The notes under the pieces are model-generated. The model was not told the origin of the DNA, made no database searches, and saw only the letters and a program-made list of their open reading frames with translations. A stretch of DNA of 64,000 bases from Alphaproteobacteria bacterium. Lineage in GTDB: Bacteria; Pseudomonadota; Alphaproteobacteria; SP197. How positions within the stretch are numbered: position 1 is the stretch's first letter; each line of letters opens with the position of its first letter. A program made the position numbers and the translations under genes. Location: the NCBI GenBank assembly GCA_965200215.1, contig OZ241369.1, positions 1,754-65,753 of the forward strand, in the 5' to 3' direction. Positions 1 to 64,000 of the stretch are shown one piece after another.

Positions 1-100
1 CGCCCCACCCCCACCGCCAGGCACCGCCGCCCACCACCCGCTCTCACTAACCACTAGCCACCGGCCACCGGCCACTAACCACCCCCCCCCCCCCCCGCCA
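1..100 (+). repeat. Dispersed intergenic repeat copy (C-rich tail, CCACT-type units) ending in a poly-C15 tract (82-96).
   Basis: CCACCGCCAGGCACCGCC...CCGCTCTCACTAACCACTAGCCAC motif shared with >25 other copies in the window; 15 consecutive C at 82-96. Confidence 0.7.
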
Positions 101-137
101 CACTTGCGCCGCCGCCCCCATGCCGCCTACAGTGGCC

Positions 138-236
138 ACCGGAAGGCTGGCCCGGACGGGCCGGCCCGTGAACCCGGTCAGGTCCGGAAGGAAGCAGCCG
201 TAGCGGGATGGGCCCGGGTCGAGCCGGTCTTCCGCA
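138..236 (+). ncRNA. ffs: Signal recognition particle RNA (4.5S, small SRP RNA).
   Basis: Contains the domain IV consensus GGUCAGGUCCGGAAGGAAGCAGCC (172-199). The 5' CGGAAG (140-145) can pair with the 3' CUUCCG (229-234). Sits in the classic position immediately upstream of dnaX. Ends approximate. Confidence 0.75.
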
Positions 237-244
237 TCGCAGCG

Positions 245-2023
245 ATGGCAGAACGGGCAGAGCAGGAACGGGGTCCGGCGGGCGGCGCTTCCGCCTATCG
301 CGTGCTGGCGCGCAAATACCGCCCCACCGCCCTGGACGGCCTGCGCGGCCAGGACGTGCTGGTGCGCACGCTGCGCAACGCCGTCGCCAGCGGCCGCATC
401 GCCCAGGCCTTTCTGCTGGCCGGCGTGCGCGGCGTCGGCAAGACCACCACCGCCCGCATCCTGGCCCGCATGTTGAACTGCGTCGGGCCGGACGCAGCCG
501 GCGGCGTCACGGCCGATCCCTGCGGCGTCTGCGAGCAATGCGCCGCCATCGCCGAAGACCGCCATGTCGACGTGCTGGAGATCGACGCGGCCAGCCATAC
601 CGGCATCGACAACATGCGCGAGCTGCTGGAGGCGGCCCGCTACCGTCCGGTGATGGGGCGCTACCGCATCTATGTCATGGACGAGGTCCACATGCTCTCC
701 AACGCCGCCTTCAACGCCCTGCTGAAGACGCTGGAGGAACCGCCCGAGCATCTGAAATTCGTCTTCGCCACCACCGAGCTGCGCAGGATTCCGGCCACCG
801 TGCTCTCGCGCTGCCAGCGTTTCGATCTGCGCCGCGTCGATGCCGGGGAGCTCGCCGGCTATTTCGCCGCCATCGTCGCCAGCGAGGGCGCCTCCTCGCC
901 GCCCGGCGCCCTGGCGCTGATCGCGCGGGCGGCCGATGGCTCGGTGCGCGACGGCCTCTCGATCCTCGACCAGGCGCTGGCCCGCGGGCGGGGCAGGCTC
1001 GACGAGGAGGATGTGCGCGAGATGCTGGGCCTCGCCGACCGCGGCCTCGTCTTCGACCTCTGCGAGGCGGTCATGGCCGGCGACGCCGCCGCCGCCCTCG
1101 CCAATCTGGAGGGGCAGTACGCCGCCGGCGTCGATCCGGCCGCCGTCCTGGAGGATCTGCTGGCCCTCGCCCACTGGCTCGCCCGCTACAAGGCGGCCCC
1201 GCGCGCCACCGCCCGCGACGCGCCTCAGTTCGAGCGCGAGCGGGGCGCCGCCATGGCCGGCAGGCTGGACATGCCGCAGCTGGTCCGCGCCTGGCAGCTG
1301 CTGCTGAAGGGCATGGAGGAGCTGCGCTGGGCGCCCGACGCGCGCCAGGCCGTCGAGATGACGCTGGTCCGCCTGGCCTACAGCGCCGGCCTGCCCACGC
1401 CTCGGGAGGCGCTGAAGGCGGCGCTCGGCCCCGCGCCCGCCACTCCGCTGCCGCAGGCGCCGCCGGCCCGGCAGGCGGCTGCCCGCCCGCCGCCGCCCGC
1501 GCCGGGACCACCGGCGTTGCCGCCCACGCCGGAGCCACCGCCGCCCGCGCCGGAATCATCGGAGCCGCCGTCCGCGCCGGAGCCGCCGCCGCCCGCCTGC
1601 CCGGCCTCGCCCCTGCCGCACAGCTTCGAGGCGCTGCTGGCGCTGGCCGAGCGGCGCCGCGCCGGCATCCTGCTCGCCCATCTCCGCAACCATGTCCATC
1701 TGGTTTCCTATGCGCCCGGCCGGCTGGCCTTCCGCCCCGGCCAGGGGGCGCCCGCCGGCCTCGACCGCGATCTCGCCACCGCCCTCGAGCGCTGGACCGG
1801 GCAGGCGTGGCAGGTGGAGGTCTCGTCCGACGAGGGCGGCGCCACGGTGGCCGACCGGGAGAGGGAGGCGCGCCGCCGCCGCCTGGACGCGGTGGCGGCC
1901 GAGGCGGACGTAGCGCGCATTCTGGACGGCCTTCCGGGTTCCGAGGTCGTGGCCGTCGACGACGCGCGCGGCGGCTCCCCGGAAGGGGCGCCGGGGGAGG
2001 GGGAGGGGGGGCGACAGCGATGA
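245..2023 (+). CDS. dnaX: DNA polymerase III subunits gamma/tau.
   Basis: Translation has YRVLARKYRP, the Walker A GVRGVGKTTTARILA and the clamp-loader motifs. ORF 104..2023, first ATG at 245. The start could instead lie slightly downstream near the ASAYRVLARKYRP region. Confidence 0.93.
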   Translation: MAERAEQERGPAGGASAYRVLARKYRPTALDGLRGQDVLVRTLRNAVASGRIAQAFLLAGVRGVGKTTTARILARMLNCVGPDAAGGVTADPCGVCEQCAAIAEDRHVDVLEIDAASHTGIDNMRELLEAARYRPVMGRYRIYVMDEVHMLSNAAFNALLKTLEEPPEHLKFVFATTELRRIPATVLSRCQRFDLRRVDAGELAGYFAAIVASEGASSPPGALALIARAADGSVRDGLSILDQALARGRGRLDEEDVREMLGLADRGLVFDLCEAVMAGDAAAALANLEGQYAAGVDPAAVLEDLLALAHWLARYKAAPRATARDAPQFERERGAAMAGRLDMPQLVRAWQLLLKGMEELRWAPDARQAVEMTLVRLAYSAGLPTPREALKAALGPAPATPLPQAPPARQAAARPPPPAPGPPALPPTPEPPPPAPESSEPPSAPEPPPPACPASPLPHSFEALLALAERRRAGILLAHLRNHVHLVSYAPGRLAFRPGQGAPAGLDRDLATALERWTGQAWQVEVSSDEGGATVADREREARRRRLDAVAAEADVARILDGLPGSEVVAVDDARGGSPEGAPGEGEGGRQR

Positions 2024-2376
2024 ATCTCGCGAAGATGATGAAACAGGCTCAGGAATTGCAGGCCAGGGTGGCGGCGCTGCAGGAGCAGCTGGCGGCCGCC
2101 GAGATCGAGGGCAGCGCCGGCGGCGGCATGGTCAGGGCGACGACCGACGGCAGGCACAGGCTCAAGCGCCTGGCCATCGACCCGTCGCTGCTCGTGCCCG
2201 CCGAGGCGGAGGTGCTGGAAGACCTGGTCTGCGCGGCCGTCAACGACGCCCGCACCAGGGCCGAGGAACACGCCAAACGGGAGACCGCGAAGCTCACCGG
2301 CGGCCTCGGCCTGCCGCCGGGCCTCCTCGTGGCGGCGGCCATGCTGTGCGGGCCTCACCTGCCGCTGCCGTTGTGA
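2020..2376 (+). CDS. ybaB: Nucleoid-associated protein YbaB/EbfC.
   Basis: [14 protein letters not shown]...[12 protein letters not shown] is the typical YbaB sequence. ATGA overlap with the dnaX stop. The C-terminal tail is atypical. Confidence 0.85.
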
Positions 2377-2380
2377 CGCC

Positions 2381-2977
2381 GTGGCGGGCGCGGCGGAGAT
2401 CGAGCGTCTGGCGGCGTTGCTGGCCCGCCTGCCGGGGCTGGGCCGGCGCTCGTCGCTGACCGCCGTCCTCCATCTCCTGAACAACCGCGAGCAGCTGCTG
2501 GAGCCGCTGGGCGAGGCGTTGCGGGCGGCGGCCGCGGCCGTCGGCCCCTGCGAAGTCTGCGGCAACCTGGACACGCGCTCGCCCTGCGGCCTCTGCGCCG
2601 ACCCGCGCCGCGACCGCGCCCGCATCTGCGTCGTCGAGGAGGTCGCCGACCTGTGGGCGGTGGAGCGCGCCGGCATCTTCACCGGCCTCTACCACGTCCT
2701 GGGCGGCGCCCTGTCGGCGCTGGACGGCGTCGGCCCCGAACGGCTCGCCATCGCCGGCCTGGTGGCCCGCGCCGGCGCGGCGGAGGTGCGCGAAGTGATC
2801 CTCGCCACCAACGCCACGGTGGACGGCCAGACCACGGCCCATTACCTGGCCGACCGCCTGGCGGCTTCCGCCGTCGAGGTCTCGCGCCTGGCCCTGGGAG
2901 TGCCGGTGGGCAGCGAGCTCAACTATCTCGACGAAGGCACCCTGCGCCAGGCATTCCAAGCCCGCCGCGCCCCATAG
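2381..2977 (+). CDS. recR: Recombination protein RecR (GTG start).
   Basis: N-terminal [17 protein letters not shown] HhH motif, a C4 zinc finger ([16 protein letters not shown]) and a Toprim-like C-terminus. Conserved dnaX–ybaB–recR synteny. Confidence 0.9.
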
Positions 2978-2994
2978 AGGGCGCCAAACCGTCC

Positions 2995-3144
2995 ATCCCC
3001 TATATCATCGCAAATCCCCCATTTCATGGAGGATTTACAAGTATTCTCCTTTGTATCATCGCAAATCAACCACTCCACCGATGGACTGCAAGCATAATCC
3101 CCCGTATCATCGCAAATCCCCCACCCCCCGGGAGATTTGCTGGC
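2995..3144 (+). promoter_or_regulatory. Three direct copies of TATCATCGCAAATC(C/A) spaced about 53 bp apart, in a lower-GC patch just upstream of the ATPase gene. Copies 1 and 3 are embedded in imperfect palindromes (GCAAATCC...GGATTT).
   Basis: Direct repeats at ~2999, ~3052 and ~3103. Local GC is clearly below the window average. The third copy abuts the ATG at 3145. Confidence 0.45.
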
Positions 3145-4317
3145 ATGATCCCCCGCCTCGCCACCCAGGACATCGAAGACGCCCTGCGCCGCCAGGCCGC
3201 CGTCGCCCTGGTCGGGCCGCGCCAGGTCGGCAAGACGACGCTGGCCATGGAGATCGGCCGCGCCCGCGGCGCCCTCTATCTCGACCTCGAAGACCGCGAC
3301 GACCGCGACCGTCTCGCCGAGCCGGCGCTGTTCCTCGACGCCATGGAGGACCGCCTCGTCGTCCTCGACGAAATCCACCGCCTGCCGGAACTCTTCCGGA
3401 CCCTGCGCGGGGCGATCGACAGAGGCCGCCGCCGGGGCAGGGGCAGGGGCCGTTTCCTGGTTCTGGGTTCGGCGTCCCTCGACCTGCTCCGCGGATCCGG
3501 CGAGACGCTGGCCGGGCGCATCGCCTATGTGGACATGGCGCCGCTGTCCGCCCTCGAAGTGGAGGACGACCGCAGGGAGCGCGAGAAGCTGTGGCTGCGC
3601 GGCGGCTTTCCGGAGAGCTTCCTGGCCGATTGCGACCGCGACAGCCTGGCGCTGCGCCGGGACTTCATCCGCAGCTATCTGGAACGGGAGGTGGCGATCT
3701 TCGGCCCGCGCGTTCCGGCCACTGCCCTGGAGCGCCTGTGGACGATGCTGGCGCACCGCCAGGGCGGCCTGCTGAACGTGGCGGCCCTCGCCAGGGCGCT
3801 GGAGGTCAGCACCCAGTCGACAGGCCGCTACATCGACCTGCTGGCGGACCTGCTGCTGCTGCGCCGCCTGCCGCCGCTCAAGGCCAATGTCGGCAAGCGC
3901 CTGGTGAAGTCGCCCAAGCTCTACGTGCGGGACAGCGGCCTGCTGCACGCGCTGCTGGGCCTGGGCTCCCTGGAACAGCTGGCGGGGCATCCGGTGGTCG
4001 GCGCCAGCTGGGAGGGCCACGTCGTCGAAACGCTGCTTTCCGTGTTGCCGCCGCTGGCGCGGGCGTCCTTCTACCGCACGGCCGCCGGGGCGGAGGTCGA
4101 TCTCGCCATCGAGCATCCCGGCGGCGGCCTGTGGGCGATCGAGATCAAGCGTTCGCTGGCCGCCAGGGTCAGCCGGGGCTTCCATCAGGCCTGCACCGAT
4201 CTGCGCCCGGCGCGGGCCTTCGTCGCCCATGCCGGCGAGGACCGCTATCCGGTCGGCGAGGGCGTGGAGGCCATCGGCGTCCGCGCCCTAGCCGCAACCC
4301 TGCGCGCCGAAGCCTAG
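3145..4317 (+). CDS. AAA+ ATPase of the DUF4143 family (ATP-binding protein).
   Basis: Walker A GPRQVGKTT, Walker B LVVLDEIH and the typical DUF4143 C-terminal region. ATG at 3145 within ORF 2653..4317. Confidence 0.85.
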   Translation: MIPRLATQDIEDALRRQAAVALVGPRQVGKTTLAMEIGRARGALYLDLEDRDDRDRLAEPALFLDAMEDRLVVLDEIHRLPELFRTLRGAIDRGRRRGRGRGRFLVLGSASLDLLRGSGETLAGRIAYVDMAPLSALEVEDDRREREKLWLRGGFPESFLADCDRDSLALRRDFIRSYLEREVAIFGPRVPATALERLWTMLAHRQGGLLNVAALARALEVSTQSTGRYIDLLADLLLLRRLPPLKANVGKRLVKSPKLYVRDSGLLHALLGLGSLEQLAGHPVVGASWEGHVVETLLSVLPPLARASFYRTAAGAEVDLAIEHPGGGLWAIEIKRSLAARVSRGFHQACTDLRPARAFVAHAGEDRYPVGEGVEAIGVRALAATLRAEA

Positions 4318-4319
4318 CG

Positions 4320-4595
4320 CCCCGGCCTGAAAAGCCTGCCGCTTGGCCCCCACACCCCAGGCGTCCCGCGCCCAGGCACCGCCGCCAGCGTCACGCCCCC
4401 GGCGGGCCGCCAGGCCCGCCCACGCACTATCCCGAGCGCCGGCGTCCCGCCGGCAACGGGCCGCAGGCCCGTCGACGCACCGCCCCAGGCCACCCGCTCT
4501 CACTAACCACTGGCCACCGACCACTAGCCACAGCGGCCAGCCCCGAAATCGCAACCGATACCCGGCCCCGAGGGTAGCCCCCCGCCGCGGACCGC
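4320..4595 (+). repeat. Dispersed intergenic repeat copy (core + CCACT tail), + orientation.
   Basis: Contains GAGCGCCGGCGTCCCGCCGGCAACGGGCCGCAGGCCCGTCGACGCACC followed by CCGCTCTCACTAACCACTGGCCAC. Confidence 0.8.
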
Positions 4596-5693
4596 CTAGT
4601 ACCCGGCCTTGACCTCCTCGAACAGGGCCTGCAGCTCCGTCTGCCCCTTGATCGACAGCTGGTAGATGCCGGCCGAGAGGATCTCCTCCGGGTTCTTGGA
4701 GAGGCCGAGGGCGGCCAGGGTCTCCTCGCTCACCCGGTCGAAGGCCGACTTGGTGGCGGCGCCATAGCCGAAATTCTCGATCTCCCAGGCGCGGGAACGC
4801 GGGTCCAGGAAGGCGTCGATCAGCTGATGCGCCTTTTCCCGGAACGGCGTGCCGGCGACGATGGAAAGCCCGCACACCCAGGTCATGGCCCCTTCCTTCG
4901 GGTTCATGTAGGCGATGGGCAGCCCCATCTCCTTCAGGCGCACCACCGATTCGTTCCAGGTGGTGGCCGCCACCAGCTCGCCGCTGGCGATGCCCTGCTC
5001 CAGGGTGGTGACGTCGTTGGAGTAGTAGCGGATGTTGGCGGTCAGCTCCCGCAGGCGCGGGCGGATGGCGTCCAGCGCCTCCTGGCTGGAATAGTCGAAG
5101 GGGTCTTCCATCCCCTCGACGATGCCGGCGATCACCGCCCCGTCCACCAGGCTGTCGAAGACGGCCAGGCGGCCCTTGTATTTGGGATCCCACAGCATCT
5201 CCCAGGTCTCGTTGCCGACATATTCGGGCGCCAGGTCGGTGCGGTAGGTGATGGAGGTCTGCCCCCAGTCGATGGGAACCCAATAGCGCTTGCCGTCCAC
5301 CACGCTGCCGGGCACGCCGCGCATGCTCTCCATCACGTCTTCCCAGTTGCTGAGCAGCGAGGTGTCGATGGGGTCGAGGATGCCGGCGTTGAACCACTTC
5401 TCGATCTTGTAGTTGCAGGGGAAGATCACGTCCGGGTTGTAGCCGGCGCGGATCTTGGCCAGCGCCTCTTCCTCGTCGCCCCAGAAGGAGATGTTGGGCG
5501 AGGTGCCGTAGCGCTCGACATAGGCGGGAAACAGGTTCTGGTCGTCATAGCCGTTCCAGCCGAAGAAGGTCGGGTGCTCGCTGTCCTGCGCCCGGGCCGT
5601 CACGGGCCAGGCGGTGGCCACCACCCCCAGGGCGGAGAGGGCTTTCAGCGCCTGGCGCCGGCTGGGCGCGAAGCCGTGTTTGGTCGTCTGCAT
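4596..5693 (-). CDS. ABC transporter periplasmic substrate-binding protein (polyamine/PotD-like family 1 SBP) with a Tat-type signal peptide.
   Basis: Start MQTTKHGFAPSRRQALKALSALGVVATAWPVTARA (twin-arginine). SBP family 1 fold motifs. No cognate permease or ATPase gene is adjacent. Confidence 0.85.
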   Translation of the reverse strand: MQTTKHGFAPSRRQALKALSALGVVATAWPVTARAQDSEHPTFFGWNGYDDQNLFPAYVERYGTSPNISFWGDEEEALAKIRAGYNPDVIFPCNYKIEKWFNAGILDPIDTSLLSNWEDVMESMRGVPGSVVDGKRYWVPIDWGQTSITYRTDLAPEYVGNETWEMLWDPKYKGRLAVFDSLVDGAVIAGIVEGMEDPFDYSSQEALDAIRPRLRELTANIRYYSNDVTTLEQGIASGELVAATTWNESVVRLKEMGLPIAYMNPKEGAMTWVCGLSIVAGTPFREKAHQLIDAFLDPRSRAWEIENFGYGAATKSAFDRVSEETLAALGLSKNPEEILSAGIYQLSIKGQTELQALFEEVKAGY

Positions 5694-5699
5694 GAGAAC

Positions 5700-6125
5700 C
5701 TCCCGGAAATGTGATTCTGCGACGCCCGCCATCATGCCGCAGCGCCCGCCACCATGCAAGCACGCCCGCCAGCCCAGAGCAAACACCCCCCACCGCCCTT
5801 TGGCACCGCCACCCGCACCCCAGGCCCCGACCAAGCGTCCCGCCGTCCGGCCCACCCACGCACCGACCGAGCGTCCCGTCCCCCAGGCACTATCGCCAGC
5901 GTCACGCCCCCCGGCGGGCCGAAAGGCCCGCCCACACACCATCCCGAGCGCCGGCGTCCCGCCGGCAAACGGGCCGCAAGGCCCGTCAACGCACCACCCC
6001 CCACCGCCAGGCACCGCCGCCAGGCACCACCGTCCACCCCCGCTCTCACTGGCTACCGGCCACTGGCTACTGGCCACTAGCCACCAACCACCACCCACTA
6101 ACCACCGCGCCGCCCCCCACGCCAG
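5700..6125 (+). repeat. Dispersed intergenic repeat, about two core units plus a long CCACT/GCCACT tail, + orientation.
   Basis: GGGCCGAAAGGCCCGCC and GGGCCGCAAGGCCCGTCAACGCACC cores, followed by CACTGGCTACCGGCCACTGGCTACTGGCCACTAGCCACC. Confidence 0.8.
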
Positions 6126-6138
6126 ACCCCCACGCCCG

Positions 6139-7287
6139 TCAGCCTCGCCTTTCGGGCGCCGCGCCGGGCGCGTCGAACAACCCTTCGCCGGCCCCGCCGC
6201 CGCTCCCTTCGGCCAGGGCGGGCGGGGCGTCTTCCTCCATCTCCAGCTCGGCGATCTTCTCGGCTCTGTCGACGATCTTGCCGGTGGAGATGCGGATCTG
6301 GCGCACGTCTTCTTCCGTCTGGCCGAAATGCCTGCCCAGCTGGCCGACCCGCTCGTCCAGGCGGCGCACGTCGTCCATCACCTTCATCAGCTCCTGCTGG
6401 ATGAGGCCCGCCTGCTCGCGCATCCGGGCGTCCTTCAGCACCGCGCGCACGGTGTTCAGCGTCGCCATCAGCGTCGTCGGCGAGACGATGAAGACGCGGC
6501 GGCGGAAGGACTCCTCCACCACGCTGCCATGGCGGGCGTGGAGTTCGGCATAGACCGCCTCGCTGGGCAGGAACATGATCGCCTGATCCGCCGTCTCGCC
6601 GGGCAGGATGTATTTTCCGGCGATGTCCCGGATATGCTTCGCCACGTCGCCGCGAAAGTCGCGCCCGGCCCTGGCCTTCTCCTCCGGCGTGGCGGCGTCC
6701 TGCAGCCGGCGGTAGCCGTCCAGCGGGAATTTGGCGTCCACCGCGATCGCCCCCGGCGGGTTGGGCAGCTTCAGCAGGCAATCGGGCCGGCTGCCATTGC
6801 CGAGCGTCGCCTGCAGGGCATAGGCGCTGGGCGGCAGGATGTCGGCGACCAGGTCGGCGAGCTGCATCTCGCCGAAGGCGCCGCGGCTCTGCTTGTCGGA
6901 GAGGATGTCCTGCAGGCCGACGATCTGGCTGCCCAGCGACTGGATGTTCTGCTGAGCCGCGTCGATCACCGCCAGCCGCTCCTGCAGCTTGCCCATCGTC
7001 TCCATCGTCTGCTTCGTGGATTCGTGGAGCGAGCTGCCGACCCGCTGGCCGATGCCGTCGAGCCGCTGGCCCAGGCTGTCGGAAAGCGCCTGTTGCGAGG
7101 CCTGGCCGCTCTGGGCGAGCCGGTCGAGGCGGTCGGCCAGGGCGGCGTTCTCGGCCTTCATATGCTCGGCCACCCGCTGGGCGAGCGCCCCGTCGCCGCC
7201 CTGCTGCCCATCCCGCCGCCCATGCACGAAGACGGCCACCGCCACGGCCGCCAGCGCCACCAGTACCGCGATCTCGAATACGCCCAT
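6139..7287 (-). CDS. rmuC: DNA recombination protein RmuC.
   Basis: N-terminal TM helix followed by a long coiled coil, with conserved RmuC C-terminal motifs (FLPSEAVYAEL, VSPTTLMATL). Confidence 0.9.
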   Translation of the reverse strand: MGVFEIAVLVALAAVAVAVFVHGRRDGQQGGDGALAQRVAEHMKAENAALADRLDRLAQSGQASQQALSDSLGQRLDGIGQRVGSSLHESTKQTMETMGKLQERLAVIDAAQQNIQSLGSQIVGLQDILSDKQSRGAFGEMQLADLVADILPPSAYALQATLGNGSRPDCLLKLPNPPGAIAVDAKFPLDGYRRLQDAATPEEKARAGRDFRGDVAKHIRDIAGKYILPGETADQAIMFLPSEAVYAELHARHGSVVEESFRRRVFIVSPTTLMATLNTVRAVLKDARMREQAGLIQQELMKVMDDVRRLDERVGQLGRHFGQTEEDVRQIRISTGKIVDRAEKIAELEMEEDAPPALAEGSGGGAGEGLFDAPGAAPERRG

Positions 7288-7372
7288 CTCTCCCCCTTAA
7301 CCACGCCTGCCACCGTCATTATAGTGTGGGGCCGCGCCACACGGGCTCCCGCCCCGGGATCCTCCTCGAGCC

Positions 7373-7882
7373 ATGGCCATCCTGCCCATCGTCCACGCTC
7401 CCGATCCGCGCCTGCGGGCCGTCTCCGCGCCCGTGACGGCGGTGGACGCATCCGTCCGCCGGCTGATGGAGGACATGCTGGCCACCATGTATGCCGAGCC
7501 CGGCATCGGCCTGTCGGCGGTGCAGGTGGGCGTGCCGAAGCGCGTCGTCGTGGTCGATGTCGGCGAGGGGCCGCTGCGCATGGCCAACCCGCGCATCCTG
7601 CGCTTTTCGCCCCAAACGGCGCTCCTCGAGGAAGGCTGCCTGTCGCTGCCCGAACAGTTCGCCGCCATCGAGCGCCCGGCCGCCATCGAGCTGCGCTATC
7701 TCGACCAGCGCGGCGAGCCCCGCCGGCTGGCGGCCGACGGCCTGCTGGCCCGCTGCATCCAGCACGAGCTCGACCATCTCGAAGGCGTGCTGCTCATCGA
7801 CCGCCTTTCGGCGCTGAAGCGCGGCATCGTCCTGCGCCGCCTCGCCAAGCGGAAGAAGGCGCAGCTGCGGGAGAGCGCGTGA
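7373..7882 (+). CDS. def: Peptide deformylase.
   Basis: GIGLSAVQVG, EGCLSLP and QHELDHLEG metal-binding motifs. Confidence 0.95.
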   Translation: MAILPIVHAPDPRLRAVSAPVTAVDASVRRLMEDMLATMYAEPGIGLSAVQVGVPKRVVVVDVGEGPLRMANPRILRFSPQTALLEEGCLSLPEQFAAIERPAAIELRYLDQRGEPRRLAADGLLARCIQHELDHLEGVLLIDRLSALKRGIVLRRLAKRKKAQLRESA

Positions 7883-8787
7883 GGCTCGCCTTCATGGGCG
7901 CGGCCCGCTTCGCCGTTCCCGCCCTGGAGGCGCTGGCCGCCTCGGGCCACGAGATCGCTTGCGTCTACAGCCAGCCGCCGCGCCCGGCCGGGCGCGGGCG
8001 CCGCCTGCGGGCGACGCCGGTGGCCCAACGGGCGGCGGAGCTGGGGCTGGATCTGCGCGTCCCCACCGCCCTCGCCGGCGAAGAGGCGGCCTTCGCGGCC
8101 CTGGGCGTGGAGGCGGCCGTGGTCGCCGCCTATGGGCTGCTGCTGCCGCCGCCGTTGCTGGCGGCCCCGCCGCTGGGCTGCATCAACCTGCACCCCTCGC
8201 TGCTGCCGCGCTGGCGCGGCGCCGCGCCGATCGCTCACGCCATCCTGGCCGGCGACCGCGAGACCGGCATGACCGTCATGCGCATGGATGCCGGCCTCGA
8301 TACCGGCCCCATCCTGGCCCAGCGCCGCCTGCCGCTGCCGGCCCGCGCCACGGCCCCCGCCCTGGAGGCGCAGCTGGCGCAGCTGGGCGCCGCCATGGCG
8401 GTGGAGGTGCTGGCGGCCCTGGCGGCCGGACGGGCCCGCCCGCGCCCGCAGCCGGCCCGGGGCGCCACCCATGCCGCCCGGCTCGCCCGCGCCGACGGGC
8501 GCCTGGACTGGCGCCGCCCGGCCGAGGCCATCGATCGGCAGGTGAGGGCGTTTTCGCCCTGGCCCGGCGCCTTCACCGGGGCCGGCGGCGTGACCGTCAA
8601 GGTGCTGGAAGCCCATCCCGCCGCCGGCAGCGGCCGTCCGGGCGAGCTGCTCGACCGGGAGCTGACCGTCGCCTGCGGCGCCGGCGCCCTGCGGCTGGCG
8701 AAGGTGCAGCGTCCCGGCCGTCCGCCCACCGGCGGCCCCGCCTTCCTGCGCGGCCTGCGGCTGCGGCCGGGCGCCGTCTTCGGCTGA
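7879..8787 (+). CDS. fmt: Methionyl-tRNA formyltransferase (GTG start overlapping the def stop).
   Basis: [16 protein letters not shown]...[17 protein letters not shown] is the formyltransferase signature. def–fmt operon. Confidence 0.9.
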
Positions 8788-8791
8788 AGCC

Positions 8792-9541
8792 GTGGCCCGC
8801 TACCGCCTGTTGCTGGAATACGACGGCGCCGGCTTTGTCGGCTGGCAGCGCCAGCGCCACGGCCCCTCCATCCAGCAGGCCCTGGAGCGCGCCTTCCACG
8901 CCTTCTGCGGCCAGGCGGCGGTGCCGGTGGCCGCCGGGCGCACCGATGCCGGCGTCCACGCCCTGGGCCAGGTGGCGCATGTCGATCTGGACCGCGAATG
9001 GCCCGCCGCCACCATCCGCGACGCCCTCAACAGCCATCTGCGGCCCGCCGCCATCGTCGTCCTGGCGGCCGCCAGGGTCGGCGACCGCTTCCACGCCCGC
9101 TTCGACGCCGTGGAACGGGCCTATCTCTACCGCATCGCCGCCCGCCGGGCGCCGCCGGCCCTGCAGCGCGGCCGCGTCTGGCACCTGCCGCGCCCGCTCG
9201 CCGCCGGGGCCATGCACGAGGCGGCGCAGCGCCTGGTGGGCCGCCACGACTTCAGCACCTTCCGCGCCGCCCAGTGCCAGGCGGCCTCGCCGCTGAAGAC
9301 CCTGGACGCGCTGACGGTGGCCGCCGAGGGCTGCGAGGTCGTGGTCCGCGCCCGCGCCCGTTCCTTCCTGCACCGCCAGATGCGCTCCATGGTCGGCGCG
9401 CTGCGGCTGGTAGGCGAGGGCCGGTGGAGCGCCGACGACCTCGCCGCCGCCCTCGCGGCCCGCGACCGCCGCGCCTGCCCCCCCATAGCCCCCGCCCAAG
9501 GCCTCTACCTGGCCGCCATCCGCTACCAAAGCGAAAGGTGA
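8792..9541 (+). CDS. truA: tRNA pseudouridine(38-40) synthase TruA (GTG start).
   Basis: [18 protein letters not shown] and the catalytic GRTDAGVHA motif. Confidence 0.9.
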
Positions 9542-9544
9542 GGG

Positions 9545-9765
9545 ACCCGCCGGGCACCGCCGCCAGCCACACGCCTCTGGAAGCGCCGAACCCCCACCGC
9601 CAGGCACCGCCCCCACCACCGGCGCCCCCCTGGGAGCGCCGGCGTCCCGCCGGCAAACGGGCCGCAGGCCCGTCGACGCACCACACGCCCGCCGCCAGGC
9701 ACCACCCCCACCACCGCTCTCACTAACCACTAACCACTGACCACCGGCCACCGGCCACTACCCCC
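9545..9765 (+). repeat. Dispersed intergenic repeat copy, + orientation.
   Basis: CCCTGGGAGCGCCGGCGTCCCGCCGGCAAACGGGCCGCAGGCCCGTCGACGCACC plus a CTCACTAACCACTAACCACTGACCACCGGCCAC tail. Confidence 0.8.
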
Positions 9766-9766
9766 C

Positions 9767-10609
9767 TCAATCCCGCAACAGCTCGTTGATCGAGGTCTTG
9801 GCCCGGGTCCCCTCGTCCACGCGCTTGATGATCACGGCGCAGGCCAGCGAAGGCTCGCCCGCCCTGCGGGGCGGCAGGGCGCCGGGCACCACCACCGAGA
9901 AGGCCGGCACCCGCCCGCGATGCACCTCGCCCGTGGCCCGGTCCACGATCCTGGTGGAGGCGCCGATGAACACCCCCATCGAGAGGACGGCCCCGCGCTC
10001 CACCACCACCCCTTCCACCACCTCGCTGCGGGCGCCGATGAAGCAGCCGTCCTCCACGATCACCGGCGCCGCCTGCAACGGCTCCAGCACGCCGCCCAGC
10101 CCGGCGCCGCCGGAGATGTGGCAGTTCTCGCCCACCTGGGCGCAGCTTCCCACCGTCGCCCAGCTGTCGATCATGCTGCCGGCCCCGACATGGCCGCCGA
10201 TATTGACGAAACAGGGCATCAGCACCACCCCCGGCGCGATATAGGCGCCGCGCCGCACGATGGCGTGAGGCACGGCGCGAAAGCCGGCGGCCGCGAAGCG
10301 GGTCTCGTCCCAGCCCTCGAATTTGTTGTCCACCTTGTCGAACCAGCCGGCCCGGTTGCCGGGCGCGCCGGGGATCACCCTGGTCGGCGTGAGCCGGAAG
10401 GAGAGCAGCACCGCCTTCTTCAGCCACGGGTTGAGCGTCCAGCCCGTCCCGGCGGGCTCGGCGACGCGCCGCCGCCCGCTGTCGAGCAGTTCCAGGGCCT
10501 CGCCGACCGCCTCGCGGGCAGGGCCTCCGCTCTGCGGGGTCAGGCTTTCGCGCGCTTCCCAGGCATCGTCGATGGCCGCTTCGAGGTCGCGATGAGGATG
10601 GTCGGGCAT
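9767..10609 (-). CDS. dapD: 2,3,4,5-tetrahydropyridine-2,6-dicarboxylate N-succinyltransferase.
   Basis: [17 protein letters not shown] start and left-handed beta-helix hexapeptide repeats; typical alphaproteobacterial DapD length of 280 aa. Confidence 0.88.
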
Positions 10610-10621
10610 GGCTGTCTCGCG

Positions 10622-10835
10622 CGCTGACTCACCGCCCGGCGGATAACACCCCCACCCCCCCCTGGCAACGCCCCCAGGCACCGCCGCCAGCCACACGCCC
10701 CCTGGGAGCGCCGGCGTCCCGCCGGCAACGGGCCGGAGGCCCGTCAACGCACCACCTGCCCACCGCCAGGCACCACCCCCACCCCCCGCTCTCACTAACC
10801 ACTAGCCACCGGCCACTGACCACCGGCCACCCACA
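10622..10835 (+). repeat. Dispersed intergenic repeat copy, + orientation.
   Basis: CCCTGGGAGCGCCGGCGTCCCGCCGGCAACGGGCCGGAGGCCCGTCAACGCACC plus CCGCTCTCACTAACCACTAGCCACCGGCCACTGACCAC. Confidence 0.8.
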
Positions 10836-10893
10836 CGCTTGGCCACCCGCCCCCCATACGCTAAGGTGGCGAACGAGACCGGCGGAAACCGTC

Positions 10894-11262
10894 ATGCCGA
10901 AGATCAACCCCCTCGTCACCCTGTTCCTCGCCATCGCGGCCATCAACGTCGGCCTGTTCGGCTGGCAGCGGGCCGACATGACCGCCCTGGAAACCCGCAT
11001 CGAGGCGCGCTTCGCCGCCCTGGAGATCCGCATCGAGGAACGCTTCAACCGCATCGAAGCCGGACAGACGGAGTTGCGCGAGCGCATGGCCCGCATCGAG
11101 GCCGGACAGACGGAGTTGCGCGAGCGCACGGCCCGCATCGAGGCCGGGCAGTCGGAGCTGCGCGAGCGCATGGCGCGCATCGAAGGCACGGTTGCCGGCG
11201 CCCTGGCCCGCCCCGACCGCCTGGCCCAGGCGCCCACCGAAGAAGCCGAAGCCGCCAACTGA
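10894..11262 (+). CDS. Small N-terminally membrane-anchored coiled-coil protein with tandem RIEAGQxELRER repeats. Paralog of 45751..46107.
   Basis: TM helix (VTLFLAIAAINVGLFGW) followed by three RIEAGQ(T/S)ELRER(M/T)A repeats. About 90% identical to the ORF at 45751. Shares an LRERMARIEG motif with the ORF at 22519. Confidence 0.6.
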   Translation: MPKINPLVTLFLAIAAINVGLFGWQRADMTALETRIEARFAALEIRIEERFNRIEAGQTELRERMARIEAGQTELRERTARIEAGQSELRERMARIEGTVAGALARPDRLAQAPTEEAEAAN

Positions 11263-11264
11263 AA

Positions 11265-11445
11265 GGCGCCCCCCCCAGGACCGACCGAGCGTCACGCCTC
11301 CTGGGAGCGCCGGCGTCCCGCCGGCAAACGGGCCGCAGGCCCGCCAACGCACCGTCCGCCCGCCGCCAGGCACCGCCTCTGCCACCGCCCCATGCCGGCG
11401 CTTCCAGGCCGCGGCTGGCGGCGAGAGTGTCGCCCCGGCGCGACC
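11265..11445 (+). repeat. Dispersed intergenic repeat copy, + orientation.
   Basis: CCTGGGAGCGCCGGCGTCCCGCCGGCAAACGGGCCGCAGGCCCGCCAACGCACC. Confidence 0.75.
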
Positions 11446-11447
11446 CG

Positions 11448-11753
11448 CTACGACGGCAGCAACCTGTCGGCGGCGAGGATGGCGAAGACCACCCCGACCA
11501 GCGCCAGATAGATGCGCGCCTCCTGCCGCGCCATGGCGGCGGTGAGGCGGCCTTCGAGGTGAGCGAGGTCGGCTTTGGTGGCGAAGTCCTTGATGTCCGC
11601 CTTGGTGGCCAGCTCACCATGGCCGGTGACGGCCGCCTGCGCTGTCACCTCGGCGACGGCCTCCGCCTGGCGCCGCTCCATGCCGGCCGCTTCCAGATCG
11701 CGGGTGGCGGCGAGGGTGTCGAAGGCGGCAATGGTCATTGGCGATGGCTCCAT
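11448..11753 (-). CDS. DUF1640-like small coiled-coil protein with a C-terminal TM anchor.
   Basis: AFDTL...AGMERRQAEAVAEV...LATKADIKDFATKADLAHLEGRL then the hydrophobic tail YLALVGVVFAILAA. Paralog of 23275..23568. Confidence 0.6.
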   Translation of the reverse strand: MEPSPMTIAAFDTLAATRDLEAAGMERRQAEAVAEVTAQAAVTGHGELATKADIKDFATKADLAHLEGRLTAAMARQEARIYLALVGVVFAILAADRLLPS

Positions 11754-11759
11754 GCAAGG

Positions 11760-11989
11760 CGGTCACGACAGCTTGCCCCGTGGCAGCAGCGCAAGCAAGC
11801 CGAAAACAAGACCACTTCCCCCGCCACCCACCACCCGGTGCCCCTGGCACACTACCCGCCACACGCCCCCTGGGAGCGCCGGCGTCCCGCCGGCAACGGG
11901 CCGCAAGGCCCGCCAACGCACCACACGCCCGCCGCCAGGCACCACCACCATTCCCCGCTCTCACTAACCACTAGCCACTGGCTACTGGC
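11760..11989 (+). repeat. Dispersed intergenic repeat copy, + orientation.
   Basis: CCCTGGGAGCGCCGGCGTCCCGCCGGCAACGGGCCGCAAGGCCCGCCAACGCACC plus CTCACTAACCACTAGCCACTGGCTACTGGC. Confidence 0.75.
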
Positions 11990-14900
11990 TTACCAGCTCA
12001 TACGCAGTTCCAGGCCCAGTCCGTGGCTCACAGCGGGGTGTTCGCTGCGGGTGGCTTCGATCTTCAGGCCCAGGGCGGTGCCCAGCGCCAGGCGCTGGCC
12101 CAGGCTGTAGCGGCGCTCGTCGCCGCCCAGGGCCAGGCCGCCATAGGGCGTCAGCGTGCCGGCCTCGCCCCAGGCCGCCAGGCCGTAGCCCAACTCGCCC
12201 TCCAGGCGACCGCCGCCCTCGCCGCCGACGCCGTCGCGCGAGGCCATGCCTTCCTCCCACAGCCGCGCAAGCCCGCTGCCGGAAGCGCCCCAGGCCGGCG
12301 ACAGCGACAGCGACAGGCCGCGCCCGTCGCCGCCCGCGTCCATATGCAGGCTGCCGGACGCGCCCCATTCCTCCACATCGCTGCCATGCGCCACCAGGCT
12401 GCGACCCGATACCGACGCCGACAGCCCGGCCGCGGCGTCCGACCAGGCCAGCCCGCCGCCCAGTTCCACGCCCACGCCGGTGGCGCCGTCGCCATCGTCC
12501 CAGCGCAGACCCGCCTCCAGCGACGGCTCCAGCAGACGACCGCCCCGCAGCGCCCAGTTCCAGCTGCCCACCGTCGCCAGCCGCACCCGCCGCGTCGAGA
12601 CGCTCACCCCGGCAATCGCCTCGCCGTTGTCGGCCAGCACATAGCGGGTCGCCTCCGCAGAGGCACGCATCTCCACGGCGGAATCCCCGTCGCCATAGAC
12701 CGGCACCGCACCGCCCAACGCGCCGGCCACAAGCCGCCCGTCGCTCTCCTGCCACTCATAGCGGTCGAAGATGCCCGTGTCGGCGATCCGGACCTCGCCA
12801 TGGCCGTAGCCCAGCGCCGCCCACAGACGCTCGCCGCCGCCACCCGACCAGCCCAGATAGGGATGCACCGCCACCATCCGATGCTCGTGGTCGCCCTCGA
12901 TGGCCCCCGCGTCCTCGTCGCTGCGGTCCGTGTAGTCGATGGCGCTCTCGAAGCGCGAGACCGCCACGCCGCCCATGACGCCGCCGCCCAGGGCCACATC
13001 CGCCCCCACATGGGCGGAAAACAGCTTCCCGGACCACGACAGCAGGCCGTCCTCGCGCGACAGGTCGCGCCAGTCGCCGCCGCCCCACATCACCACCGCC
13101 GAGCCGCCGCCGCCGGAACCGTCCTCGCCCTCGCCGCCCAGGGCCAGCGCGAAGCTCTCGCCGCCCACCAGCTCGCGCCACGAACCCTCGCCGTCCTCCA
13201 GGGCCTCGCCCTTCGAGCGCAGAAAGTCCGCCGCAGCCGCAAGGCCCTGCTCCATCGCGCCGCCCCCCGAACCGCCGCCGCCGGGGGCTCCCAGGCGGGC
13301 GCCGATGGCGTCCAGCGCGCTGCCCCACATGGCACGCGACAACTCCGGCAGAACCGAGCGGTTCACCGCCGCCAGACGCTCGCGAGCCGCAGCCAGCGCC
13401 GGGACCACCTCGATGGTGAACTCCAGCGTCACAGGCTGGCCATCGACGTCGGTCGCCGTCCAGGTGTAGCGCGTGACCGCCATCTCCGCCGTCGGCGCCC
13501 CCGACAACCGATCACCACCCTCGTCGCACTCGAAGCCCTCGCACATGACACCGTCCGGAAGCGCCGGCGACAGCGCGTATATGAACGGCGCGTCGCCCGT
13601 CGCCGCCGGCAGCGTCTCCGGGGCGATCTCCTCGCCCACCGTCCAGGAAAGCGCCTCCGGGAAGTCCACCGCGAAGGACGGCGCCGTGTCCGCGTAGCCC
13701 ACCGCAAACGGCGAGAACGACATCACCCTGTCCGCGCACACCTGCGCGCCCTCGTCTCTCGATCCCTCCACCCGTTCCCCGCGACGCAACAGGAGCAGCG
13801 TCCGGCCCTTTGCCGCCTCGCGCACATCTGGGGTCACCGGCAGGCACAGCCGCAGGCCACCCGGCGGCACGGGAGAAACCGCGATATTCATCACCACCCG
13901 CGCCGCTGCCGGCCCCAGGCTGTGTTCGCTTCCCGCCGCCTCCGCCGCCCGGTCCTCAGGCCACGGCGAGAACGTCAGCGCCAGCTCCGGACCCGGCCCC
14001 ACACCCCTCAGATCGACCTCGATCCTCGTCGTCACCCCGGAGGCCACCGTCAACCCGGGGGCCACCGTCACCTTCACCAGCCGGTCCTCGACGCGGTAGC
14101 TCGTCGTGCCCGCATCGGCGGCCACCGCGATCCGGGTCGCCCCCGCCACCGACGCCGCGACATCCAGGCTCGCGGATACCCCTCCGTAATCGCCGCCCGA
14201 TGCCCGGTGCATCACCGACAGCGCCGCCGCGTAGCCGTCCGCCCCCACCGACGACCCCACCGTCACCGTCACCGCCTGCGCCCGGTTCCAATCCGCCATC
14301 GTGAAGGTCAGCGACGAAGGCGCGGCCCGCACATCGCCCGCCGCCGCGACCGTCACCGTCACCGGCCCCGTGGGCTGCGAGTTCAGCGCCACCGTGTAGC
14401 TCGCAGCTCGCGACCCCGACGCCACCTCCACCACGCTGGCGGTCGTGCCGGCGGCGAGGAACAGCAACCCCTTCTCGTCGTCGTCCACGATGGTCAGCTT
14501 CGCGTCGTCGTCGTCCACGTCCACGATCTCGTTGTTCATCGTGGCCTGGGCGTTCACCGCCGTCCCGGAGACCGTCACCGTCTTGTTATCCGCGTCCACG
14601 GCGTTGTTCACCGCCGTCACCGTCACCAGGCCGGTGCTGGTGGTCTCCCCCGCCGCGATGGTCAGCGTCGCCGCCGCGCTCAGCGTGAAGTCCCCCGCCA
14701 CCGCAGGGGCGACCGGCGCCGCCGTCACCGTCACCACCGTCTCCGCAACCGACGGGTGCTCCTTCACCGCCGTCACCGTCGCCACACCGCCATCCTCCGA
14801 GATCGAGGAAGGCGCCAGCGCCAGCGTCACCTCCGGCGGCTCGTCGTCGGTCGTGGTCCCGTTCACGTCCACGGGGTCGAGGCTGTCGTAGTCGGCATCG

Positions 14901-17900
14901 CCGCTCGACGGGGCCAGGCGCACCCGCCAAGGCTGGGGGCCATCGTGGAGGTTGTCCTTCACCCCCGTCACCGTCACCGTCTGCGCCGTCTCCCAGTTCC
15001 CCGTCGTGAACACCAGCGACGAAGGCGCGACCGTCCCCTCGCTCGTATCCAGGCTGGTCACCGCCACCGTCACCGCCGCCGAAGGCTGCGTCTGCAACGC
15101 CACCGTGAAGGTGGCCTGCCCCCCCGCCTCCGTCGCCTGGCCGCTCACCGCGCTCTCGGACAGACCGAACTCGTCGTCGCGGATGGTAAGCGTCGCGTTG
15201 GAAGGCGCCGCCACCCCCCGGCCCCCCGCCGCCGTCGCCGACACCGTCACCCGCTTGCGCCCCTCCGCAGCGGTGTTGTCCACCGAGGTGATCGTCACCA
15301 CGCCGGCGCTGGTCGTCGCCCCCGCCGCGATGGTCAGCGTGTTGGTCGAACTCAGCGTGAAGTCCCCCGCCACCGCCGGGGAGACCGGCGCCGCCGACAC
15401 CGTCAGCGTCGTCGCCACCGTCGTCGGGTGCGACAGCACCGCCGTCACCGTGCTCACCTCCCCGTTCTCCAGGATCGCCGCCGGGGCCAGCGCCAGCGTC
15501 GCCGTCGCCGTCGCCTCGTCGTCGGTCAGCGTCAGCGTCACGGCGGAAGGCGCCGCAACCCCGTTGCCGCCGGTCGCCGTCGCCGAGACCGTCACGCTCT
15601 TGTTCGCCGCGTCCACGGCGTTGTCGTTGCCCCGCACCGTCACCGCCCCGGTGCTGGTGGTCGCCCCCGCCGCGATGGTCAGGGTCGCCGCCGTGCTCAG
15701 CGTGAAGTCGCCCGCCACCGCCCCCGTCGAGGCCACCGCCGCCACCGTCAGCGTCGTCGCCACCGTCGTCGGATGCGACAGCGTCGCCCTCACCGTGCTC
15801 ACGCCGCCGTTCTCCGAGATCGAGGCCGGCCCCAGCGCCAGCGCCGCCGTCGGCAGCGCGTCGTCGTCGGCGAGCGTCAGCGACGCCCCCGTCACCGCCC
15901 CCGCCCCCTGGCCGTTGGTCAGCGCCGCCGTCACCGTCACGCTGCGACCCGCGCTGCCCTGATAGACGTCGTCGTCCACCGCCGTCACCAGCGCCGTATC
16001 CGAGGCCGCCGTGGTGGCGCCCGCCGCGATGACGATGGTCGCGTCCGTCCCCGCCGCGTAGGCACCGGCAACCGCCTGAACCGTCACCGTCGAGGGCTCC
16101 GACGACAGGCCCGACAGCGTCGCCGTCACCGTCGCGACGCCGCCGTTCTCGGAAACCGACGCCGGCATCACCGAAAGCGTCGCCCCCGGCGCCGCCTCGT
16201 CGTCCTCCAGCGTCAGCGTCGCGCCCGTCACCGTCATGGTCCGGCTGTCGGCCGCCGCCCGGGCGTTGGTCACCGTCGCCGTCACCGTCGCCGTCCGGTT
16301 CGGCTCGTCGGTCGTGTTGTCCACCGCCGTCACCAGCACCGTGTCCGTGGGCGCCGCCGTCGCCTCCGCCGGGATGACGATGGTGGCGTCCGTCCCCACC
16401 GTGAACGACCCGGAGGCCGCGCCCACCGTCAGCGTCGTCGCCGCCCCCGACCCATGCGAAAGCCGCGCCGTCACCGTCGCCACGCCGCCCATCTCCGCCA
16501 CCGAAGACGGCGACAGCGCCATCGTCACCCCCGGCGCCCCGTCGTCGTCGGTGGTGGTCACGTCCTGGTCCACCTCCACGCTGTCGCCGTTGTAGTTGGG
16601 GTCGCTGCTCGACGGGTCCAGGCGCACCTGCCAGGTCACCGTCCCGTCGTCGATCGTGTCCTGAACCCCCGTCACCGTCACCGTCTGCGGCGTGCTGTAA
16701 GCCCCCGGCGCGAAGGTCAGCGCCGGCGGCGACACCGTCCCCTCGCTCGCATCCCGGCTCGTCACCGCCACCGTCACCGCCGCCGTCGGCACCGTGTTCA
16801 GCCGCACCGTGAAGGTGGACGTCCCGCCCGCCTCCGTCGCCTGGCCGCTCACCGCGCTCTCCGACAGCCCGAACTCGTCGTCGCGCAGGATCAGCGTCGC
16901 GTTGGACGGGTTCTCCACCCCCCGGCCCCCCGCCGCCGTCGCCGACACCGTCACCTGCTTGTTCCCCGTGGCCACGGCGTTGTCCACCGCCGTCACCGTC
17001 ACCACGCCGGTGCTGGTGGTGGCGTTGGCCGCGATGGTCAGCGTCGTCGTCGAACTCAGGCTGAAGTCCGCCGCCACCGCGCCGGTCCCCGCCGCCGCCG
17101 CCACCGTCAGCGTCGCCGCCTCGGTGGTCGGATGCGACAGCCGCGCCGTCACCGTGCTCACCCCGCCGTTCTCCGTAATCGTCGACGGATCCAGCACCAG
17201 ACTCGCCGTCGCGTCGTCGTCGTTGGTCAGCGTCAGCACGGTGAGCCCCGGGTTCTGTACGCCGTTGCCGCCCGTCGCCGTCGCCGAAAGCCGCAACAGC
17301 TTGTCGGCCGCGTCCACGTTGTTGTCGACGCCCGTCACCGTCACCAGCCCCGTGCTGGTCCGCGAACCCGCCGCGACGGTCAGCGTCGTCCCCGACTGCG
17401 TGAAGTCGCCCGCCACCGCGCCCGACGTCGCCACCGCCGTCACCGTCACCGTCACCGTCACCGCCTCGCTCGACTTGCCCGAAAGCCCCGCCAGCTGCGC
17501 CGTTATCGTGGCGATGCCGCCGTTCTCCGAGATCGAACTGGCAAGGGGGTCGATCAACAGCGACGCCGTCGGCAGGTTCTCGTCGTCGGTGATCGTCAGC
17601 GACGCCCCCGTCACCGAACCCGCCCCCTGGCCGTTGGTCAGCGTCCCCGTCACCGTCGCCGAACGCCCCGCGTTGCCATGGTGGAGGTCGTCGTCCACCA
17701 CCACGATCAGCGCCGTATCCGAGGCCGCCGTGGTGGCGCCCGCCGCGATGACGATGGTCGCGTCCGCCCCCGCCGTATAGGCGCCGGAGACCGCCGTCAC
17801 CGTCACCGTCGAGGGCTCCGACGACGGATGCGACAGCGTCGCCGTCACCGTCGAGACGCCGCTGGGCTCCGCGATCGACGCCGGGTTCACCGCCAGCGTC

Positions 17901-20900
17901 ACCCCCGGCCCCGCGTCGTCGTCGGCGATCGCCAGCGTCACGTCGGGCGGGTCGTTGGTCAGGTTGAGGCTGTCGGCAGCCGTTCCCGAGACCGTCACCG
18001 ACTTGTCCGGCGCGTCCGTGGTGTTGTTCACCGCCGTCACCGTCACCAGCCCCGCGCTGGTGGTCGCGTTGGCCGCGAAGGTCAGCGTCCTCGCCGTGCT
18101 CAGGCTGAAGTCCCCCGCCACCGCGCCGGTCCCCGCCGCCGCCGCAACCGTCACCGTCACCGCCACGCTCGAGGTCCGGTCCAGCGTCGCCGTCACCGTC
18201 GCCACACCGCCGTTCTCCGCGATCGACGCCGGGTCCAGCGCCAGCGTCGTCTGCGGCGTGTCGTCGTCGGTGATGGTCAGCGTCCGGTTGGCCGGGTTCG
18301 CCACGCTGTTGCCGCCGGCCGCCGTCCCCGAGACCGTCACCTGTATGCTGCCCGTGGTCCCCGTATCGTCCACCGCCGTCACCGTCACCACACCGGCGCT
18401 GGTCGTCGCGCCCGCCGCGATGGTCAGCGTCGCCGCCGTGCTCAGGCTGAAGTCCGCCGCCGTCGCGCCCGTCCCCGCCGCCGCCCCAACCGTCACCGTC
18501 ACCGCCTCGCTCGACTTGCCCGACAACCCCGCCGTCACCGTGCTCACGCCGCCGTTCTCCGAGATCGAGGTGGAAGACAGCGCCAGACTCAACGTCGGCA
18601 GCGTCTCGTCGTCGGTCAGCGTCAGCGACCCACCCGTCACCGCCCCCGCGCCCTGGCCGTTGGTCAGCGCCGCCGCCACCGTCACCGAACGCCCCGCGCT
18701 CCCCTGGTGAATGTCGTCGTCCACCGCCGTCACCGTCGTCGTATCCGTGGTCACCGTGAAGCCCGCCGCGACGGTGAGCGTCGCGTTCGCAGCCACCGTG
18801 TAATCCCCCACAACCGCCGTCACCGTCACCGTCGAAGGCTCCGACGACGGGCGCGACAGCACCACCGCCACCGACGCCACGCCCCCGTTCTCCGAAACCG
18901 AAGACGGAGCCAGGAACAGCACCGCACCCGTCGCCGGGTCGTCGTCGGTGATCGCCAGCGTCGCGCCCGTCACCGCCATGGTCGTCGAATCCGCCGCCGC
19001 CCGGTCGTTCGTCACCGCCGCCGTCACCGTCGCCGTCCGGTCCGGCGCGTCGGTCACATTGTCCACCGCCGTCACCAGCACCGTGTCGGAAGCCGCCGTC
19101 GTCTCGCCCGCCGCGATGACGATGGTCGCGTCCGTCCCCACCGTGAAGGCCCCCGTCACCGCCGCCACCGTCAGCGTCGTCGCCGCCCCCGACCCATGCG
19201 AAAGCCGCGCCGTCACCGTCGAAACACCGCCCATCTCCGAAACCGAAGACGGGTCCAGGGCCAGCGTCACACCCGGCGGCCCGTCGCCGTCGGTGGTCGT
19301 CACGTCCACATCCACATTGGCGAGGCCGTTGTAGTCGATATCCCCGCTCGCCGGGTCCAGGCGCACCTGCCACGTCACGTCCGCGTCGTCGGTCGAGTCC
19401 TGGACGCCCGTCGCCGTCACCGTCTGCGCCGTGTCCCAGCCCCCCGCCCCCGTCGCCGTCGTGAACGTCAGCAACGAAGGATCCACCGTCCCCTCGCTCG
19501 TATCCAGGCTCGCGACCGCCACCGTCACCGCCGCCGAAGGCTCCGTGTTCAACCGCACCGTGAACGTGGCCTGCCCGCCCGTCTCCGTCACCGTCCCGCT
19601 CACCGCGCCCACGGCCAGCCCGAATTCATCGTCGCGCAGGATCAGCGTCGCGTCGGCCGGGGCCGCCAACATGCCCCCCCCCGCCGCCGTCGCCGAAACC
19701 GTCACCCGCTTGCGCCCCTGCGCATTGTTGTTGTCCACCGCCGTCACCGTCACCAGCCCCGTGCTGGTCGTGTCGCCGGCCGCGATGGTCAGCGTCGTGG
19801 TCGAACTCAGGCTGAAGTCCGCCGCCACCGCCGGCGACACCGGCGCCGCCGTCACCGTCAGCGTCGCCGCCGCCGTCGTCGGGTTCGACAGCCGCGCCGT
19901 CACCGTGCTCACCTCGCCGTTCTCCAGGATCGAGGCCGGGTCCAGCACCAGCGTCGCCGTCGCGTCGTCGTCGTCGGTCAGCGTCAGCGTCGCGTCCGGC
20001 GGGTCCGCCACGCCGGTGCCCCCCGCCGACGTCCCCGTAATCGTCACCGTCTTGGTCGCGGTCCCGATGTCCACGTTGTTGTCCACGCCCGTCACCGTCA
20101 CCAGCCCCGTGCTGGTCGTCGCCCGCGCCGCGATCGTCAGCGTTGTCCCCGTCAGCGTGAAATCGCCCGCCACCGCCCCCGTCGAGGCCACCGCCGCCGC
20201 CGCCACCGTCACCGTCACCGCCTCGCCCGACTTGCCCGACAGCGTCGCCGTCACCGTGCTCACCCCGCCGTTCTCCGAGATCGTGTCCGCCGACATCGGG
20301 TCCGGCTCCGACAGCGCCAGCGCCACCGTCGGCAGAATCGTCTCGTCGTCGGTGCGCGTCAGCGTCGCGTCCGCCGGGTTCGGCACGCCGTTGCCCCCGG
20401 CCACCGTCCCCGAAATCGTCACCCTGCTGCCCGCGCTCCCCTGATAGGCGTCGTCGTCCACCGACGTCACCGTCACCACGCCCGTGCTCGTCGTCGCGTT
20501 CGCCGCGATCGTCAGCGTCGTCCCCGCCTGCGTGAAGTCGCCCGCCGCCGCGCCGGTCCCCGCCGCCGCCGCCACCGTCACCGTCGCCGCCTCCGTCGTC
20601 GGATACGACAGCGTCGCCGTCACCGTCGAAAGGCCGCCGTTCTCCGCCACCGTCGCCGGGTCCGGCACCAGCGTCACCGCCAGCACGTCGTCTTCGGTAA
20701 TCGTCAGGGTGGCGCTCAGGTCGGCGAGCCGCCGCCCGACCGGGGCCGTGGTCCGCACGGCAGCCGGGGCCGTCCGGACCGTCACCGACTTGCTGAACGG
20801 CCTGTGAACCATGTTGTCCACCGCCGTGATCGTCACCAGCCCCGTGTTGACCGTCGCCCCCGCCGGGATGATCACTCCCGGCTGCGACAGCGTGAAGTCC

Positions 20901-22141
20901 GCCGCCACCGTGTTCGTGTCCCCCGCCACCGCTTGCAGGCCCACCGTCACCGCCGCGCTCGCCGCCGTCGTCAGCGTCGCCGTCACCGTCGAGACGCTGC
21001 CCTCCGCGATCGAGGTCGGGTTCAGCACCACCTTCACATACGGCTCGTCGTCCGGGATGGTCAGCGTCACGCTCGCCGGGTCCACCGCCCCGCCGCTCGG
21101 CGTCACGCTTCCCGAAACCGTCACCGTCTTGGCGGCCGCGACCACGTTGTTGTTCACCGCCGTCACCGTCACCGTGCCGGTGCTGGCCGTCGCCCCCGCC
21201 GGGATGGTCAGCGTCGTCGCCGTGCTCACCGTGAAGTCGCCCGCCACCGCCGGCGACACCGGCGCCGCCGTCACCGTCACCGTCACCGGCCGCACCGGCG
21301 TCTTGCTCAGCGTCGCCCTCACCGTCGCCACCCCGCCGTTCTCCGCGATCGAGGCCGGCGACAGCGACAGCGTCGTCCGCGGCTGCGAACCCGTCGCCCC
21401 CACGATCGCCTGGTTGGTGGAGGTCACGGTCAGGCCGCCGGAATGGGCGCCGGGCGCCACCTGCACGCGGAAGGCCCGGTCGCCGCTGAGCGCCGTCGAC
21501 CCGCTGTAGGAGAGCGTCACCGTCGCCGTCGTGCCGCCGCTCGTGGCCGACGCGCCGGTGATGCTCAATCCCGCGATCGCCGGCGTGGCGCTCACCGTGA
21601 AGTGGGAGGCGGCCACGCTGCTGCCGTACGTCTGGCCGTTCAGCTCCACATCCAGCGTCGCGTTGTTCAGGTTCCCCCACGTCAGCCACGCCCGGTTCGA
21701 GGACACGATCTTCGCCACGCTGCCATCGACCTTGTGGCCCGCCTGGTTGGTCACCGCGGCATGGTCGCGGTTGACGTTACCGAATCCGAAGGACCTGTAA
21801 GCGGGGCCGCCGATCGAGTTTTGCGGAATGGAGATGCCGTCGGCGTCGACGTCGCCCGCCTGCACCGTGTAGCTGAATTGGGAGTTTGTCCTCCGGACGG
21901 TGTACCCGTGGCTGATGTACGCCCGTCGCGTGTTGGCGCCGATGGTGATGTTCATATAGATGGTGGTGAAAGAGCCACCGGAGACGCCGAAGACCTGCCC
22001 GTGGTTGAGCTGGGTGGTGATGGTCTCGCCGACGCCGTAGGTGTCGCCGCTGGCCGGCGTGGAGGTGATGACGGGGTTCGCAAAAGCCGGCCCCACCCCC
22101 AACAACACCAACCCCACCCCCAACACCAAAGCCCGAACCAC
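11990..22141 (-). CDS. Giant (~3380 aa) type Va autotransporter adhesin. Signal peptide, about 25 tandem Calx-beta-like roughly 100-aa repeats, a putative Ig/cadherin-like domain and a C-terminal beta-barrel translocator.
   Basis: ORF 11990..22912. Signal-peptide-like RALVLGVGLVLLGVGPAFA with an in-frame GTG at 22141. Repeats of the type AGDFTL...TLTIAAGATTSTGxVTVTAVDNxxD...VTVSxTAxGGxGVxxPxxATLTLTDDD. The C-terminus has Gly-rich beta-strands ending ...GLGLELRMSW (aromatic terminal residue, typical of the autotransporter barrel). The exact start is uncertain. Confidence 0.85.
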   Translation of the reverse strand: MVRALVLGVGLVLLGVGPAFANPVITSTPASGDTYGVGETITTQLNHGQVFGVSGGSFTTIYMNITIGANTRRAYISHGYTVRRTNSQFSYTVQAGDVDADGISIPQNSIGGPAYRSFGFGNVNRDHAAVTNQAGHKVDGSVAKIVSSNRAWLTWGNLNNATLDVELNGQTYGSSVAASHFTVSATPAIAGLSITGASATSGGTTATVTLSYSGSTALSGDRAFRVQVAPGAHSGGLTVTSTNQAIVGATGSQPRTTLSLSPASIAENGGVATVRATLSKTPVRPVTVTVTAAPVSPAVAGDFTVSTATTLTIPAGATASTGTVTVTAVNNNVVAAAKTVTVSGSVTPSGGAVDPASVTLTIPDDEPYVKVVLNPTSIAEGSVSTVTATLTTAASAAVTVGLQAVAGDTNTVAADFTLSQPGVIIPAGATVNTGLVTITAVDNMVHRPFSKSVTVRTAPAAVRTTAPVGRRLADLSATLTITEDDVLAVTLVPDPATVAENGGLSTVTATLSYPTTEAATVTVAAAAGTGAAAGDFTQAGTTLTIAANATTSTGVVTVTSVDDDAYQGSAGSRVTISGTVAGGNGVPNPADATLTRTDDETILPTVALALSEPDPMSADTISENGGVSTVTATLSGKSGEAVTVTVAAAAVASTGAVAGDFTLTGTTLTIAARATTSTGLVTVTGVDNNVDIGTATKTVTITGTSAGGTGVADPPDATLTLTDDDDATATLVLDPASILENGEVSTVTARLSNPTTAAATLTVTAAPVSPAVAADFSLSSTTTLTIAAGDTTSTGLVTVTAVDNNNAQGRKRVTVSATAAGGGMLAAPADATLILRDDEFGLAVGAVSGTVTETGGQATFTVRLNTEPSAAVTVAVASLDTSEGTVDPSLLTFTTATGAGGWDTAQTVTATGVQDSTDDADVTWQVRLDPASGDIDYNGLANVDVDVTTTDGDGPPGVTLALDPSSVSEMGGVSTVTARLSHGSGAATTLTVAAVTGAFTVGTDATIVIAAGETTAASDTVLVTAVDNVTDAPDRTATVTAAVTNDRAAADSTTMAVTGATLAITDDDPATGAVLFLAPSSVSENGGVASVAVVLSRPSSEPSTVTVTAVVGDYTVAANATLTVAAGFTVTTDTTTVTAVDDDIHQGSAGRSVTVAAALTNGQGAGAVTGGSLTLTDDETLPTLSLALSSTSISENGGVSTVTAGLSGKSSEAVTVTVGAAAGTGATAADFSLSTAATLTIAAGATTSAGVVTVTAVDDTGTTGSIQVTVSGTAAGGNSVANPANRTLTITDDDTPQTTLALDPASIAENGGVATVTATLDRTSSVAVTVTVAAAAGTGAVAGDFSLSTARTLTFAANATTSAGLVTVTAVNNTTDAPDKSVTVSGTAADSLNLTNDPPDVTLAIADDDAGPGVTLAVNPASIAEPSGVSTVTATLSHPSSEPSTVTVTAVSGAYTAGADATIVIAAGATTAASDTALIVVVDDDLHHGNAGRSATVTGTLTNGQGAGSVTGASLTITDDENLPTASLLIDPLASSISENGGIATITAQLAGLSGKSSEAVTVTVTVTAVATSGAVAGDFTQSGTTLTVAAGSRTSTGLVTVTGVDNNVDAADKLLRLSATATGGNGVQNPGLTVLTLTNDDDATASLVLDPSTITENGGVSTVTARLSHPTTEAATLTVAAAAGTGAVAADFSLSSTTTLTIAANATTSTGVVTVTAVDNAVATGNKQVTVSATAAGGRGVENPSNATLILRDDEFGLSESAVSGQATEAGGTSTFTVRLNTVPTAAVTVAVTSRDASEGTVSPPALTFAPGAYSTPQTVTVTGVQDTIDDGTVTWQVRLDPSSSDPNYNGDSVEVDQDVTTTDDDGAPGVTMALSPSSVAEMGGVATVTARLSHGSGAATTLTVGAASGSFTVGTDATIVIPAEATAAPTDTVLVTAVDNTTDEPNRTATVTATVTNARAAADSRTMTVTGATLTLEDDEAAPGATLSVMPASVSENGGVATVTATLSGLSSEPSTVTVQAVAGAYAAGTDATIVIAAGATTAASDTALVTAVDDDVYQGSAGRSVTVTAALTNGQGAGAVTGASLTLADDDALPTAALALGPASISENGGVSTVRATLSHPTTVATTLTVAAVASTGAVAGDFTLSTAATLTIAAGATTSTGAVTVRGNDNAVDAANKSVTVSATATGGNGVAAPSAVTLTLTDDEATATATLALAPAAILENGEVSTVTAVLSHPTTVATTLTVSAAPVSPAVAGDFTLSSTNTLTIAAGATTSAGVVTITSVDNTAAEGRKRVTVSATAAGGRGVAAPSNATLTIRDDEFGLSESAVSGQATEAGGQATFTVALQTQPSAAVTVAVTSLDTSEGTVAPSSLVFTTGNWETAQTVTVTGVKDNLHDGPQPWRVRLAPSSGDADYDSLDPVDVNGTTTDDEPPEVTLALAPSSISEDGGVATVTAVKEHPSVAETVVTVTAAPVAPAVAGDFTLSAAATLTIAAGETTSTGLVTVTAVNNAVDADNKTVTVSGTAVNAQATMNNEIVDVDDDDAKLTIVDDDEKGLLFLAAGTTASVVEVASGSRAASYTVALNSQPTGPVTVTVAAAGDVRAAPSSLTFTMADWNRAQAVTVTVGSSVGADGYAAALSVMHRASGGDYGGVSASLDVAASVAGATRIAVAADAGTTSYRVEDRLVKVTVAPGLTVASGVTTRIEVDLRGVGPGPELALTFSPWPEDRAAEAAGSEHSLGPAAARVVMNIAVSPVPPGGLRLCLPVTPDVREAAKGRTLLLLRRGERVEGSRDEGAQVCADRVMSFSPFAVGYADTAPSFAVDFPEALSWTVGEEIAPETLPAATGDAPFIYALSPALPDGVMCEGFECDEGGDRLSGAPTAEMAVTRYTWTATDVDGQPVTLEFTIEVVPALAAARERLAAVNRSVLPELSRAMWGSALDAIGARLGAPGGGGSGGGAMEQGLAAAADFLRSKGEALEDGEGSWRELVGGESFALALGGEGEDGSGGGGSAVVMWGGGDWRDLSREDGLLSWSGKLFSAHVGADVALGGGVMGGVAVSRFESAIDYTDRSDEDAGAIEGDHEHRMVAVHPYLGWSGGGGERLWAALGYGHGEVRIADTGIFDRYEWQESDGRLVAGALGGAVPVYGDGDSAVEMRASAEATRYVLADNGEAIAGVSVSTRRVRLATVGSWNWALRGGRLLEPSLEAGLRWDDGDGATGVGVELGGGLAWSDAAAGLSASVSGRSLVAHGSDVEEWGASGSLHMDAGGDGRGLSLSLSPAWGASGSGLARLWEEGMASRDGVGGEGGGRLEGELGYGLAAWGEAGTLTPYGGLALGGDERRYSLGQRLALGTALGLKIEATRSEHPAVSHGLGLELRMSW

Positions 22142-22149
22142 CCGCCCCC

Positions 22150-22515
22150 CCGGCAGCGCCAAACGCCCACCGCCAGGCACCGCCCAGGCAGCCCGCCTCC
22201 CGGCGACCGGCCACTGGCCACCGGCCCCCTGGGAGCGCCGGCGTCCCGCCGGCAACGGGCCGCCAGGCCCGCCAACGCACCACCGGCCACCGCCAGGCAC
22301 CAACCGAGCGTCACACCCACCGGCGAAGCCCGCCCCCGGCAGCGCCCAGCGCCCACCGCCAGGCACCGACCGAGCGTCACGCCCCCTGGGAGCGCCGGCG
22401 TTCCGCCGGCAACGGGCCGCCAGGCCCGCCAACGCACCGCAAGCCCACCGCCAGGCACCACCCAGGCAGCCCGCTCTCACCGGCCACTGGCTACCGGCGA
22501 CCGGCCACCGAACCC
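22150..22515 (+). repeat. Dispersed intergenic repeat, two or three core units, + orientation.
   Basis: Three GGGAGCGCCGGCG(T)TCCGCCGGCAACGGGCCGCCAGGCCCGCCAACGCACC-type cores, then CTCACCGGCCACTGGCTACCGGCGACCGGCCAC. Confidence 0.8.
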
Positions 22516-22518
22516 CCC

Positions 22519-22800
22519 TCACGCCGCCGCCGTCTCCGACTCCCGCGCCTGCCGAGACTCCCGCCGCAGGAACCCCTCGAACATCCCTTCGATCCGGGCC
22601 ATCCGCTCCCGCAACTTCGCCATCTCGCCGCGCACGGCTTCGAACTGCTGGCTCGTATCCTCCCGCAGCTCCTTGATCTCGCCGCGCAGTTCCCTCATCT
22701 CGCCGCGGCGCTCGCGGTTCAAGACCAGCGCCAGGCCAGCCAATGCCACGCCCACCGTGGCAATGCCGATCGGCTCCGGGATCATGCCCGCTCCTCCCAA
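22519..22800 (-). CDS. Small membrane-anchored coiled-coil protein (N-terminal TM, LRERMARIEG motif).
   Basis: MIPEPIGIATVGVALAGLALVL TM helix followed by the heptad-rich ELRGEIKELRED...KLRERMARIEGMFEG. Alternative start at 22785. Confidence 0.5.
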   Translation of the reverse strand: MGGAGMIPEPIGIATVGVALAGLALVLNRERRGEMRELRGEIKELREDTSQQFEAVRGEMAKLRERMARIEGMFEGFLRRESRQARESETAAA

Positions 22801-23274
22801 ACCAGGATGCGCAACCTACACCCCCGGCGCGCGCATTCCCAGGCGATAACGGCGCCGGAACCGGCATTCCGCCCCACCGGCTACCGCCCGCCCCCATCAC
22901 CGCCTCACCCATGCGCGGGGGGGGGGGGGGGGGTACAACGTCGGCCCGGCAGCGAACGGCGAAGCAAGAAAGCCCATAATCCCCTCACTCGGCAGCGCAA
23001 CGGCGGCTGCAACCCCTCATAGCCCACCCCCCGGCGATGTCAAGCCCGCCGTCAAGGTCAAGCACAGCATCAACCACCCGCCGCAAACACAAGCACCATA
23101 GCACAAAACCCCACCCCCAACCACCACCGCCCGGCAAGCCGCCAGGCCCGCCCACACACCGCTCCCCAAGCGCCACCCACCCACCGCCAGGCACCACCCC
23201 CAGCCACCCGCTCCCACGAACCACTAGCCGCTGGCTACCGGCCACGGGCCACTAGCCACCGGCCAACCCACCGC
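22801..23274 (+). repeat. Intergenic region with a poly-G18 tract (22916-22933) and a dispersed repeat copy (23040-23270), + orientation.
   Basis: 18 consecutive G at 22916-22933. CCGCCAGGCACCACC...CCACGAACCACTAGCCGCTGGCTACCGGCCAC tail. Confidence 0.75.
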
Positions 23275-23568
23275 CTACAGCAACAGCTTGATAATGGCGA
23301 CGGTGAGAGCAGCGTTGGCGAGGGCGAAGGCGAGGAAAGCCAGATAGATGCGCGCTTCGAGGCGAGCGAGGCCGGCAGCGAGGTCGCCCCTGGTGGCGAA
23401 GTCCTTGAGGTCGGCCTTGGTGGCCAGCTCGCTATGACCGGCGCCGGCAGCGCGGGCAGCGGTCTCGACGACAGCTTCCGCCTGGCGCTCGTCGAAGCCA
23501 GCCTCCCGAAGCGCCTTGGCGGCCGCATAGGTATCGAAGGCAGCAAGCGCCACGGCGATGACTCCCAA
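23275..23568 (-). CDS. DUF1640-like small coiled-coil protein with a C-terminal TM anchor.
   Basis: AFDTYAAAKALREAGFDERQAEAVVE...LATKADLKDFATRGDL...ARIYLAFLAFALANAALTVAIIKLLL. Paralog of 11448..11753. Confidence 0.6.
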   Translation of the reverse strand: MGVIAVALAAFDTYAAAKALREAGFDERQAEAVVETAARAAGAGHSELATKADLKDFATRGDLAAGLARLEARIYLAFLAFALANAALTVAIIKLLL

Positions 23569-23815
23569 ACGGCAGGGACGATACCAGGCAGGCTAGACGA
23601 AGACGCCGCTAGGCGCAAGGTGCGCCACCGCCCCCGGCGGGCCGCAAGGCCCGCCCACGCACCACACGCCCGCCGTCAGGCACCACCACCATTCCCCGCT
23701 CCCACTGGCTACTGGCTACTAACCACTAACCACCCCCACCACCCCCCAGCCTCCCCACCAGCGCGGCAAGCCAGGGGGTGAGTTCCGGCGCGATATGGCC
23801 GTCGTCGCGCCGGGG
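23569..23815 (+). repeat. Dispersed repeat copy plus a ~70-bp duplicate of the 3' end of the HAD nucleotidase gene (23740-23815).
   Basis: GGCGGGCCGCAAGGCCCGCCCACGCACC core plus CCACTGGCTACTGGCTACTAACCACTAACCAC. Then CCCCAGCCTCCCCACCAGCGCGGCAAGCCAGGGGGTGAGTTCCGGCGCGATATGGCCGTCGTCGCGCCGGG, which matches 25023-25105 apart from a 10-12 bp indel. Confidence 0.75.
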
Positions 23816-23833
23816 CAAGCACCGTGACTCCAA

Positions 23834-24196
23834 TCAATGACTATCCAGATACCGGCGTATGTAACTCGCTCCCAGACCGACAATGGCGCCGCTCAAGACG
23901 GAGTTCTTTATGTCCTGCAATTCATCCGGGTTGAGCCAGTGCCATTTGTTTGGCGTCAGGAGGTGATATCCCAAGGTGGACACGGCCCCGGCGACGACGA
24001 TAAAAACCATCACCAGGAGAATCCACGTGCACAAGGCAAGGATTGTCCGGGACGTCTGATCCCGATAGTGTTCGCTCCGTCTTTTTTGCAGTTCTTGTTC
24101 TTCGGATTCCGCAAGGGAGTCCCCATGGGAGGAAGGAGCCGGCTGAGGCGGAACACGCTGCCGGCTTTCCGGAGGCTTATTCCCGCTCTTTTTCAT
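23834..24196 (-). CDS. Small (120 aa) membrane protein; candidate toxin partner (PanT-like) of the upstream Panacea-domain gene.
   Basis: ATG at 24196 (MKKSGNKPPES...) overlaps the upstream gene stop by 4 bp (ATGA). Hydrophobic segment ILALCTWILLVMVFIVVAGAVSTLGY. Low GC (~52%). The role is inferred from gene context only. Confidence 0.45.
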   Translation of the reverse strand: MKKSGNKPPESRQRVPPQPAPSSHGDSLAESEEQELQKRRSEHYRDQTSRTILALCTWILLVMVFIVVAGAVSTLGYHLLTPNKWHWLNPDELQDIKNSVLSGAIVGLGASYIRRYLDSH

Positions 24197-24690
24197 TCGC
24201 TTGCAGCCGCAAGTTCGGCAAAATGCTCCTCGATGAGCTCGTCGGGAATGATGGAGTTGCAGCCCGTTTGATGCCAGATCTGATGCCAGGGCGTCCCGCG
24301 CGCATGCGTGAGCTGCGACAGCTGGACACCCGAAAATTCGCAATAGACGTTGAACACCTGTCGGATCAGGTCTTCTTCCAGGGGATCGAAATCGCTATCC
24401 GGAAAGTCCTGGACGACGTTGACGGGTTTGCGTCCATAACGCTTCAGCCCGTGATATACATCCGGAATGACCGGACCGTATTTCCAGGCTTCGACGGGCT
24501 GCGCCGATAATGGGCGATGGTATAACCCGAGCATCCATCCGTGGCACAGATAGGTGAGCTTGATCAGTTGCAGAGGATCGCGGGGCTTGCCCCCATTGAT
24601 GCCCAGTCGGATCAGAGCGTTTGCGACGGCTCGAGAATCGTGCTTCCGAGAGTTGTGTTTCATGGCATAAAGGTCCGATGTTGGGAACAT
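24193..24690 (-). CDS. Panacea-domain (DUF4065, SocA/PanA-like) protein; putative antitoxin.
   Basis: LQLIKLTYLCHGWMLGLYHRPLSAQPVEAWKYGPVIPDVYHGLKRYG matches the DUF4065/Panacea consensus (KLqKLlYfaqgw...AWkyGPVvpevY). Low-GC island. Confidence 0.65.
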   Translation of the reverse strand: MFPTSDLYAMKHNSRKHDSRAVANALIRLGINGGKPRDPLQLIKLTYLCHGWMLGLYHRPLSAQPVEAWKYGPVIPDVYHGLKRYGRKPVNVVQDFPDSDFDPLEEDLIRQVFNVYCEFSGVQLSQLTHARGTPWHQIWHQTGCNSIIPDELIEEHFAELAAASE

Positions 24691-24834
24691 AAGCCGGGAA
24701 AGAACAAACGTTCCTTTAGGGAAAAGCGCTTTATGCTGGCATGATCATGGGCGAGCTGCCATTATGTTTCCTGGCTCCCCACAGACAGAGGCCGTCAGGA
24801 TAGGCCCCACCGCCGCGCTATGTCAAACTCTTCA

Positions 24835-25015
24835 TGCCGGCTCCCGAAGCCACCGCCCCCACCGCCCCCACCGCCCGCGCGCCCCTGGGAGCGCCGGCGT
24901 CCCGCCGGCAAACGGGCCGAAGGCCCGTCAACGCACCACCCGCCCACCGCCAGGCACCGCCCAAGCGTCACGCCCCCGGCGACCGGCCACTAGCCACTAA
25001 CCACTAGCCACTAAC
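24835..25015 (+). repeat. Dispersed intergenic repeat copy, + orientation.
   Basis: CCCTGGGAGCGCCGGCGTCCCGCCGGCAAACGGGCCGAAGGCCCGTCAACGCACC plus CCACTAGCCACTAACCACTAGCCACTAACC. Confidence 0.8.
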
Positions 25016-25691
25016 CCCCACCCCCCAGCCTCCCCACCAGCGCAGCAAGCCAGGGGGTGAGCTCCGGCGCCCGATGGTCGATATGGCCGTCGTCGCGCCG
25101 GGCCATGGCGAAGTCGCCCCCGATCCACACGGTGGTCATGCCGCGTTCCTTGGCCGGCTTGAGGTTGCGGGCGATATCCTCGATCAGCGCCGCCCGCCGC
25201 GGCCGGATGGCGTGGCGTCGCAGCAGCAGGTCGTAGGCGGCCGGCTGCGGCTTGGGCACGAAGCCGGCCGCCTCGATGTCGAACACCGCCTCGAAATGGC
25301 GGGCGATCCCCAGCCGCGCCATCACCCGCCCGGCATGGGCCTCGTCGCCATTGGTGAAAATCAGCTTGCGCCCCGGCAGCCCGCCCAGCGCCCGATCCAG
25401 CGCCGGATCGGGCGGGATCGGGCGGTAATCGATGTCGTGGACATAGGCCAGGAAGGCGCGCGGGTCGCATTCGTGCCGCGCCATCAGGCCGGCCAGCGTG
25501 GTCCCGTATTCCAGGAAATAGCGCTTCTGCAGCGCCCTGGCCGCGTTGCGGTCCTCCTGGCCCAGCAGCGCGCAGACATAATCGGTGATGCGCCGCGAGA
25601 CCTGCTCGAAAAACCCGTGGCGGGCGGCATACAGCGTGTTGTCGAGGTCGAAGACCCAGCACTCGACCGCCGCCAGGCCGCCCCCGCTCAC
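25011..25691 (-). CDS. HAD-family pyrimidine 5'-nucleotidase (YjjG/SDT1-like); GTG start overlapping the argB stop.
   Basis: WVFDLDNTLY (DxD motif) ... KPQPAAYD ... HAD motifs III/IV (IEDIARNLKPAKERGMTTVWI). Confidence 0.8.
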   Translation of the reverse strand: MSGGGLAAVECWVFDLDNTLYAARHGFFEQVSRRITDYVCALLGQEDRNAARALQKRYFLEYGTTLAGLMARHECDPRAFLAYVHDIDYRPIPPDPALDRALGGLPGRKLIFTNGDEAHAGRVMARLGIARHFEAVFDIEAAGFVPKPQPAAYDLLLRRHAIRPRRAALIEDIARNLKPAKERGMTTVWIGGDFAMARRDDGHIDHRAPELTPWLAALVGRLGGGG

Positions 25692-26608
25692 GGGTCGATC
25701 TTGGTGCCGGTGCCGTCGGCGGTGAACAGCTCCAGCAGCAGCACATGGGGGATGCGCCCGTCCAGCACATGGGCGGCGCCCACACCGCCCGCCAGCGCCT
25801 TCAGGCAGGTCTCCAGCTTCGGAATCATGCCGCCTTCGACCGCGCCCGACGCCAGCAGCGCCTCGCCCTCGGCGGCGCTCATCTCGGAGATCAGGGCGCC
25901 GTCGCCGTCCAGCACGCCGGCCACATCGGTCAGCATCAGCAGCTTGGAGGCGCCCACCGCCTCGGCGATGGCCCCGGCCGCCGTATCGGCGTTGATGTTG
26001 TAGGTCGCCCCGTCGGCGCCGACGCCGATGGGCGCGATCACCGCGATGGCGTCCGAGTTCTCGAAGATGCGGATGATGTCGGCGTTCACCCGGGCGGGCT
26101 CGCCGACGAAGCCCAGGTCGAGCAGCTTCTCGATGTTGGAGTCCGGGTCGCGCCGCGTCCGTCGCAGCTTCACCGCTTCGATCAGCCGCCCGTCCTTGCC
26201 CGAAATGCCGATGGCGCGCCCGCCCTCCTCGTTGATGGCGGCGACGATCTGCTTGTTGACGCCCCCCGCCAGCACCATCTCGACCACCGCCACCGCCTCG
26301 CCGTCGGTCACGCGCAGCCCGTCCACGAAGCGCGAGGTGATGTTCATCTTCTCCAGCATGGCGCCGATCTGCGGCCCGCCGCCATGGACGACGATGGGAT
26401 GGATGCCGACCTGCTTGACGAGCACGATGTCGCGGGCGAAATCCCGCGCCAGCGCAGCATCGCCCATGGCGTGGCCGCCATATTTGATGACGAAGGTCTG
26501 CCCCGAGAACTGGCGCAGAAAGGGCAGCGCTTCGGCCAGGGTGCGGGCGGTCTTCAGCCAGTGCCTGGTGGCGCCGAAGTCGCGCCCGGCGATGTCGCGC
26601 TTTTCCAT
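25688..26608 (-). CDS. argB: Acetylglutamate kinase.
   Basis: FVIKYGGHAM...VVHGGGPQI...NINAD amino-acid-kinase motifs. Confidence 0.95.
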   Translation of the reverse strand: MEKRDIAGRDFGATRHWLKTARTLAEALPFLRQFSGQTFVIKYGGHAMGDAALARDFARDIVLVKQVGIHPIVVHGGGPQIGAMLEKMNITSRFVDGLRVTDGEAVAVVEMVLAGGVNKQIVAAINEEGGRAIGISGKDGRLIEAVKLRRTRRDPDSNIEKLLDLGFVGEPARVNADIIRIFENSDAIAVIAPIGVGADGATYNINADTAAGAIAEAVGASKLLMLTDVAGVLDGDGALISEMSAAEGEALLASGAVEGGMIPKLETCLKALAGGVGAAHVLDGRIPHVLLLELFTADGTGTKIDP

Positions 26609-26617
26609 GGCGCGACC

Positions 26618-27274
26618 TTAGGCGACGCTCGCCTCCGCCGCCAGGGCGGCCAGGTCGTCCTGCAGGGCGCCGATGCCCTCGCCGCTCCTGGCGCTGGTGG
26701 CGAGGATGTGCGGGAAGGCGGCCGGGCGGCTGCCGAGCTCGCCCGCGACCGCCGCCATCGCCCGCCCGCGCTCCGCCTCCTTCACCTTGTCGGCCTTGGT
26801 CAGCACGATGCGATAGGCCAGGGCGATGGCGTCGAAATGGCGACAGGCCTCGCGGTCGGCGTCCATCACGCCCCGCCTGGCGTCCAGCAGCAGCACGGCG
26901 TGGCGCAGGCTGGCCCGCTGCGCGAGGAAGGCCAGCATGGCGGCCGTCCAGTGCGCGATCTCGCCCTTTCCCGCCCGCGCGTAACCGTAGCCCGGCAGGT
27001 CGATCAGCCGCAGCCTGGCGCCGATCTCGAAGACGTTGACCTGGCGCGTCCGCCCCGGCGTCTTCGAGATGCGCGCCAGCTGGCGGCGCCCGGTAAGCGC
27101 GTTGATCAGCGACGATTTGCCGGCGTTGGAACGCCCGGCGAAGGCGACCTCCGGCAGCCCCGTCGCCGGCAGCGAGCCGGGGCCGGCGGCCGCGCCGACG
27201 AAGACGGCCGGCGCGGCGAAGAGGCGCTTTGCCGCCGGCGAGGCGCGCCCCGCCGTCTTCGCCCTGCGGTCCAT
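26618..27274 (-). CDS. engB: Ribosome biogenesis GTP-binding protein YihA/EngB.
   Basis: G1 GRSNAGKSSLIN, G3 DLPGYG, G4 TKADK. Confidence 0.9.
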   Translation of the reverse strand: MDRRAKTAGRASPAAKRLFAAPAVFVGAAAGPGSLPATGLPEVAFAGRSNAGKSSLINALTGRRQLARISKTPGRTRQVNVFEIGARLRLIDLPGYGYARAGKGEIAHWTAAMLAFLAQRASLRHAVLLLDARRGVMDADREACRHFDAIALAYRIVLTKADKVKEAERGRAMAAVAGELGSRPAAFPHILATSARSGEGIGALQDDLAALAAEASVA

Positions 27275-27283
27275 GGCGCGGCC

Positions 27284-29032
27284 TCAATCGACGCCCATGC
27301 GCTTCATGATCCACCATTGCTGGGCGATGGAAAGCAGGTTGTTCCAGGTCCAGTAGATCACCAGGCCGGCCGGGAAGGTGGCGAACAGGAACAGGAAGAT
27401 CAGCGGCATGAACAGGAAGATCTTCGCCTGCGTCGGGTCCGGCGGCTGCGGGCTGATCTTCTGCTGCAACCACATGGTGCCCGACATCAGCAGCGGCCAG
27501 GCGCCGACCAGCAGAAAGGCCGGCAGGAAGGCGGCGGGCTCGAAAGGCAGCAGGCCGAACAGGTTCCAGATCACCACCGGGTCGGGCGCCGAAAGGTCCT
27601 CGATCCAGCCATAGAAAGGCACATGCCGCATCTCGATGGTGACGAACAGCACCTTGTAGAGCGCGAAGAAGACGGGGATCTGCACCAGGATGGGAAGGCA
27701 GCCCGAAGCCGGGTTGACCTTCTCCTTCTTGTACATCGCCATCAGCTCCTGCTGCATCTTCTGCTTGTCGTCGGCATAGCGCTCCCGCAGCTTCTTCATC
27801 TCCGGGGCCAGCTTGCGCATCTTGCTCATCGCCTTGTAGGACTTGTTGGCGAGCGGATAGAAGACGATCTTGATGACCACGGTGAGCGCCAGGATGGCGA
27901 GGCCGAAATTGCCGATCTGATTCTTCAGCCACAGCAGCACGAAAAAGATCGGCTTGGTCAGGAAATAAAACCAGCCGAAATCGACCGACCGGTCGAACAG
28001 CGGGATCGAGAACGCCTCGGCATAGGCGTCGAGCCTGGTCACCACCTTGGCCCCGGCGAAAAGCCGGTTCTTCGCTTCCACCGTCTCGCCCGCCCCCAGC
28101 GCCACGGCGGGGCCCAGATAATCGGCCTGATAGGTGTCCGTGGTCCCGTTCCTCAGATGGTAGAGAAAGCGGCCCTTGAACGCCAGCTCCTGGTCGGGGA
28201 TCAGCGCCGCCAGCCAGTATTTGTCGGTGATGCCGAGCCAGCCGCCGCTGCTCTCATAGCCGATCTGCGAGGGGTCGTCCGGGTCGCTGAGATCGTCGTA
28301 ATCGATCTCTTCGAGGGTCTCGTCGAAGACGCCGATCAGGCCCTCGTGCAGAATGTAGAAGCCCAGGGTGGGAGGCGTGCCGTGGCGGTTGACGAGTCCG
28401 TAGGGGAAGAGCGTGACCGCCCGGCCGCTGTTGTTGGCGACCGTCTGCGTCACCGTGAACATATAGCCGTCGTCGATCTCCACGCTGCGGCGGAAGACGA
28501 GGCCCTGGCCGTTGTCCCAGGTGAGGGTGAGGGGGCGGCCGGGCGCCAGCCGCTCGTCGTCGGCCCGCCACAGGCTGTCCGGGCCGGGCAGCGCCACGTC
28601 CTCCTCCTGCGCCAGCCAGCCGAATTCGGCGAAATAGGGCGATGGCCCGCCGACCGGCGAGAACAGAATCACCTCCGGTGCCAGGGGATCGACCCCGGTC
28701 CTGTAGCCGGTGAGCGTCAGGTCGTCGAGGCGCGCGCCCTTGAGCGCGATGGAGCCGTGAAGGCCGGGCGAGGACAGCGCCACGCGCTCGGCCTGCGCCA
28801 GCGCCTCCGGGCGGCTGAGCGCGGCCTCGCCTCGGGCCCTGCCGCCGCCCTCGACGACGTCGATCTCCGGCAGGCTGGCATCCGCGCTTTCGGTGGCCGC
28901 CAGCTCCTGCTGGCGTTGCAGCGTCTCCTGCTGCCGTTCCAGGCGGGGCAGTTCGTAGAAGACCTGCCAGGCGACGAACATCACGACGATGATCGCCATC
29001 GCCAGCCAGACGTTCTTCTGCTCCGTCTGCAT
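27284..29032 (-). CDS. yidC: Membrane protein insertase YidC.
   Basis: Start MQTEQKNVWLAMAIIVVMF (ATG at 29032), a large periplasmic domain and the conserved C-terminal TM core (GCLPILVQIPVFFALYKVL...YWTWNNLLSIAQQ). Confidence 0.95.
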   Translation of the reverse strand: MQTEQKNVWLAMAIIVVMFVAWQVFYELPRLERQQETLQRQQELAATESADASLPEIDVVEGGGRARGEAALSRPEALAQAERVALSSPGLHGSIALKGARLDDLTLTGYRTGVDPLAPEVILFSPVGGPSPYFAEFGWLAQEEDVALPGPDSLWRADDERLAPGRPLTLTWDNGQGLVFRRSVEIDDGYMFTVTQTVANNSGRAVTLFPYGLVNRHGTPPTLGFYILHEGLIGVFDETLEEIDYDDLSDPDDPSQIGYESSGGWLGITDKYWLAALIPDQELAFKGRFLYHLRNGTTDTYQADYLGPAVALGAGETVEAKNRLFAGAKVVTRLDAYAEAFSIPLFDRSVDFGWFYFLTKPIFFVLLWLKNQIGNFGLAILALTVVIKIVFYPLANKSYKAMSKMRKLAPEMKKLRERYADDKQKMQQELMAMYKKEKVNPASGCLPILVQIPVFFALYKVLFVTIEMRHVPFYGWIEDLSAPDPVVIWNLFGLLPFEPAAFLPAFLLVGAWPLLMSGTMWLQQKISPQPPDPTQAKIFLFMPLIFLFLFATFPAGLVIYWTWNNLLSIAQQWWIMKRMGVD

Positions 29033-29525
29033 CACCCTCACCCCACCCGCCCCAGCACCACCCACTCGCGCGGCAGTCGCCATGAAGGCGACCCCCGCTT
29101 GCGTGGCAGTCGCCATGAAAGAATCGCTTCCCGCCGCCAGGCACCACCCAGGCGCCCCGCCCCCTGGGAGCGCCGGCGTTCCGCCGGCAAACGGGCCGTC
29201 AGGCCCGTCAACGCACCGACCCCTGCCGTCAGGCACCGACCGAGCGTCCCGTCTCCTGGGAGCGCCGGCGTTCCGCCGGCAACGGGCCGCCAGGCACCGC
29301 ACCCACCACCCGCTCTCACCGGCCACCGGCCACCGGCCACTGGCCACAAGCCAGAGCGCCGGCGTCCCGCCGGCAACGGGCCGCCAGGCCCGTCAGCGCA
29401 CCCAACGCCCGCCGCCAGGCACCGCACCCACCACCCGCTCTCACCGACCACTAGCCACTGGCCACCGGCCACCGGCCACAAGCCAGAGCACCGGCGTCCC
29501 GCCCCCCGGCGTGCCGCCAGGCCCG
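29033..29525 (+). repeat. Tandem array of about 4 repeat core units plus tails, upstream of yidC. Also carries a duplicated GCAGTCGCCATGAA(G)GCGAC palindromic motif at 29066-29112.
   Basis: Four GGGAGCGCCGGCGTTCCGCCGGCAA(A)CGGGCC(G)NNNGGCCCGTCA(A/G)CGCACC units at ~29160, 29260, 29345 and 29490, each followed by a CCGCTCTCACCG(A/G)CCAC...GGCCAC tail. Confidence 0.8.
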
Positions 29526-29789
29526 TCAACGCACCGCCCCCCGCGCGCCCCGCCCGTCGCCGCCGGCCTCCGGCACCGGGTCGAAGCCGTGGCCGCCCAG
29601 CGGGTGGCAGCGGGCCAGCCGCCGCAGGGTCAGCGCCAGGCCCCGCCGCAGGCCGTGGCGGGCCAGGGCCTCCTCGGCATAGGCCGAGCAGCTGGGCAGG
29701 AAACGGCAGCAGGCCGGCGTGAACGGCGACAGGCCGTAGCGATAGAGCGCCAGCAGGCCGCGCAGCGCCAGGGTGGCGAGCCGCGTCAT
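29526..29789 (-). CDS. yidD: Membrane protein insertion efficiency factor YidD.
   Basis: YRYGLSPFTPACCRFLPSCSAYAEEALARHG...CHPLGGHGFDPVP is the YidD signature. Confidence 0.88.
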   Translation of the reverse strand: MTRLATLALRGLLALYRYGLSPFTPACCRFLPSCSAYAEEALARHGLRRGLALTLRRLARCHPLGGHGFDPVPEAGGDGRGARGAVR

Positions 29790-30160
29790 CGGCGCGGGGC
29801 CGCCGCCTGGCGTCGCAGCCGCCGCAGGGCGTCTTCCAGGTCCCGCCGCAGGGCGTCGAAACGGCGGCTGGCGGTGGCGTGCCGCGCGATCAGCACATAG
29901 TCGGTGGCCGGCAGGCCGCAGCGCGGCAGCATCTCGGCGGCCAGCGCCTTCAGCCGCCGCCTGGCGCGGTTGCGCCGCACGGCGCCGCCCACCTTGCGGC
30001 TCGCCGTGAAGCCGGCGCGCATGGCGCTGCCGCCGTCGTCGCGCCGGCAGGCCTGGACCACCATGCCGGGCGTTACCGCCTTGCGCCTGGCGGCGGCGAC
30101 GCGGAGATAGTCGCGCCTGCGCTTCAGGCGCGCCGGGGCACCGTCGGCGGCATCGGTCAT
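29786..30160 (-). CDS. rnpA: Ribonuclease P protein component.
   Basis: Basic small protein with the RNR motif region (AVRRNRARRRLK). Confidence 0.88.
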   Translation of the reverse strand: MTDAADGAPARLKRRRDYLRVAAARRKAVTPGMVVQACRRDDGGSAMRAGFTASRKVGGAVRRNRARRRLKALAAEMLPRCGLPATDYVLIARHATASRRFDALRRDLEDALRRLRRQAAAPRR

Positions 30161-30164
30161 GAAC

Positions 30165-30299
30165 TCAGGCCGACAGGCGCTTGCGACCCTTGGCGCGCCG
30201 GCGCGCGATCACGCGCCGCCCGCTCACCGTCCTCATGCGGGCGCGAAAACCGTGGCGGCGTTTGCGGATGATCCGGCTGGGCTGATAGGTGCGCTTCAC
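30165..30299 (-). CDS. rpmH: 50S ribosomal protein L34 (GTG start).
   Basis: [44 protein letters not shown]; canonical rpmH-rnpA-yidD-yidC gene order. Confidence 0.9.
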
Positions 30300-30359
30300 C
30301 GTCTGTCTCCCCGAACGCCCGCGACCGCCGCGAGCGGGCGGCACCATATAGACGCCCCA

Positions 30360-30595
30360 CCCCCCCACTGTCAACGCCATCGCCAGGCAGCGCCCAGGCT
30401 TGAAAACGGGCAGGCCCCGTTCACCACCACCCTCAGCCACCGCTAGGCACCGCCGTCAGCATCACGCCCCCTGGGAGCGCCGGCGTCCCGCCGACAACGG
30501 GCCGAAGGCCCGTCGACGCTCCACACCCCGCTCCCACTAACCACTAGCCACTAACCACTAGCCACTGCCATTATCCCACCCGCGTTACGGGAGAA
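30360..30595 (+). repeat. Dispersed repeat copy with head hairpin (TTGAAAACGGGCAGGCCCCGTTCACC), core and tail; + orientation.
   Basis: The head hairpin has AACGGG/CCCGTT arms (compensatory relative to AATGG/CCATT in other copies). Core GGGAGCGCCGGCGTCCCGCCGACAACGGGCCGAAGGCCCGTCGACGC, tail CCCACTAACCACTAGCCACTAACCACTAGCCACTGCC. Confidence 0.8.
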
Positions 30596-30601
30596 ACGGC
30601 G

Positions 30602-31256
30602 ATGGCCGCAGAGGTCGTCCTCTACACCAACCCCATGTCGCGGGGGCGGATCGTCCGCTGGATGCTGGAGGAGGTGGGCTGCCCCTACCGCGCCGAACTC
30701 CTCGACTACGGCCCGGCGATGAAGTCCGCCGCCTATCTGGCCGTCAACCCGATGGGCAAGGTTCCCGCCATCCGCCACGGCGGCGCGGTCGTCACCGAGG
30801 CGGCCGCCATCTGCGCCTATCTCGCCGACGCCTTCCCGGCCGCCGGCTTGGCGCCGCCGCAAGGCGGCCGCGGCCCCTTCTACCGCTGGCTGTTCTTCGC
30901 CGCCGGCCCCCTGGAAGCGGCCACCGCCGGCCGCTTCATGGGCTGGCAGGCGCCGCCCGACCGCGAGGGAATGTTGGGCTACGGCACCTTCGCCGCCGTC
31001 ATGAACACGCTGGAACAGGGGCTGGAACGGGCGCTGACAGGGGCGGCTGGATCGCCGGCCAGGCCTTCTCGGCCGCCGACGTCTATGTCGGCTCCCACTC
31101 GGCTGGGGCCTGCAACTGGATTCCATCGACAAGCGCCCCGCCTTCGTCGACTACTGGTCCAGGCTCGCCGCGCGCGAGGCATACCGGCGCGCCACCGCCA
31201 TCGACGACGCCCTCGAAAGCGAGCGCGCCGGAAAAGGCGGAGCGCCTGACCCGTGA
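30602..31256 (+). pseudogene. Glutathione S-transferase gene disrupted by two -1 frameshifts (near 31035 and near 31098).
   Basis: The N-terminal GST fold (VVLYTNPMSRGRIVRWMLEEVG...VPAIRHGGAVVTEAAAICAYLAD) is in frame A. The C-terminal domain continues in frame B (DRGGWIAGQAFSAADVYVGSH) and then frame C (LGWGLQLDSIDKRPAFVDYWSRLAAREAYRRA...*). Sequencing error cannot be excluded. Confidence 0.55.
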
Positions 31257-31680
31257 CCCCGCCACCAGGGAGCCCGCGCCGTGGGGGAAGGGGCCCCTGC
31301 CGCCACCAGGCACCACCCCCACCACCCGCACCCCCCTGGGAGCGCCGGCGTCCCGCCGGCAACGGGCCGAAGGCCCGCCGACGCACCGCCGTCCGCCATC
31401 CGCACCCCCCTGGGAGCGCCGGCGTCTCGCCGGCAAACGGGCCGCAAGGCCCGTCAACGCACCACCGCCTGCCGCCAGGCACTACCCCCACCACCCGCAT
31501 CCGGCCACTGGCCACTGGCATCCCCTGGGAGCGCCGGCATCTCGCCGGCAAACGGGCCGCAAGGCCCGTCAACGCACCGCCGCCCACCGCCAGGCACCGC
31601 ACCCACCATCCGCTCTCACCGGCCACTGGCCACTGGCGCCTGGCCACCGGCATCCCACCGCCAGCTAGCGTGCCGATGAG
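31257..31680 (+). repeat. Tandem of about 4 repeat core units plus tail, + orientation.
   Basis: Cores at ~31325, 31405, 31510 and 31560 (GGGAGCGCCGGC(G/A)TC(C/T)CGCCGGCAA(A)CGGGCCG(A/C)AGGCCCG), tail CCGCTCTCACCGGCCACTGGCCACTGGCGCCTGGCCACC. Confidence 0.8.
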
Positions 31681-33378
31681 ATGAGCGGGCGCCGCCGCGG
31701 CAGCCGCCGCCCCCGACAGCCTTCGCCCCCGCCGGAGGGCGCCGCCCGGCCCTTCCTGCCGCCCGGCTTCCCGTCATCCGTGGGCGAGGCCTTCTGGTTC
31801 GCCCCCGCGCTGACCGCCGCCTACGCCCTGGTGCTGGCCTTCGCCATGTCCCATCACGAAATGTGGCGCGACGAACTCCAGCACTGGATGCTCGTGCGCG
31901 ACAGCGCGGGACCGTGGGAGCTGTTCCGCAACGCGAAATACGAAACCATCCCCAAGCTGTGGCATCTGTTGCTGCTGCCGGTCGCATGGCTGACGCCGTC
32001 CCCGCTGGGGATGCAGATCCTCCACGGGGCCCTCGCCTCGGCGGTCGTCTTCGTCGTGGCGCGCTATGCGCCCTTCGACCCGCTCCAGAAGCTCCTGTTC
32101 GCCTTCGGTTATTTTCCCCTCTTCGAATACGGAGTGATGTCGCGCAACTATGCGCTCGGCCTGCTGTTCGTCGTCATGGCCTGCGCGCTTTGGCGCTCCC
32201 GCCATCGAAGGCCGCTGCGGCTGGCCCTGGTGCTGGCCCTGATGAGCAACACCGGCGCTCACGCCTGCATCGTCGCTATCGCCCTGCTGCTCGCCCTGCT
32301 GCTCGATGGCTGGCTCGCCCGCCGCGCCCTGGCCCGGGACGGCGCGGTGGATCCGCGCAGGCTCTGCTGCGGCCTCGCCATCGTCGCCGCCGGCATCGCG
32401 CTCTCGGTGCTTCAGATGATTCCGCCGCCCGACGTAACCCTGTCCACGCCGACCGCCACCTGGAAGCATTCGTGGTATCTGGAATGGAATCCTGCATGGC
32501 TGGCGATATGCCTGAAAACCATTCCTTTCGCGCTCTTCTTTCCCGCCGATCCGGAATTCGTGCCGGTGGTGGGCTTGATTACCGGGGTGCATGGGGCCGT
32601 CTACGGGGTAGCGGTGGCGCTGGCGTTTCCGGCCGTCGCCGCCGCCTTCTGCTGGCGCCGGCCCGTCGCGCTTTTCCTGTTTCTCTGCCTCGTGGCGGGA
32701 TTTCTGACCTTCTTCTACGCCGTCCATCTCGGCTCCTTCCGGCACTGGGGTTTTCTTCTGATCTCCCTTCTGATCGTGGCCTGGGTTTCCGCTCAAGGCG
32801 GAAGCGGCCCGACCGGCCCTGCCGCCGGCCCCGGCCCTGAAAGCCGCCGCGCGCTCCACGCAAGGCGCATCGGCCGCCTCCTGCTGACGGGCCTCCTGGC
32901 GATGCACGCCTTCGGCGGCATAAGGGCGGTGGCCATGGAGGTCGAGCGCCCCTTTTCCCAGGCGGCGGCCGCCGCCGCATACATCCGGGCCAACGGCCTG
33001 GAGCCCCTGCCGATGATCGGTTTCCCGGACTGGCCCGCCAGCGCCGTGCTCGGGCATCTGTCGCCGGAGAAACGCATCCACTATGTGCAGGGAAACCGGG
33101 AGGGTTCCTTCGTCCGCTGGGACGGAGCGCGCATCGGCACCGGGCCGCGGGGCGGCATCGAGGACCGGACCCTGTTCTTCCAGACCCAGGCCCTGGCCGC
33201 CCGCAACCACGGCAGGGTCCTGATGCTCCTGAACGTCCCGCTGGAGATTCCGCCCGAAGAACGGCGTCTCGAACCGCTCGCGTCCTTCACGGGGGCCATC
33301 GCTACCGATGAGGACTTCTATCTCTATCTCTACCGGCCGCCGCCCGGCGACGCTCGATCCGGCTCCCATGTCGAGTGA
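31681..33378 (+). CDS. Polytopic integral membrane protein (565 aa), probably a GT-C-type glycosyltransferase; first gene of the glycosylation island.
   Basis: More than 10 predicted TM helices, a C-terminal soluble region, and a position immediately upstream of the GT2 gene. Family assignment is uncertain. Confidence 0.6.
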   Translation: MSGRRRGSRRPRQPSPPPEGAARPFLPPGFPSSVGEAFWFAPALTAAYALVLAFAMSHHEMWRDELQHWMLVRDSAGPWELFRNAKYETIPKLWHLLLLPVAWLTPSPLGMQILHGALASAVVFVVARYAPFDPLQKLLFAFGYFPLFEYGVMSRNYALGLLFVVMACALWRSRHRRPLRLALVLALMSNTGAHACIVAIALLLALLLDGWLARRALARDGAVDPRRLCCGLAIVAAGIALSVLQMIPPPDVTLSTPTATWKHSWYLEWNPAWLAICLKTIPFALFFPADPEFVPVVGLITGVHGAVYGVAVALAFPAVAAAFCWRRPVALFLFLCLVAGFLTFFYAVHLGSFRHWGFLLISLLIVAWVSAQGGSGPTGPAAGPGPESRRALHARRIGRLLLTGLLAMHAFGGIRAVAMEVERPFSQAAAAAAYIRANGLEPLPMIGFPDWPASAVLGHLSPEKRIHYVQGNREGSFVRWDGARIGTGPRGGIEDRTLFFQTQALAARNHGRVLMLLNVPLEIPPEERRLEPLASFTGAIATDEDFYLYLYRPPPGDARSGSHVE

Positions 33379-33393
33379 CGCCACCCCCGGGCG

Positions 33394-34119
33394 GTGGCGG
33401 CCATGCCGGCGGAGGCTCCCTTGATCCCGGACGCCCTCACCATCGCGGTGCTCTGCCGCAACGAGGCGGGGACCATCCGCGCGGTCCTCGAGGACGCGCG
33501 CCGCGCCGTCCCCGGTGCGAGGCTTCTGGTCATCGACAACGCTTCCACCGACGGTTCGGGCGACCGCGCCCGGGAGGCGGGCGCCAGGGTCGTCTTCGTG
33601 CCCGAACCCGGTTTCGGCCGTGCCTGGCGCGCTGTGCTCGCTTCGGTCGAGACGCCGTGCTGCGTCGTCACCGATGGCGACGGCGAATGGCCCCTCGAAC
33701 CGGTCCTTCCCCGGCTCATCGGCGAGTTCGAGCGTTCGGGCGCCGACTTCATGCTGGGCTGGCGCACGTCGAGCGTCCGCTCCTGGTACAATGCTAGGCT
33801 CGGTCTGCCTGCGCTCAACGGGCTTGCCCGATGCGTGCGGGGCGTCCCGCTCCGGGATCTGCACACCGGGGTGCGCCTGTTTCGCACCGCGTCGCTGCGC
33901 GGCCTGCCGATCCGCTGCCGCGGCATGGGCGCGCAGACCGAGCTCGTCCTCCGCATCCACAAGGCGGGCCTGCGCTTCGCCGAGGGTCCGGTCGCCATGG
34001 CCCCGGCCATCCCGGGCCGCCGCCCCCATCTTCGCCCGCTTCGCGACGGCCTAGCCTGCGCCGCCCTGACCCTGGGCGGCCTCGAGCTCCTGGACCTCCT
34101 GGCCACCCGCCGCCGCTAA
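33394..34119 (+). CDS. Family 2 glycosyltransferase, polyprenyl-phosphate mannose/glucose synthase-like (DPM1-like).
   Basis: LTIAVLCRNEAGTIRAVLED...LLVIDNASTDGSGD...TDGDGEW are GT2 motifs (DxD/DGD). Confidence 0.78.
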   Translation: MAAMPAEAPLIPDALTIAVLCRNEAGTIRAVLEDARRAVPGARLLVIDNASTDGSGDRAREAGARVVFVPEPGFGRAWRAVLASVETPCCVVTDGDGEWPLEPVLPRLIGEFERSGADFMLGWRTSSVRSWYNARLGLPALNGLARCVRGVPLRDLHTGVRLFRTASLRGLPIRCRGMGAQTELVLRIHKAGLRFAEGPVAMAPAIPGRRPHLRPLRDGLACAALTLGGLELLDLLATRRR

Positions 34120-34255
34120 CCCCCACCGCCAGCCACACGCCCCCGGAGCGCCGCCGCCAGGCACCGCCCCACCGCCAGGCACCACCGCTTCCACCCGCTC
34201 TCACTAACCACTAGCCACCGACCACTGGCCACCGGCCACTAGCCCCCACCCCCCA
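34120..34255 (+). repeat. Dispersed intergenic repeat copy (tail-dominant), + orientation.
   Basis: CCACCGCCAGGCACCACCGCTTCCACCCGCTCTCACTAACCACTAGCCACCGACCACTGGCCACCGGCCACTAGCC. Confidence 0.75.
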
Positions 34256-35989
34256 TCACCCCGCCTTGACAAAGCGAATGTTAAAACCAGCCGGCGGCGC
34301 CGGCGCGTCGGGAAAGACGCGGCGCAGGAACTCCTCGCTGTACGTGTTCGGTATGAAGGGCCTGTACTCCTCCCAGCGGCGGACCGGCGCGTCGTTCTCC
34401 TCGCGGCGCAGGATGCGGAGATTGCCGAACGCCTTCTCCACCGCATAGCCGGGAACGACCAGCTCCGGGAGTTCGGTCACGATGTGGCTGGCCGAGACCC
34501 GGAGCGTTTCCAGCTGGTGCAGGTCGTTGGCGACCCCGGTCTGCGAATCGTAGAACGGGATCTTGCGGTGCAGATGGTAGTAGCCGGGGGTGGCGAGATA
34601 GGCGCGGTCGATCTGCCACACCGCTTCGACCCCCGGAGCGGTGGCGAGATAGCGATATGCCGCGAACGTGGCGTCCTGGTCGCGGAGAAAGCGGATGGGC
34701 AGCGGGTTGCCCGCGCAGCACGCTTCGTCCTGTTCCGGCAGCGCGTTCAGAATCCCGACCAGCGACACCGCCGCGAACAGGGCACCGGCCAGCCCATAGG
34801 CCAGCGCCGGCTTGCCGGCTCGCTCGGCGAGCCGCGCCACCAGGTCGGCGCCGGCCAGCAGCCAGAGGGGGACCACCGCGAAGACGAAGCGATATTCCTT
34901 GTGCGTCTGGGTGGAATGGATGAGTAGGATCAGGGCGATGGAGAGGAGCAGGAACCCGTAGCGGCGCGGTGCGGAGGCCGCCGCCGCCGCGCACAACGCG
35001 CTCAGGCCCCCGCCGGTGAACAGCAGCCACACCAGGTACTGATACGCCGGCTTCGTTTCATAGGCGGTCCGTTCCAGCCCCAGGTTGAAACGGAGGTTGT
35101 TGACATAGGACTGGAACAGCCCGGCGTCCCACGTCACCGCGTCGAACGCGCCGACCGCCAGCAGCACCGCCGCCGCGGCGAACGCCGCCTGCACCCTCGC
35201 GGCCTTGCCGGCCCGCAGGAACCACAGGCCCAGCAGCGCCAGCGCCAGGGGCGCATACTGGATCCGCACCGCCGCCGCCAGCACCGCCAGCAAGGCCACC
35301 GCCCAGGCGCCGCCCGCCCGGGCCGTTCCCGATCCGTCCGGCGAGGCGCGCACGCACAGCGCCAGCAGCGCCGTCAGCAGGGCGGTCGCGACCAGCTCGG
35401 TCAGCGGCTTGTGCGCGTAGCCGGCCAGCTCGTACCAGAACGCACCGGCCACCAGCGCCACCCGTGCCGACATTTCCCCCAGATGCCGCCGCGCGAAGAA
35501 ATACATCCCGGCCGGAATGGCCAGCGAGAGGGCGCAGAACGCCAGTTCGACCCCGCCGACGTACCAGGCCGGCTGCCCTAGCCCCACGGCGTCGAACAGG
35601 ACCAGAATCCCGGCGATCGCCACCGGCAGCAGCAGCGAGCGCGCGCCGTAGACCTGCTCCCAATACATGACGCCGTTGCCGAAGGCGAGCAGGTGCCCGA
35701 CCTCCAGATACTGCATGTACTCGTCGAAATGCAGCCGGGAATCGCCGTAGAGCGCGATACCCGCCCGCACCGCGAAGGCCAGCGCCAGCACCGGCCAGAA
35801 CCACCTCCACACCGGCTCGTCACCCGCCCGCAGATGCAACAACCCATCCACCGCCCCACCCAGGCGGGCAAGCGCGCGTCCGGGCAATCCCCGGCCCGAC
35901 GCCGCCTCGCGCCCCTCCGCCACCCCGCGCGTCTGCGAGGGCAGGGGCCGCGCCCCCCGCCGCCCAGCCTTTCTCTCCCGCCTAGCCAT
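34256..35989 (-). CDS. GT22-like (PIG-B/ALG9-type) integral-membrane mannosyltransferase, paralog 1 of 4.
   Basis: 577 aa, polytopic. HFDEYMQYLEVGH is a variant of the GT22 HPDExFQxLE motif. C-terminal region about 50% identical to paralogs 2-4. Confidence 0.72.
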   Translation of the reverse strand: MARRERKAGRRGARPLPSQTRGVAEGREAASGRGLPGRALARLGGAVDGLLHLRAGDEPVWRWFWPVLALAFAVRAGIALYGDSRLHFDEYMQYLEVGHLLAFGNGVMYWEQVYGARSLLLPVAIAGILVLFDAVGLGQPAWYVGGVELAFCALSLAIPAGMYFFARRHLGEMSARVALVAGAFWYELAGYAHKPLTELVATALLTALLALCVRASPDGSGTARAGGAWAVALLAVLAAAVRIQYAPLALALLGLWFLRAGKAARVQAAFAAAAVLLAVGAFDAVTWDAGLFQSYVNNLRFNLGLERTAYETKPAYQYLVWLLFTGGGLSALCAAAAASAPRRYGFLLLSIALILLIHSTQTHKEYRFVFAVVPLWLLAGADLVARLAERAGKPALAYGLAGALFAAVSLVGILNALPEQDEACCAGNPLPIRFLRDQDATFAAYRYLATAPGVEAVWQIDRAYLATPGYYHLHRKIPFYDSQTGVANDLHQLETLRVSASHIVTELPELVVPGYAVEKAFGNLRILRREENDAPVRRWEEYRPFIPNTYSEEFLRRVFPDAPAPPAGFNIRFVKAG

Positions 35990-36174
35990 AAAAGCGCCTA
36001 ACCCCCACCCTCACGCACCGTCATCAGCCACCCGGCGCCCCCCTGGCACCGACCGAGCGTCACGCCCCCTGGGAGCGCCGGCGTCCCGCCGGCAACGGGC
36101 CGAAGGCCCGCCAGGCACCACCCCCACCCCCCGCTCTCACTAACCACTAGCCACTGGCCACTATCCACGAACCA
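35990..36174 (+). repeat. Dispersed intergenic repeat copy, + orientation.
   Basis: CCCTGGGAGCGCCGGCGTCCCGCCGGCAACGGGCCGAAGGCCCGCCAGGCACC plus CCGCTCTCACTAACCACTAGCCACTGGCCACTATCC. Confidence 0.8.
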
Positions 36175-37881
36175 CTATTCCCCAACCAACCCCGCCCCCA
36201 CAAAGCGAATGCCGAAATTCGCCGGCGGCGGCGGCGCCTGCGCGTACAGCCGGGGCAGGTATCCCTCGCCGAACAGGTTGGTAACGGTCGGGTTGAAGCC
36301 CCGCCATCCGCGCACCGGCGCCTCGTTCTCCTCGCGGCCCAGGATGCGGACGCGGCCGAACTCCCACTCCACGGCGTAGCCGGCAACGGCGAGGTCCGGG
36401 CGCACGGTCACCAGATGGCTGACCGACCCCCGCAGCGTTTCCAGGTCGGCATGAAGCTCGTTGGCGAGGCCGGCCTGGCGATCGTAGAACGGCACCTTGC
36501 GGTGCAGGTAATAGTAGCCGGGCGTCTCCAGATAGTCGTTGTCGAGATCCCACACCGCCTTCACCCCGGGCGCGGCGGCCAGCCAGCGATAGGCGGCAAA
36601 CTCCGCATCCTGGCCGTGCAGGAATCTCACGGGGTGTCTCACGCCCACGCTGAACCTCTCCGTGAGCGCCTCGTCCCAGCGCGGCAACTGGTTCAGAATG
36701 CCGGCCACCGACGCCGCCGCGAACAGGACGCCCGCCAGCCCGTAGATCGGCGCTCGTTTGCCCGTGCGCTCGGCAAGACGGGCGACGAGGCCGGCCCCGA
36801 CCAGCAGCCACAGCGGAGCGAGGACGAACAGGTAGCGGTATTCCTTGTGCTCCTCGATGGAATGGGGCACCAGGATCAGGGCGATGAGGACGAGCAGAAA
36901 CCCGTAGCGGCGCAGGTCGAGCAGCGCCGCCGCCGCGCACAGCGCGCTCAGCCCGCCCCCGAGGAACAGGAGCCACACCAGATACTGGCCCCTCGGCCAG
37001 ACGTGCTCGACCCTGTGCCGGTCGATCGCGAGGTTGAATTCCAGATAGGTGCGGTAGGAGTGGAACAGCCCGCCGTCCCACGTCACGGCGTCGAACAGTC
37101 CGACCGCGAAGACGAACACGCTCGCCGCCGCCATGGCGTGCAGCCTGGCGGCCGTGCCGGCGCGCAGGAACCACAGGCCCAGCAGCGCCAGCGCCACCGG
37201 CGCATACTGGATCCGCACCGCCACCGTCAGCACCGCCAGGAAGGCGACCGTCCAGGCCGCCGCCGCCCCGTCCTTGCGCGGCGGGCGGACGCACAGCGCC
37301 AGCAGCGCCATCGCCAGGGCGGCGCCGACGAACTCGGTCATCGGCTTGTGGGCGAAACCGGCCAGCTCGTACCAGAACGCCCCCGCCACCAGCGCCACCC
37401 GCGCCGCCGCCTCGTCGAAATGCCGCCGCGCGAAGAAATACATCCCCGCCGGCACCGCCAGCGAGAGGGCGCAGAACGCCAGCTTGACCCCGCCGACATA
37501 CCAGGCCGGCTGCCCCAGCCCCACGGCGTCGAACAGGACCAGGATGCCGCCGATCAGGCCGGGGACGAGCCACGAGCGGGCGCCGTAGAAGAACTCCCAA
37601 TAGACGACGCCGTTGCCGAAGGCCAGCCGGTGCCCCTGCTCCAGATACTGCATGATCTCGTCGGGGTGTAGGACGAAATCGCCGTGGAGCGCGATAGCCG
37701 CCCGCGCCGCGAAGGCCAGCGCCAGCACCGGCCACAACCATCGCCACACCGGCCCGTCGCCCGCCCGCAAATGCAACAACCCATCCACCACCCCGCGCAG
37801 CCGCCCCAACCCACGCGGCCGCGAGGGCGCGGCGCGCTGCCTCCGCCGCGCCTTCCTCGCCTTTCTCTCCCTCTCAGCCAT
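36175..37881 (-). CDS. GT22-like mannosyltransferase, paralog 2 of 4.
   Basis: MAERERKARKARRRQRAAPS..., the HPDEIMQYLEQGH motif, 568 aa. N-terminal half nearly identical to paralog 4; C-terminal half nearly identical to paralog 3. Confidence 0.75.
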   Translation of the reverse strand: MAERERKARKARRRQRAAPSRPRGLGRLRGVVDGLLHLRAGDGPVWRWLWPVLALAFAARAAIALHGDFVLHPDEIMQYLEQGHRLAFGNGVVYWEFFYGARSWLVPGLIGGILVLFDAVGLGQPAWYVGGVKLAFCALSLAVPAGMYFFARRHFDEAAARVALVAGAFWYELAGFAHKPMTEFVGAALAMALLALCVRPPRKDGAAAAWTVAFLAVLTVAVRIQYAPVALALLGLWFLRAGTAARLHAMAAASVFVFAVGLFDAVTWDGGLFHSYRTYLEFNLAIDRHRVEHVWPRGQYLVWLLFLGGGLSALCAAAALLDLRRYGFLLVLIALILVPHSIEEHKEYRYLFVLAPLWLLVGAGLVARLAERTGKRAPIYGLAGVLFAAASVAGILNQLPRWDEALTERFSVGVRHPVRFLHGQDAEFAAYRWLAAAPGVKAVWDLDNDYLETPGYYYLHRKVPFYDRQAGLANELHADLETLRGSVSHLVTVRPDLAVAGYAVEWEFGRVRILGREENEAPVRGWRGFNPTVTNLFGEGYLPRLYAQAPPPPANFGIRFVGAGLVGE

Positions 37882-38056
37882 GCCCGCCCCCCGCCGTCAG
37901 GCACCACACCCCACCACCCGCGCCCCCCTGGGAGCGCCGGCGTCCCGCCGGCAAACGGGCCGAAGGCCCGTCAACGCACCACACGCTCACCGCCAGGCAC
38001 CACCCCCACCACCCGCTCCCACCGGCCACCGACCACTGGCTACTGGCCACTAACCA
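37882..38056 (+). repeat. Dispersed intergenic repeat copy, + orientation.
   Basis: CCCTGGGAGCGCCGGCGTCCCGCCGGCAAACGGGCCGAAGGCCCGTCAACGCACC plus CCGCTCCCACCGGCCACCGACCACTGGCTACTGGCCACTAACCACTATCC. Confidence 0.8.
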
Positions 38057-39823
38057 CTATCCACCCCCCACCCCCGCCTCCACAAAGCGAATCCCAAAAT
38101 TCCCCGCCGGCACAGGCGCTTCCGGATACAGCCGGCGCATGATCCCCTCCCCATAGGTGTGGGTGATGGTCGGCGTAAAGTCCCGCCATCCGCGCACCGC
38201 CGCCCCGTCCCCCTCGCGGCCCAGGATGCGGACCCGGCCGAACTCCCACTCCACGGCGTAGCCGGCAACGGCCAGGTCCGGGCGCACGGTCACCAGATGG
38301 CTGACCGACCCCCGCAGCGTCTCCGGGTCGCTATGCAGGTGGTTGGCGGCGCCCGCCGCCCGGTCGTAGAACGGCACTTTGCGGTGCAGGTAATAGTAGC
38401 CGGGCGTGTCCAGATAGTCGTGATCGAGGTCCCATACCGCTTGCACCCCGGGCGTGTCGGCCAGCCAGCGATAGGCGGCGAACGCCGGGTCCTGGCCGTA
38501 GAGGAACCGCACGGGGTGCCTTATGTCCGCGCTGATCCCCTCCGTGAGCGCCTCGTCCCAGCGCGGCAACAGGTTCAGGGCGCCGGCCACCGACACCGCC
38601 GCGAACAGGGTGCCGGCGGTCCCGTACACCAGCGCGGCCCTGCCTCCGCCCCCGCGCGCATCGGGGGCAGGGGAGGGGCGTCGCCCGGCCAGCCACGCCA
38701 CCGCGCCGGCCCCGACCAGCAGCCACAGCGGCACCGCCGCGAACACGAAGCGGTATTCCTTGTGCTCCTCGATGGAATGGGGCACGAGGATCAGGGCGAT
38801 GAGGACGAGCAGGAACCCGTAGCGGCGCAGGTCGAGCAGCGCCGCCGCCGCGCACAGCGCGCTCAGCCCGCCCCCGAGGAACAGGAGCCACACCAGATAC
38901 TGGCCCCTCGGCCAGATCCGCACGACCGCATCGCGGTCGATCGCGAGATTGAATTCCAGATAGGTGCGATAGGAATGAAACAGCCCGCCGTCCCACGTCA
39001 CGGCGTCGAACACGCCCACCGCGAAGAAGAACGCGCTCGCCGCCGCCATGGCGTGTAGCCTGGCGGCCGTGCCGGCCCGCAGGAACCACAGGCCCAGCAG
39101 CGCCAGCGCCACCGGCGCATACTGGATCCGCACCGCCACCGTCAGCACCGCCAGGAAGGCGACCAGCCACGCCGCTGCCGCCCCGTCGCCGCCCGCCGCC
39201 GCCCCACCGCCGCGCGGCGCCCGCATGAACAGCGCCAGCAGCGCCATCGCCAGGGCGGCGCCGACGAACTCGGTCATCGGCTTGTGGGCGAAGCCGGTCA
39301 GCTCGTACCAGAACGCCCCCGCCACCAGCGCCACCCGCGCCGCCGCCTCGTCGAAATGCCGCCGCGCGAAGAAATACATCCCCGCCGGCACCGCCAGCGA
39401 AAGGGCGCAGAACGCCAGCTTGACCCCGCCGACATACCAAGCCGGCTGCCCCAGCCCCACGGCGTCGAACAGGACCAGGATGCCGCCGATCAGGCCGGGG
39501 ACGAGCCACGAGCGGGCACCGTAGAAGAACTCCCAATAGACGACGCCGTTGCCGAAGGCCAGCCGGTGCCCCTGCTCCAGATACTGCATGATCTCGTCGG
39601 GGTGCAGGACGAAATCGCCGTGGAGCGCGATAGCCGCCCGCGCCGCGAAGGCCAGCGCCAGCACCGGCCACAACCATCGCCACACCGGCTCGTCACCCGC
39701 CCCCAAATGCAACAACCCATCCACCACCCCACCCAGGCGGGCCGCCCAGCGCCCGCGCGGCTGCGAGGGCGCAGCGCGCTGCCTCCGCCGCGCCCTCCTC
39801 GCCTTTCTCTCCCTCTCAGCCAT
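38057..39823 (-). CDS. GT22-like mannosyltransferase, paralog 3 of 4.
   Basis: ATG at 39823 (MAERERKARRARRRQRAAPSQ...), HPDEIMQYLEQGH, 588 aa. Contains a short insertion (RAPRGGGAAAGGDGAAAAW) relative to paralogs 2 and 4. Confidence 0.75.
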   Translation of the reverse strand: MAERERKARRARRRQRAAPSQPRGRWAARLGGVVDGLLHLGAGDEPVWRWLWPVLALAFAARAAIALHGDFVLHPDEIMQYLEQGHRLAFGNGVVYWEFFYGARSWLVPGLIGGILVLFDAVGLGQPAWYVGGVKLAFCALSLAVPAGMYFFARRHFDEAAARVALVAGAFWYELTGFAHKPMTEFVGAALAMALLALFMRAPRGGGAAAGGDGAAAAWLVAFLAVLTVAVRIQYAPVALALLGLWFLRAGTAARLHAMAAASAFFFAVGVFDAVTWDGGLFHSYRTYLEFNLAIDRDAVVRIWPRGQYLVWLLFLGGGLSALCAAAALLDLRRYGFLLVLIALILVPHSIEEHKEYRFVFAAVPLWLLVGAGAVAWLAGRRPSPAPDARGGGGRAALVYGTAGTLFAAVSVAGALNLLPRWDEALTEGISADIRHPVRFLYGQDPAFAAYRWLADTPGVQAVWDLDHDYLDTPGYYYLHRKVPFYDRAAGAANHLHSDPETLRGSVSHLVTVRPDLAVAGYAVEWEFGRVRILGREGDGAAVRGWRDFTPTITHTYGEGIMRRLYPEAPVPAGNFGIRFVEAGVGGG

Positions 39824-40000
39824 ACCCGCACCCCGCCCCCAGCCAGCCGTCCAGCCCACCCACGCACCGTTCCCCGAGCGCCGGCGCCCCGCCGGCAAAC
39901 GGGCCGAAGGCCCGTCAACGCACCACACGCTCACCGCCAGGCACCACCCCCACCACCCGCTCCCACCGGCCACCGACCACTGGCTACTGGCCACTAACCA
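39824..40000 (+). repeat. Dispersed intergenic repeat copy, + orientation.
   Basis: Near-identical to the 37882-38056 copy. Confidence 0.8.
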
Positions 40001-41692
40001 CTAACCACCCCCCACCCCCGCCCCCACAAAGCGAATCCCAAAATTCCCCGCCGGCACAGGCGCTTCCGGATACAGCCGGCGCATCAGCCCCTCCCCATAG
40101 GTGTGGGTGATGGTCGGCGTAAAGTCCCGCCATCCGCGCACCGCCGCCCCGTCCCCCTCGCGGCCCAGGATGCGGACGCCGCCGAACTCCCACTCCACCG
40201 CCCAGCCGGCAACGGCAAGGTCCGGGTCCTCGGTCACCAGGTGGCTGACCGAACCCAAGAGCGCCTCCAGGTCGCTATGCAGGTGGTTGGCGAAGCCGGT
40301 CACCCGGTCGTAGAACGGCACCTTGCGGTGCAGGTAATAGTAGCCGGGAAGGTCGTGATAGGGGCGGTCGACCTGCCACACCGCCAGGACCCCGGGCGCG
40401 TCGGCGAGGTAGCGGTAGGCGGCGAACACCGGGTCCTGCTCGCGGACGAACCGGATGGGGGTGGAGGCGTTCGCGCCCAGCCCTTCATCCTCGCCCGGCA
40501 GGACGTTCAGGATGCCGCCCACAGAGATCGCCGCGAACAGAACGCCGGCCGCCCCGAACACCAGGGCCCGCCGCCCTCCGGCGCGGTCGGCCAGCCGCGC
40601 CACGACGCCGGCGCCGGCGAGCAGCCACAGCGGCACCACCGCGAAGACGAAGCGGTATTCCTTATGCGGCTCCACGGTGTGAAGCAGCAGGATCACGGCG
40701 ATCAGCGCGAGCACCAACCCGTAGCGGCGCAGGTCGAACAGCGCCATCGCCACGCACAGCGCGCTCAACCCCGCCCCGGTCCACAGCAGCCACGGCAGAT
40801 ACTGATGGGTTGGCCAGGCCGCCCTGTCGATCGCCAGATTGAATGCGAGATTGGCGCGATAGGAGTGGAACAGCCCGCCGTCCCACGTCACGGCGTCGAA
40901 CACGCCCACCGCGAAGAAGAACACCGCCGCGGCGATGGCGGCGTGCATCTTCGCGGCCTTGCCGGCGCGCAGGAACCACAGGCCCAGCAACGCCAGCGCC
41001 ACGGGCGCGTATTGTATTCGCACTGCCGCCGTCAGCACCGCCAGCAGGGCGACCGTCCAGGCCGCCGCCGCCCCGTCCTTGCGCGGCGGGCGGACGCACA
41101 GCGCCAGCAGCGCCATCGCCAGGGCAGCGCCGACGAACTCGGTCATCGGCTTGTGGGCGAAGCCGGCCAGCTCGTACCAGAACGCCCCGGCCACCAGCGC
41201 CACCCGCGCCGCCGCTTCGTCGAAATGCCGCCGCGCGAAGAAGTACATCCCCGCCGGAACCGCCAGCGAGAGGGCGCAGAACGCCAGCTTGACCCCGCCG
41301 ACATACCAGGCCGGCTGCCCCAGCCCCACGGCGTCGAACAGGACCAGGATGCCGCCGATCAGGCCGGGGACGAGCCACGAGCGGGCACCGTAGAAGAACT
41401 CCCAATAGACGACGCCGTTGCCGAAGGCCAGCCGGTGCCCCTGCTCCAGATACTGCATGATCTCGTCGGGGTGCAGGACGAAATCGCCGTGGAGCGCGAT
41501 AGCCGCCCGCGCCGCGAAGGCCAGCGCCAGCACCGGCCACAACCATCGCCACACCGGCTCGTCACCCGCCCCCAAATGCAACAACCCATCCACCACCCCA
41601 CCCAGGCGGGCCGCCCAGCGCCCGCGCGGCTGCGAGGGCGCAGCGCGCTGCCTCCGCCGCGCCTTCCTCGCCCTTCTCTCCCTCTCAGCCAT
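40001..41692 (-). CDS. GT22-like mannosyltransferase, paralog 4 of 4.
   Basis: ATG at 41692 (MAERERRARKARRRQRAAPSQ...), HPDEIMQYLEQGH, 563 aa. Has a distinct central and C-terminal segment (QYLPWLLWTGAGLSALCVAMALFDL...). Confidence 0.75.
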   Translation of the reverse strand: MAERERRARKARRRQRAAPSQPRGRWAARLGGVVDGLLHLGAGDEPVWRWLWPVLALAFAARAAIALHGDFVLHPDEIMQYLEQGHRLAFGNGVVYWEFFYGARSWLVPGLIGGILVLFDAVGLGQPAWYVGGVKLAFCALSLAVPAGMYFFARRHFDEAAARVALVAGAFWYELAGFAHKPMTEFVGAALAMALLALCVRPPRKDGAAAAWTVALLAVLTAAVRIQYAPVALALLGLWFLRAGKAAKMHAAIAAAVFFFAVGVFDAVTWDGGLFHSYRANLAFNLAIDRAAWPTHQYLPWLLWTGAGLSALCVAMALFDLRRYGLVLALIAVILLLHTVEPHKEYRFVFAVVPLWLLAGAGVVARLADRAGGRRALVFGAAGVLFAAISVGGILNVLPGEDEGLGANASTPIRFVREQDPVFAAYRYLADAPGVLAVWQVDRPYHDLPGYYYLHRKVPFYDRVTGFANHLHSDLEALLGSVSHLVTEDPDLAVAGWAVEWEFGGVRILGREGDGAAVRGWRDFTPTITHTYGEGLMRRLYPEAPVPAGNFGIRFVGAGVGGG

Positions 41693-42017
41693 GCCCGCAC
41701 CCCGCCCCCAGCCAGCCGTCCAGCCCACCCACACACCGTTTCCCCGAGCGCCACCGCCAGGCACCCCCGCCAGCGTCACGCCCCCCGGCAGCACCCAACG
41801 CCCACCGCCAGGCACCGACTGAGCGTCCGCCCCCTGGGAGCGCCGGCGTCCCGCCGGCAAACGGGCCGCAAGGCCCGTCAACGCACAAGCGCCCACCGCC
41901 AGGCACCACACCCACCCCCGCTCCCACCGACCACTGGCCACTGGCTACTGGCCACTAACCACTAACCACTAACCACTAACCACTAACCACTAACCACTAA
42001 CCACTAACCACCCCCCA
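41693..42017 (+). repeat. Dispersed repeat (two cores) ending in a minisatellite of about 8 TAACCAC units (41941-42012).
   Basis: CCCCTGGGAGCGCCGGCGTCCCGCCGGCAAACGGGCCGCAAGGCCCGTCAACGCACAAGCGCCC... then CCACTGGCCACTGGCTACTGGCCACTAACCACTAACCACTAACCACTAACCACTAACCACTAACCACTAACCACTAACCACC. Confidence 0.85.
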
Positions 42018-43583
42018 TCATTCCGGCGCAGACAGCCAGAGGATCGGCCTCGGATTGTCGACGTACTGCCGCATCACGTGCCGCTTCTCCGCCCTCTGCT
42101 GCTCGAAGTTGGCCACATGCCAGCCGATCTGCGAGCGCTGCCACCAGGGAGCGCTCTCGGAGGCGCCATGCGCCTCCTGTTGCTCCAGCCAGCCCAGGAT
42201 GTTGTAGGACCAGGCGCCGACGAACTGCACCGCGACCGACCACAGCAGCGCCGCCCCGAACAGCGCCGCCACCCGCCGCCCGGCCATGACCCGTTCCATC
42301 GCCGGCAGCATCGACAGCGCCAGCAACGGCGCCGTATCGACGATCGACCGGTAGCCCCAGGCCGCCCCACCCCACCAATCGTACCACCGGGCGGCCACCA
42401 CGATCATCGCCAGAGCGGCGACCTGGAGCGGCACCAGAGGGCGCCAGCGCGCCTGCCTCCAGGCCAGCGCCATGCCCGCGAATCCGAACAGCAGCACCGG
42501 CGAATAGAACGCCAGGCCCCGTTGCGGGCTGACCAGCAGCCCCGGCAGGCTCTCCCACAGCGGCCCCGACCAGATGTCCCCGGACCCCGTGGTCAGGAGC
42601 GCGATGGCTCTCGACGCGATCGTCTGCCCGAACTCGAAGGGACTGCCGAACCACCAGGCGTTGTATGCGAACAGAACGACGGCGAAGGGCGCCCCGCCGG
42701 CGAGATAGGCGGGCAGGCGGCGCCGGTCCGCCCACAGCAGCCAGAGGCCCACGCACAGCGCCGCCAGGACGCTCGGAGGCCGGCACAGCACCGCCATCCC
42801 CAGCGCCGCCCCGCAACAGGCCCCGGGGCGCCGCCGTTCGGGAGAGGCGAGCAGGAAGAAGGCGCCCAGCGTCAGGAAGAAGGAGTTGGCCGGATGCTGC
42901 CACAGCGCCTGGCTGCTCACCGGCCAGGCGCAGCTTCCCAGCCCGAAGGCCAGGGCCACCAGCAGGGCCGGCAGGGGGGCGGCGAAGCGCCGCGCGGCCA
43001 GGAAGATCAGCAGCGCCGTGGCTGCGGTCAGCAGGGAGGCGGTCAGGGCGCCGCCATGCCACCACCAGTGGCGGTCGGCCTCGATGTCGGTGAACAGGTC
43101 GAGGGCGGCATAGACCGGCAGCCCGGTCAGCGCCGCCCCGATGCCGAAGGTGTTGACGAACACGCCCGGCTGCCTGCTTTCGACCACCCAGTAGCGCCCG
43201 GTTGGCACCAGCCGTCCCTGCTGGTACAGGGCGGCGGCCTCCCGGTTCCATTCGCTGACCCGGTTCCAGCTGTCGAGGATGGCGCCCTGCGCTTCCTCGC
43301 CGGCCTCTTCCAGCCTCCACCGGAAGGCGTCCGGCGCGTCCGCCGGCGTGAGCGAGAAGGAGTGCCGCTTCAGCAGGTTGACGCTGAACAGCATGTTGGC
43401 TTCCTGGTCGCCGCCGTAGAGAAAGTCGCCATTGCCCACATAGGCCCCGAAACAGGCCAGGAACAAAAGCGCGGGCAGAAGCATCCGCCGGCGGGGCTTC
43501 TCCACCGCCAGGCGCTGCGGCTTCGGCGCCGCAGCCCCGGGCCCAACCCGCCCCCGCACCTTTTTCCGGGCACTCCTCACCAC
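42018..43583 (-). CDS. Polytopic membrane protein, putative GT-C glycosyltransferase (ArnT/PMT-like); paralog A.
   Basis: 521 aa, more than 10 TM helices, N-terminal LLLPALLFLACFGAYVGNGDFLYGGDQEANMLFSVNLLKRHSF. GTG start. Near-identical core to paralog B. Family assignment is tentative. Confidence 0.6.
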   Translation of the reverse strand: MVRSARKKVRGRVGPGAAAPKPQRLAVEKPRRRMLLPALLFLACFGAYVGNGDFLYGGDQEANMLFSVNLLKRHSFSLTPADAPDAFRWRLEEAGEEAQGAILDSWNRVSEWNREAAALYQQGRLVPTGRYWVVESRQPGVFVNTFGIGAALTGLPVYAALDLFTDIEADRHWWWHGGALTASLLTAATALLIFLAARRFAAPLPALLVALAFGLGSCAWPVSSQALWQHPANSFFLTLGAFFLLASPERRRPGACCGAALGMAVLCRPPSVLAALCVGLWLLWADRRRLPAYLAGGAPFAVVLFAYNAWWFGSPFEFGQTIASRAIALLTTGSGDIWSGPLWESLPGLLVSPQRGLAFYSPVLLFGFAGMALAWRQARWRPLVPLQVAALAMIVVAARWYDWWGGAAWGYRSIVDTAPLLALSMLPAMERVMAGRRVAALFGAALLWSVAVQFVGAWSYNILGWLEQQEAHGASESAPWWQRSQIGWHVANFEQQRAEKRHVMRQYVDNPRPILWLSAPE

Positions 43584-43804
43584 CGCCTCCCCATCCCTCG
43601 CCAGTGTTTAGGTTCGAAAATGGGCAGGCACCGCTCGCCACCACCCCCAGGCACTGCCCAGGCAGCCCGCCCCCGGCGGGCCATCCGGCCCGTCAACGCA
43701 CCACACGCCCACCGCCAGGCACCACCACCAGCCATCCACTCTCACCGACCACTGGCCACTGGCCACCGACCACTAGCCACCGACCACTAGCCACTAACCC
43801 CCCA
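43584..43804 (+). repeat. Dispersed repeat with head hairpin (GGTTCGAAAATGGGCAGGCACCGCTCGCC), core and tail; + orientation.
   Basis: Head, core GGCGGGCCATCCGGCCCGTCAACGCACC, tail CCACTCTCACCGACCACTGGCCACTGGCCACCGACCACTAGCCACCGACCACTAGCCACTAACC. Confidence 0.78.
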
Positions 43805-45331
43805 TCATTCCCCCACAGACAGCCAGAGGATCGGCCCCGATTTGCCGGCATAGTCCCGCATGATCGCCTGCTTCAGCGCCCTCTGCGGCCCGAAATGGGC
43901 CACATGCCAGACGATCTGCGGGCGCGTCCACTGCCACAGGCTGGCCTTGTCCGGATCGTCGTGCTCCTGCCACTGTTTCATCCAGCCCACCTGGCTGTAG
44001 GACCAGGCGCCGACGAACTGCACCGCGACCGACCACAGCAGCGCCACCCCGAACAGCGCCGCCACCCGCCGCCCGGCCATGACCCGCTCCATCGCCGGCA
44101 GCATCGACAGCGCCAGCAGCGGCGCCGTATCGACGATCGACCGGTAGCCCCAGGCCGCACCGCCCCACCAGTCATACCACCGGGCGGCCACCACGATCAT
44201 CGCCAGGGCGGCGACCTGGAGCGGCACCAGAGGGCGCCAGCGCGCCTGCCTCCAGGCCAGCGCCATGCCCGCGAATCCGAACAGCAGCACCGGCGAATAG
44301 AACGCCAGCCCCCGTTGCGGGCTGAACAGCAGCCCCGGCAGGCTCTCCCACAGCGGCCCCGACCAGATGTCCCCGGACCCCGTCAGCGCCAGCGCGATGG
44401 CCCGCGACGATATTGTCTGCCCGAACTCGAAGGGGCTGCCGAACCACCAGGCGTTGTATGCGAACAGAACGACGGCGAAGGGCAGACCGCCGGCGAGATA
44501 GGCGGGCAGGCGGCGCCGGTCCGACCACAGCAGCCAGAGGCCCACGCACAGCGCCGCCAGGGCGCTCGGAGGCCGGCACAACACCGCCATCCCCAGCGCC
44601 GCCCCGCAATAGGCCCCATGGCGCCGCCGTTCGGGAGAGGCGAGCAGGAAGAAGGCGCCCAGCGTCAGGAAGAAGGAGTTGGCCGGATGCTGCCACAGCG
44701 CCTGGCTGCTCACCGGCCAGGCGCAGCTTCCCAGCCCGAACGCCAGGGCCACCAGCAGGGCCGGCAAGGGGGCGACGAAGCGCCGCGCGGCCAGGAAGAT
44801 CAGCAGCGCTGTGGCTGCGGTCAACAGGGAGGCGGTCAGGGCGCCGCCATGCCACCACCACCAGCGGTCGGCCTCGATGTCGGTGAACAGGTCGAGGGCG
44901 GCATAGACCGGCAGCCCGGTCAGCGCCGCCCCGATGCCGAAGGTGTTGACGAACACACCCGGCTGCGCGGTCGTGGCCAGATAATGGGCATAGGCGGTCG
45001 GCACCAGCCGCCCCTGCTCCCAGAGCGCGGCGTCGAAGGCGACGGCCCGCCCTTCCTCCGCCAGCTTCCAGTGGAAGGAGGCCGGCGCGTCCGCCAGGGT
45101 GAGCGAGAAGGAGTGCCGCTTCAGCAGGTTGACGCTGAACAGCATGTTGCCTTCCTGGTCGCTGCCGTAGAGGAAGTCGCCATTGCCCACATAGGCCCCG
45201 AAACAGGCCAGGAACAAAAGCGCGGGCAGGAGCATCCGCCGGCGGGGCTTCTCCACCGCCCGGCGCTGCGGCCCGGGCGGTGCCTGCCCAGCCCGCCCCC
45301 GCACCCTTTTTCGGGCACTTCTCACCACCAC
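43805..45331 (-). CDS. Polytopic membrane protein, putative GT-C glycosyltransferase; paralog B (tandem duplicate of 42018..43583).
   Basis: About 85% identical to paralog A over the TM core, with divergent N-proximal loop and C-terminal tail. Probable GTG start near 45325-45331 (VVVRSARKRVRG). Confidence 0.6.
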   Translation of the reverse strand: MVVRSARKRVRGRAGQAPPGPQRRAVEKPRRRMLLPALLFLACFGAYVGNGDFLYGSDQEGNMLFSVNLLKRHSFSLTLADAPASFHWKLAEEGRAVAFDAALWEQGRLVPTAYAHYLATTAQPGVFVNTFGIGAALTGLPVYAALDLFTDIEADRWWWWHGGALTASLLTAATALLIFLAARRFVAPLPALLVALAFGLGSCAWPVSSQALWQHPANSFFLTLGAFFLLASPERRRHGAYCGAALGMAVLCRPPSALAALCVGLWLLWSDRRRLPAYLAGGLPFAVVLFAYNAWWFGSPFEFGQTISSRAIALALTGSGDIWSGPLWESLPGLLFSPQRGLAFYSPVLLFGFAGMALAWRQARWRPLVPLQVAALAMIVVAARWYDWWGGAAWGYRSIVDTAPLLALSMLPAMERVMAGRRVAALFGVALLWSVAVQFVGAWSYSQVGWMKQWQEHDDPDKASLWQWTRPQIVWHVAHFGPQRALKQAIMRDYAGKSGPILWLSVGE

Positions 45332-45359
45332 CGCCTCCCGGGAGCCGACCCGATCGCAT

Positions 45360-45700
45360 GATAGCCGGGAAGCCTGAAGCCGGGCAGCCCGCCCCCGGCG
45401 GGCCATCCGGCCCGCCCATACACCATCCCCCCGAGCGCCGGCGTCCCGCCGGCAACGGGCCGAAGGCCCGCCAACGCACCGCCCCCACCGCCAGGCGCCA
45501 TCCCCCATTTCCCGCTCTCACTGACTACCAGCCACTGGCCACTGGTCACAAGCCAGAGCCCCGCCGGCAAACGGGCCGAAGGCCCGCCAACGCACCACCC
45601 CCCACCGCCAGGCACCACACCCCACCACCCGCTCTCACTAACCACTAGCCACTAGCCACTGGCACCACCGCCTGCCACTCACAGCCCCGCCACGCTTGGC
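45360..45700 (+). repeat. Dispersed repeat, two or three core units plus tail, + orientation.
   Basis: GGCGGGCCATCCGGCCCGCC, GAGCGCCGGCGTCCCGCCGGCAACGGGCCGAAGGCCCGCCAACGCACC and GCCGGCAAACGGGCCGAAGGCCCGCCAACGCACC, tail CCGCTCTCACTAACCACTAGCCACTAGCCACTGGC. Confidence 0.8.
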
Positions 45701-45750
45701 CACCCGCGCCCCATGCGCTAAGGTAGCGAACGAGACCGGCGGAAACCGCC

Positions 45751-46107
45751 ATGCCGAAGATCAACCCCTTCATCACCCTGTTCTTCGCCATCGCAGCCAT
45801 GAACGTCGTCTTGTTCGGCTGGCAGCGTGCCGACATGACCGCCCTGGAAGCGCGCTTTGCCGCCCTGGAAACTCGCATCGAGGAACGCTTCAACCGCATC
45901 GAAGCCGGACAGGTGGAGCTGCGCGAGCGCATGGTCCGCATCGAAGCCGGACAGACGGAGTTGCGCCAGCGCACGGCCCGCATCGAGGCCGGTCAGGCGG
46001 AGTTGCGCGAGCGCATGGCGCGCATCGAAGGCACGGTCGCCGGCGCCCTGGCCCGCCCCGACCGCCTCGCCCAGGCGCCCACCGAAGAAGCCGAAGCCGC
46101 CAACTGA
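45751..46107 (+). CDS. Small N-terminally membrane-anchored coiled-coil protein with RIEAGQxELR repeats (paralog of 10894..11262).
   Basis: MPKINPFITLFFAIAAMNVVLFGWQRADMTALE...RIEAGQVELRERMVRIEAGQTELRQRTARIEAGQAELRERMARIEGTVAGALARPDRLAQAPTEEAEAAN. Also shares 40 bp of upstream sequence with the 10894 copy. Confidence 0.6.
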   Translation: MPKINPFITLFFAIAAMNVVLFGWQRADMTALEARFAALETRIEERFNRIEAGQVELRERMVRIEAGQTELRQRTARIEAGQAELRERMARIEGTVAGALARPDRLAQAPTEEAEAAN

Positions 46108-46398
46108 AGGGCGCCCCCAGTACCGACCGAGCGTCCCGCCCCCCGGCGGGCCGCCAGGCCCGCCCACACACCGTTCCCCGAGCGCCGGCGTCCCGCCGGC
46201 AAACGGGCCGGAGGCCCGCCAACGCACCACTCGCCACCGCCAGGCACCACTCCCCACCACCCGCTCTCACCGACCACTGGCCACTGGCCACCAGTCAGAG
46301 CGCCGGCGTCCCGCCGGCAACGGGCCGAAGGCCCGTCAACGCACCGCCCCCACCACCAGGCACCATCGCCATTCCCCGCTCTCACTAGCCACTAACCA
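46108..46398 (+). repeat. Dispersed repeat, three core units plus tail, + orientation; the IS is inserted into its tail.
   Basis: GGCGGGCCGCCAGGCCCGCCCACACACC, GAGCGCCGGCGTCCCGCCGGCAAACGGGCCGGAGGCCCGCCAACGCACC and GAGCGCCGGCGTCCCGCCGGCAACGGGCCGAAGGCCCGTCAACGCACC, tail CCGCTCTCACTAGCCACTAACCACTAG. Confidence 0.8.
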
Positions 46399-46399
46399 C

Positions 46400-47251
46400 T
46401 AGGCTCAGGACCCATAAACGGTCTTGAGTATTGTTGTGAGAAGTGGTTCAAGCTCTTCCAGATATAGAGGAGGCTATCATGTCTGACCACCACTTCTGGT
46501 TATCGGATGCCCAGTTCGCCCGCATCCAGCCGCTGTTGCCCAACAAGGTGCGCGGTGTGCCCCGGGTCGATGACCGGCGCGTCATCTCGGGCATCATCCA
46601 CGTCATTCGCAACGGGCTGAGGTGGCGTGACGCGCCGCCTGAATACGGTCCTCACAAGACCCTCTACAACCGCTTCGTGCGCTGGAGCAGGGCTGGCGTA
46701 TTCGGACGCATCTTCGAGGCTCTGGCTGCCGACAGCCGGGCGTCGGGGACGGTGATGATCGACGCCACCTACCTGAAGGCTCACCGGACTGCGGCCAGCC
46801 TGCTCAAAAAGGGGCTTTTCCGCGATGTATCGGGCGTAGCCGAGGCGGCTTGAACTCGAAGCTGCACGCGGTTTGCGACGGCGATGGCAAGCCCTTGATC
46901 CTGCTGCTGACCGAGGGGCAGGCCAGCGACTACCGGGGTGCCGAGGCCATCTTGCCGGCAGTGCCGGACGCCGATGTCCTGATCGCCGACAAGGGCTATG
47001 ACAGCGACCGTTTCCGCCAAGCCCTGGCCGAACGGCGCATCGAGACATGCATCCCCGGACGGGCGAACCGCAAGAGGCCGGTAGAATATGACCCAAAGCT
47101 ATACCAGCGGCGAAACCTCATCGAACGGATGTTCGGAAGGCTCAAGGACTGGAGGCGCATCGCCACACGATACGACCGATGCGCGCACACCTTCTTTAGC
47201 GCTATCTGCATCGCCGCCACCGTCATCTTCTGGTTATGAGTCCTGAGCCTA
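46400..47251 (+). mobile_element. IS5-family (IS427-group) insertion sequence, about 850 bp. Terminal inverted repeats GGCTCAGGAC(C/T)CATAA. Transposase in two ORFs (orfA 46479..46853, orfB 46850..47239) joined by a probable -1 frameshift at CAAAAAG (46805-46811). Inserted at a CTAG site with a TA duplication.
   Basis: Left end ...CTAGGCTCAGGACCCATAAACGG. Right end CCGTTTATGAGTCCTGAGCCTAG (rc matches the left end). orfA MSDHHFWLSDAQFARIQPLLP... has the HTH. orfB ...GGLNSKLHAVCDGDGKPL...ADKGYDS has the DDE motifs. Lower GC than the flanks. Confidence 0.85.
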
Positions 47252-47381
47252 GCCAAAGCGCCGCCGCCCGCCGCCAGGCACCGCCACATCCTCGACCACC
47301 GCCGCCCCGCCCCGTGGCGGCCAGGGCCGGTTCGTGCTAGGCAAGCGGCTGCTCCCCGCAACGCCAGGACCGCCGCCCGCC

Positions 47382-48776
<1,395 letters not shown>

Positions 48777-48795
48777 CCGCCGCCGCCGGCAAGCC

Positions 48796-50448
48796 GTGGC
48801 CGCCCCGCCCGCATCGGCGTCCGCGCGCCTGCTGCCGGCCGCCGTGCTGGCGGTGGCGGCGCTGGTGGCGCTGCCGATCGTGGCCGTGGCGCTGAACCTG
48901 TTCGCCGACAGCGGCGGCCTGTGGCAGCGGCTGGCGGCCCGCGCCCTGCCGGTCTATCTGCTCAACACGGCGGTGCTGCTGGCCGGCGTCGGCCTCGTGG
49001 CGGCCATCGTCGGCACCGGCACCGCCTGGCTGGTGACGGCCTGCGACTTCCCCGGCCGCCGCGCCGTGGAATGGGCGCTGCTGCTTCCCTTCGCCGTGCC
49101 CGCCTATGTGCTGGCCTACGTCTATACCGACCTGCTGGAATTCGCCGGCCCGGTGCAGACGGCACTGCGCGAGGCGTTCGGCTGGTCCAGGGGCGAATAC
49201 TGGTTCCCCGCCATCCGCTCCACCTCCGGGGCCGTCGCCATGCTGTCGCTGGCCCTCTACGCCTATGTCTATCTGCTGGTGCGCGCCGCCTTCCTGGCCC
49301 GCTCGGTGGCGCTGGCCGAGGCGGCGCGCAGCCTGGGGCAGGGGCCGTGGCGGGCCTTCCTGACGGTGGCGCTGCCCATGGCCCGGCCCGGCCTGGCGGC
49401 GGGCCTCGCGCTGGCACTGATGGAGACTCTGGCCGATTTCGGCACCGTGGAGTTCTTCGGCGTGCGCACCTTCACCACCGGCATCTATCGCAGCTGGTTT
49501 CTGCGCGGCTCGCCGGTGGCGGCCGGCCAGCTCGCCAGCGTCCTGATGCTCTTCGTCTTCGCCGTCCTGGCCCTGGAAGCCGCCTCGCGCGGGCGCGCGC
49601 GCTATGCCAGCGGCAACGCCCGCTTCGCCCCGCCCGCCCGCTGCCGCCTGACCGGCTGGAAGGCCGCGCTCGCCGCCCTGGCCTGCTGGCTGCCGGTGGC
49701 GCTGGGCTTCCTGCTGCCGGCCGCCGTGCTGCTCTTCTTGAGCCTGACGCGGGGCGACCGCCTGTTCGGCGCCGCCTTCCTGCCGCTGGCGGCGAACACG
49801 GTGACGGTGGCCTCGCTGGCGGCGCTGCTGGCGCTGGCGGCGGCGCTGTTGCTGGGCTATGGCGGGCGGCTGCGCCCGTTCGCCCGCTGGGCCGCCCGCT
49901 TCGCCACGCTGGGCTATGCCGTTCCCGGCTCGGTGATCGCCGTCGGCGTGCTGCTGCCGCTGGCCCGCTTCGACAACGCCCTCGACGGCTGGATGCGCGC
50001 CGCCTTCGGCGTCTCCACCGGGCTGCTGCTCACCGGTTCCGTCGCCGCCCTGCTGTTCGCCTATGTCGTCCGTTTCCTGGCGGTCGCCTGCAACGCCGTC
50101 GATGCCGGGCTGGCCAGGGTGACGCCCGCCATGGACGACGCCGCCCGCAGCCTGGGCCACGGTCCGGCCTCGACTCTGGCCCGCGTCCACGCGCCGCTGC
50201 TGAAGGGCAGCCTGCTTTCCGGCGCCCTGCTGGTGTTCGTGGACGTGACCAAGGAACTGCCGGCGACGCTGCTGCTGCGCCCCTTCGGCTTCGAGACGCT
50301 GGCCACCAGGGTCTATCGCCTGGCGGCCGACGAGCGCCTCGCGGAAGCCTCGACGGCGGCGCTGGCGATCGTCGCCGTCGGGGCCGTTCCCGTCTTCCTG
50401 CTGTCGCGGGCCATCACCCGCTCGCGCCCGGGCGGCGCCCCGCCGTGA
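48796..50448 (+). CDS. Fe(3+) ABC transporter permease (FbpB-like, fused double TMD).
   Basis: Two repeats of the ABC TMD with EAA-like loops (AARSLGQGPWRAFLTVALPMARPG; AARSLGHGPASTLARVHAPLLKGS). 550 aa. Confidence 0.85.
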   Translation: MAAPPASASARLLPAAVLAVAALVALPIVAVALNLFADSGGLWQRLAARALPVYLLNTAVLLAGVGLVAAIVGTGTAWLVTACDFPGRRAVEWALLLPFAVPAYVLAYVYTDLLEFAGPVQTALREAFGWSRGEYWFPAIRSTSGAVAMLSLALYAYVYLLVRAAFLARSVALAEAARSLGQGPWRAFLTVALPMARPGLAAGLALALMETLADFGTVEFFGVRTFTTGIYRSWFLRGSPVAAGQLASVLMLFVFAVLALEAASRGRARYASGNARFAPPARCRLTGWKAALAALACWLPVALGFLLPAAVLLFLSLTRGDRLFGAAFLPLAANTVTVASLAALLALAAALLLGYGGRLRPFARWAARFATLGYAVPGSVIAVGVLLPLARFDNALDGWMRAAFGVSTGLLLTGSVAALLFAYVVRFLAVACNAVDAGLARVTPAMDDAARSLGHGPASTLARVHAPLLKGSLLSGALLVFVDVTKELPATLLLRPFGFETLATRVYRLAADERLAEASTAALAIVAVGAVPVFLLSRAITRSRPGGAPP

Positions 50449-50499
50449 CGCCGGGGCGGGCGCCGTCACGGCGCGGGCGGGATCGCCGCCGGGGCCCGC

Positions 50500-51522
50500 T
50501 CACTTCCAGCCATTGGCCTCCATGATCTCCAGGGCCAGCGCCCGCCTGGCGCCGAAGGCGGCGGCGTCGATGTCGTCGTCGGCGAAGCTGCCATAGAGGT
50601 CGTCGAGCACCGTGGCATGGGCGATGCCTTCCACCGCCGGCCATTCGTTGTTGCCTTCGGCGAAGGCCCGCTGCGCCTCGTCGCCGGCCAGGAACTCCAG
50701 CAGGGCTATGGCGTTGTCGGCATGGGGCGCGTTGGCGGCGACACCGGCCCCGCTGACGTTGACGTGGACGCCGCGGTCCCCCTGGTTGGGCAGGATGACG
50801 GCGATGTTCTCCGCGATGGCGGCGTCGGCGGCATCGTCGGAGCGCATCAGCCTCGCCAGGTAATAGCTGTTGGCGACGGCGATGTCGCATTCGCCGGCGG
50901 CCACCGCCTTGATCTGGCCGGTGTCGTTGGATTCGGGCTCGCGCGCCATGTTGGCCACCAGTCCGCGCACCCAGGCCGCCGTCGCCTCTTCGCCGTTGGC
51001 CGCGATCAGCGAGGCCACCAGCGACTGGTTGTAGACGTTGCCCGACGAGCGGATGCAGACGCTGCCGGCGAAGCGGGGATCGGCGAGGTCTTCGTAGCGT
51101 TCCAGGCCCGCCGCATCGAAGCCCTTGCGATACATGACGACGCGCGCGCGCCGGGTGAAGGCGAACCACAGGCCGTCTTCGTGGCGCAGATGGGCCGGGA
51201 TGCGCCGCTCGAGCAGGGGCGAGGAGACCGGTCGCAGGAGGCCGCGCCCGGCCGCCTCCATCAGATTGCCGGCATCGACGGTCATGAAGACGTCGGCGGG
51301 GCTGTTGGCGCCCTCGGCGGCCAGGCGCTCGATCAGCGCCCCGGCCTTGCCCTCGACCACGTTGACGGCGATGCCGGTGGCGTTGGTGAAAGCCTCGTAG
51401 AGGGCGGTGTCGCTGTCGTAATGGCGGGAGGTGTAGAGGTTGACCTCGTCCTGGGCGGCACTCGGCGGCGAGGCGAGGGCGGCCGCCAGAACGCAGGCGG
51501 CGAGCGGCAGTCGAAAGCGCAT
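50500..51522 (-). CDS. Fe(3+) ABC transporter periplasmic binding protein (FbpA/AfuA-like).
   Basis: Signal peptide MRFRLPLAACVLAAALASPPSAAQ. NLYTSRHYDSD...VFMTVDAGNL are typical iron SBP motifs. Convergent with the permease; no ATPase gene adjacent. Confidence 0.85.
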   Translation of the reverse strand: MRFRLPLAACVLAAALASPPSAAQDEVNLYTSRHYDSDTALYEAFTNATGIAVNVVEGKAGALIERLAAEGANSPADVFMTVDAGNLMEAAGRGLLRPVSSPLLERRIPAHLRHEDGLWFAFTRRARVVMYRKGFDAAGLERYEDLADPRFAGSVCIRSSGNVYNQSLVASLIAANGEEATAAWVRGLVANMAREPESNDTGQIKAVAAGECDIAVANSYYLARLMRSDDAADAAIAENIAVILPNQGDRGVHVNVSGAGVAANAPHADNAIALLEFLAGDEAQRAFAEGNNEWPAVEGIAHATVLDDLYGSFADDDIDAAAFGARRALALEIMEANGWK

Positions 51523-51599
51523 GGCGCATCTCCAAGGTTTGCGATTGCAAGTGACTTGCAATCTCGAAGAAGGCACCATAAGCCCCCCACAACAACGGC

Positions 51600-51860
51600 G
51601 CAAGGGGGTTAAAACGGCAGCAGCGCCCCGGCTCGAACACGGCCAGGCACCGCCGGTGCCACAGGCCCCGGCGGGCTGAAAGGCCCGCCCCCGCACGAAA
51701 TTCCCCCAAGCGCCAGCGTCCCACCGCCAGGCACCGACCGAGCGTCCCGTCCCCTGGGAGCGCCGGCGTCCCGCCGGCAAACGGGCCGTAAGGCCCGCCA
51801 ACGCACCACCCCTCACCGCCAGGCACCACACCCCACCACCCGCTCTCACCAACCACCAGC
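51600..51860 (+). repeat. Dispersed repeat with degenerate head, two cores and tail; + orientation.
   Basis: GGCTCGAACACGGCCAGGCACCGCC... GGCGGGCTGAAAGGCCCGCC... CCCTGGGAGCGCCGGCGTCCCGCCGGCAAACGGGCCGTAAGGCCCGCCAACGCACC, tail CCGCTCTCACCAACCACCAGCCACC. Confidence 0.78.
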
Positions 51861-51956
51861 CACCGCCCACAACGCCAACCGATCCACCACCAACCTGCTA
51901 CGATAAACGGGCACCAAAACCCGCTGCGGCACCCCGCCGCGCGAAAGGAGTCGGCG

Positions 51957-52993
51957 ATGGCGGCACCGGCGATGGCCGACTGGAACACGGAAGCATTCTG
52001 GAAAACCGCCACGGAGGCGGACGTCTCGCGCTGCCTGGCGGACGGCGCCGACCCGAAGGCGCGAGCCGAGGACGGGATGACACCCCTGCACCATGCGGCG
52101 GCGGGTAGCGCGGCTCCGGCTGTGGTGACGGCGTTGCTTGATGCCGGCGCCGGCCTGGAAGCGCGGGACGAAGGCCGACGGACACCTCTGTACCGGGCGG
52201 CGGCGTTCAGCAAGGCCCCGCTGGTGGTAGTGGCGCTGCTGGACGCCGGCGCCGATCTGGAAGCGCGGGACGAAGTCGGGGGGACACCCCTGCATGTGGC
52301 GGCAGCGCTCAGCAAGGTCCCGGCGGTGGTAGTGGCGCTGCTGGGCGCTGGCGCCGATCTGGAAGCGCGGAGCGGAGGCGGGCTGACACCCTTGCATGTG
52401 GCGGCGGCGCTCAGCAAGGTCCCGGCGGTGGTAGTGACGCTGCTGGGAGCTGGCGCCGATCTGGAAGCGCGGACCGAAGGTGGACAGACACCTCTGCACC
52501 GGGCGGCGGCGTTCAGCAAGGTCCCGGCGGTGGTAGTGGGGTTGCTGGACGCCGGCGCCGATCTGGAAGCGCGGGACGAGGACGGGGCGACGCCCTTGCA
52601 CTATGCAGCGGGGTGGAACAAGACCCCGGCGGTGGCGACGGCGTTGCTGGATGCCGGTGCCGACCCGGCGGCACGGACCGAAGGCGGGCGGACGCCCCTG
52701 CATATAGCGGCGACGTTCAGCAAGACCCCGGTGGTAGTGACGGCGTTGCTGGCCGCTGGCGCCGATCTGGAAGCGCGGGATGAATACGGATGGACGCCTC
52801 TGCATGTGGCGGCGGTGGGCAGCGAGGCCCCCCCTCGGCGGTGGTGACGGCGCTGCTGGCTGCCGGCGCTAACCCGGCGGCGAGAGACGCGGACGGCTGC
52901 ATCCCCTGGGATCTCATCGAGGACGACTCTCCGCTCAAGGGAAGCGACGTCTATCGGCAGTTGAAAGACGCCCGCTTCCAGCGGCGGCGGTGA
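51957..52993 (+). CDS. Ankyrin-repeat protein (8-9 ANK repeats) interrupted by a -1 frameshift in a C7 homopolymer at 52829-52835. A C8 tract would restore a 345-aa ORF.
   Basis: Repeats of the type G(x)TPLH(x)AAxxSKxPAVVVALLxAGADLEARD. Frame 1 stops at 52847 (..GSEAPPRRW*). Frame -1 (52790..52993) continues the ANK consensus (SAVVTALLAAGANPAARDADGCIPWD...). Confidence 0.75.
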
Positions 52994-53084
52994 GCAGGAC
53001 CCTGGCGGTGACAGCGCTGGATGCTGGCGCCGCAAGCAGCATGGCTACGGCCTGCGCCGCCAGCAACGACGGCAGGCGGTAACG

Positions 53085-53290
53085 CCTCGGTTTGAAAATG
53101 GGCAGGTGCCGTTTGCCGCTACTTCCCAGGCGTCCCGCCTCCAGGCACCGACCGAGCGTCCCGCCCCCTGGGAGCGCCGGCGTCCCGCCGGCAAACGGGC
53201 CGAAGGCCCGCCGACACACCGCCCCCACCGCCGGGCACTGCCGCCATTTCCCGCTCTCACTAACCACTGACCACTGACCGAAGCGCCGGC
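53085..53290 (+). repeat. Dispersed repeat (head hairpin + core + tail), + orientation; left boundary of BrnTA cassette copy 1.
   Basis: CGGTTTGAAAATGGGCAGGTGCCGTTTGCC head, GGGAGCGCCGGCGTCCCGCCGGCAAACGGGCCGAAGGCCCGCCGACACACC core, CCGCTCTCACTAACCACTGACCACTGACC tail. Confidence 0.8.
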
Positions 53291-53342
53291 GCGCGAGAGG
53301 CGGCGTAGAAAAACATTGTGATTCTTCGCCCCCGTGCGGCGG

Positions 53343-53600
53343 TCACACAGTGCCGTTTCTCCCGATCCACTCCCGAAGCGCCTCGTCGATCCGCGTCTGC
53401 CAGCCGTGACCTCCGGCCTTGAAGTGATCGATCACGTCCCGCGACAGGCGGATCGTCGTCGATACCTTCGGTTTGGCGACCGGCGGCCGGCCGCGCCGAA
53501 CAGCCGTCTTGGCGAACTTTTCCGGCCAACCGTCTTCGGAAAGGTCAGGCGCGGTGTCCCGATCGAAATCTCGGGCCATAGAGCGTTCGTTCCCGTTCAT
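53343..53600 (-). CDS. brnA: BrnA-family antitoxin (copy 1).
   Basis: RRGRPPVAKPKVSTTIRLSRDVIDHFKAGGHGWQTRIDEALREWI is the BrnA signature (RHH-like). Confidence 0.75.
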   Translation of the reverse strand: MNGNERSMARDFDRDTAPDLSEDGWPEKFAKTAVRRGRPPVAKPKVSTTIRLSRDVIDHFKAGGHGWQTRIDEALREWIGRNGTV

Positions 53601-53833
53601 TGGCTTTCCTCACACTAATGATCCGATGCGCACCGTCGCGCGGTGTCCAGACCAGGACCACCATCGCGCCGTCGAGAAACCCCACGGTGATGAAGCGGTC
53701 CTCAACCATAGTCCCGCCGGTCGTCCTCGATGGTCAGCGTGGCACCCGCGAACACCTCCCCAGCCCGGGCCATATCCAGCCCCCTGACCCTGAGCGTGGC
53801 CGCGCGCTTCGCCGCGTCAAACTCAATCGGCAT
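53545..53833 (-). pseudogene. brnT: BrnT-family (DUF497) toxin gene with a +1 frameshift (extra T in GGT[T]GAG at ~53702); copy 1.
   Basis: N-terminal ORF MPIEFDAAKRAATLRVRGLDMARAGEVFAGATLTIEDDRRDYG* (ends 53702). The BrnT C-terminus continues in the +1 frame: EDRFITVGFLDGAMVVLVWTPRDGAHRIISVRKANERE.... The identical lesion is present in copy 2. Confidence 0.6.
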
Positions 53834-53919
53834 GATTAATGTTACAACACTAAATCTGCTTGTCCAAGAGATTCCTCATTCCCCGGCTAAGGCCGGAAAG
53901 TCAGGGCTTCCTGGGTAGT

Positions 53920-54060
53920 GCCTCGGTTTGAAAATGGGCGGATGGTGTTTGCCACCCCCGGGGCAGGCCGCCCCCGGGAGCGCCGGCGTCCCGCCGGAAA
54001 ACGGGCCGCAAGGCCCGTCAACGCACCACCCGCCCACCGCCAGGCGATCGAGCGGCCGGA
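53920..54060 (+). repeat. Dispersed repeat (head hairpin + core), + orientation; right boundary of BrnTA cassette copy 1.
   Basis: CGGTTTGAAAATGGGCGGATGGTGTTTGCCACC plus CCCGGGAGCGCCGGCGTCCCGCCGGAAAACGGGCCGCAAGGCCCGTCAACGCACC. Confidence 0.78.
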
Positions 54061-54084
54061 GGCATCGCCGGCGGCCATCGGGGG

Positions 54085-54546
54085 CTAGCTGTCGAGCTTG
54101 GGCAGGTCCGGCAGCTGGCCGAACGCGATGCCTTCGTCGCGCAATTGCCGGGCCTGGTCGCGGGTCGCCTGGCCGTAGATGTTGCGCCGCTCGCCCTCGC
54201 CGTAGTGGATCTTGCGCGCCTCCTCGGCGAAACCGGTGCCGACGTCGTCGAAATGACGCTCCACATGCTCCTTCAGGGCGTGCATCATGGCCACGGCACC
54301 GCTCGTCTTTTCCTTGTGCCGGGCGAGCGTCACCCGCTCCTTCCCCTTCGCCTCGGCGGGCGCCTCTCCGCCGGCCCCGCCGCCGGTCGCCACATGGGGA
54401 GCCATCAACGCCTTCTCCACCCTGGTATCGCCGCAGACCGGGCAGGCGATGCCGCCCGCCTCGGCCTGGGCGCGGAAATCGTCGCTGCTGCGGAACCAGC
54501 CCTCGAACACATGGTCCTTGCCGCATTTCACGTCGAAGACGATCAT
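54085..54546 (-). CDS. DUF1178-family zinc-ribbon protein.
   Basis: MIVFDVKCGKDHVFEGWFRSSDDFRAQAEAGGIACPVCGD is the characteristic DUF1178 N-terminus. Confidence 0.8.
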   Translation of the reverse strand: MIVFDVKCGKDHVFEGWFRSSDDFRAQAEAGGIACPVCGDTRVEKALMAPHVATGGGAGGEAPAEAKGKERVTLARHKEKTSGAVAMMHALKEHVERHFDDVGTGFAEEARKIHYGEGERRNIYGQATRDQARQLRDEGIAFGQLPDLPKLDS

Positions 54547-54566
54547 GGCCCGTGCCGACTCCGGCG

Positions 54567-55172
54567 ATGCCACCCGACTATATGGACCTCGCGATGGCGG
54601 CGGACAAGACGGCGCGGGCGGCCGGCCCGGCGCCCAGCCCCTGGATCCTGCGTTTCGCGCCGCAGGTGGCCGCCGGCGGCACGGTGCTGGACGTAGCGGC
54701 CGGCAGCGGCCGCCACGCCCGCCTGTTCCTGGCGCGCGGCCACAGCGTGGTGGCGGTGGACCGCAGGCCGGACGGCCTGGCGGACATCGCCCGCCATCCC
54801 CTGGCCCGCATCGTGAAGGCCGACCTGGAAGACGGCGGCCCCTGGCCCTTCGGCGAGCGGCGCTTCGCGGCCGTGGTGGTGACCAATTACCTCCATCGCC
54901 CGCTGCTGCCCGCATTGGTGGCGGCGGTGGCCACCGGCGGCCACCTGCTCTACGAGACCTTCGCGCGGGGCAACGAGCGCTTCGGCCGCCCCGCCAACCC
55001 CGACTTTCTGCTCCGTCCGGGCGAACTGCTGCGGGCGGTCGCCGGCCAGCTGCGCGTCGTCGCCTATGAGGACCGCATCGTCCGCCGCCCGCGTCCGGCG
55101 GCCGTGCAGAGGATCTGCGCCCGCCGCGAGGGCTACTCCGCCGCTTCGTCCAGCGCCAGCGGCGGCGCATAG
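54567..55172 (+). CDS. Class I SAM-dependent methyltransferase.
   Basis: SAM-binding motif VLDVAAGSGRHARLFLARGHSVVAVD. Confidence 0.75.
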   Translation: MPPDYMDLAMAADKTARAAGPAPSPWILRFAPQVAAGGTVLDVAAGSGRHARLFLARGHSVVAVDRRPDGLADIARHPLARIVKADLEDGGPWPFGERRFAAVVVTNYLHRPLLPALVAAVATGGHLLYETFARGNERFGRPANPDFLLRPGELLRAVAGQLRVVAYEDRIVRRPRPAAVQRICARREGYSAASSSASGGA

Positions 55173-55981
55173 GGCCGGTCGTGCGCCAGGGCGGGGACGG
55201 TCGCCCGCACCCGCGCCACCTCGGCCATATCGACCTCGGCCATGCACAAGCCCGTGCCGACGCCGGCATCGGCGAGCACCCGCCCCCAGGGATCGACGAT
55301 CAGCGAATGGCCGCAGGTGCGCCGCCCGCCGGGATGATGCCCCGTCTGGCAGGCGGCGAAGACGAAGGCGCCGCATTCGATGGCGCGCGCCCGCAGCAGC
55401 ACCTCCCAATGGGCGTCGCCGGTCACCTTGGTGAAGGCGGCCGGCACGCTCAGCAGCACGGCCCCGGCCTTGGCGAGATCGCGGTAGAGATGGGGAAAGC
55501 GCAGGTCGTAGCAGACCGTCATGCCCAGCTTTCCCCAGGGCGTGGACGCCAGCACCGCCTTGCCGCCGGGATGGAACATGGCCGATTCCCGGTAGCGCGA
55601 GCCATCCGGCAGATCCACGTCGAACATGTGGATCTTCTCGTAATCGGCGACCGTGCGCCCGCATCCGTCGAACAGGAAGGCGTGGTTGGCGAGGGTGCCG
55701 TCGGCGCGCAGGGCGGCGACCGAGCCGGCCTGCAGCCATATCCCGGTCTCGGCGGCGACGGCGGCGAAGGCCCGCAGCGCCGGATGGTCGGCGGGGCGGT
55801 GCGCGTTCTCCAGCCGCTCCTCCTCGCTGGCCGCCATCAGGGCGACGTTCTCCGGCAGGCCGACCAGATGAGCGCCTTTCGCCGCCGCTTCGCGCACCAG
55901 GGCGCAGGCGGCGGCGATGTTGGCGTCCATGTCGAGCTGCGCGTTCACCTGCACGCAGGCGATTTTCAGAGGGGCGCTCAT
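55133..55981 (-). CDS. Carbon-nitrogen hydrolase (nitrilase superfamily amidohydrolase).
   Basis: Catalytic E (GLPE), K (YEKIHMFD) and C (TVCYDLRFP) triad. Confidence 0.85.
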   Translation of the reverse strand: MSAPLKIACVQVNAQLDMDANIAAACALVREAAAKGAHLVGLPENVALMAASEEERLENAHRPADHPALRAFAAVAAETGIWLQAGSVAALRADGTLANHAFLFDGCGRTVADYEKIHMFDVDLPDGSRYRESAMFHPGGKAVLASTPWGKLGMTVCYDLRFPHLYRDLAKAGAVLLSVPAAFTKVTGDAHWEVLLRARAIECGAFVFAACQTGHHPGGRRTCGHSLIVDPWGRVLADAGVGTGLCMAEVDMAEVARVRATVPALAHDRPYAPPLALDEAAE

Positions 55982-56238
55982 GCGGCCTCGCCCAGCCTGG
56001 CGTCCAGCAGGCCGTCGCGCTCCAGCGCGTGCAGCTCGTCGCAGCCGCCCACCGGCTCGCCGTCGATCACGACCTGCGGCACGGTGCGGGCGCCGCACAA
56101 CGCCTCCATCTCGGCGCGCCGGGCGGCATCCATCGTCACGTCGATCTCGCGAAAGGCGACGCCCTTGGCGCGCAACAGGCGCTTCGCCCGCTCGCAGAAC
56201 GGGCACAGAATGCCAGTATAGACGACCACCTCGGCCAT
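55978..56238 (-). CDS. grxC: Glutaredoxin 3.
   Basis: VVVYTGILCPFCERAKRLL (CPFC active site) ... TVPQVVIDG. Confidence 0.9.
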   Translation of the reverse strand: MAEVVVYTGILCPFCERAKRLLRAKGVAFREIDVTMDAARRAEMEALCGARTVPQVVIDGEPVGGCDELHALERDGLLDARLGEAA

Positions 56239-56284
56239 GGGCCGAAACTAAGGCATGGCCCGCCCACCCGCAAGTGGGCAGTGC

Positions 56285-56460
56285 CCCGGTTTGAAAATGG
56301 GTAGGCGCCATTCACCGCCATCCCCAGGCGCCCCCCTGGGAGCGCCGGCGTCCCGCCGGCAAACGGGCCAAAGGCCCGTCAACGCACTGCCCCCACCGCC
56401 AGGCACTACCGCCATTTTCCCGCTCTCACTAACCACTAACCACTGACCAAAGCGCCGGCG
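56285..56460 (+). repeat. Dispersed repeat (head hairpin + core + tail), + orientation; left boundary of BrnTA cassette copy 2.
   Basis: CGGTTTGAAAATGGGTAGGCGCCATTCACCGCC, GGGAGCGCCGGCGTCCCGCCGGCAAACGGGCCAAAGGCCCGTCAACGCAC, CCGCTCTCACTAACCACTAACCACTGACC. Confidence 0.8.
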
Positions 56461-56511
56461 CGCGAGAGGCGGCGTAGAAAAACATTGTGATTCTTCGCTC
56501 CCGTGCGGCGG

Positions 56512-56769
56512 TCACAAAGTGCCGTTTCTCCCGATCCACTCCCGAAGCGCCTCGTCGATCCGCGTCTGCCAGCCGTGACCTCCGGCCTTGAAGTGATCGA
56601 TCACGTCCCGCGACAGGCGGATCGTCGTCGATACCTTCGGTTTGGCGACCGGCGGCCGGCCGCGCCGAACAGCCGTCTTGGCGAACTTTTCCGGCCAACC
56701 GTCTTCGGAAAGGTCAGGTGCGGTGTCCCGATCGAAATCTCGGGCCATAGAGCGGTCGTTCCCGTTCAT
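56512..56769 (-). CDS. brnA: BrnA-family antitoxin (copy 2; 1 aa different from copy 1).
   Basis: Same sequence as 53343..53600 apart from E5D. Confidence 0.75.
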   Translation of the reverse strand: MNGNDRSMARDFDRDTAPDLSEDGWPEKFAKTAVRRGRPPVAKPKVSTTIRLSRDVIDHFKAGGHGWQTRIDEALREWIGRNGTL

Positions 56770-57002
56770 TGGCTTTCCTCATGCTGATGATCCGATGCGC
56801 GCCGTCGCGCGGTGTCCAGACCAGGACCACCATCGCGCCGTCGAGAAACCCCACGGTGATGAGGCGGTCCTCAACCATAGTCCCGCCGGTCGTCCTCGAT
56901 GGTCAGCGTGGCACCCGCGAACACCTCCCCAGCCCGGGCCATATCCAGCCCCCTGACCCTGAGCGTGGCCGCGCGCTTCGCCGCGTCAAACTCAATCGGC
57001 AT
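56714..57002 (-). pseudogene. brnT: BrnT-family toxin gene with the same +1 frameshift (copy 2).
   Basis: Identical TATGGTTGAGGACCGC junction to copy 1; N-terminal 43-aa ORF then the BrnT C-terminus in the +1 frame. Confidence 0.6.
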
Positions 57003-57089
57003 GATTAATGTTACAACACTAAATCTGCTTGTCCAAGAGATTCCTCATTCCCCGGCTAAGGCCGGAAAGTCAGGGCTTCCTGGGTAGTG

Positions 57090-57265
57090 CCTCGGTTTGA
57101 AGATGGGCAGGCGCCATTCACCGCCATCCCCAGGCGCCCCCCTGGGAGCGTCGGCGTCCCGCCGGCAAACGGGCCGCAAGGCCCGCCAACGCACCACACG
57201 CCCACCGCCAGGCACCATCCCCACCCCCGCTCCCACCGACCACTGGCCACTAACCACTATCCACC
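57090..57265 (+). repeat. Full-length dispersed repeat (head hairpin + core + tail), + orientation; right boundary of BrnTA cassette copy 2.
   Basis: CGGTTTGAAGATGGGCAGGCGCCATTCACCGCCATCCCCAGGCGCCCCCCTGGGAGCGTCGGCGTCCCGCCGGCAAACGGGCCGCAAGGCCCGCCAACGCACCACACGCCCACCGCCAGGCACCATCCCCACCCCCGCTCCCACCGACCACTGGCCACTAACCACTATCC. Confidence 0.85.
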
Positions 57266-57294
57266 CAGCGCGCGCCCCGCCCGGCGACCGCCCG

Positions 57295-58044
57295 TCAGGG
57301 GAAGACGACCCGCGCCAGCACGGCGACATCGACCCGCGCCGCGCCTGCCCGCCTGAGCGCCGCGGTGCAGGCTCCGACCGTAGCGCCGGTGGTCATCACG
57401 TCGTCGATCAGCAGCACGCGGCGGTCTTCGACGGCGGCGGCGCGGCGGCCCCGCACGGCGATGGCGCCGCGCAGATTGGCGATCCGCTGGTGCCGGTCCA
57501 GCCCGCCCTGGGAGGACGTGGCCCGGCGGCGGACCAGCAGGTCGGGCATGGCGGGGCGGCTGGCGCGGCGCGCCAGGGCATTGGCCAGCAGGGCCGACTG
57601 GTTGAACCGCCGCCACCACAGCCGCCGCCAGTGCAGCGGCACCGGGCAGACGATCTCCGCCTCGGCCAGCGCCTCCGCGCTCACCAACTCCAGCCAGCGG
57701 ACGAAGACGTCGAGATGGTGCAGGCGGTCGCCGCGCTTGAAGCCGACCAGCAGCTGCGCGATGGTGTTGTTGTAGCGCAGCGCGGCGCGGGCGCGATCGA
57801 AGGCCGGCGGTTGGGCGGCGCAGCCGGCGCATATCGCCTTCGGCCCGTGGTCCAGACGGAAGGGCAGGCCGCAGCGCGCGCATTGGGGCGCAGAGATGAA
57901 GTCCAGACCCGACCAGCAGGTCCCGCACAGCGCGCCCTGCAGGTGGACGATTTCGCCGCAGGCGAGGCAGCGCGGCGGCAGCGCGGTATCGACGGCGCGC
58001 CTGCCGGCCCGCTTCAGGAAGGCGAGCGAATGCATAGGCGCCAT
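57295..58044 (-). CDS. comF: ComF-family phosphoribosyltransferase (double zinc ribbon + PRT domain).
   Basis: CLACGEIVHLQGALCGTCWSGL...CARCGLPF (two zinc ribbons) and the PRPP-binding VLLIDDVMTTGATV. Confidence 0.8.
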   Translation of the reverse strand: MAPMHSLAFLKRAGRRAVDTALPPRCLACGEIVHLQGALCGTCWSGLDFISAPQCARCGLPFRLDHGPKAICAGCAAQPPAFDRARAALRYNNTIAQLLVGFKRGDRLHHLDVFVRWLELVSAEALAEAEIVCPVPLHWRRLWWRRFNQSALLANALARRASRPAMPDLLVRRRATSSQGGLDRHQRIANLRGAIAVRGRRAAAVEDRRVLLIDDVMTTGATVGACTAALRRAGAARVDVAVLARVVFP

Positions 58045-58170
58045 CGGGCACCGTGCCGCTGGCGCGGTCAACCGCCCCGCGCGGAGGCATCCAGCACCGG
58101 CGCGCCCGCCTGCGAGGCGCCAGGTCCGCGCGCTTCCCCCCGCCGCCGGCGGGGAGCGCGAACCGGCGCC

Positions 58171-59043
58171 ATGAGCGACGCCGCCCCCTTCGACCGCCGC
58201 GCGCTGGACCTGCACCGGCAGCGGGCGCTGCACCTGGCCGGCGACGACCTCCTCTTCCGCGAGGTCGGTGCCAGGCTGGCGGAGCGGCTGGACGACATCG
58301 CCCGCCGCTTTCCCCTGGCGCTGGAACTGGGCGCGCGGCGCGGCATCCTGCGCCCGCTGCTGGAGGGCCGCGCCGGCATCCGCACGCTGATCCAGGCCGA
58401 GGCCTCGCCCGCCTTCGCCCGCCTCCTGGCCCCGCCCCGCCTGGTCGCCGACGAAGAGCGTCTGCCGCTGGCGCCCGCCTCCCTCGACCTGGTGGCGAGC
58501 AATCTCGCCCTCCACTGGGTCAACGATCTGCCGGGGGCGCTGCTGGCCGTCCGCCGCGCCCTGCGCCCCGACGGCCTCTTCCTCGCCTCGCTTCTGGGCG
58601 GCGACACGCTGGCGGAGCTGCGCGGCGTCCTCGCCGAGGCCGAGTTCGCCGCCACCGGCGGCCTCGCCCCCCGCCTCTCGCCCATGGTCGATATCCGCGC
58701 CGCCGGCGGGCTGCTGCAGCGCGCCGGCTTCGCGCTGCCGGTGGTCGATGTCGACCGCCTGGAGCTGCGCTATCCCGATGCGCTGGCGCTGATGCGCGAA
58801 CTGCGGGCCATGGGCGAGACCAACGCCCTGGCCCTGCGCCCCAGGGGCTTCGCCCGCCGCGACGTGCTTCTGGGCGCGGCGGCGCTCTACGCGCAGCGCC
58901 ACGGCGACGGCGAAGGCCGCATCGCGGCCCGCTTCGAGGTCGTCTATCTGGCCGGCTGGGCGCCCCACCGGTCGCAGCAGCGGCCGCTCGCCCCCGGCAG
59001 CGCCCGGGCGAGTCTGGCCGAGGCCCTGGGCGGCGATGCCTGA
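58171..59043 (+). CDS. SAM-dependent methyltransferase (type 11 methyltransferase domain).
   Basis: ALELGARRGILRPLL...LDLVASNLALHWVNDLPGALLAVRRALRPDGLFLAS. Divergent from comF. Confidence 0.75.
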   Translation: MSDAAPFDRRALDLHRQRALHLAGDDLLFREVGARLAERLDDIARRFPLALELGARRGILRPLLEGRAGIRTLIQAEASPAFARLLAPPRLVADEERLPLAPASLDLVASNLALHWVNDLPGALLAVRRALRPDGLFLASLLGGDTLAELRGVLAEAEFAATGGLAPRLSPMVDIRAAGGLLQRAGFALPVVDVDRLELRYPDALALMRELRAMGETNALALRPRGFARRDVLLGAAALYAQRHGDGEGRIAARFEVVYLAGWAPHRSQQRPLAPGSARASLAEALGGDA

Positions 59044-60232
59044 GCGGCCCCCGGCAGGCGCGCCGGCGGCCCGCCGCCCGCCGCTATGGGTGCTGATCCT
59101 GGCGACGGCGCTCGCCCCTTTCGCCATGCAGGCGCAGGTGCCGGCCATGCCCGGCATGGCGCGCGAGTTCGGCACCGATTTCGGCACGATGCAGCTTTCC
59201 CTGGGCGCCTATCTGCTGGGTATGGCGGTAGGCCAGCTGTTCTACGGGCCGCTTTCCGACCGCTTCGGCCGCCGCCTCATGCTGCTGGCGGGAATGGCGG
59301 TGTTCCTGGCCGGCACCCTCGTCTGCCTCGCCGCCTGGGACGTGATGCCGCTGGCGGTCGGGCGCGCCTGCCAGGCGCTGGGGGGCTGTTCCGGCGTGGT
59401 GCTCTCGCGCGCCATCGTGCGCGACCTCTTCGAGCGCGAGCGGGCGGCGCAGATGATCGCCTACATCACCGCCGGCATGATCCTGGCGCCGACCGTGGCG
59501 CCCCTGGTGAGCGGCCATCTCTACCAGTGGTTCGGCTGGCGGTCGGTGTTCTGGCTGGTGCTGGCCTTCGGCGCGGTCGCCGTCTGGACCTGCTTCGCCC
59601 TGCTCCACGAGACCCATGTCGAGCGCGCGCGCCAGGAGGGCTTCCGCCAGCTGTGGCGCGGCTGCGGCGCGCTGCTGCGCCAGCGCCGCTTCTGCGGCTA
59701 TGCCTTCCAGGTCGCCTTCACGACCGCGTCCTTCTACAGCTTCCTGGGCAGCGCTTCGCTGGTGGCGATCGACATCTTCGGCCGCTCCGCCTCCGGTTAC
59801 GGCTGGTGGTTCGTGCTGATCTCCGGGTGCTACATGGCGGGCAACATCGTCTCCGCCAGGATCGGCGCCAGGATCGGCTCCGACCGCATGATCGCCATCG
59901 GCACCGGCTTTTCGATGGCCATGGCCGCCCTGCTGCTCGCCGTGCTGCTCGCGGGCGGCCTCGACGTGGCCGGCTTCTTTCTGCTGGCCGGCGCCATGTC
60001 GATAGGCCACGGCTTCAGCATGCCCAACGGCTTCGCCGGCACCGTCAGCGTCGACCCCCGCCGGGCGGGGACGGCCTCGGGCCTGGCCGGCGCCCTGCAG
60101 ATGACCATCGGCGCAGCGGCGATGACGGCGGTGGGCCAGACGCTGGCGGATTCGCCTCTGCCGGTCGTCCTCGCCATGCTGGCGATGGCGGTGCTGGCGT
60201 GGCTCGCCCACTTGCACGGGGTCGGGCGTTGA
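59036..60232 (+). CDS. MFS transporter, Bcr/CflA drug-resistance subfamily.
   Basis: 12 TM helices; GPLSDRFGRRLMLLAG motif A; overlaps the upstream stop. Confidence 0.88.
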   Translation: MPERPPAGAPAARRPPLWVLILATALAPFAMQAQVPAMPGMAREFGTDFGTMQLSLGAYLLGMAVGQLFYGPLSDRFGRRLMLLAGMAVFLAGTLVCLAAWDVMPLAVGRACQALGGCSGVVLSRAIVRDLFERERAAQMIAYITAGMILAPTVAPLVSGHLYQWFGWRSVFWLVLAFGAVAVWTCFALLHETHVERARQEGFRQLWRGCGALLRQRRFCGYAFQVAFTTASFYSFLGSASLVAIDIFGRSASGYGWWFVLISGCYMAGNIVSARIGARIGSDRMIAIGTGFSMAMAALLLAVLLAGGLDVAGFFLLAGAMSIGHGFSMPNGFAGTVSVDPRRAGTASGLAGALQMTIGAAAMTAVGQTLADSPLPVVLAMLAMAVLAWLAHLHGVGR

Positions 60233-60266
60233 GTAGGGTGCGGCGGCGCAGCGGCGGAGGCGGGCG

Positions 60267-61232
60267 ATGAAAGCGGTCATGTGCCGGCAGCTGGGGGGAA
60301 CGCTGGCCGTCGAGGAGGTGGCCGATCCGGTGCCCGCCGCCGGCGAGATCGCCATCCGCGTCGAGGCCTGCGGCGTCAACTTCGCCGACACGCTGATCGT
60401 TCGGGGCCAGTATCAGGTCAAGCCGGAACTGCCGTTCATCCCCGGCATGGAGGTGGCGGGGCGGGTGGCGGCCGTCGGCCCCGGCGTGGAAGGCCATGGT
60501 GTCGGCGATGCCGTGATCGGCCTGGTGGGGACCGGCGGCTTCGCCGAGCTGGTCGTCTGCCCGGCGGCCAGGGCCATCCCCCGCCCGGCGGGCGTGGCCA
60601 GCGAGGTGGCGGCGGCCATCCCCGTCGCCTACGGCACCGCCCATGTCGCCCTGGAGCATCGCGCCGCCCTGCGCCCGGGCGAGACCCTGCTGGTCCACGG
60701 CGCCTCGGGCGGTGTCGGCCTGGCGGCGGTGGAGACGGGCAAGGCCATGGGCGCGACGGTGATCGCCACGGCGAGCAGCGCCGAAAAGCTCGCCATCGCC
60801 CGCGAGCACGGCGCCGACCATCTCGTCGACTATGCCCGGGGGCCGTTTCGCGAGCGGGTCAAGGAGATCGCCGGCGGCGGCGCCGACGTCATCTTCGATC
60901 CCGTGGGCGGCGACGTCTTCGATCAGTCCCTGCGCTGCATCGCCTGGGGCGGGCGGCTGCTGACGGTGGGCTTCGCCGCCGGGCGCATCCCCCAGGCGCC
61001 GGCCAACATCCTGCTGGTCAAGAACATCTCGGTGGTGGGCATCCACTGGTCGAGCTATCGCGGGCGGGCCGACGGTGTGCTGGCCGCCTCCTTCGCCCGC
61101 CTGTTCGCCTGGCTGCGGGAAGGGCGCATCCGCCCCCTGGTCTCGCGCGGCTACCCCCTGCGCGAGACGCCGGCCGCGCTGGCGGCGCTGGCGGGGCGCC
61201 GTGCGCAGGGCAAGATCGTCGTTCTGCCCTGA
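60267..61232 (+). CDS. NADPH:quinone oxidoreductase (zinc-independent MDR family).
   Basis: Rossmann motif HGASGGVGLAAVE; MDR fold. Confidence 0.9.
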   Translation: MKAVMCRQLGGTLAVEEVADPVPAAGEIAIRVEACGVNFADTLIVRGQYQVKPELPFIPGMEVAGRVAAVGPGVEGHGVGDAVIGLVGTGGFAELVVCPAARAIPRPAGVASEVAAAIPVAYGTAHVALEHRAALRPGETLLVHGASGGVGLAAVETGKAMGATVIATASSAEKLAIAREHGADHLVDYARGPFRERVKEIAGGGADVIFDPVGGDVFDQSLRCIAWGGRLLTVGFAAGRIPQAPANILLVKNISVVGIHWSSYRGRADGVLAASFARLFAWLREGRIRPLVSRGYPLRETPAALAALAGRRAQGKIVVLP

Positions 61233-61251
61233 ACGCCTTCAGGGGGCGCTT

Positions 61252-63528
61252 TCAGGACCGGCGCCGCCCCACCTCCAGCCTGACCAGGAAGATCAGCAGC
61301 AGCACCGCGCCCAGCGCGAAGACGATGTCGCCCGGCACCCGCAGCCACACCAGGGTTTCCATCGTCGGCGAGTGCATGAGCTCCGGCGCCCGGGCGTGCC
61401 AGTAGCCGCGGTCGAACGACACCAGCGCCTGCACGATGCCCTGCGGCAGCAGCGAGCCGAACACCATCAGCGCCAGCCCGCCGTTGAAGAGCCAGAACAC
61501 CCACACCAGCATGCGGTCGGACCACGCGCCGGCGGCCTGCGGCAGATCGCGGCGGCACAGCAGCATCAGGCCGATCCCCAGCATCCCATAGACGCCGAAC
61601 AGCGCCGCATGGCCGTGGGTGGGCGTCGTCAGCAGGCCCTGCAGATAGTAGAGCGCCAGCGGCGGGTTGATGAGGAAGCCCAGCACGCCGGCGCCCACCA
61701 GGTTCCAGAAGGCCACCGCCAGGAAGAACATCAGCGGCAGATGGTAGCGCCGCACCCAGGGCGCCTGCCGTTCGGCGCGCCAGTGGTCGTGCGCCTCGAA
61801 GGCGATCAGCGCCAGCGGCACCACTTCGAGCGCCGAGAACACCGCGCCCAGCGCCAGCACCGATTCCGGCGTGCCGGCGAAATAGAGGTGATGGAAGGTG
61901 CCCAGCACGCCGCCGCCCAGGAAGATCATGGCCGAGAACATGACATAGATCGCCGCCGTGGAGGGCCGCAGCAGCCGCATATGCACGAACACCCACGCCA
62001 CCCAGGCGGTGGCGAACACCTCGAAGACGCCTTCCACCCACAGATGCACCACCCACCAGCGCCAGTATTCGGCGACGGTGAGATGGCTGTCGCGCCCGTA
62101 GAGGAAGCCGGCGCCGAACAGCAGGCCGATGCCGGCCGAAGACAGCAGCAACAGCAGCAGCAGGTGCCTGTCGGCGCCCGCCCGGCGGATGGCCGGCAGC
62201 AGGCAGCGCATCATCAGGGCCAGCCAGATCAGCAGGCCGGCGAAGATCAGCATCTGCCAGAAACGGCCCATGTCGAGGAACTCGTAGCCCTGATGGCCGA
62301 ACCAGTAGACCAGGTCGGCATCCCGCAGGCGCCCGGTCAGGGTGAGCCACTCGCCCGCCAGCGATCCCAGAACGGCCACCACCAGCGCTACCCACAGCGC
62401 GTTCACGCCCAGCCGCTGCCAGGGCGGCTCGAAGCCGGCGATCATGGGCGCCAGATAGAGTCCGGCGCCCAGCCAGGCGGTGGCGATCCACAACACGGCG
62501 AGCTGCACGTGCCAGGTGCGGGTGAGCGCATAGGGGGCGATGTCGGCGAGCGGAATGCCGTAGAAGTCGTGGCCTTCCACGGCGTAATGGGCGGTGATCG
62601 CCCCCAGCGCGATCTGCAGGGCCATCAGGGCGGCGACGATCCAGACGTATTTCACCACCGCCCGCATGGAGTCGGTGGGTGCCGCGATCGGATTCTCCGC
62701 CGGGTATCCGGCCTCGGGCTCGCTGTCGCGCTGCCACTCGTCGCGCTCGCGCAGGAAGAACCAGCACAGCGCGCCGGCACCGGCGATCAGCAGCACGACC
62801 GAGACGAACGTCCAGATGAAGGCGGAGCTCGAAGGCCGGTTGCCGACCAGGGGCTCGTGCGGCCAGTTGCTGGTGTAGGTGACGTCGTCGCCGGGGCGCA
62901 GGGTGACGGCCGACCAGGCCGTCCACCACCACCACGCCACCAGGGTGCGGATGTCCTCGTCGGCATCGGCGCCCAGGGGGTCGTTGGGGATGGCGAAGGC
63001 CTCGCGCAGGGCTTCGGCCTCGGGGCCGTCGCCGCTGCCGCCGAAGAGCGCCGTGTAGTGGCCGATCAGGGACCGGATGGCGCTGGCCCTCTGCGGCGAG
63101 ATGACGATGCGCCCGCTCTCCTCGTCATAGGTGTTGACGCGCAGCTCGGCCGCCAGCGCCGCGATGCGCGCCGCCCGCTCCGGTTCCTCCAGGGCGTCGA
63201 TGTCCCCCTCCAAATTCAGCATACCAAGCGCTTCTTGATGGAGAACATCGGCCGTCCAGTCGGGAGCAAGATAACTCCCATGCCCCCAGACCGAGCCCAG
63301 CTGCATGCCGCCCAGGCGCCGCCACACGTCGCGCCCGGCGTGAATGTCGTCGCTGGTGAACAGCACCGTCGTCGCCTCGCCGTCGACGACCACGACCTCG
63401 TCCGGCAGGGGCGGGGCCATCTGGAAGGCGCGCCCGCCGACCGCCAGCAGGATGGCGAACATCGCCACCAGCAGCACGGCGAACATCGCCCACAGCCGGG
63501 GAAGGGTGAAGGTTTCGCGGTAGTTCAT
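61252..63528 (-). CDS. norB: Quinol-dependent nitric oxide reductase large subunit (qNOR; heme-copper oxidase superfamily).
   Basis: About 758 aa: an N-terminal TM helix plus periplasmic extension, then 12-TM helices of the heme-copper oxidase type with conserved His ligands (HHLYF, HGHAALFGVYG). Confidence 0.88.
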   Translation of the reverse strand: MNYRETFTLPRLWAMFAVLLVAMFAILLAVGGRAFQMAPPLPDEVVVVDGEATTVLFTSDDIHAGRDVWRRLGGMQLGSVWGHGSYLAPDWTADVLHQEALGMLNLEGDIDALEEPERAARIAALAAELRVNTYDEESGRIVISPQRASAIRSLIGHYTALFGGSGDGPEAEALREAFAIPNDPLGADADEDIRTLVAWWWWTAWSAVTLRPGDDVTYTSNWPHEPLVGNRPSSSAFIWTFVSVVLLIAGAGALCWFFLRERDEWQRDSEPEAGYPAENPIAAPTDSMRAVVKYVWIVAALMALQIALGAITAHYAVEGHDFYGIPLADIAPYALTRTWHVQLAVLWIATAWLGAGLYLAPMIAGFEPPWQRLGVNALWVALVVAVLGSLAGEWLTLTGRLRDADLVYWFGHQGYEFLDMGRFWQMLIFAGLLIWLALMMRCLLPAIRRAGADRHLLLLLLLSSAGIGLLFGAGFLYGRDSHLTVAEYWRWWVVHLWVEGVFEVFATAWVAWVFVHMRLLRPSTAAIYVMFSAMIFLGGGVLGTFHHLYFAGTPESVLALGAVFSALEVVPLALIAFEAHDHWRAERQAPWVRRYHLPLMFFLAVAFWNLVGAGVLGFLINPPLALYYLQGLLTTPTHGHAALFGVYGMLGIGLMLLCRRDLPQAAGAWSDRMLVWVFWLFNGGLALMVFGSLLPQGIVQALVSFDRGYWHARAPELMHSPTMETLVWLRVPGDIVFALGAVLLLIFLVRLEVGRRRS

Positions 63529-63607
63529 GGCCTCCTCCACCGCTGCGCCGGGCACCGTCGGCGCGCCGTGCATGGCAGGGGCAGGCTAGGCCCCGCCCGC
63601 TTCCCCT

Positions 63608-64000
63608 TCAAGGGGAGGGATGTCGCTGCAGCCGTTCGGCGAGCGGGCGGATATAGGCCAGTTCCGTATCCCAGGGGAAGTGGATCCAGGTGTCCTGGCT
63701 CACCTCGGTGAGATAGTGGTCCACCAGCGGGCATCCTTCGGGTTTGGCGTAGACGGTGGCGAAGAAGGCCTTGGGCAGCATTTCGCGCACGATGCGGGCG
63801 GTGCGTCCCGTGTCCACCAGGTCGTCCACCAGCAGCGCGTCGGCGCCGTCGCCCGCCACCTCCTTCAGCACGGTGACCTCGCCCTGGCGCATATGGTCGT
63901 AGGAGGCGGTGCATATCGTATCGATCAGCCGGATGCCGAGTTCGCGGGCGACGATGGTGGCCGGCACCATGCCGCCGCGGGCGATGGCGACGACGCGCTT
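63608..64000 (-). CDS. gpt: Xanthine-guanine phosphoribosyltransferase, N-terminus beyond the window edge (partial).
   Basis: [29 protein letters not shown]...[34 protein letters not shown] matches the Gpt PRPP-binding region. Confidence 0.85.

Follow-up and report, generated by a model that had tools for sequence, protein, structure and literature searches.

Tandem GT22 glycosyltransferase genes under continuing gene conversion in an alphaproteobacterium, and their probable role in periplasmic-face glycan assembly

What does a bacterium, here a probable sponge symbiont, make with four tandem glycosyltransferase genes of family GT22 and the membrane enzymes encoded around them? The question arises from the window analyzed here, a 64,000-nucleotide (nt) stretch of an alphaproteobacterial contig. 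Its positions 31681 to 45331 contain eight intact genes, one for a GT2 enzyme and seven for GT-C-fold transferases. A previous sequence-only reading of this DNA counted nine, and the genes that it described were confirmed in position, with all reading frames intact and coding-type GC3 values (0.85 to 0.91). An ankyrin-repeat protein is also encoded within the window. The genes are as follows.

31681-33378, plus strand: gene A, polytopic protein of 565 aa with a predicted GT-C fold, from a family without a Pfam model
33394-34119, plus strand: gene B, GT2 protein of 241 aa, polyprenyl-phosphate hexose synthase-like (DPM1/AglJ/PpgS-like)
34256-35989, minus strand: c1, GT22 protein of 577 aa with motif HFDE (PF03901, 1e-28)
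36175-37881, minus strand: c2, GT22 protein of 568 aa (PF03901, 7e-24)
38057-39823, minus strand: c3, GT22 protein of 588 aa (PF03901, 2e-23)
40001-41692, minus strand: c4, GT22 protein of 563 aa (PF03901, 2e-26)
42018-43583, minus strand: p1, PMT_2-like GT-C paralog of 521 aa
43805-45331, minus strand: p2, paralog of p1 of ~508 aa; the position of its start codon is known to within a few codons, the ORF being open as far as 45508

The assignment of c1 to c4 to GT22 had been based on the motif HPDEIMQYLE, which we found in c2, c3 and c4, and as HFDEYMQYLE in c1. HMM searches placed all four copies in the glycosyltransferase family PF03901 (1e-23 to 1e-28). The best PDB matches of a c4 AF2 model (pTM 0.76) were ALG12 (9s6t; 4.9e-7, TM 0.56/0.64) and ALG9 (9s6u/9s6s); the HPDE loop, where pLDDT falls below 50 at aa 70-76 and 92-103, and some stretches of the C-terminal domain are modeled with low confidence. 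In the profile alignment, the aspartate of HPDE lies at the position of D82A in the ALG9 chain, and HKEYRF aligns with HKE(E/L)RF of ALG9, so that both the catalytic Asp position and HKExRF are kept. D82, the catalytic base of ALG9, belongs to the first helix within luminal loop 1 (PMC13503287). The HPDE region is conserved, residues D76, E77, H74 and H86 being invariant in 45 homologues. The term "eukaryote-type" can stand as a family label, but the similarity to ALG9/ALG12 is remote (15-18% identity; profile E ~1e-3 versus the PDB sequences) and therefore does not reflect a recent acquisition from a host.

A crude hydropathy scan of the GT22 copies showed an Arg/Lys-rich N terminus, about eleven hydrophobic segments as far as ~aa 415 and none in the C-terminal tail, which is 150-170 aa long. 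The model of c1 to c4 fits the architecture described for ALG9/ALG12, which consists of a conserved 7-TM module, a variable module and a C-terminal extracytoplasmic domain (PMC13503287). The additional length of c3, previously described as a 19-aa insertion, is resolved by alignment into two insertions, one of 7 aa and the other of about 11 aa.

The assignment of gene B to GT2 was also borne out (PF00535, 6.8e-15). Its NCBIfam matches were AglJ (1.6e-22), DPhHxTase (1.8e-17) and PpgS (6e-14). All of them are far under the curated equivalog cut-offs, and mannose, previously named as the sugar, is here only inferred. Gene B has no GtrA domain, nor does any other gene of the island or window, and the island revealed no flippase gene. 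Gene A, which had been left unassigned, has no match in Pfam or NCBIfam profile searches. Its AF2 model (pLDDT 83.8, pTM 0.87) had ALG12, AftA, ArnT, AftB, EmbA/B, DPY19 and ALG3 as top Foldseek PDB matches. The motif HHEMWRDE comes after TM1, and H59, E60, W62, R63 and E65 do not vary among 43 homologues. Judged by its model, gene A is a GT-C-fold enzyme. Since A and B do not adjoin the array in the related genomes L002, L004 and L018, and since gene A homologues in other genomes stand alone, it is uncertain whether the two share one pathway with the array.

We propose that this chromosomal gene set probably builds an inner-membrane glycan at the periplasmic face from a polyprenyl-phosphate-linked sugar. 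In the cytoplasm, B would charge polyprenyl phosphate with a hexose, most likely mannose. The lipid-linked sugar would then be flipped across the membrane, and the seven GT-C-fold enzymes (A, c1 to c4, p1 and p2) would pass it to an extracytoplasmic acceptor. Copies c1 to c4 would act like ALG9/ALG12, with the Asp of H(P/F)DE in the first periplasmic loop as the putative catalytic base. Because the variable membrane module and the C-terminal periplasmic domain differ from copy to copy, the four may extend a membrane-anchored oligosaccharide in a fixed order, each with a different residue or linkage. As the acceptor, we favor a lipid-linked glycan or lipoglycan.

Known systems show partial parallels to this proposal. 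The ER-luminal mannosyltransferases ALG9/ALG12 share PF03901, the best fold matches and an acidic catalytic base at the matching position of the first extracytoplasmic loop, and there, as here, several paralogs with differing acceptor-side parts imply ordered additions. In contrast to them, the present enzymes are bacterial and periplasmic, their genes form a tandem array with gene conversion, and a bacterial polyprenol would serve as lipid carrier; the analysis found neither an OST nor an Alg3-type partner. PIG-B/PIG-Z, which share their Pfam family with c1 to c4, take Dol-P-Man as donor and act on a lipid-anchored acceptor, but no other GPI-pathway genes are present here. The logic is also that of mycobacterial lipomannan/LAM synthesis (Ppm1 with PimE, MptA/B/C, Emb and Aft), in which polyprenyl-phosphate-mannose comes from a single GT2 and many GT-C enzymes lengthen, outside the membrane, a glycan held by a lipid anchor; the fold matches of gene A include AftA, AftB and Emb. 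However, those enzymes belong to GT87, GT53 and GT85 rather than to GT22, a PMT_2-like group and an unnamed family, and the host here is a Gram-negative proteobacterium in which no PIM-type genes were seen. The three-component periplasmic glycosylation systems GtrA/GtrB/Gtr and ArnC/ArnT likewise pair a GT2 lipid-sugar synthase with a GT-C transferase. Both A and c4 have ArnT among their fold matches, and in other phyla the GT22 gene adjoins a GT2-GtrA fusion. They differ from the window in the GtrA domain and in having one GT-C gene instead of seven; the analysis showed no connection with an O-antigen or lipid A locus.

The acceptor could instead be a protein, a reading that we consider possible but unlikely. 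According to it, p1/p2 would act like PMT/TMTC enzymes and attach the first hexose to Ser/Thr in proteins that are secreted or periplasmic, and the GT22 enzymes would extend it to a short oligomannose. The evidence comes from the p family. The matches of p1 to PMT_2 (0.012) and to NCBIfam LA3751_2_3 (3e-11) are under the Pfam threshold and the cut-off, respectively, but 21 of 34 family members match PF13231 (best 8e-7). The assignment of p1 and p2 as PMT_2-like GT-C proteins is thus weak for each singly and upheld by the family. One p homologue is annotated 'glycosyltransferase family 39 protein', and many carry C-terminal TPR arrays like those of TMTC1-4. C-terminal TPRs are the TMTC architecture, in which they bind protein substrates. 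In addition, TPR-bearing GT-C genes distinct from p, which match PMT_2 just under threshold, adjoin GT22 in seven loci of other genomes, one being L001 and the remaining six belonging to other phyla. In contrast to the PMT/TMTC enzymes (GT39, GT105; PF13231-like), p1 and p2 themselves have neither TPR nor MIR domains, and their protein acceptor is putative. To our knowledge, every characterized GT22 enzyme works on a lipid-anchored glycan, either a Dol-PP-oligosaccharide or GPI. Furthermore, the array has no linked gene for a candidate substrate. The giant adhesin (11990-22912), suggested earlier as an adjacent acceptor, found no support: it lies ~9 kb from the island, with housekeeping genes in between (argB, engB, yidC, rnpA and a GST gene), and in relatives no conserved counterpart stands next to the array.

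The paralogs had further been described as mosaic, with c2 like c4 in its N-terminal part and like c3 later on, and with shared c3/c4 tails. This holds at the DNA level. Over nt 181-585, c2 is 97-100% identical to c3 and c4; it then matches c4 at nt 586-675 and c3 at nt 720-1080. Between c3 and c4, the last ~190 nt are 97-98% identical, and two conversion tracts were delimited.

38080-38233 (equivalent 40024-40177), minus strand: 3'-terminal c3/c4 conversion tract, with identical runs of 90 and 61 nt
39441-39751, minus strand: N-terminal conversion tract in c3, 311 nt, 100% identical to c4 41310-41620; covers TM1, the HPDE loop and the following helices

Copy c1 takes no part in these tracts and is the most divergent (68-69% protein and 72-74% DNA identity to the others). 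The dS values were 0.05-0.08 within aa 40-195 versus 0.2-0.6 elsewhere. In L018, the closest relative, the c4 tail differs from that of the window (88%); the c3-to-c4 tail conversion therefore post-dates the split from L018. L002 shows independent c3/c4 tail identity. The mosaicism is genuine, continuing gene conversion, in agreement with the sequence-only reading. It mainly homogenizes the N-terminal catalytic module of c2, c3 and c4, and the acceptor-side parts stay distinct.

That reading saw in the array a diversity generator, in which recombination shuffles acceptor-recognition segments under diversifying selection and yields a strain-varying surface glycan. We consider this improbable, even though the conversions are frequent and recent and IS5 fragments flank the array. 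Six genomes were compared (the window, L018 and L001 to L004). The four-copy array and a p gene are also present in L018 and L001 to L004, and c1 orthologues in the five other genomes are 77-98% identical. The GT22 segments aa 240-360 and aa 400-500 cluster by array position in all six, showing that each variable module and C-terminal domain is conserved by position, and the main tract homogenizes the catalytic N-terminal module without shuffling acceptor-side parts. Orthologue dN/dS between the window and L018 was 0.15-0.34; all six comparable GT-C genes are under purifying selection. p1 and p2 are 82% identical and differ mainly in one loop (aa 85-135) and the tail (aa 460-521), as had been noted; for loop and tail alone, dN/dS was about 1.1-1.2, a value from just 8-10 synonymous changes. 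Position-orthologous variable modules and C-terminal domains under purifying selection thus indicate that the four GT22 copies have four fixed specificities and argue against diversifying selection. The mosaic pattern is highly unlikely to stem from misassembly of a metagenome-assembled genome (MAG), with repeats collapsed or joined into chimeras, because L018, assembled separately from another sample, shows the same array, homogenized N terminus and copy-specific segments, with all window reading frames intact and the same four-copy order in four more distant genomes, although identical tracts of up to 311 nt with repeated intergenic elements between them are hard to assemble.

The intergenic repeats upstream of c2 and c3 are near-identical, as previously reported, and all intergenic segments share one composite repeat, exemplified by the following copy.

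41693-42017, listed on the minus strand: composite repeat copy, intergenic between c4 and p1

Its parts are (TTAGTGG)x8.6, GGTGCCTGGCGG, the hairpin CGGGCCTTGCGGCCCG followed by TTTG, and the hairpin GCCGGCGGGACGCCGGC. Similar copies lie at 35990-36174, 37882-38056, 39824-40000 and 43584-43804. Over the whole window we counted 17 copies, all on the plus strand, versus 0 expected. The repeat is a genome-wide element and not a feature of the island; among the relatives' loci compared, it is common only to the window and L018.

A literature search found nothing on bacterial GT22 and no experiment on any member. GT22 relatives at 40-58% identity are present in MAGs from many phyla, where they often adjoin GT2+GtrA_DPMS_TM fusions and TPR-bearing GT-C genes. 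Several of these MAGs bear names of sponge associates, two of the names being sponge-linked, and from names and taxa, not sample records, we infer a sponge origin for most of them. This distribution suggests that the GT22 subfamily has spread horizontally and has a function at the interface with a host. The TPR fusions seen in relatives lean toward protein rather than lipid acceptors.

The island occupies a segment of chromosomal gene order in a window of ~71% G+C. A small SRP RNA, dnaX, recR, rmuC, def, truA, and dapD precede a giant LapA/Calx-beta protein, which is followed by argB, engB, yidC, rnpA, a GST gene, and then the island. Beyond the island lie a small coiled-coil ORF, an IS5-type fragment, fumC, ABC transporter genes, and the gene of an ankyrin-repeat protein. 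The sequence-only reading had counted nine genes in the island. We find eight, which is also the number that its own list names, and the codon composition of all eight is of the coding type. No RNA family was found in the island with Rfam. The main features of the window are as follows.

141-236, + strand: bacterial small SRP RNA (RF00169, 62 bits), upstream of dnaX
11990-22912, - strand: giant protein of 3640 aa with LapA and Calx-beta matches and internal repeats of ~345 nt
31681-33378, + strand: gene A
33394-34119, + strand: gene B
34256-35989, - strand: c1
36175-37881, - strand: c2
38057-39823, - strand: c3
40001-41692, - strand: c4
42018-43583, - strand: p1
43805-45331, - strand: p2
51957-52847, + strand: ankyrin-repeat protein of 296 aa (Pfam Ank, 1.5e-43)

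The GT22 family is known from eukaryotes, where it serves the assembly of N-glycans and GPI. Copies c1 to c4 had been proposed to belong to it, and all four match Glyco_transf_22 (PF03901) with E values of 1e-28 to 2e-23 and 83.8-101.1 bits (cut-off, 23.8), covering model positions ~4-357 of 414. The same domain is present in 120 of 120 homologues among the matches listed. A GT22 profile of 45 homologues reached the solved chains of ALG12 (E 0.0016) and ALG9 (E 0.0037), pairing HPDEIMQYLEQGH with DCAETFNYWEPTH and HKEYRF with HKE(E/L)RF of these chains. In this alignment, the D of H(P/F)DE falls on the position at which the ALG9 chain of the matched PDB entry bears a D82A substitution. In HsALG9, D82 serves as the catalytic base; luminal loop 1 carries it on its first helix (PMC13503287). 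A hallmark of GT22 enzymes is such an acidic base, carried by the first helix of extracytoplasmic loop 1 (D82 in HsALG9, E35 in GgALG12). D76 and E77 are invariant in the 45 homologues, and c1 to c4 carry an acidic residue at the position of the base, for which a catalytic role is predicted.

A crude hydropathy scan showed a basic N-terminus and about eleven hydrophobic segments; the C-terminal 150-170 aa form a tail without any. This pattern fits the plan of ALG9 and ALG12, in which a conserved 7-TM module is combined with a variable module and with a luminal domain at the C-terminus (PMC13503287). The AlphaFold (AF2) model of c4 (pTM 0.76) found ALG12 (TM 0.56/0.64) and ALG9 (TM 0.50) as its best PDB matches, followed by STT3, ArnT, and AftD. 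The copies are therefore modeled here as GT-C_A proteins, with putative 7-TM and variable TM modules and a luminal domain at the C-terminus.

Gene B had been read as a GT2 enzyme, and it matches PF00535 (6.8e-15, 55.8 bits; cut-off, 23.3). The closest NCBIfam models are AglJ (80 bits), dolichyl-phosphate hexose transferase (63 bits), and PpgS (52 bits), all far under their equivalog cut-offs of 325, 375, and 370 bits, respectively. Together, these matches make B look like a polyprenyl-phosphate sugar synthase, the sugar of which is not readable from the sequence. By hydropathy, B has a single, C-terminal hydrophobic segment, and no GtrA/DPMS domain (PF04138) was matched in the Pfam scan.

Gene A had no Pfam, NCBIfam, or PDB sequence match in single-sequence and profile searches, and hhalign gave no signal against the p profile (0.2% probability) or the GT22 profile (1.2%). 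Its placement among GT-C enzymes comes from the fold search alone: the confident model (pLDDT 83.8, pTM 0.87) has a GT-C fold, with ALG12, AftA, ArnT, AftB, EmbA/B, DPY19, and ALG3 as top Foldseek matches (5.5e-5 for ALG12, 2.2e-4 for AftA, and 8.5e-4 for ArnT; probability, 1.00). The motif HHEMWRDE follows TM1, and its residues H59, E60, R63, and E65 are invariant among homologues. This fold likeness and the acidic motif after TM1 place A, as modeled, in the GT-C superfamily. Homologues of A in other genomes stand alone. A Poribacteria MAG is among the sources of A homologues.

The paralogs p1 and p2 match PMT_2 (PF13231) weakly, with 16 bits against a cut-off of 26.1. Among 34 members of the p family, 21 match this domain at E 0.01 or better (best, 8e-7), and one homologue carries the name GT39. 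Alignment of the p profile with the GT22 profile by hhalign gave a probability of 23%, and searches of PDB sequences with p1, by single sequence and by profile, found nothing. From these family and fold assignments, the island therefore comprises one GT2 and seven GT-C-fold enzymes.

A scan of a genome collection combined with contig look-up yielded five genomes with the same array. In the closest relative (L018, separately assembled), the proteins are 94-98% identical to those of the window, and synteny is retained on the fumC side. In the other four (L001-L004), identity is 70-89% and the array lies in differing neighbourhoods. The order p, c4, c3, c2, c1 is the same in the window and in all five relatives. 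In the window, L001, and L003, A and B adjoin the array; they were not found within 10 kb of it in L002, L004, and L018, and may or may not be members of the same pathway. Just past c1, L018 has a type ISP restriction-modification enzyme (L018 17876-21220; 1114 aa; N6_Mtase and Type_ISP_C) in the place taken by B and A in the window, so the c1 side of the array is variable.

The GT22 copies had been described as mosaic, and sliding-window DNA identity of c2, c3, and c4 agrees with this. Copies c3 and c4 share an identical stretch of 311 nt (39441-39751 = 41310-41620) and have the last ~190 nt in common. Nucleotides 181-585 of c2 are 97-100% identical to both; c2 then tracks c4 at nt 586-675 and c3 at nt 720-1080. 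The 19-aa insertion reported for c3 resolved in the alignment into two insertions, of 7 and ~11 aa. At the protein level, identity among c2, c3, and c4 is 99-100% over aa 45-195, both in the window genome and in L018. Between paralogs, dS is 0.05-0.08 in aa 40-195 versus 0.2-0.6 elsewhere, showing that the near-identity is owed to conversion and not to constraint alone.

In aa 240-360 and in aa 400-500 of the C-terminal domain, nearly every copy has its closest counterpart at the same array position in other genomes. The four copies are thus old, and each retains its own acceptor-side part; conversion homogenizes the catalytic N-module. The c3/c4 tails are 96% identical in the window versus 86% in L018, and their 100% identity in L002 has arisen independently; conversion is still active among the GT22 copies. 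Diversifying selection on GT22 specificity, as proposed by the sequence-only reading, does not fit this conservation by position or the orthologue dN/dS of 0.15-0.34 for all six comparable genes. Values near 1.1-1.2 were seen solely in the loop and tail of p1/p2, where they are based on few synonymous changes.

Exact peptide words from c1 were used to scan for relatives, so the scan is not an unbiased census. The relatives have 40-58% identity to c1 and come from MAGs that bear the labels Thermodesulfobacteriota, Latescibacterota, Nitrospirales, Bryobacterales, Arenicellales, Pseudomonadales, Pseudohongiellaceae, Spirochaetia, Candidatus Poriferihabitaceae, and Candidatus Spongiihabitans. In 1.84 billion cluster representatives, c4 matched only 1842 proteins at E <=0.001 and 275 at <=1e-30. 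The paralogs of the window genome (68-85% identical) are closer to each other than to any of these out-group genes, which places the duplications within this lineage. Both Candidatus names are found in papers that deal with sponges and the metagenomes of their microbes; judging from names and taxa, most of the c1-related MAGs would be of sponge origin. Ankyrin-repeat proteins, like the one encoded beyond the island, are of a eukaryote-like kind often reported in sponge symbionts. The ankyrin gene appears as a 102-nt tandem repeat at 52028-52869.

A frequent neighbour of the GT22 gene in other phyla is a GT2 that is fused to a GtrA/DPMS membrane domain. The three fusions scanned (L006, L011, and L013) all contain PF04138, and tblastn detected full-length relatives of them in L015 and L017; the match in L016 is shorter. 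One to five tandem genes of a second, TPR-bearing GT-C family occur near GT22 in L001, L006, L010, L013, L015, L016, and L017. Arrays of two to five such genes are located as follows.

L006 11603-18048: tandem TPR-GT-C array
L010 2169-9424: tandem TPR-GT-C array
L013 1939-6079: tandem TPR-GT-C array
L015 5648-9902 and 16753-21606: tandem TPR-GT-C arrays

In Pfam searches of three proteins of this family, the two from L006 matched PMT_2 just under threshold, and the one from L001 matched TPR alone. The arrays of other phyla have a TMTC-like architecture and lie beside a single GT22 gene; they are a separate expansion of paralogous GT-C genes. No copy of the TPR-bearing family was detected in the window by tblastn.

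The best-supported reading is that a glycan would be assembled in the periplasm from a polyprenyl-phosphate sugar, in which the four GT22 enzymes would act in a fixed order on a membrane-anchored glycan and each add a different residue to it. ALG9/ALG12 provide a precedent, as does the mycobacterial pathway of Ppm1 and GT-C enzymes. The GT22 family points to mannose as the sugar. To our knowledge, all characterised GT22 enzymes act on lipid-anchored glycans, and by analogy a lipid acceptor is probable here. No flippase was found. The main rival is protein O-glycosylation initiated by p1/p2. TPR fusions in relatives speak for it, and a MIR/TPR-type domain is present in many p homologues of 680-860 aa; p1 and p2 themselves, however, have neither a MIR nor a TPR domain nor any other feature that would support it.

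A broader proposal, which we consider improbable, is that sponge-dwelling bacteria of many phyla share, via horizontal transfer, a module of a GT2(-GtrA) lipid-sugar synthase, ALG9/ALG12-like transferases, and TPR-bearing GT-C enzymes. This GT22-centred module would make eukaryote-like oligomannose on surface proteins or lipids as a signal for host recognition or phagocytosis evasion, and the four-enzyme array would be the bacterial counterpart of ordered branch building by ALG3/9/12. The giant protein, regarded earlier as an adjacent adhesin and possible acceptor, is separated from the island by argB, engB, yidC, rnpA, and the GST gene, and no similar gene was found within 10 kb of the array in L001-L004 or L018. 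With housekeeping genes intervening and no counterpart beside the array in relatives, we set it aside as a glycosylation substrate. Recent transfer from a eukaryotic host was rejected because identity to ALG9/ALG12 is just 15-18%.

The enzyme families are already known, and so is the general logic. In the searchable literature, we found no characterised GT22 enzyme of bacteria or sponge symbionts and no mention of a bacterial GT22 subfamily, a four-copy array, or a cross-phylum partnership with GT2-GtrA and TPR-GT-C. New to that literature are the bacterial subfamily, the conserved four-copy array with concerted evolution confined to the catalytic module, and the cross-phylum occurrence of GT22 with these partners. 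The four bacterial paralogs share one catalytic module, and each has an acceptor-side module of its own; this makes them a compact system in which to study how acceptors are read by GT-C enzymes. The array may also bear on the origin of ER-luminal mannosyltransferases, and the occurrence of close relatives in MAGs from many phyla, including several sponge-associated ones, points to a candidate symbiosis factor.

Every gap of the array carries one composite element, in which heptamer runs (on the gene strand, TTAGTGG/CCAGTGG) are combined with GGTGCCTGGCGG and two hairpins, the first of them followed by TTTG. The repeat core, GCCGGCGTCCCGCCGGCAAACGGGCCG(A/C)AAGGCCCG, forms two hairpins and occurs in 17 copies between 5950 and 57176 (0 expected by chance), all on the + strand whatever the gene direction.

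5950, 9638, 11309, 24893, 37936, 41842, 46184, 51762, and 53176, + strand: examples of repeat core sites

Among the loci compared, only L018 shares the repeat. It is a lineage-specific interspersed element and not a feature of the island; since its copies are spread over the whole window, we rejected the idea of an island-specific recombination device. The repeat may serve as a source of homology for unequal exchange. A perfect microsatellite, (CCACTAA)x8.6 (TTAGTGG on the gene strand), lies at 41952-42011, between the stop codon of p1, which it directly follows, and the start of c4, ~260 nt downstream; the other array gaps have shorter, imperfect heptamer runs. Slippage of the heptamers could alter spacing or expression.

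Several further elements were noted in the window. Two paralogous + strand ORFs, 10894-11262 (122 aa) and 45751-46107 (118 aa), consist of a 42-nt/14-aa repeat, RIEAGQxELRERMA. One of them flanks the island, and a copy with 65% identity lies in the same place in L018. An IS4/IS5-family transposase fragment (46443-46853, + strand; DUF4096, 3e-25) is located between the island and fumC, and L018 has DUF4096 and DDE genes at the equivalent spot (5549-6309). A patch of lower G+C (~0.65) at 23275-24690, for which Rfam gave no match, contains small minus-strand ORFs. The patch has the look of an accessory cassette that was inserted here, possibly one of a toxin-antitoxin type.

23275-23568, - strand: ORF of 97 aa
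23834-24343, - strand: ORF of 169 aa
24193-24690, - strand: ORF of 165 aa

Follow-up and report, generated by a model that had tools for sequence, protein, structure and literature searches.

A toxin frameshift shared by two brnT-brnA copies in an alphaproteobacterium, most likely through gene conversion in a decaying toxin-antitoxin locus

Introduction

How do two copies of a toxin-antitoxin module, located 2.2 kb apart, come to carry the same frameshift at the same position of the toxin gene? This question is raised by a stretch of 64,000 nucleotides from an alphaproteobacterium (GCA_965200215.1 OZ241369.1:1754-65753; hereafter the window), in which two brnT-brnA cassettes flank a block of four genes. 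Chromosomal toxin-antitoxin loci can decay in such a way that the toxin is inactivated and the antitoxin kept, as in ccdO157 of Escherichia coli, and such loci are associated with the "anti-addiction" idea. By family, BrnT would be a ribonuclease toxin, and BrnA would be a ribbon-helix-helix antitoxin and autorepressor. In Brucella abortus BrnT, residues D6, E7, K9, R41, and E78 were reported to be needed for RNase activity (PMC5086665). For the locus studied here, we consider it probable that both cassettes were inserted before the lesion arose and that subsequent gene conversion generated a locus with a dead toxin and a live antitoxin.

Results

The pairwise alignment and self-BLAST of the two cassettes (53164-54045 versus 56332-57213) showed a direct orientation and 95.4% identity over 886 nt, and the identity rose to 98.6% in a 646-nt alignment of the cores (Table 1). 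Copy 2 corresponds to copy 1 with an offset of 3,169 nt, and the cassette genes are on the minus strand. A predicted sigma-70-like site lies directly upstream of brnT in each copy; these two sites were the only promoter-like matches between 52900 and 57400, where shuffled sequences lead to an expectation of 0.2. The 3' end of brnT overlaps brnA by 56 nt. In cassette 1, the sequence from approximately 70 nt before the brnT ATG to shortly beyond the brnA stop shares 92% identity with an unrelated locus (L092). We regard the cassettes as paralogues of one horizontally mobile type II module, which would have entered two intergenic gaps that are filled with repeats and flank the conserved alphaproteobacterial block of grxC, CN-hydrolase, methyltransferase, and DUF1178 genes.

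TABLE 1 Coordinates of the cassettes, the enclosed genes, and the head repeats in the window
Feature	Coordinates	Strand	Basis or remark
Head repeat downstream of brnA-1	53080..53277	+	nhmmer, 161 bits
Cassette 1 core: leader, promoter, brnT, brnA, 3' UTR	53280..53925	-	Alignment; site 1, DUF1178 side
brnA-1, intact antitoxin, 85 aa	53343..53600	-	Own GAGGA Shine-Dalgarno
brnT-1, C-terminal half, +1 frame	53545..53709	-	PF04365 positions 40-77; R46 and E81 equivalents
Inferred gene-conversion tract, 238 nt	53695..53932	-	Alignment; 0 differences from 56864-57101
brnT-1, N-terminal ORF, 43 aa + TGA	53702..53833	-	PF04365 positions 1-38; D6 and K9 equivalents
Frameshifting insertion, copy 1	53704..53705	-	TT, single T in intact alleles
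Promoter-like site, copy 1	53839..53866	-	TGGACA-16-TAACAT, 5 nt short of brnT ATG
Head repeat upstream of brnT-1	53916..54045	+	nhmmer and alignment; truncated, without heptamer tail
DUF1178 gene	54085..54546	-	PF06676, 172.8 bits
Class I SAM methyltransferase	54570..55172	+	PF13649
CN_hydrolase (nitrilase superfamily) gene	55133..55981	-	PF00795 on the L001 orthologue; 80 syntenic loci retrieved with the protein
grxC glutaredoxin	55978..56238	-	
Head repeat downstream of brnA-2	56279..56446	+	nhmmer
Cassette 2 core	56450..57094	-	Alignment; site 2, comF side
brnA-2, intact antitoxin, 85 aa	56512..56769	-	
brnT-2, C-terminal half, +1 frame	56714..56878	-	Carries F47L
brnT-2, N-terminal ORF, 43 aa + TGA	56871..57002	-	
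Frameshifting insertion, copy 2	56873..56874	-	TT
Promoter-like site, copy 2	57008..57035	-	
Head repeat upstream of brnT-2	57084..57253	+	nhmmer
comF-like phosphoribosyltransferase gene	57295..58038	-	PF18912 and PF00156; borders site 2

Both toxin genes read GAC TAT GGT TGA GGA CCG, with an extra T after codon 43 (GGT GAG to GGT TGA G). After the removal of one T, a BrnT of 95 aa is obtained that matches positions 1-77 of the 77 positions of PF04365, also known as DUF497, with 77.5 bits (cut-off, 34.5). As encoded, the N-terminal half scores 23 bits, which is below this cut-off, and the C-terminal half 43.1 bits. The gene directly downstream encodes a BrnA that matches PF14384 with 72.4 bits (cut-off, 26.1). 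The initial annotation had described near-identical BrnT/BrnA cassettes in the same orientation with an identical brnT lesion; the alignment of the copies, the family matches above the cut-offs, and the direct reading of the sequence bear out this description. An uninterrupted ORF for the whole BrnT domain was found in neither copy, because a stop follows codon 43, and judging from their sequence, both are pseudogenes of a BrnT gene. The first ATG of the C-terminal ORF of brnT-1 overlaps the new stop (ATGGTTGA).

A profile search matched the solved BrnT structures 7vd7 and 3u97, of which only 7vd7 was also retrieved in a single-sequence PDB search; the profile match to 3U97 is distant (E-value 2e-4). 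In the profile alignment with 3u97, D6, K9, R46 (for R41), and E81 (for E78) are conserved, and A7 replaces E7. The equivalents of the RNase residues are split between the fragments, with D6 and K9 in the N-terminal and R46 and E81 in the C-terminal one. An AlphaFold2 model with the topology beta-alpha-alpha-beta4-alpha places G43 in the beta2-beta3 loop, where translation of BrnT would consequently stop. Only one of the four core strands would be present in the 43-aa product, which would also be missing the C-terminal helix and two of the four conserved RNase residues, and the toxin is for this reason probably inactive. The promoter appears intact and brnA retains its own ribosome-binding site, and BrnA may continue to be expressed.

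The module resembles BrnT-BrnA of Brucella (PMC5086665, PMC11980606; PDB 3U97) in its toxin-first operon, a PF04365 toxin followed by a PF14384 antitoxin, the topology of the model, the aligned equivalents of D6, K9, R41, and E78, and a predicted promoter located directly upstream. It differs in that the relationship is distant, as the profile E-value indicates, in the Ala at the position of E7, in the overlap of brnT and brnA, in the toxin frameshift in both copies, and in the presence of two modules in close proximity.

We found approximately 2,000 BrnT homologues, and all 120 of the 120 among the matches listed are single ORFs of 87 to 148 aa with 79 to 96% identity. Y42, E44, and R46 are invariant in the homologues, and G43 is nearly so. 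Clusters at 90% identity that contain split products of 43 and 54 aa hold this allele alone. The JGI metagenomes were scanned with the core of the head repeats and with a pattern covering either allele of the shift site (GGGACTATGG[N0-1]TGAGGACCGC); neither scan returned a match, and the lineage is therefore absent from that collection.

The comparison with contigs of the same species revealed that the presence of the cassettes varies between strains. Contig L001, which is 94 to 99% identical to the window, has a cassette at each of the two sites, and both of its brnT genes are intact. In L083 there is only the comF-side cassette, which is intact, and the DUF1178-side site is empty. The brnT gene of L085 is intact as well. 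Four same-species cassettes are unshifted, with GGTGAG in contigs whose surroundings match those of the window. The extra T recurs in L082, in its sole cassette. L001, L083, and L082 (depths of 6x, 34x, and 7x, respectively) originate from one sample, which is possibly also that of the window, and the extra T of L082 is perhaps not an independent witness. In addition, brnT is truncated at the 5' end in L084 and carries a 5' deletion in L095, and brnA is kept in both; as far as these sequences indicate, the cassette family experienced two further, independent losses of the toxin.

An assembly or polishing artefact would take the form either of a consensus error of a systematic kind or of a genuine variant in one copy that multi-mapped reads carried over to the other. 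The two sites share an identical context of 238 nt, and a context-specific or multi-mapping error would therefore strike both of them; moreover, the sole other carrier, L082, is a low-depth contig. Against this, L001 and L083, which come from the L082 sample and have an identical local sequence, read GGTGAG, and the change from T to TT does not involve a long homopolymer. The two extra Ts were the only indels with respect to three other assemblies in approximately 10 kb of nonrepetitive coding sequence, and a scaffold from a different sample showed 0 gaps in 3.86 kb. Furthermore, haplotype Y carries, linked to the frameshift, the private substitution F47L, which affects a residue conserved in at least 90% of the homologues, lies 10 nt from the extra T, and occurs in both the window and L082. 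From the three-assembly comparison and this linkage, the extra T does not appear to be a random assembly indel, and we regard an artefact of either kind as improbable.

The differences between the two cores are not evenly distributed. A tract of 238 nt that comprises the promoter-like site, the first half of brnT, the extra T, and a single-nucleotide polymorphism at column 28, private to the window and common to both copies, is free of differences, and all 12 core differences (12 of 415 positions) are located downstream of it. The probability that the first 234 of the 649 columns contain none of the 12 differences by chance is 0.0047. The 3' haplotypes form a mosaic among the contigs. This clustered identity points to gene conversion with a short tract, as far as can be read from an alignment.

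The initial annotation had proposed that the cassette was duplicated after the mutation, with the second site receiving a copy of a single frameshifted cassette. The lesion and the head junctions are identical in both copies, as a duplication would predict, and the DUF1178-side site is indeed unoccupied in L083. This proposal is not supported by L001, in which both sites are filled with intact brnT genes, and by the downstream differences, which match two haplotypes present in other strains; in addition, the upstream heads differ between the copies. A duplication of the whole cassette after the mutation is accordingly very doubtful. Since both sites of L001 are filled and intact, the cassette duplication predates the lesion, and since, in addition, all 12 differences are downstream, a partial exchange probably spread it. 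Under gene conversion, the extra T would have arisen on one copy and then been copied to the other by a tract of approximately 200 nt at the minimum and 238 nt at the maximum, ending no more than 10 nt downstream of the extra T.

Two observations on the geometry of the exchange count against gene conversion. The tract has to end in the interval of 10 nt that separates the extra T from the next difference, at position 53694 (56863 in copy 2), which is possible but tight. The sites occupied by the 3' haplotypes are swapped in the window with respect to L001 and L082, for which a single conversion does not account.

A further explanation is that the frameshifted gene encodes a toxin in two pieces, in which reinitiation at the overlapping start and stop (AUGGUUGA) yields residues 44-95 and the halves reassemble into an attenuated RNase. 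The ATG of the C-terminal ORF is 2 nt ahead of the new stop, the break in the beta2-beta3 loop would fall in a surface loop, and the activity residues are divided two and two, so that neither half alone should be active. The brnT copies are also uniform within each genome, with two of two shifted in the window and one of one in L082. However, this ATG is the native TAT GGT read out of frame and is not preceded by a good Shine-Dalgarno sequence, the allele is limited to one lineage, F47L accumulated on one of the frameshifted haplotypes, and other lineages delete the toxin outright. We therefore consider a functional split toxin very improbable.

A programmed or a tolerated shift had also been suggested; if programmed, a +1 ribosomal frameshift would set the toxin dosage. 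The +1 signal of prfB (RF2) consists of a CUU-U type slippery codon, an upstream Shine-Dalgarno stimulator, and an in-frame UGA. The lesion in brnT resembles it in the required +1 direction and in the in-frame UGA exactly at the shift point, but there is no CUU-U type codon, the P-site GGU is unable to re-pair in the +1 frame (GUU), and no Shine-Dalgarno-like element is found 3 nt upstream. The site is not conserved either, given that sister strains with the same flanks are without the extra T, that all of the listed homologues are uninterrupted, and that the split-ORF clusters are confined to this allele. The gene is thus not a member of the prfB type, we give next to no credence to programming, and a tolerated shift is not supported either. 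Two independent insertions of the same T at a mutational hotspot would fit the presence of the extra T on two 3' haplotype backgrounds, X and Y, but GGTGAG is neither a repeat nor a homopolymer and the column 28 variant common to both copies would be left unexplained, which makes this coincidence scarcely credible.

The content of the enclosed block (DUF1178, methyltransferase, CN_hydrolase, and glutaredoxin) agrees with what was initially described, as judged by family matches, and in a synteny comparison the block was found without brnTA in 75 other alphaproteobacterial loci. Its position between direct repeats, from which a proneness to deletion or amplification had been deduced, is real, and such rearrangements are plausible; however, neither loss nor amplification of the 2.2-kb block was seen in the available contigs, which differ only in the presence or absence of cassettes and in inter-copy exchange.

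The repeat heads that bound the cassettes had been taken as part of the cassette design. The cassettes are indeed bounded by them, but the window contains 38 copies, all 38 in the same orientation, and they fill nearly every intergenic gap. Heads are 110 to 200 nt long, end in a tail of 3 to 7 tandem CACTRRC heptamers, and separate core genes on both strands whose synteny is kept in relatives without heads. They are a lineage-specific dispersed intergenic repeat. Their predicted folds consist of two short local hairpins, and the ends of a head do not pair with each other (z-scores of -0.3 to -2.9). When the whole window was scanned against Rfam with gathering thresholds, the SRP RNA alone was retrieved, with no match to the heads or to the cassette untranslated regions.

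Integron attC sites are single imperfect palindromes with inverse core sites (RYYYAAC and GTTRRRY) and are species specific in chromosomal integrons. An assignment of the heads to attC was rejected because they do not form a single long palindrome, their consensus lacks an inverse core pair, and they separate core genes on both strands. REP, BIME, and REPIN elements are short dispersed intergenic palindromes, typically in inverted pairs and with a RAYT gene (PMC3116915, PMC8266576); the uniform orientation of the heads, which never form inverted doublets, led to the rejection of this class as well. The heads share with both groups that they are short, hairpin bearing, intergenic, very abundant, and lineage specific and that the small accessory cassettes bordered by them are duplicated and strain variable; their uniform orientation is shared with attC arrays. 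The arrangement around core genes on both strands and the heptamer tail set them apart from REP and attC repeats alike. The strand bias of the heads suggests that they spread in a replication-linked or single-strand manner.

At the empty site of L083, a complete head comes after an orphan fragment of a head. On this ground we rejected a deletion product of head-by-head recombination, and the insertion or deletion therefore used nonequivalent points.

Discussion

The locus is most likely an ordinary decaying toxin-antitoxin locus in which the shared break was spread by gene conversion. The initial view that an intact antitoxin beside a broken toxin marks a locus in decay has held up, and the toxin losses in L084 and L095 add to it. 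As in decaying loci of the ccdO157 type, a small lesion would kill the toxin and spare the antitoxin and promoter, strains differ in whether they carry an intact or a dead allele, and lesions are independent across lineages. The window differs from these loci in that two paralogues carry one lesion, probably through inter-copy exchange. The outcome may be neutral decay, or BrnA may be retained as a protection against incoming homologous toxins.

The locus would document a toxin-killing frameshift that was homogenized between paralogous toxin-antitoxin copies by gene conversion, and the sister strains capture its different states, namely, both copies intact, a single cassette, both copies dead, and truncated. 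It illustrates the toxin-first decay of toxin-antitoxin modules, although the mechanism is not new. Three earlier readings are corrected by these data: a programmed frameshift, a duplication after the mutation, and cassette-specific repeats.

The family of head repeats is a more unusual feature than the brnTA finding. One possibility, which we put forward tentatively and consider rather unlikely, is that the co-oriented heads serve as portable recombination sites, either through homology or through a single-strand or site-specific enzyme, at which cassettes are captured, duplicated, and exchanged between gaps. Promoter-bearing cassettes would then move between the intergenic gaps of a small symbiont-like chromosome, and candidates are brnTA, higBA, and a coiled-coil ORF at 10.7 kb and 45.6 kb. 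If this were true, the two brnTA copies and their common frameshift would be a by-product of integron-like traffic without an integron. At the density observed in the window, if it applied chromosome-wide, the heads would make up several percent of the chromosome.

Two direct brnTA cassettes share a frameshift in brnT

Pairwise alignment and self-BLAST of the window (G+C content of 71.4%) revealed two direct repeats on the minus strand, copy 1 on the DUF1178 side and copy 2 on the comF side, which are 95.4% identical over 886 nt and contain 646-nt cores of 98.6% identity. The order in both cores is a promoter-like site, a 43-codon ORF ending in TGA, a 54-codon ORF in the +1 frame, and an 85-codon ORF. 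The sigma-70-like promoter (TGGACA-16-TAACAT) ends 5 nt 5' of the first ATG, and these two sites, one per core, were the only promoter-like matches in 4.5 kb (0.2 expected). Both cassettes contain GAC TAT GGT TGA GGA CCG, with one T inserted after codon 43. Removal of this T fuses the first two ORFs into a 95-aa protein that matched the Pfam BrnT_toxin profile (PF04365) along its full length with 77.5 bits, and the match of the third ORF was to BrnA_antitoxin (PF14384; 72.4 bits). The cassettes enclose DUF1178, methyltransferase, CN_hydrolase, and glutaredoxin genes and are flanked by a comF-like gene past copy 2 and an ankyrin-repeat gene past copy 1. The alignment, ORF, and Pfam results agree in every detail with the cassettes, ORFs, and enclosed genes described in the initial annotation; the observation is real and the assignment to brnT and brnA is correct. 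The ankyrin-repeat gene has seven 102-nt tandem repeats (72 to 80% identical) and differs in length among sister contigs, the products called at its position having 168 to 369 aa.

Coordinates of features in the window and on comparison contigs
Feature	Sequence	Coordinates	Strand
brnTA repeat, copy 1	window	54045..53164	-
brnTA repeat, copy 2	window	57213..56332	-
Core, copy 1	window	53925..53280	-
Core, copy 2	window	57094..56450	-
Identical tract, copy 1	window	53932 to 53695	-
Identical tract, copy 2	window	57101 to 56864	-
Upstream head of site 1	window	53940-53975
Ankyrin-repeat gene	window	51957-52847	+
Heads, range of 38 copies	window	7-57253	+
Heads, examples	window	41802-41944, 53080-53277, 56279-56446	+
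Heads inside 3,665-codon frame	window	22224-22497
Second duplicated cassette	window	10718-11298, 45560-46140
Related small-ORF pair	window	11448-11753, 23275-23568	-
3,665-codon frame	window	11990-22984	-
Six tandem paralogues	window	34256-45517	-
Paralogue lacking a Pfam match	window	42018-43607
IS5-family transposase-like ORFs	window	46443-46853, 46850-47239	+
Small SRP RNA	window	141-236	+
comF-grxC gap insertion	L084	4060-5258
hsdM-containing segment	L082	97-2356
Truncated brnT with brnA	L095	4933-5258
Intact brnTA	L092	4633-5122

The cassettes are recent insertions and predate the frameshift

By locating the genes of close homologues, we found five contigs apparently of the same species. 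L001, which shares 12 kb with the window at 94 to 99% identity, has intact brnTA (GGTGAG) at both sites, and L083 (34x, a 696-kb contig) has an intact cassette at site 2 and an empty site 1. L082 carries the same extra T at site 1. The short contig L085 contains an intact brnTA that is not assignable to a site. L084, from a different sample, ends ~230 nt beyond DUF1178 and so covers the comF side only; its brnA is intact, but brnT lacks the promoter and approximately the first 24 codons. No brnTA was present within 8 kb in any of 75 other alphaproteobacterial loci retrieved via CN_hydrolase, in most of which grxC and DUF1178 still adjoin the hydrolase gene; the next relative (L002, 91% protein identity) is among the loci without brnTA. 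Given this variation among sister contigs and the absence from the 75 loci, the cassettes entered a conserved core block recently and differ in presence from strain to strain. Since sister contigs carry intact cassettes, L001 at both sites, both insertions are older than the frameshift. The gap between comF and grxC is a hotspot of insertion: it holds a higBA cassette followed by a partial head that truncates brnT in L084, and in L082 a segment with hsdM (type I restriction-modification methylase) where comF and the cassette would be.

It is unlikely that the extra T is a sequence artefact. In ~10 kb aligned with L083, L084, and L001, the two extra Ts were the sole indels in non-repetitive coding sequence, and L084, a scaffold from another sample, showed no gaps in 3.86 kb. 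L001 and L083 share their sample with L082 and have identical local sequence, yet lack the extra T. The insertion changes T to TT and involves no long homopolymer. Judging from their names, the contigs were presumably produced by a HiFi metagenome assembler.

The frameshift is predicted to inactivate BrnT

BrnT has been described as a BECR-fold ribonuclease encoded in a toxin-first operon, the promoter of which is repressed by the RHH antitoxin (PMC11980606, PMC5086665). In an AlphaFold2 model of an intact homologue (92% identical, pLDDT 77.5), β1 (residues 3-5), α1 (7-16), α2 (21-30), and β2 (33-37) are followed by a loop (38-45), β3 (46-53), β4 (56-65), β5 (68-76), and α3 (79-93), and the break after G43 falls in the β2-β3 loop. 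Asp6, Glu7, Lys9, Arg41, and Glu78 are reported to be important for RNase activity in Brucella abortus BrnT (PMC5086665), and a profile alignment to its structure (3u97) identified D6, A7, K9, R46, and E81 as their counterparts. Because the 43-aa product retains just D6 and K9 and one of four core strands, no activity is expected of it. Production of BrnA probably continues, since brnA is preceded by a GAGGA of its own, 6 nt 5' of the ATG, and the promoter is untouched. The extra T also creates ATGGTTGA, in which a new-frame ATG lies 2 nt ahead of the new stop and might permit reinitiation and a two-piece toxin. We consider this highly improbable, as the ATG arises simply from reading the native TAT GGT in another frame, and an additional substitution has accrued on one frameshifted haplotype.

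The initial annotation had also envisaged a programmed shift. A search with the repaired BrnT retrieved ~2,000 homologues, and all 120 of those listed were single ORFs of 87 to 148 aa (79 to 96% identity), in which Y42, E44, and R46 were invariant and G43 almost so. An exact look-up among 15 billion proteins placed the 43-aa and 54-aa products in clusters made up of this allele alone, encoded by two contigs, the 2.76-Mb one from which the window was taken and one more. The +1 signal of prfB comprises a Shine-Dalgarno-like stimulator at a characteristic spacing. Direct reading of the sequence showed no +1 recoding signal at the shift site, where GGU is unable to re-pair as GUU, and no such stimulator at prfB spacing upstream. 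Programmed frameshifting was thus rejected; the frameshift is a polymorphic allele and not a recoding device.

Gene conversion as the simplest history of the shared lesion

We compared eight cassettes at the 32 core columns that vary and aligned the two window copies base by base. The copies are identical over a 238-nt tract that takes in the promoter, codons 1 to 46, and the extra T; at column 28, also within this tract, both have T, in contrast to the C of all six other cassettes. The 12 positions at which the cores differ are all downstream, the nearest 10 nt beyond the extra T; assuming an even spread, the chance that the first 234 of 649 columns would be free of differences is 0.0047. Ten of the variable columns fall in the 5' part, which is thus not intrinsically invariant. 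Downstream, copy 1 has a 3' haplotype (X) that resembles those of L085, L001 site 2, and L083, and the haplotype of copy 2 (Y) is almost the same as in L082 and resembles that of L001 site 1. On Y, the extra T is linked to F47L; at least 90% of homologues conserve this position. The simplest history suggested by these patterns is conversion from Y into X: the extra T would have arisen first on Y, and a short conversion tract would then have transferred both it and the column 28 variant to the X copy. The alternative proposed initially, a mutation followed by duplication of the entire cassette, does not fit, because the 3' parts diverge by 2.9%, and both insertions predate the frameshift. X and Y occupy swapped sites in the window versus L001 and L082, and the upstream head of site 1 differs from its L001/L082 counterpart, which suggests either repeated exchange or a mis-phased repeat in one assembly.

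Recurrent toxin loss and mobility of the module

In L095, a locus from another organism, the promoter and ~58 brnT codons are gone and brnA is whole; L092, the same locus, has intact brnTA. Toxin-first decay is therefore recurrent, with brnA complete in all three cases (the frameshift, L084, and L095), which bears out the earlier reading of a decaying toxin-antitoxin system. The brnTA of L095 and L092 has a DUF3237 gene on one side and a PRA-CH gene on the other. The stretch that begins ~70 nt 5' of brnT and ends just after the brnA stop shares 92% DNA identity with L092, at a different locus, and 85% with contigs with quite different neighbour genes; the module is mobile. The biology of the locus is ordinary, namely, a decaying duplicated BrnTA with a frameshift that should kill the toxin and was probably homogenised between the copies by gene conversion. 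For 0.65- to 0.9-kb repeats that demonstrably recombine, it is reasonable to predict that the block they enclose is unstable; neither deletion nor amplification of the block was seen among the available contigs.

Head repeats and other features of the window

The heads flanking the cassettes had been considered part of them, but they are not. An HMM built from these repeats detected 38 heads across the 64 kb of the window, where they occupy almost all intergenic gaps next to genes on either strand, and all 38 are on the plus strand, the GC skew of which is negative across the whole window. Heads measure 110 to 200 nt. Their consensus contains a pair of short hairpins, GCCGGCG-TCC-CGCCGGC and CGGGCC-GCAA-GGCCCG, as well as a C-rich stretch and a tail of 3 to 7 tandem CACTRRC heptamers; they occur as full or truncated modules, at times in tandem, and had no Rfam match. 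Among the fetched loci, heads were confined to same-species contigs and were absent from L002 (about 87% nucleotide identity) and the 75 other loci. A second small-gene cassette between heads occurs in two copies (88.6% identity over 597 nt), and a head directly follows the L084 higBA cassette. Heads plausibly supply the homology for copying small cassettes between gaps, a hypothesis at this stage because the empty site 1 of L083 is not a simple head x head product. Their strict strand bias is shared with single-strand, lagging-strand-targeted elements (PMC5027513, PMC6006769).

The second cassette encodes a membrane-anchored coiled-coil ORF of 118 to 122 aa, and a related small-ORF pair is present. 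Six tandem paralogues of about 530 to 650 codons (neighbours 74 to 91% identical at the nucleotide level) are each followed by a head, in a region with strongly positive AT skew (up to 0.27). One paralogue tested matched PF03901 (Glyco_transf_22, Alg9-like mannosyltransferase family); another had no Pfam match. A 3,665-codon stop-free frame with internal repeats of ~340 nt (74 to 82% identical) has heads inside its 5' end and possibly encodes a giant repetitive surface protein; its last 999 codons had no Pfam match. Two overlapping ORFs appear to resemble the halves of an IS5-family transposase, which in such elements are normally joined by a programmed -1 frameshift. The window also contains a bacterial small SRP RNA (RF00169, 62.3 bits).

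Follow-up and report, generated by a model that had tools for sequence, protein, structure and literature searches.

Conserved stem-loops in a 64-kb bacterial DNA window probably form the core of a mosaic intergenic repeat of REP/BIME type

Results

Anatomy of the element

The segment at 57087–57265 on the + strand is one complete, 179-nt copy of a mosaic intergenic repeat that recurs in the window, by which we mean the whole 64-kb stretch of DNA analysed. The copy begins with a head module (57087–57137) that includes the head hairpin GAUGG-7 nt-CCAUU (57102–57118), followed by the conserved foot CTGGGAGC (57142–57149) on the 5' side of the REP hairpin. Hairpin 1 (REP1; GTCGGCG-TCC-CGCCGGC, 57150–57166) comprises 7 bp with one U-G pair in this copy, and hairpin 2 (HP2; A-CGGGCC-GCAA-GGCCCG-C, 57169–57186) has a 6-bp stem with an outer A-C that is unpaired in this copy. 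The C-rich, G-poor tail (57187–57236) contains CCACCGCCAGGCACC and CCGCTCCCAC, and four heptamers, CGACCAC, TGGCCAC, TAACCAC and TATCCAC (57237–57264), complete the element; all of these modules were annotated on the + strand, and the heptamers read as (GTGGNNN)n on the − strand. An earlier note on this DNA had reported two perfect 7-bp stems, which does not describe this copy, where hairpin 1 is GUCGGCG/CGCCGGC and hairpin 2 is 6 bp plus A-C. The foot of this copy is also able to pair with CGCTCCC at 57228–57234.

We compared the modules among all copies in the window. The core hairpins (7-bp and 6-bp) were present in 27–28 of 28 copies, and GGGAGC was the most frequent foot, both in the window and across phyla. 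The results confirmed that the HP2 loop varies: among 27 scored loops we found GAA (9), GCAA (7), GCA (3), GCCA (3), GGA (2), GTCA (1), GTAA (1) and AAA (1), and a conserved GNRA tetraloop, which fits 8 of the 27, was rejected. The 80 nt following HP2 averaged 51% C and 19% G, with a C/G ratio of 2.7 compared to a window median of 1.19 (95th percentile, 2.26). This C bias was one-sided, since no 80-nt stretch in the window reached a G/C ratio of 3 or more. The sequence 3' of the hairpins reads CAACGCACC on the + strand and GCTCCCAGG on the − strand, and the − strand of the elements carries repeated GTGG, GGTGG and GGGNGGG-like motifs, with GTGG found only in the heptamers read on that strand. 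The tail, variable and G-rich on the − strand, is often missing, and the hairpin-plus-foot unit is the conserved part. The functional unit is the foot CTGGGAGC, the 7-bp REP1, 1–2 nt, and the 6-bp CGGGCC-loop-GGCCCG hairpin, extended in this lineage by the C-rich tail and heptamer run.

Distribution, strand and turnover of the copies

All catalogued clusters lie on the + strand. A tail with heptamers is cut by the window start (6–78); the window also holds an SRP RNA (141–236), its sole Rfam match at the gathering threshold, and the host DNA has a GC content of 71%. Clusters were located at 4371–4527 (REP1 at 4438), 5819–6108 (REP1 at 5950), 9592–9761 (9638), 10697–10826 (10710), 11272–11353 (11309), 11865–11988 (11878), 22224–22480 (22237 and 22394), 24880–25014 (24893), 45395–45662 (45437), 46116–46385 (46184 and 46302) and 51667–51849 (51762). 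Partial elements consist of an HP2-type hairpin and tail (23129–23217), the same with heptamers (23630–23729 and 43610–43797), or a tail and heptamers alone (34165–34242). A tandem array of three to four units, their number variable between strains, occupies the yidC/yidD interval (29160–29535), and a three-unit array lies at 31298–31619 (REP1 at 31344, 31418 and 31533). Elements with a head module were found in the interval between rpmH and a GST gene (30394–30568, REP1 at 30479) and at 53086–53260 (REP1 at 53176), 53918–54027 (53982) and 56282–56429 (56344); the copy at 53086 is a paralogue of that at 56282, and the copy at 53918 of that at 57087. Four further elements sit amid Glyco_transf_22 paralogues (36039–36140, REP1 at 36077; 37890–38053, REP1 at 37936; 39871–40004, REP1 at 39880; 41757–42007, REP1 at 41842, with a long heptamer run).

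Taken together, 28 cores occur in about 27 clusters, which cover at least 7.3% of the window. A fuzzy search of both strands of the window returned 28 hairpin 1 and 35 hairpin 2 matches, all of them on the + strand. Within 3 mismatches, hairpin 1 gave 65 matches, a figure that includes − strand self-matches of the palindrome, compared to 7.8 ± 3.3 in shuffles, and hairpin 2 gave 19 compared to 2.3. The cores were strictly extragenic, none falling where codon-position GC indicates a coding segment. The 22 intergenic regions concerned lie between two − strand genes (12), between convergent (4) or divergent (4) genes, or between two + strand genes (2); 6 of the 22 follow the 3' end of a + strand gene. 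Judged from coordinates, an element lies within 3–50 nt of the end of most + strand transcription units in the window. The elements are mosaics of 6–7 modules, and successive copies are direct rather than alternating; none of the 28 copies has an inverted (− strand) partner in the window, where only singlets and direct arrays occur. Once copies made by duplication of genes or segments (the Glyco_transf_22 array and two BrnTA units) were discounted, about 17 independent insertions remained, and over these sites all copies are co-oriented regardless of gene direction. GC skew is uniformly negative across the 64-kb window, and codon-position-3 skew, in this 64-kb stretch, weakly supports the + strand being the lagging-type strand. 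A CRISPR array was rejected, the repeats having no unique spacers, as were integron attC sites, the neighbours being large housekeeping genes on both strands.

The elements also differed between close strains. One orthologous site, that of the 24880–25014 cluster, took a different form in every one of four strains with 95–99% identity, and array copy numbers varied between strains. These differences could be deletions only, without ongoing transposition.

Pairing, covariation and wobble

We analysed the pairing of the stems in the 28 window copies. Selection on an RNA transcribed from the + strand had previously been argued from compensatory and strand-specific wobble changes, and the results did not support this argument. 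No compensatory change was found in the core stems, which are invariant; their covariation score (0.005) was at shuffle level, and the covariation check proposed earlier, run with RNAalifold on the window copies, gave a covariation term of +0.22 and no covarying pairs among 13. Single-sided changes in hairpin 1 comprised one U-G on the + strand, two wobbles possible only on the − strand, and one change unpaired on either strand. The outer pair of hairpin 2 was A-C in 12 of 28 copies; 11 of these are clean copies, in which a G-U would form on the − strand alone, and the twelfth is the degenerate copy at 29264. Overall, G-U wobble was confined to the − strand in 13 cells and to the + strand in 5, the reverse of the bias that had been claimed.

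The head module is present in only five copies (head hairpins at 30404, 53095, 53935, 56300 and 57105). Its hairpin does change while keeping its pairing (at one pair, UA in 2, UG in 2 and CG in 1), as the earlier note observed, but the pattern is not significant, its values being reached by 304 of 500 shuffles. Only the + strand accommodates the 4 G-U cells that the hairpin holds in total and its one change from U-A to C-G, and four of the five copies form two pairs that arose by segmental duplication around BrnT/BrnA genes. A correlation between foot and tail variants was rejected as evidence for a closing stem, as too few copies were informative.

The Rfam comparison returned no family for the element at the gathering threshold and nothing relevant at E ≤ 10 over 56230–57300. 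Three intrinsic-terminator-like sites occur in 45300–57400, none at an element, and no U-tract follows the element hairpins in that region. Intrinsic (Rho-independent) terminators were therefore rejected, and the terminator function once proposed for the repeat finds no such signature at any element of that stretch. These results indicate that the stem-loops exist but that the sequence evidence for a + strand RNA does not hold up; such a role is unproven rather than refuted.

Relatives in other genomes and linkage to RAYT genes

The exact 23-mer GGGAGC-GCCGGCG-TCC-CGCCGGC-AA, consisting of the foot and hairpin 1, was found at more than 87 loci in many phyla, and the core had the same bases throughout, Bacteroidales, Acidobacteriota and Proteobacteria included. 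Feet across phyla were GGGAGC, TGGAGC and GGGAAC. At foreign loci, 86 of 165 REP1-like matches had an inverted partner within 200 nt, and 34 of 38 adjacent inverted pairs carried their feet outside. Across genomes the REP1 stem covaried at 4 of 7 pairs, with 20 double-change cells; shuffles averaged 2.1 ± 1.3, and none of 500 attained the observed count. This between-genome covariation is not decisive for RNA, because a single-stranded DNA hairpin read by an HUH enzyme predicts it equally.

An HUH/Y1 protein of about 180 aa, a REP-associated tyrosine transposase (RAYT), was the sole family that recurred beside the motif across phyla. It scored 103 and 90 bits against the NCBIfam model REP_Tyr_transpos (cutoff 80) and also matched Pfam Y1_Tnp; its sole PDB sequence match was E. 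coli TnpAREP (4ER8, E = 4e-10). The associated proteins carried the class 2 signature (NHVH, W-x-x-E-Y-F-D-R-Y and Y-I-x-x-N-P). The RAYT family has at least 7991 members, many called RayT by their sources, and in about 20 of the best 120 members REP1-encoded peptides lie near the predicted ORF ends. RAYT genes directly flanked by REP1 copies were found in the other genomes L044, L067, L071, L096, L097 and L098, with inverted unit arrays on both sides of the gene in L067 and L097. In L096 and L097 (68–69% GC), the RAYT gene is flanked by the foot, the hairpin and CGGGCC-loop-GGCCCG, and the REP1 stems are compensated (GCGGGCG/CGCCCGC and GCGGGCA/TGCCCGC). The C-rich tail is absent from the RAYT-linked units of other genomes. 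The label 'REP-like' given earlier to the repeat is borne out: at its core lies a palindrome of REP type, and relatives of this palindrome flank RAYT genes elsewhere.

No RAYT gene lies within the 64-kb window, and none was linked to this lineage; the high-GC RAYT candidate P0029 was rejected as this lineage's gene, its locus having 2–3 REPs without hairpin 2. The two-hairpin junction pattern matched one unrelated contig in JGI metagenomes and nothing in viral contigs, the element had no match among PLSDB plasmids, a peptide encoded by the element gave no hit in a protein search, and the genome reached through close BrnA homologues was without the elements. Literature searches with the hairpin sequence and its sub-strings, and for REP strand bias, returned nothing relevant.

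Discussion

In the present study, the stem-loops are best explained, with a probability of roughly 0.7, as the core of a mosaic intergenic repeat of the REP/BIME type that is recognised as a single-stranded DNA hairpin. Relatives of this REP-type repeat sit on the flanks of RAYT genes in other bacteria, and a DNA hairpin signal is therefore the simplest reading of the conserved pairing. The repeat shares with repetitive extragenic palindromes (REPs) its GC-rich palindromic hairpin, high dispersed copy number and extragenic location, and with BIMEs its mosaic build, but the alternating orientation of BIMEs is absent, the foot is CTGG-GAGC rather than the canonical GT[AG]G, and the inverted REP pair with a short spacer that defines a REPIN was found for 0 of 28 window copies. 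Strict co-orientation, the lack of inverted doublets, and the C-rich tail with heptamers are unusual traits.

A RAYT encoded outside the window would recognise the foot and hairpin on single-stranded DNA, and would cut, rejoin and thereby spread the unit. Recognition of foot plus hairpin by the RAYT would explain why the stems and foot are held constant while the loops drift. Slippage and recombination between the short C-rich direct repeats may then lead to local gain, shrinkage and loss of units and heptamers. The confinement of the copies to one strand would fit best with units entering single-stranded DNA at the replication fork, a mode known for the related IS200/IS605 transposases, or with selection against the opposite orientation, and effects on transcripts, if any, would be secondary.

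We weighed these observations against a structured + strand RNA with stems under RNA selection, which might be a small RNA or else a REP-like terminator or 3' stabiliser. E. coli REPs stabilise upstream mRNA, and most + strand transcription units here end within 3–50 nt of an element. The 179-nt element is predicted to fold as + strand RNA at −64 kcal/mol (z = −1.9, compared to −0.4 for the − strand), the 4 G-U cells and the U-A to C-G change of the head hairpin fit the + strand only, and the foot GGGAGCG pairs with CGCTCTC, the more frequent tail variant, by way of a G-U available only on that strand. However, the DNA fold departs from random to an equal degree (z = −2.2), the head evidence comes from five copies, four of them products of duplication, with values that 304 of 500 shuffles reach, and the core stems lack covariation in 28 copies, with wobble-only cells favouring the − strand by 13 to 5. 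A + transcript would moreover be antisense in the 12 of 22 regions that lie amid − strand genes, and neither U-tract terminators at the elements in 45300–57400 nor an Rfam family at E ≤ 10 over 56230–57300 was found. We therefore regard an RNA role of this kind as improbable.

The C-rich tail raises the alternative of a polar Rho-dependent terminator or insulator, in which two hairpins are followed by about 80–110 nt of C-rich, unstructured, rut-like RNA; co-oriented copies would stop + strand transcription, including that running antisense into − strand genes, and a REP origin would be compatible with this. Rut sites are C-rich and G-poor, as are the 80 nt after HP2 (C/G 2.7 against a median of 1.19, with no 80-nt stretch of the window at G/C ≥ 3), all copies face one way whatever the direction of the genes, and the three intrinsic-terminator-like sites in 45300–57400 all lie away from the elements. 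The argument is, however, purely compositional. In addition, the absence of the tail from RAYT-linked units elsewhere means that slippage may have produced it as a side effect particular to this lineage, and elements also occupy divergent promoter regions and the rnpA-yidD-yidC cluster, where a terminator acting on the + strand has no obvious target; we consider a Rho-dependent function unlikely. The same uniformity over about 17 independent sites, together with the negative GC skew throughout the window and the GTGG, GGTGG and GGGNGGG-like repeats of the − strand, could also point to a chromosome-polarity motif, Chi- or FtsK-like, that is G-rich on the − strand, would be under selection for a single orientation with respect to replication, and would have spread by recombination and duplication without a transposase. 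This appears very improbable, given that the conserved part is the hairpin-plus-foot that flanks RAYT genes, whereas the G-rich tail is variable and often missing, that the same hairpin occurs in both orientations in other genomes, and that no specific polar octamer was identified.

The REP/BIME-type reading has wider implications. A genomic repeat with conserved stems under variable loops is not in itself evidence of RNA. A 23-nt REP core identical over many phyla sits uneasily with the view of REP-RAYT systems as lineage-bound and vertical. We also put forward a more far-reaching proposal, which we hold to be rather doubtful: that the elements are replication-polar REP singlets whose tails act as one-way Rho-dependent stops, and that RAYT and REP travel together between phyla. 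If so, a single-strand transposase would insert singlets in one strand relative to the fork, giving co-orientation across a whole replichore, and the C-rich tails would halt transcription running against the dominant gene direction. The identity of the core across phyla would then mean that RAYT and REP co-travel between phyla and are not strictly vertical passengers. A flip in orientation at the origin and terminus, if true, would be direct genomic evidence of replication-coupled REP spread.

Comparison with known systems

Elements of the IS200/IS605 family (IS608, ISDra2) have a transposase of related fold that recognises subterminal DNA hairpins, and their insertion and excision target the lagging-strand template (PMC6006769). 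Use of that template would yield a one-strand orientation like that of the window. Unlike these elements, the repeat described here has no transposase gene and no defined left and right ends. Cyanobacterial STRRs are tandem intergenic heptanucleotide repeats, and the heptamers of the present element are likewise intergenic and tandem, with a strain-variable copy number; they differ in sequence, belong to a host of 71% GC and form the end of a REP-type unit.

The E. coli REP/BIME system with TnpAREP (4ER8) is similar in its short and imperfect GC-rich palindromes, which keep a conserved foot on the 5' side, in its hundreds of extragenic copies arranged in mosaics with other conserved motifs, and in an HUH/Y1 gene flanked by its own palindromes, seen for our motif in other genomes. 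It differs in its GTAG foot, where ours is CTGG-GAGC, and the present unit is a tandem two-hairpin unit whose window copies are direct, on one strand, and carry the C-rich tail and heptamers. The foot and stem start TGGGAGCG resemble the Pseudomonas REP GTGGGAGCG. Like the REPINs of Pseudomonas fluorescens SBW25, the REP1 relatives in other phyla are mostly inverted doublets with feet outside. In the REPIN model, REP singlets are immobile remnants (PMC3116915); here 0 of 28 window copies have an inverted partner, yet sites differ among close strains. Quentin et al. (2018, PMC6006769) report a GT[AG]G foot for most REP-associated subclasses, which our REP lacks, although they also describe RAYT classes with atypical feet. 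With the REPtrons of class 2 TnpAREP proteins treated there, the present system shares the class 2 signature of its associated proteins and the inverted arrays that flank the RAYT gene in L067 and L097.

Modular structure and copy number of the repeat

The sequence at 57087-57265 is a single complete copy of a modular repeat. On the + strand it comprises a head segment (57087-57137) that includes a small hairpin, GAUGG-7 nt-CCAUU (57102-57118), a foot, CTGGGAGC (57142-57149), hairpin 1, GTCGGCG-TCC-CGCCGGC (57150-57166), an AA spacer, hairpin 2, A-CGGGCC-GCAA-GGCCCG-C (57169-57186), a C-rich tail with CCGCTCCCAC at its end (57187-57236), and four heptamers of the pattern NNNCCAC (57237-57264). 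Two perfect 7-bp stems had been described in an earlier note; both hairpins exist, but in this copy hairpin 1 carries a U-G and hairpin 2 an outer A-C. On the - strand the heptamers read (GTGG-YYR)n, with runs at, for example, 41932-42012, 30534-30566 and 57237-57264. In that reading they are tandem copies of GT[AG]G, the canonical guide tetranucleotide of REP-associated tyrosine transposases (RAYTs), and the foot of the repetitive extragenic palindrome (REP) hairpin here, CTGG-GAGC, is on the opposite strand.

Hairpin 1 had 65 matches within 3 mismatches in the window, a count that takes in - strand self-matches of the palindrome, compared to 7.8 ± 3.3 in dinucleotide shuffles, and hairpin 2 had 19 compared to 2.3. 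A fuzzy search of the window with indels allowed located foot plus hairpin 1 at 28 sites and hairpin 2 at 35 sites on the + strand, and neither of them on the - strand. The repeat finder resolved a mosaic family consisting of a 'pre' motif, hairpin 1, hairpin 2 in two versions, CCACCGCCAGGCACC, CCGCTC(T/C)CAC and heptamer runs, forming ~27 clusters that cover at least 4.7 kb (7.3%) of the window. Homopolymers adjoin some clusters (C15 at 82-96; G17 at 22917-22933).

Gene context and orientation

Codon-position GC analysis placed every core (foot plus hairpins) outside coding sequence. The 28 cores occupy 22 intergenic regions, whose flanking genes are both on the - strand in 12, convergent in 4, divergent in 4 and both on the + strand in 2. 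Because the elements are + in all 22 regions whatever the gene arrangement, their orientation is independent of transcription; + strand RNA from them would be antisense to the neighbouring genes in most regions. By our binomial estimate, the two-sided probability of a single orientation is ~1.5e-5, with ~17 sites counted as independent once the Glyco_transf_22 array and the BrnTA duplication are allowed for. The window has 71% GC and negative GC skew throughout, and on the + strand genes of either orientation show an overall negative skew at third codon positions. Designation of + as the lagging-type strand is weakly founded, since by our arithmetic the strand component of this skew is only about -0.05 with the giant gene and the paralogue array set aside.

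Between yidD and yidC, inside the conserved rnpA-yidD-yidC cluster, lie 3-4 repeat units (29160-29535). Six tandem paralogues of ~570-650 aa (34256-45508, - strand), assigned to Pfam Glyco_transf_22 by homology to gene calls of contig L089, have a repeat element between each and the next; in a related strain (contig L088), phage-type integrases replace part of this array. The ~3640-aa ORF of ~345-nt (115-aa) repeats at 11990-22912 (- strand) probably encodes a giant adhesin, because its L088 orthologue has faint LapA and Calx-beta hits. An ankyrin-repeat protein with seven 102-nt tandem repeats is encoded at 51957-52847 (+ strand). The 23800-24850 region has lower GC (~65%), is bounded by repeat elements and carries SocA/Panacea and HigB-like toxin-antitoxin genes by L088 homology. 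Two near-identical BrnT/BrnA-type toxin-antitoxin units (53343-53839 and 56512-57003, - strand) each carry a match to a sigma-70-like promoter (TGGACA-16-TAACAT) and are bordered on either side by a repeat element, the elements recurring at 806 bp; BrnA homologues sharing 80-94% identity are found in a great many unrelated assemblies.

Pairing changes within the window

Compensatory and strand-specific wobble changes had been taken as selection on a + strand RNA, either a REP-like terminator or stabiliser or a small RNA. When both stems were imposed on an alignment of all 28 cores of the window, 95% of cells were paired, none of the pairs had both partners altered, and covariation (score 0.005) was the same as in shuffles. 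RNAalifold likewise predicted these two hairpins; its covariation term was +0.22, and compensation was seen at 0 of 13 pairs. The core stems are simply invariant within the window. Single-sided changes in hairpin 1 comprised one U-G (in the 57087-57265 copy), two with wobble pairing confined to the - strand (30479, 31533) and one unpaired on either strand. In 16 copies the outer pair of hairpin 2 was A-U; the other 12 had it unpaired, 11 of them with a clean A-C for which only the - strand would offer a G-U, and the last being the degenerate 29264 copy. With all stems counted, wobble-only cells numbered 5 on the + strand vs 13 on the - strand, contrary to the proposed + strand preference. Loop variation in hairpin 2 proved real (GAA 9, GCAA 7, GCA 3, GCCA 3, GGA 2, GTCA 1, GTAA 1, AAA 1), with only 8 of 27 loops being GNRA-type.

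The examples cited for the head hairpin were correct, one pair being U-A in two copies, U-G in two and C-G in one, but 304 of 500 shuffles reached the observed values. Its four G-U cells in total would be mismatches on the - strand. The head module is restricted to five copies, four of which are two pairs from the 806-bp-spaced segmental duplication around the BrnT/BrnA units.

No element in 45300-57400 had a hairpin followed by a T-run, as an intrinsic terminator would. Comparison with Rfam gave no match in the window besides the bacterial small SRP RNA (RF00169, 62 bits) at 141-236 (+ strand), located after a truncated repeat element and before a dnaX-like ORF. The 57087-57265 element had a folding energy that departed modestly from random for + strand RNA (z = -1.9) and for DNA (z = -2.2), and was random-like for - strand RNA (z = -0.4).

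A cross-phylum core linked to RAYT genes

The 23-nt foot-plus-hairpin GAGCGCCGGCGTCCCGCCGGCAA (for example, window 57142-57168) was identical in at least 10 phyla, low-GC Bacteroidales and Victivallis MAGs among them. A scan of one genome per species found the exact 23-mer at 87 loci or more; the matches listed included Acidobacteriota, Verrucomicrobiota, Lentisphaerota, Bacteroidales, Gamma- and Alphaproteobacteria, Planctomycetota, Chloroflexota and others. In each genome it is embedded in longer repeats peculiar to that genome. The searchable literature yielded no account of this cross-phylum REP. At foreign loci, CCTGG usually lies 5' of the motif and an inverted copy is often a few dozen bases away; among the matches listed, 86 of 165 REP1-like (hairpin 1) hits had an inverted partner within 200 nt, and the feet were outside in 34 of 38 adjacent inverted pairs. 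In a Thiohalocapsa MAG, REP hairpins form a spacerless head-to-tail array of 27-nt period (locus L066, 5032-5108).

When all ORFs lying no more than 1.5 kb from the motif were clustered, one protein family recurred beside it across three phyla. This ~180-aa protein has NHVH and Y-x-x-x-NP motifs, matches Pfam Y1_Tnp, and scored 103 and 90 bits against NCBIfam REP_Tyr_transpos (cutoff 80); its sole sequence match in the PDB was E. coli TnpAREP (4ER8). Inverted hairpin copies flank its gene. At E <= 1e-10 the RAYT family numbers at least 7991 proteins, many carrying the source name RayT, and ~20 of its best 120 members have hairpin-encoded peptides (AGVPPA, GGTPAL, APASRR) near the predicted ORF ends. 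Most tellingly, the two-hairpin unit of the window type flanks a RAYT gene in two other high-GC contigs, L096 (cctgggagc-GCGGGCG-TCC-CGCCCGC-a-ACGGGCC-gaa-GGCCCG) and L097 (cctgggagc-GCGGGCA-TCT-TGCCCGC-at-CGGGCC-gaag-GCCCG). In L097 (9599-11756), arrays of the unit with a 106-116 nt period lie on opposite strands on either side of the gene.

Across genomes, covariation was seen at 4 of 7 hairpin 1 pairs among 63 distinct variants gathered by sequence similarity alone, with 20 double-change cells compared to 2.1 ± 1.3 after shuffling (0 of 500 trials reached the observed value). The hairpin is therefore under pairing selection. Because HUH/Y1 enzymes read hairpins of this kind on single-stranded DNA (PMC6006769), covariation does not separate an RNA from a DNA role.

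Turnover between strains

The elements were also present, with unchanged orientation, on four metagenomic contigs that share 95-99% identity with the window across 15-36 kb. Each of the four sequences was in a different state at the site orthologous to 24850-25050. One had just the heptamers, another the heptamers with a portion of the tail, a third the tail with a decayed hairpin 1 and no hairpin 2, and the last a full unit. The junctions between states fell in short G/C-rich direct repeats. Unit numbers differed between strains in the 31.3-31.6 kb and yidC-yidD arrays (2, 2, 3 and 3-4 units in the latter), and heptamers varied in number and sequence.

Interpretation

These results show that the repeat is a REP/BIME-like (bacterial interspersed mosaic element) family, a mosaic that is extragenic, high in copy number and quick to change, with a foot-plus-two-hairpin unit at its base, and comparison of sequences places that unit beside RAYT genes in other genomes. 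The observation in the earlier note is partly confirmed: 'REP-like' was right, and RNA from the + strand is unsupported. A structured + strand RNA is possible, and the head hairpin wobbles and a G-U in a possible closing stem (GGGAGCG/CGCUCUC) fit it, but the support they give is slight and the core contradicts it. Directly downstream of hairpin 2, an 80-nt stretch has mean contents of 51% C and 19% G (C/G 2.7 vs a window median of 1.19), so that a rut-like tail making the elements one-way Rho-dependent stops may be imagined, as a speculation from composition. A polarity motif without a transposase is the least likely reading, because conservation sits in the RAYT-type unit, not in the G/C-skewed tail.

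The sequence of this lineage that was covered, all from this chromosomal neighbourhood, yielded no RAYT gene; one elsewhere in this genome probably mobilises the unit via the single-stranded DNA hairpin, with arrays presumably reshaped by local slippage and recombination. The one-strand orientation probably arises from replication-coupled insertion or orientation-dependent selection. The repeat is of the known REP/BIME kind, and is unusual in its strict co-orientation, its lack of inverted doublets, and its C-rich and heptamer tails.
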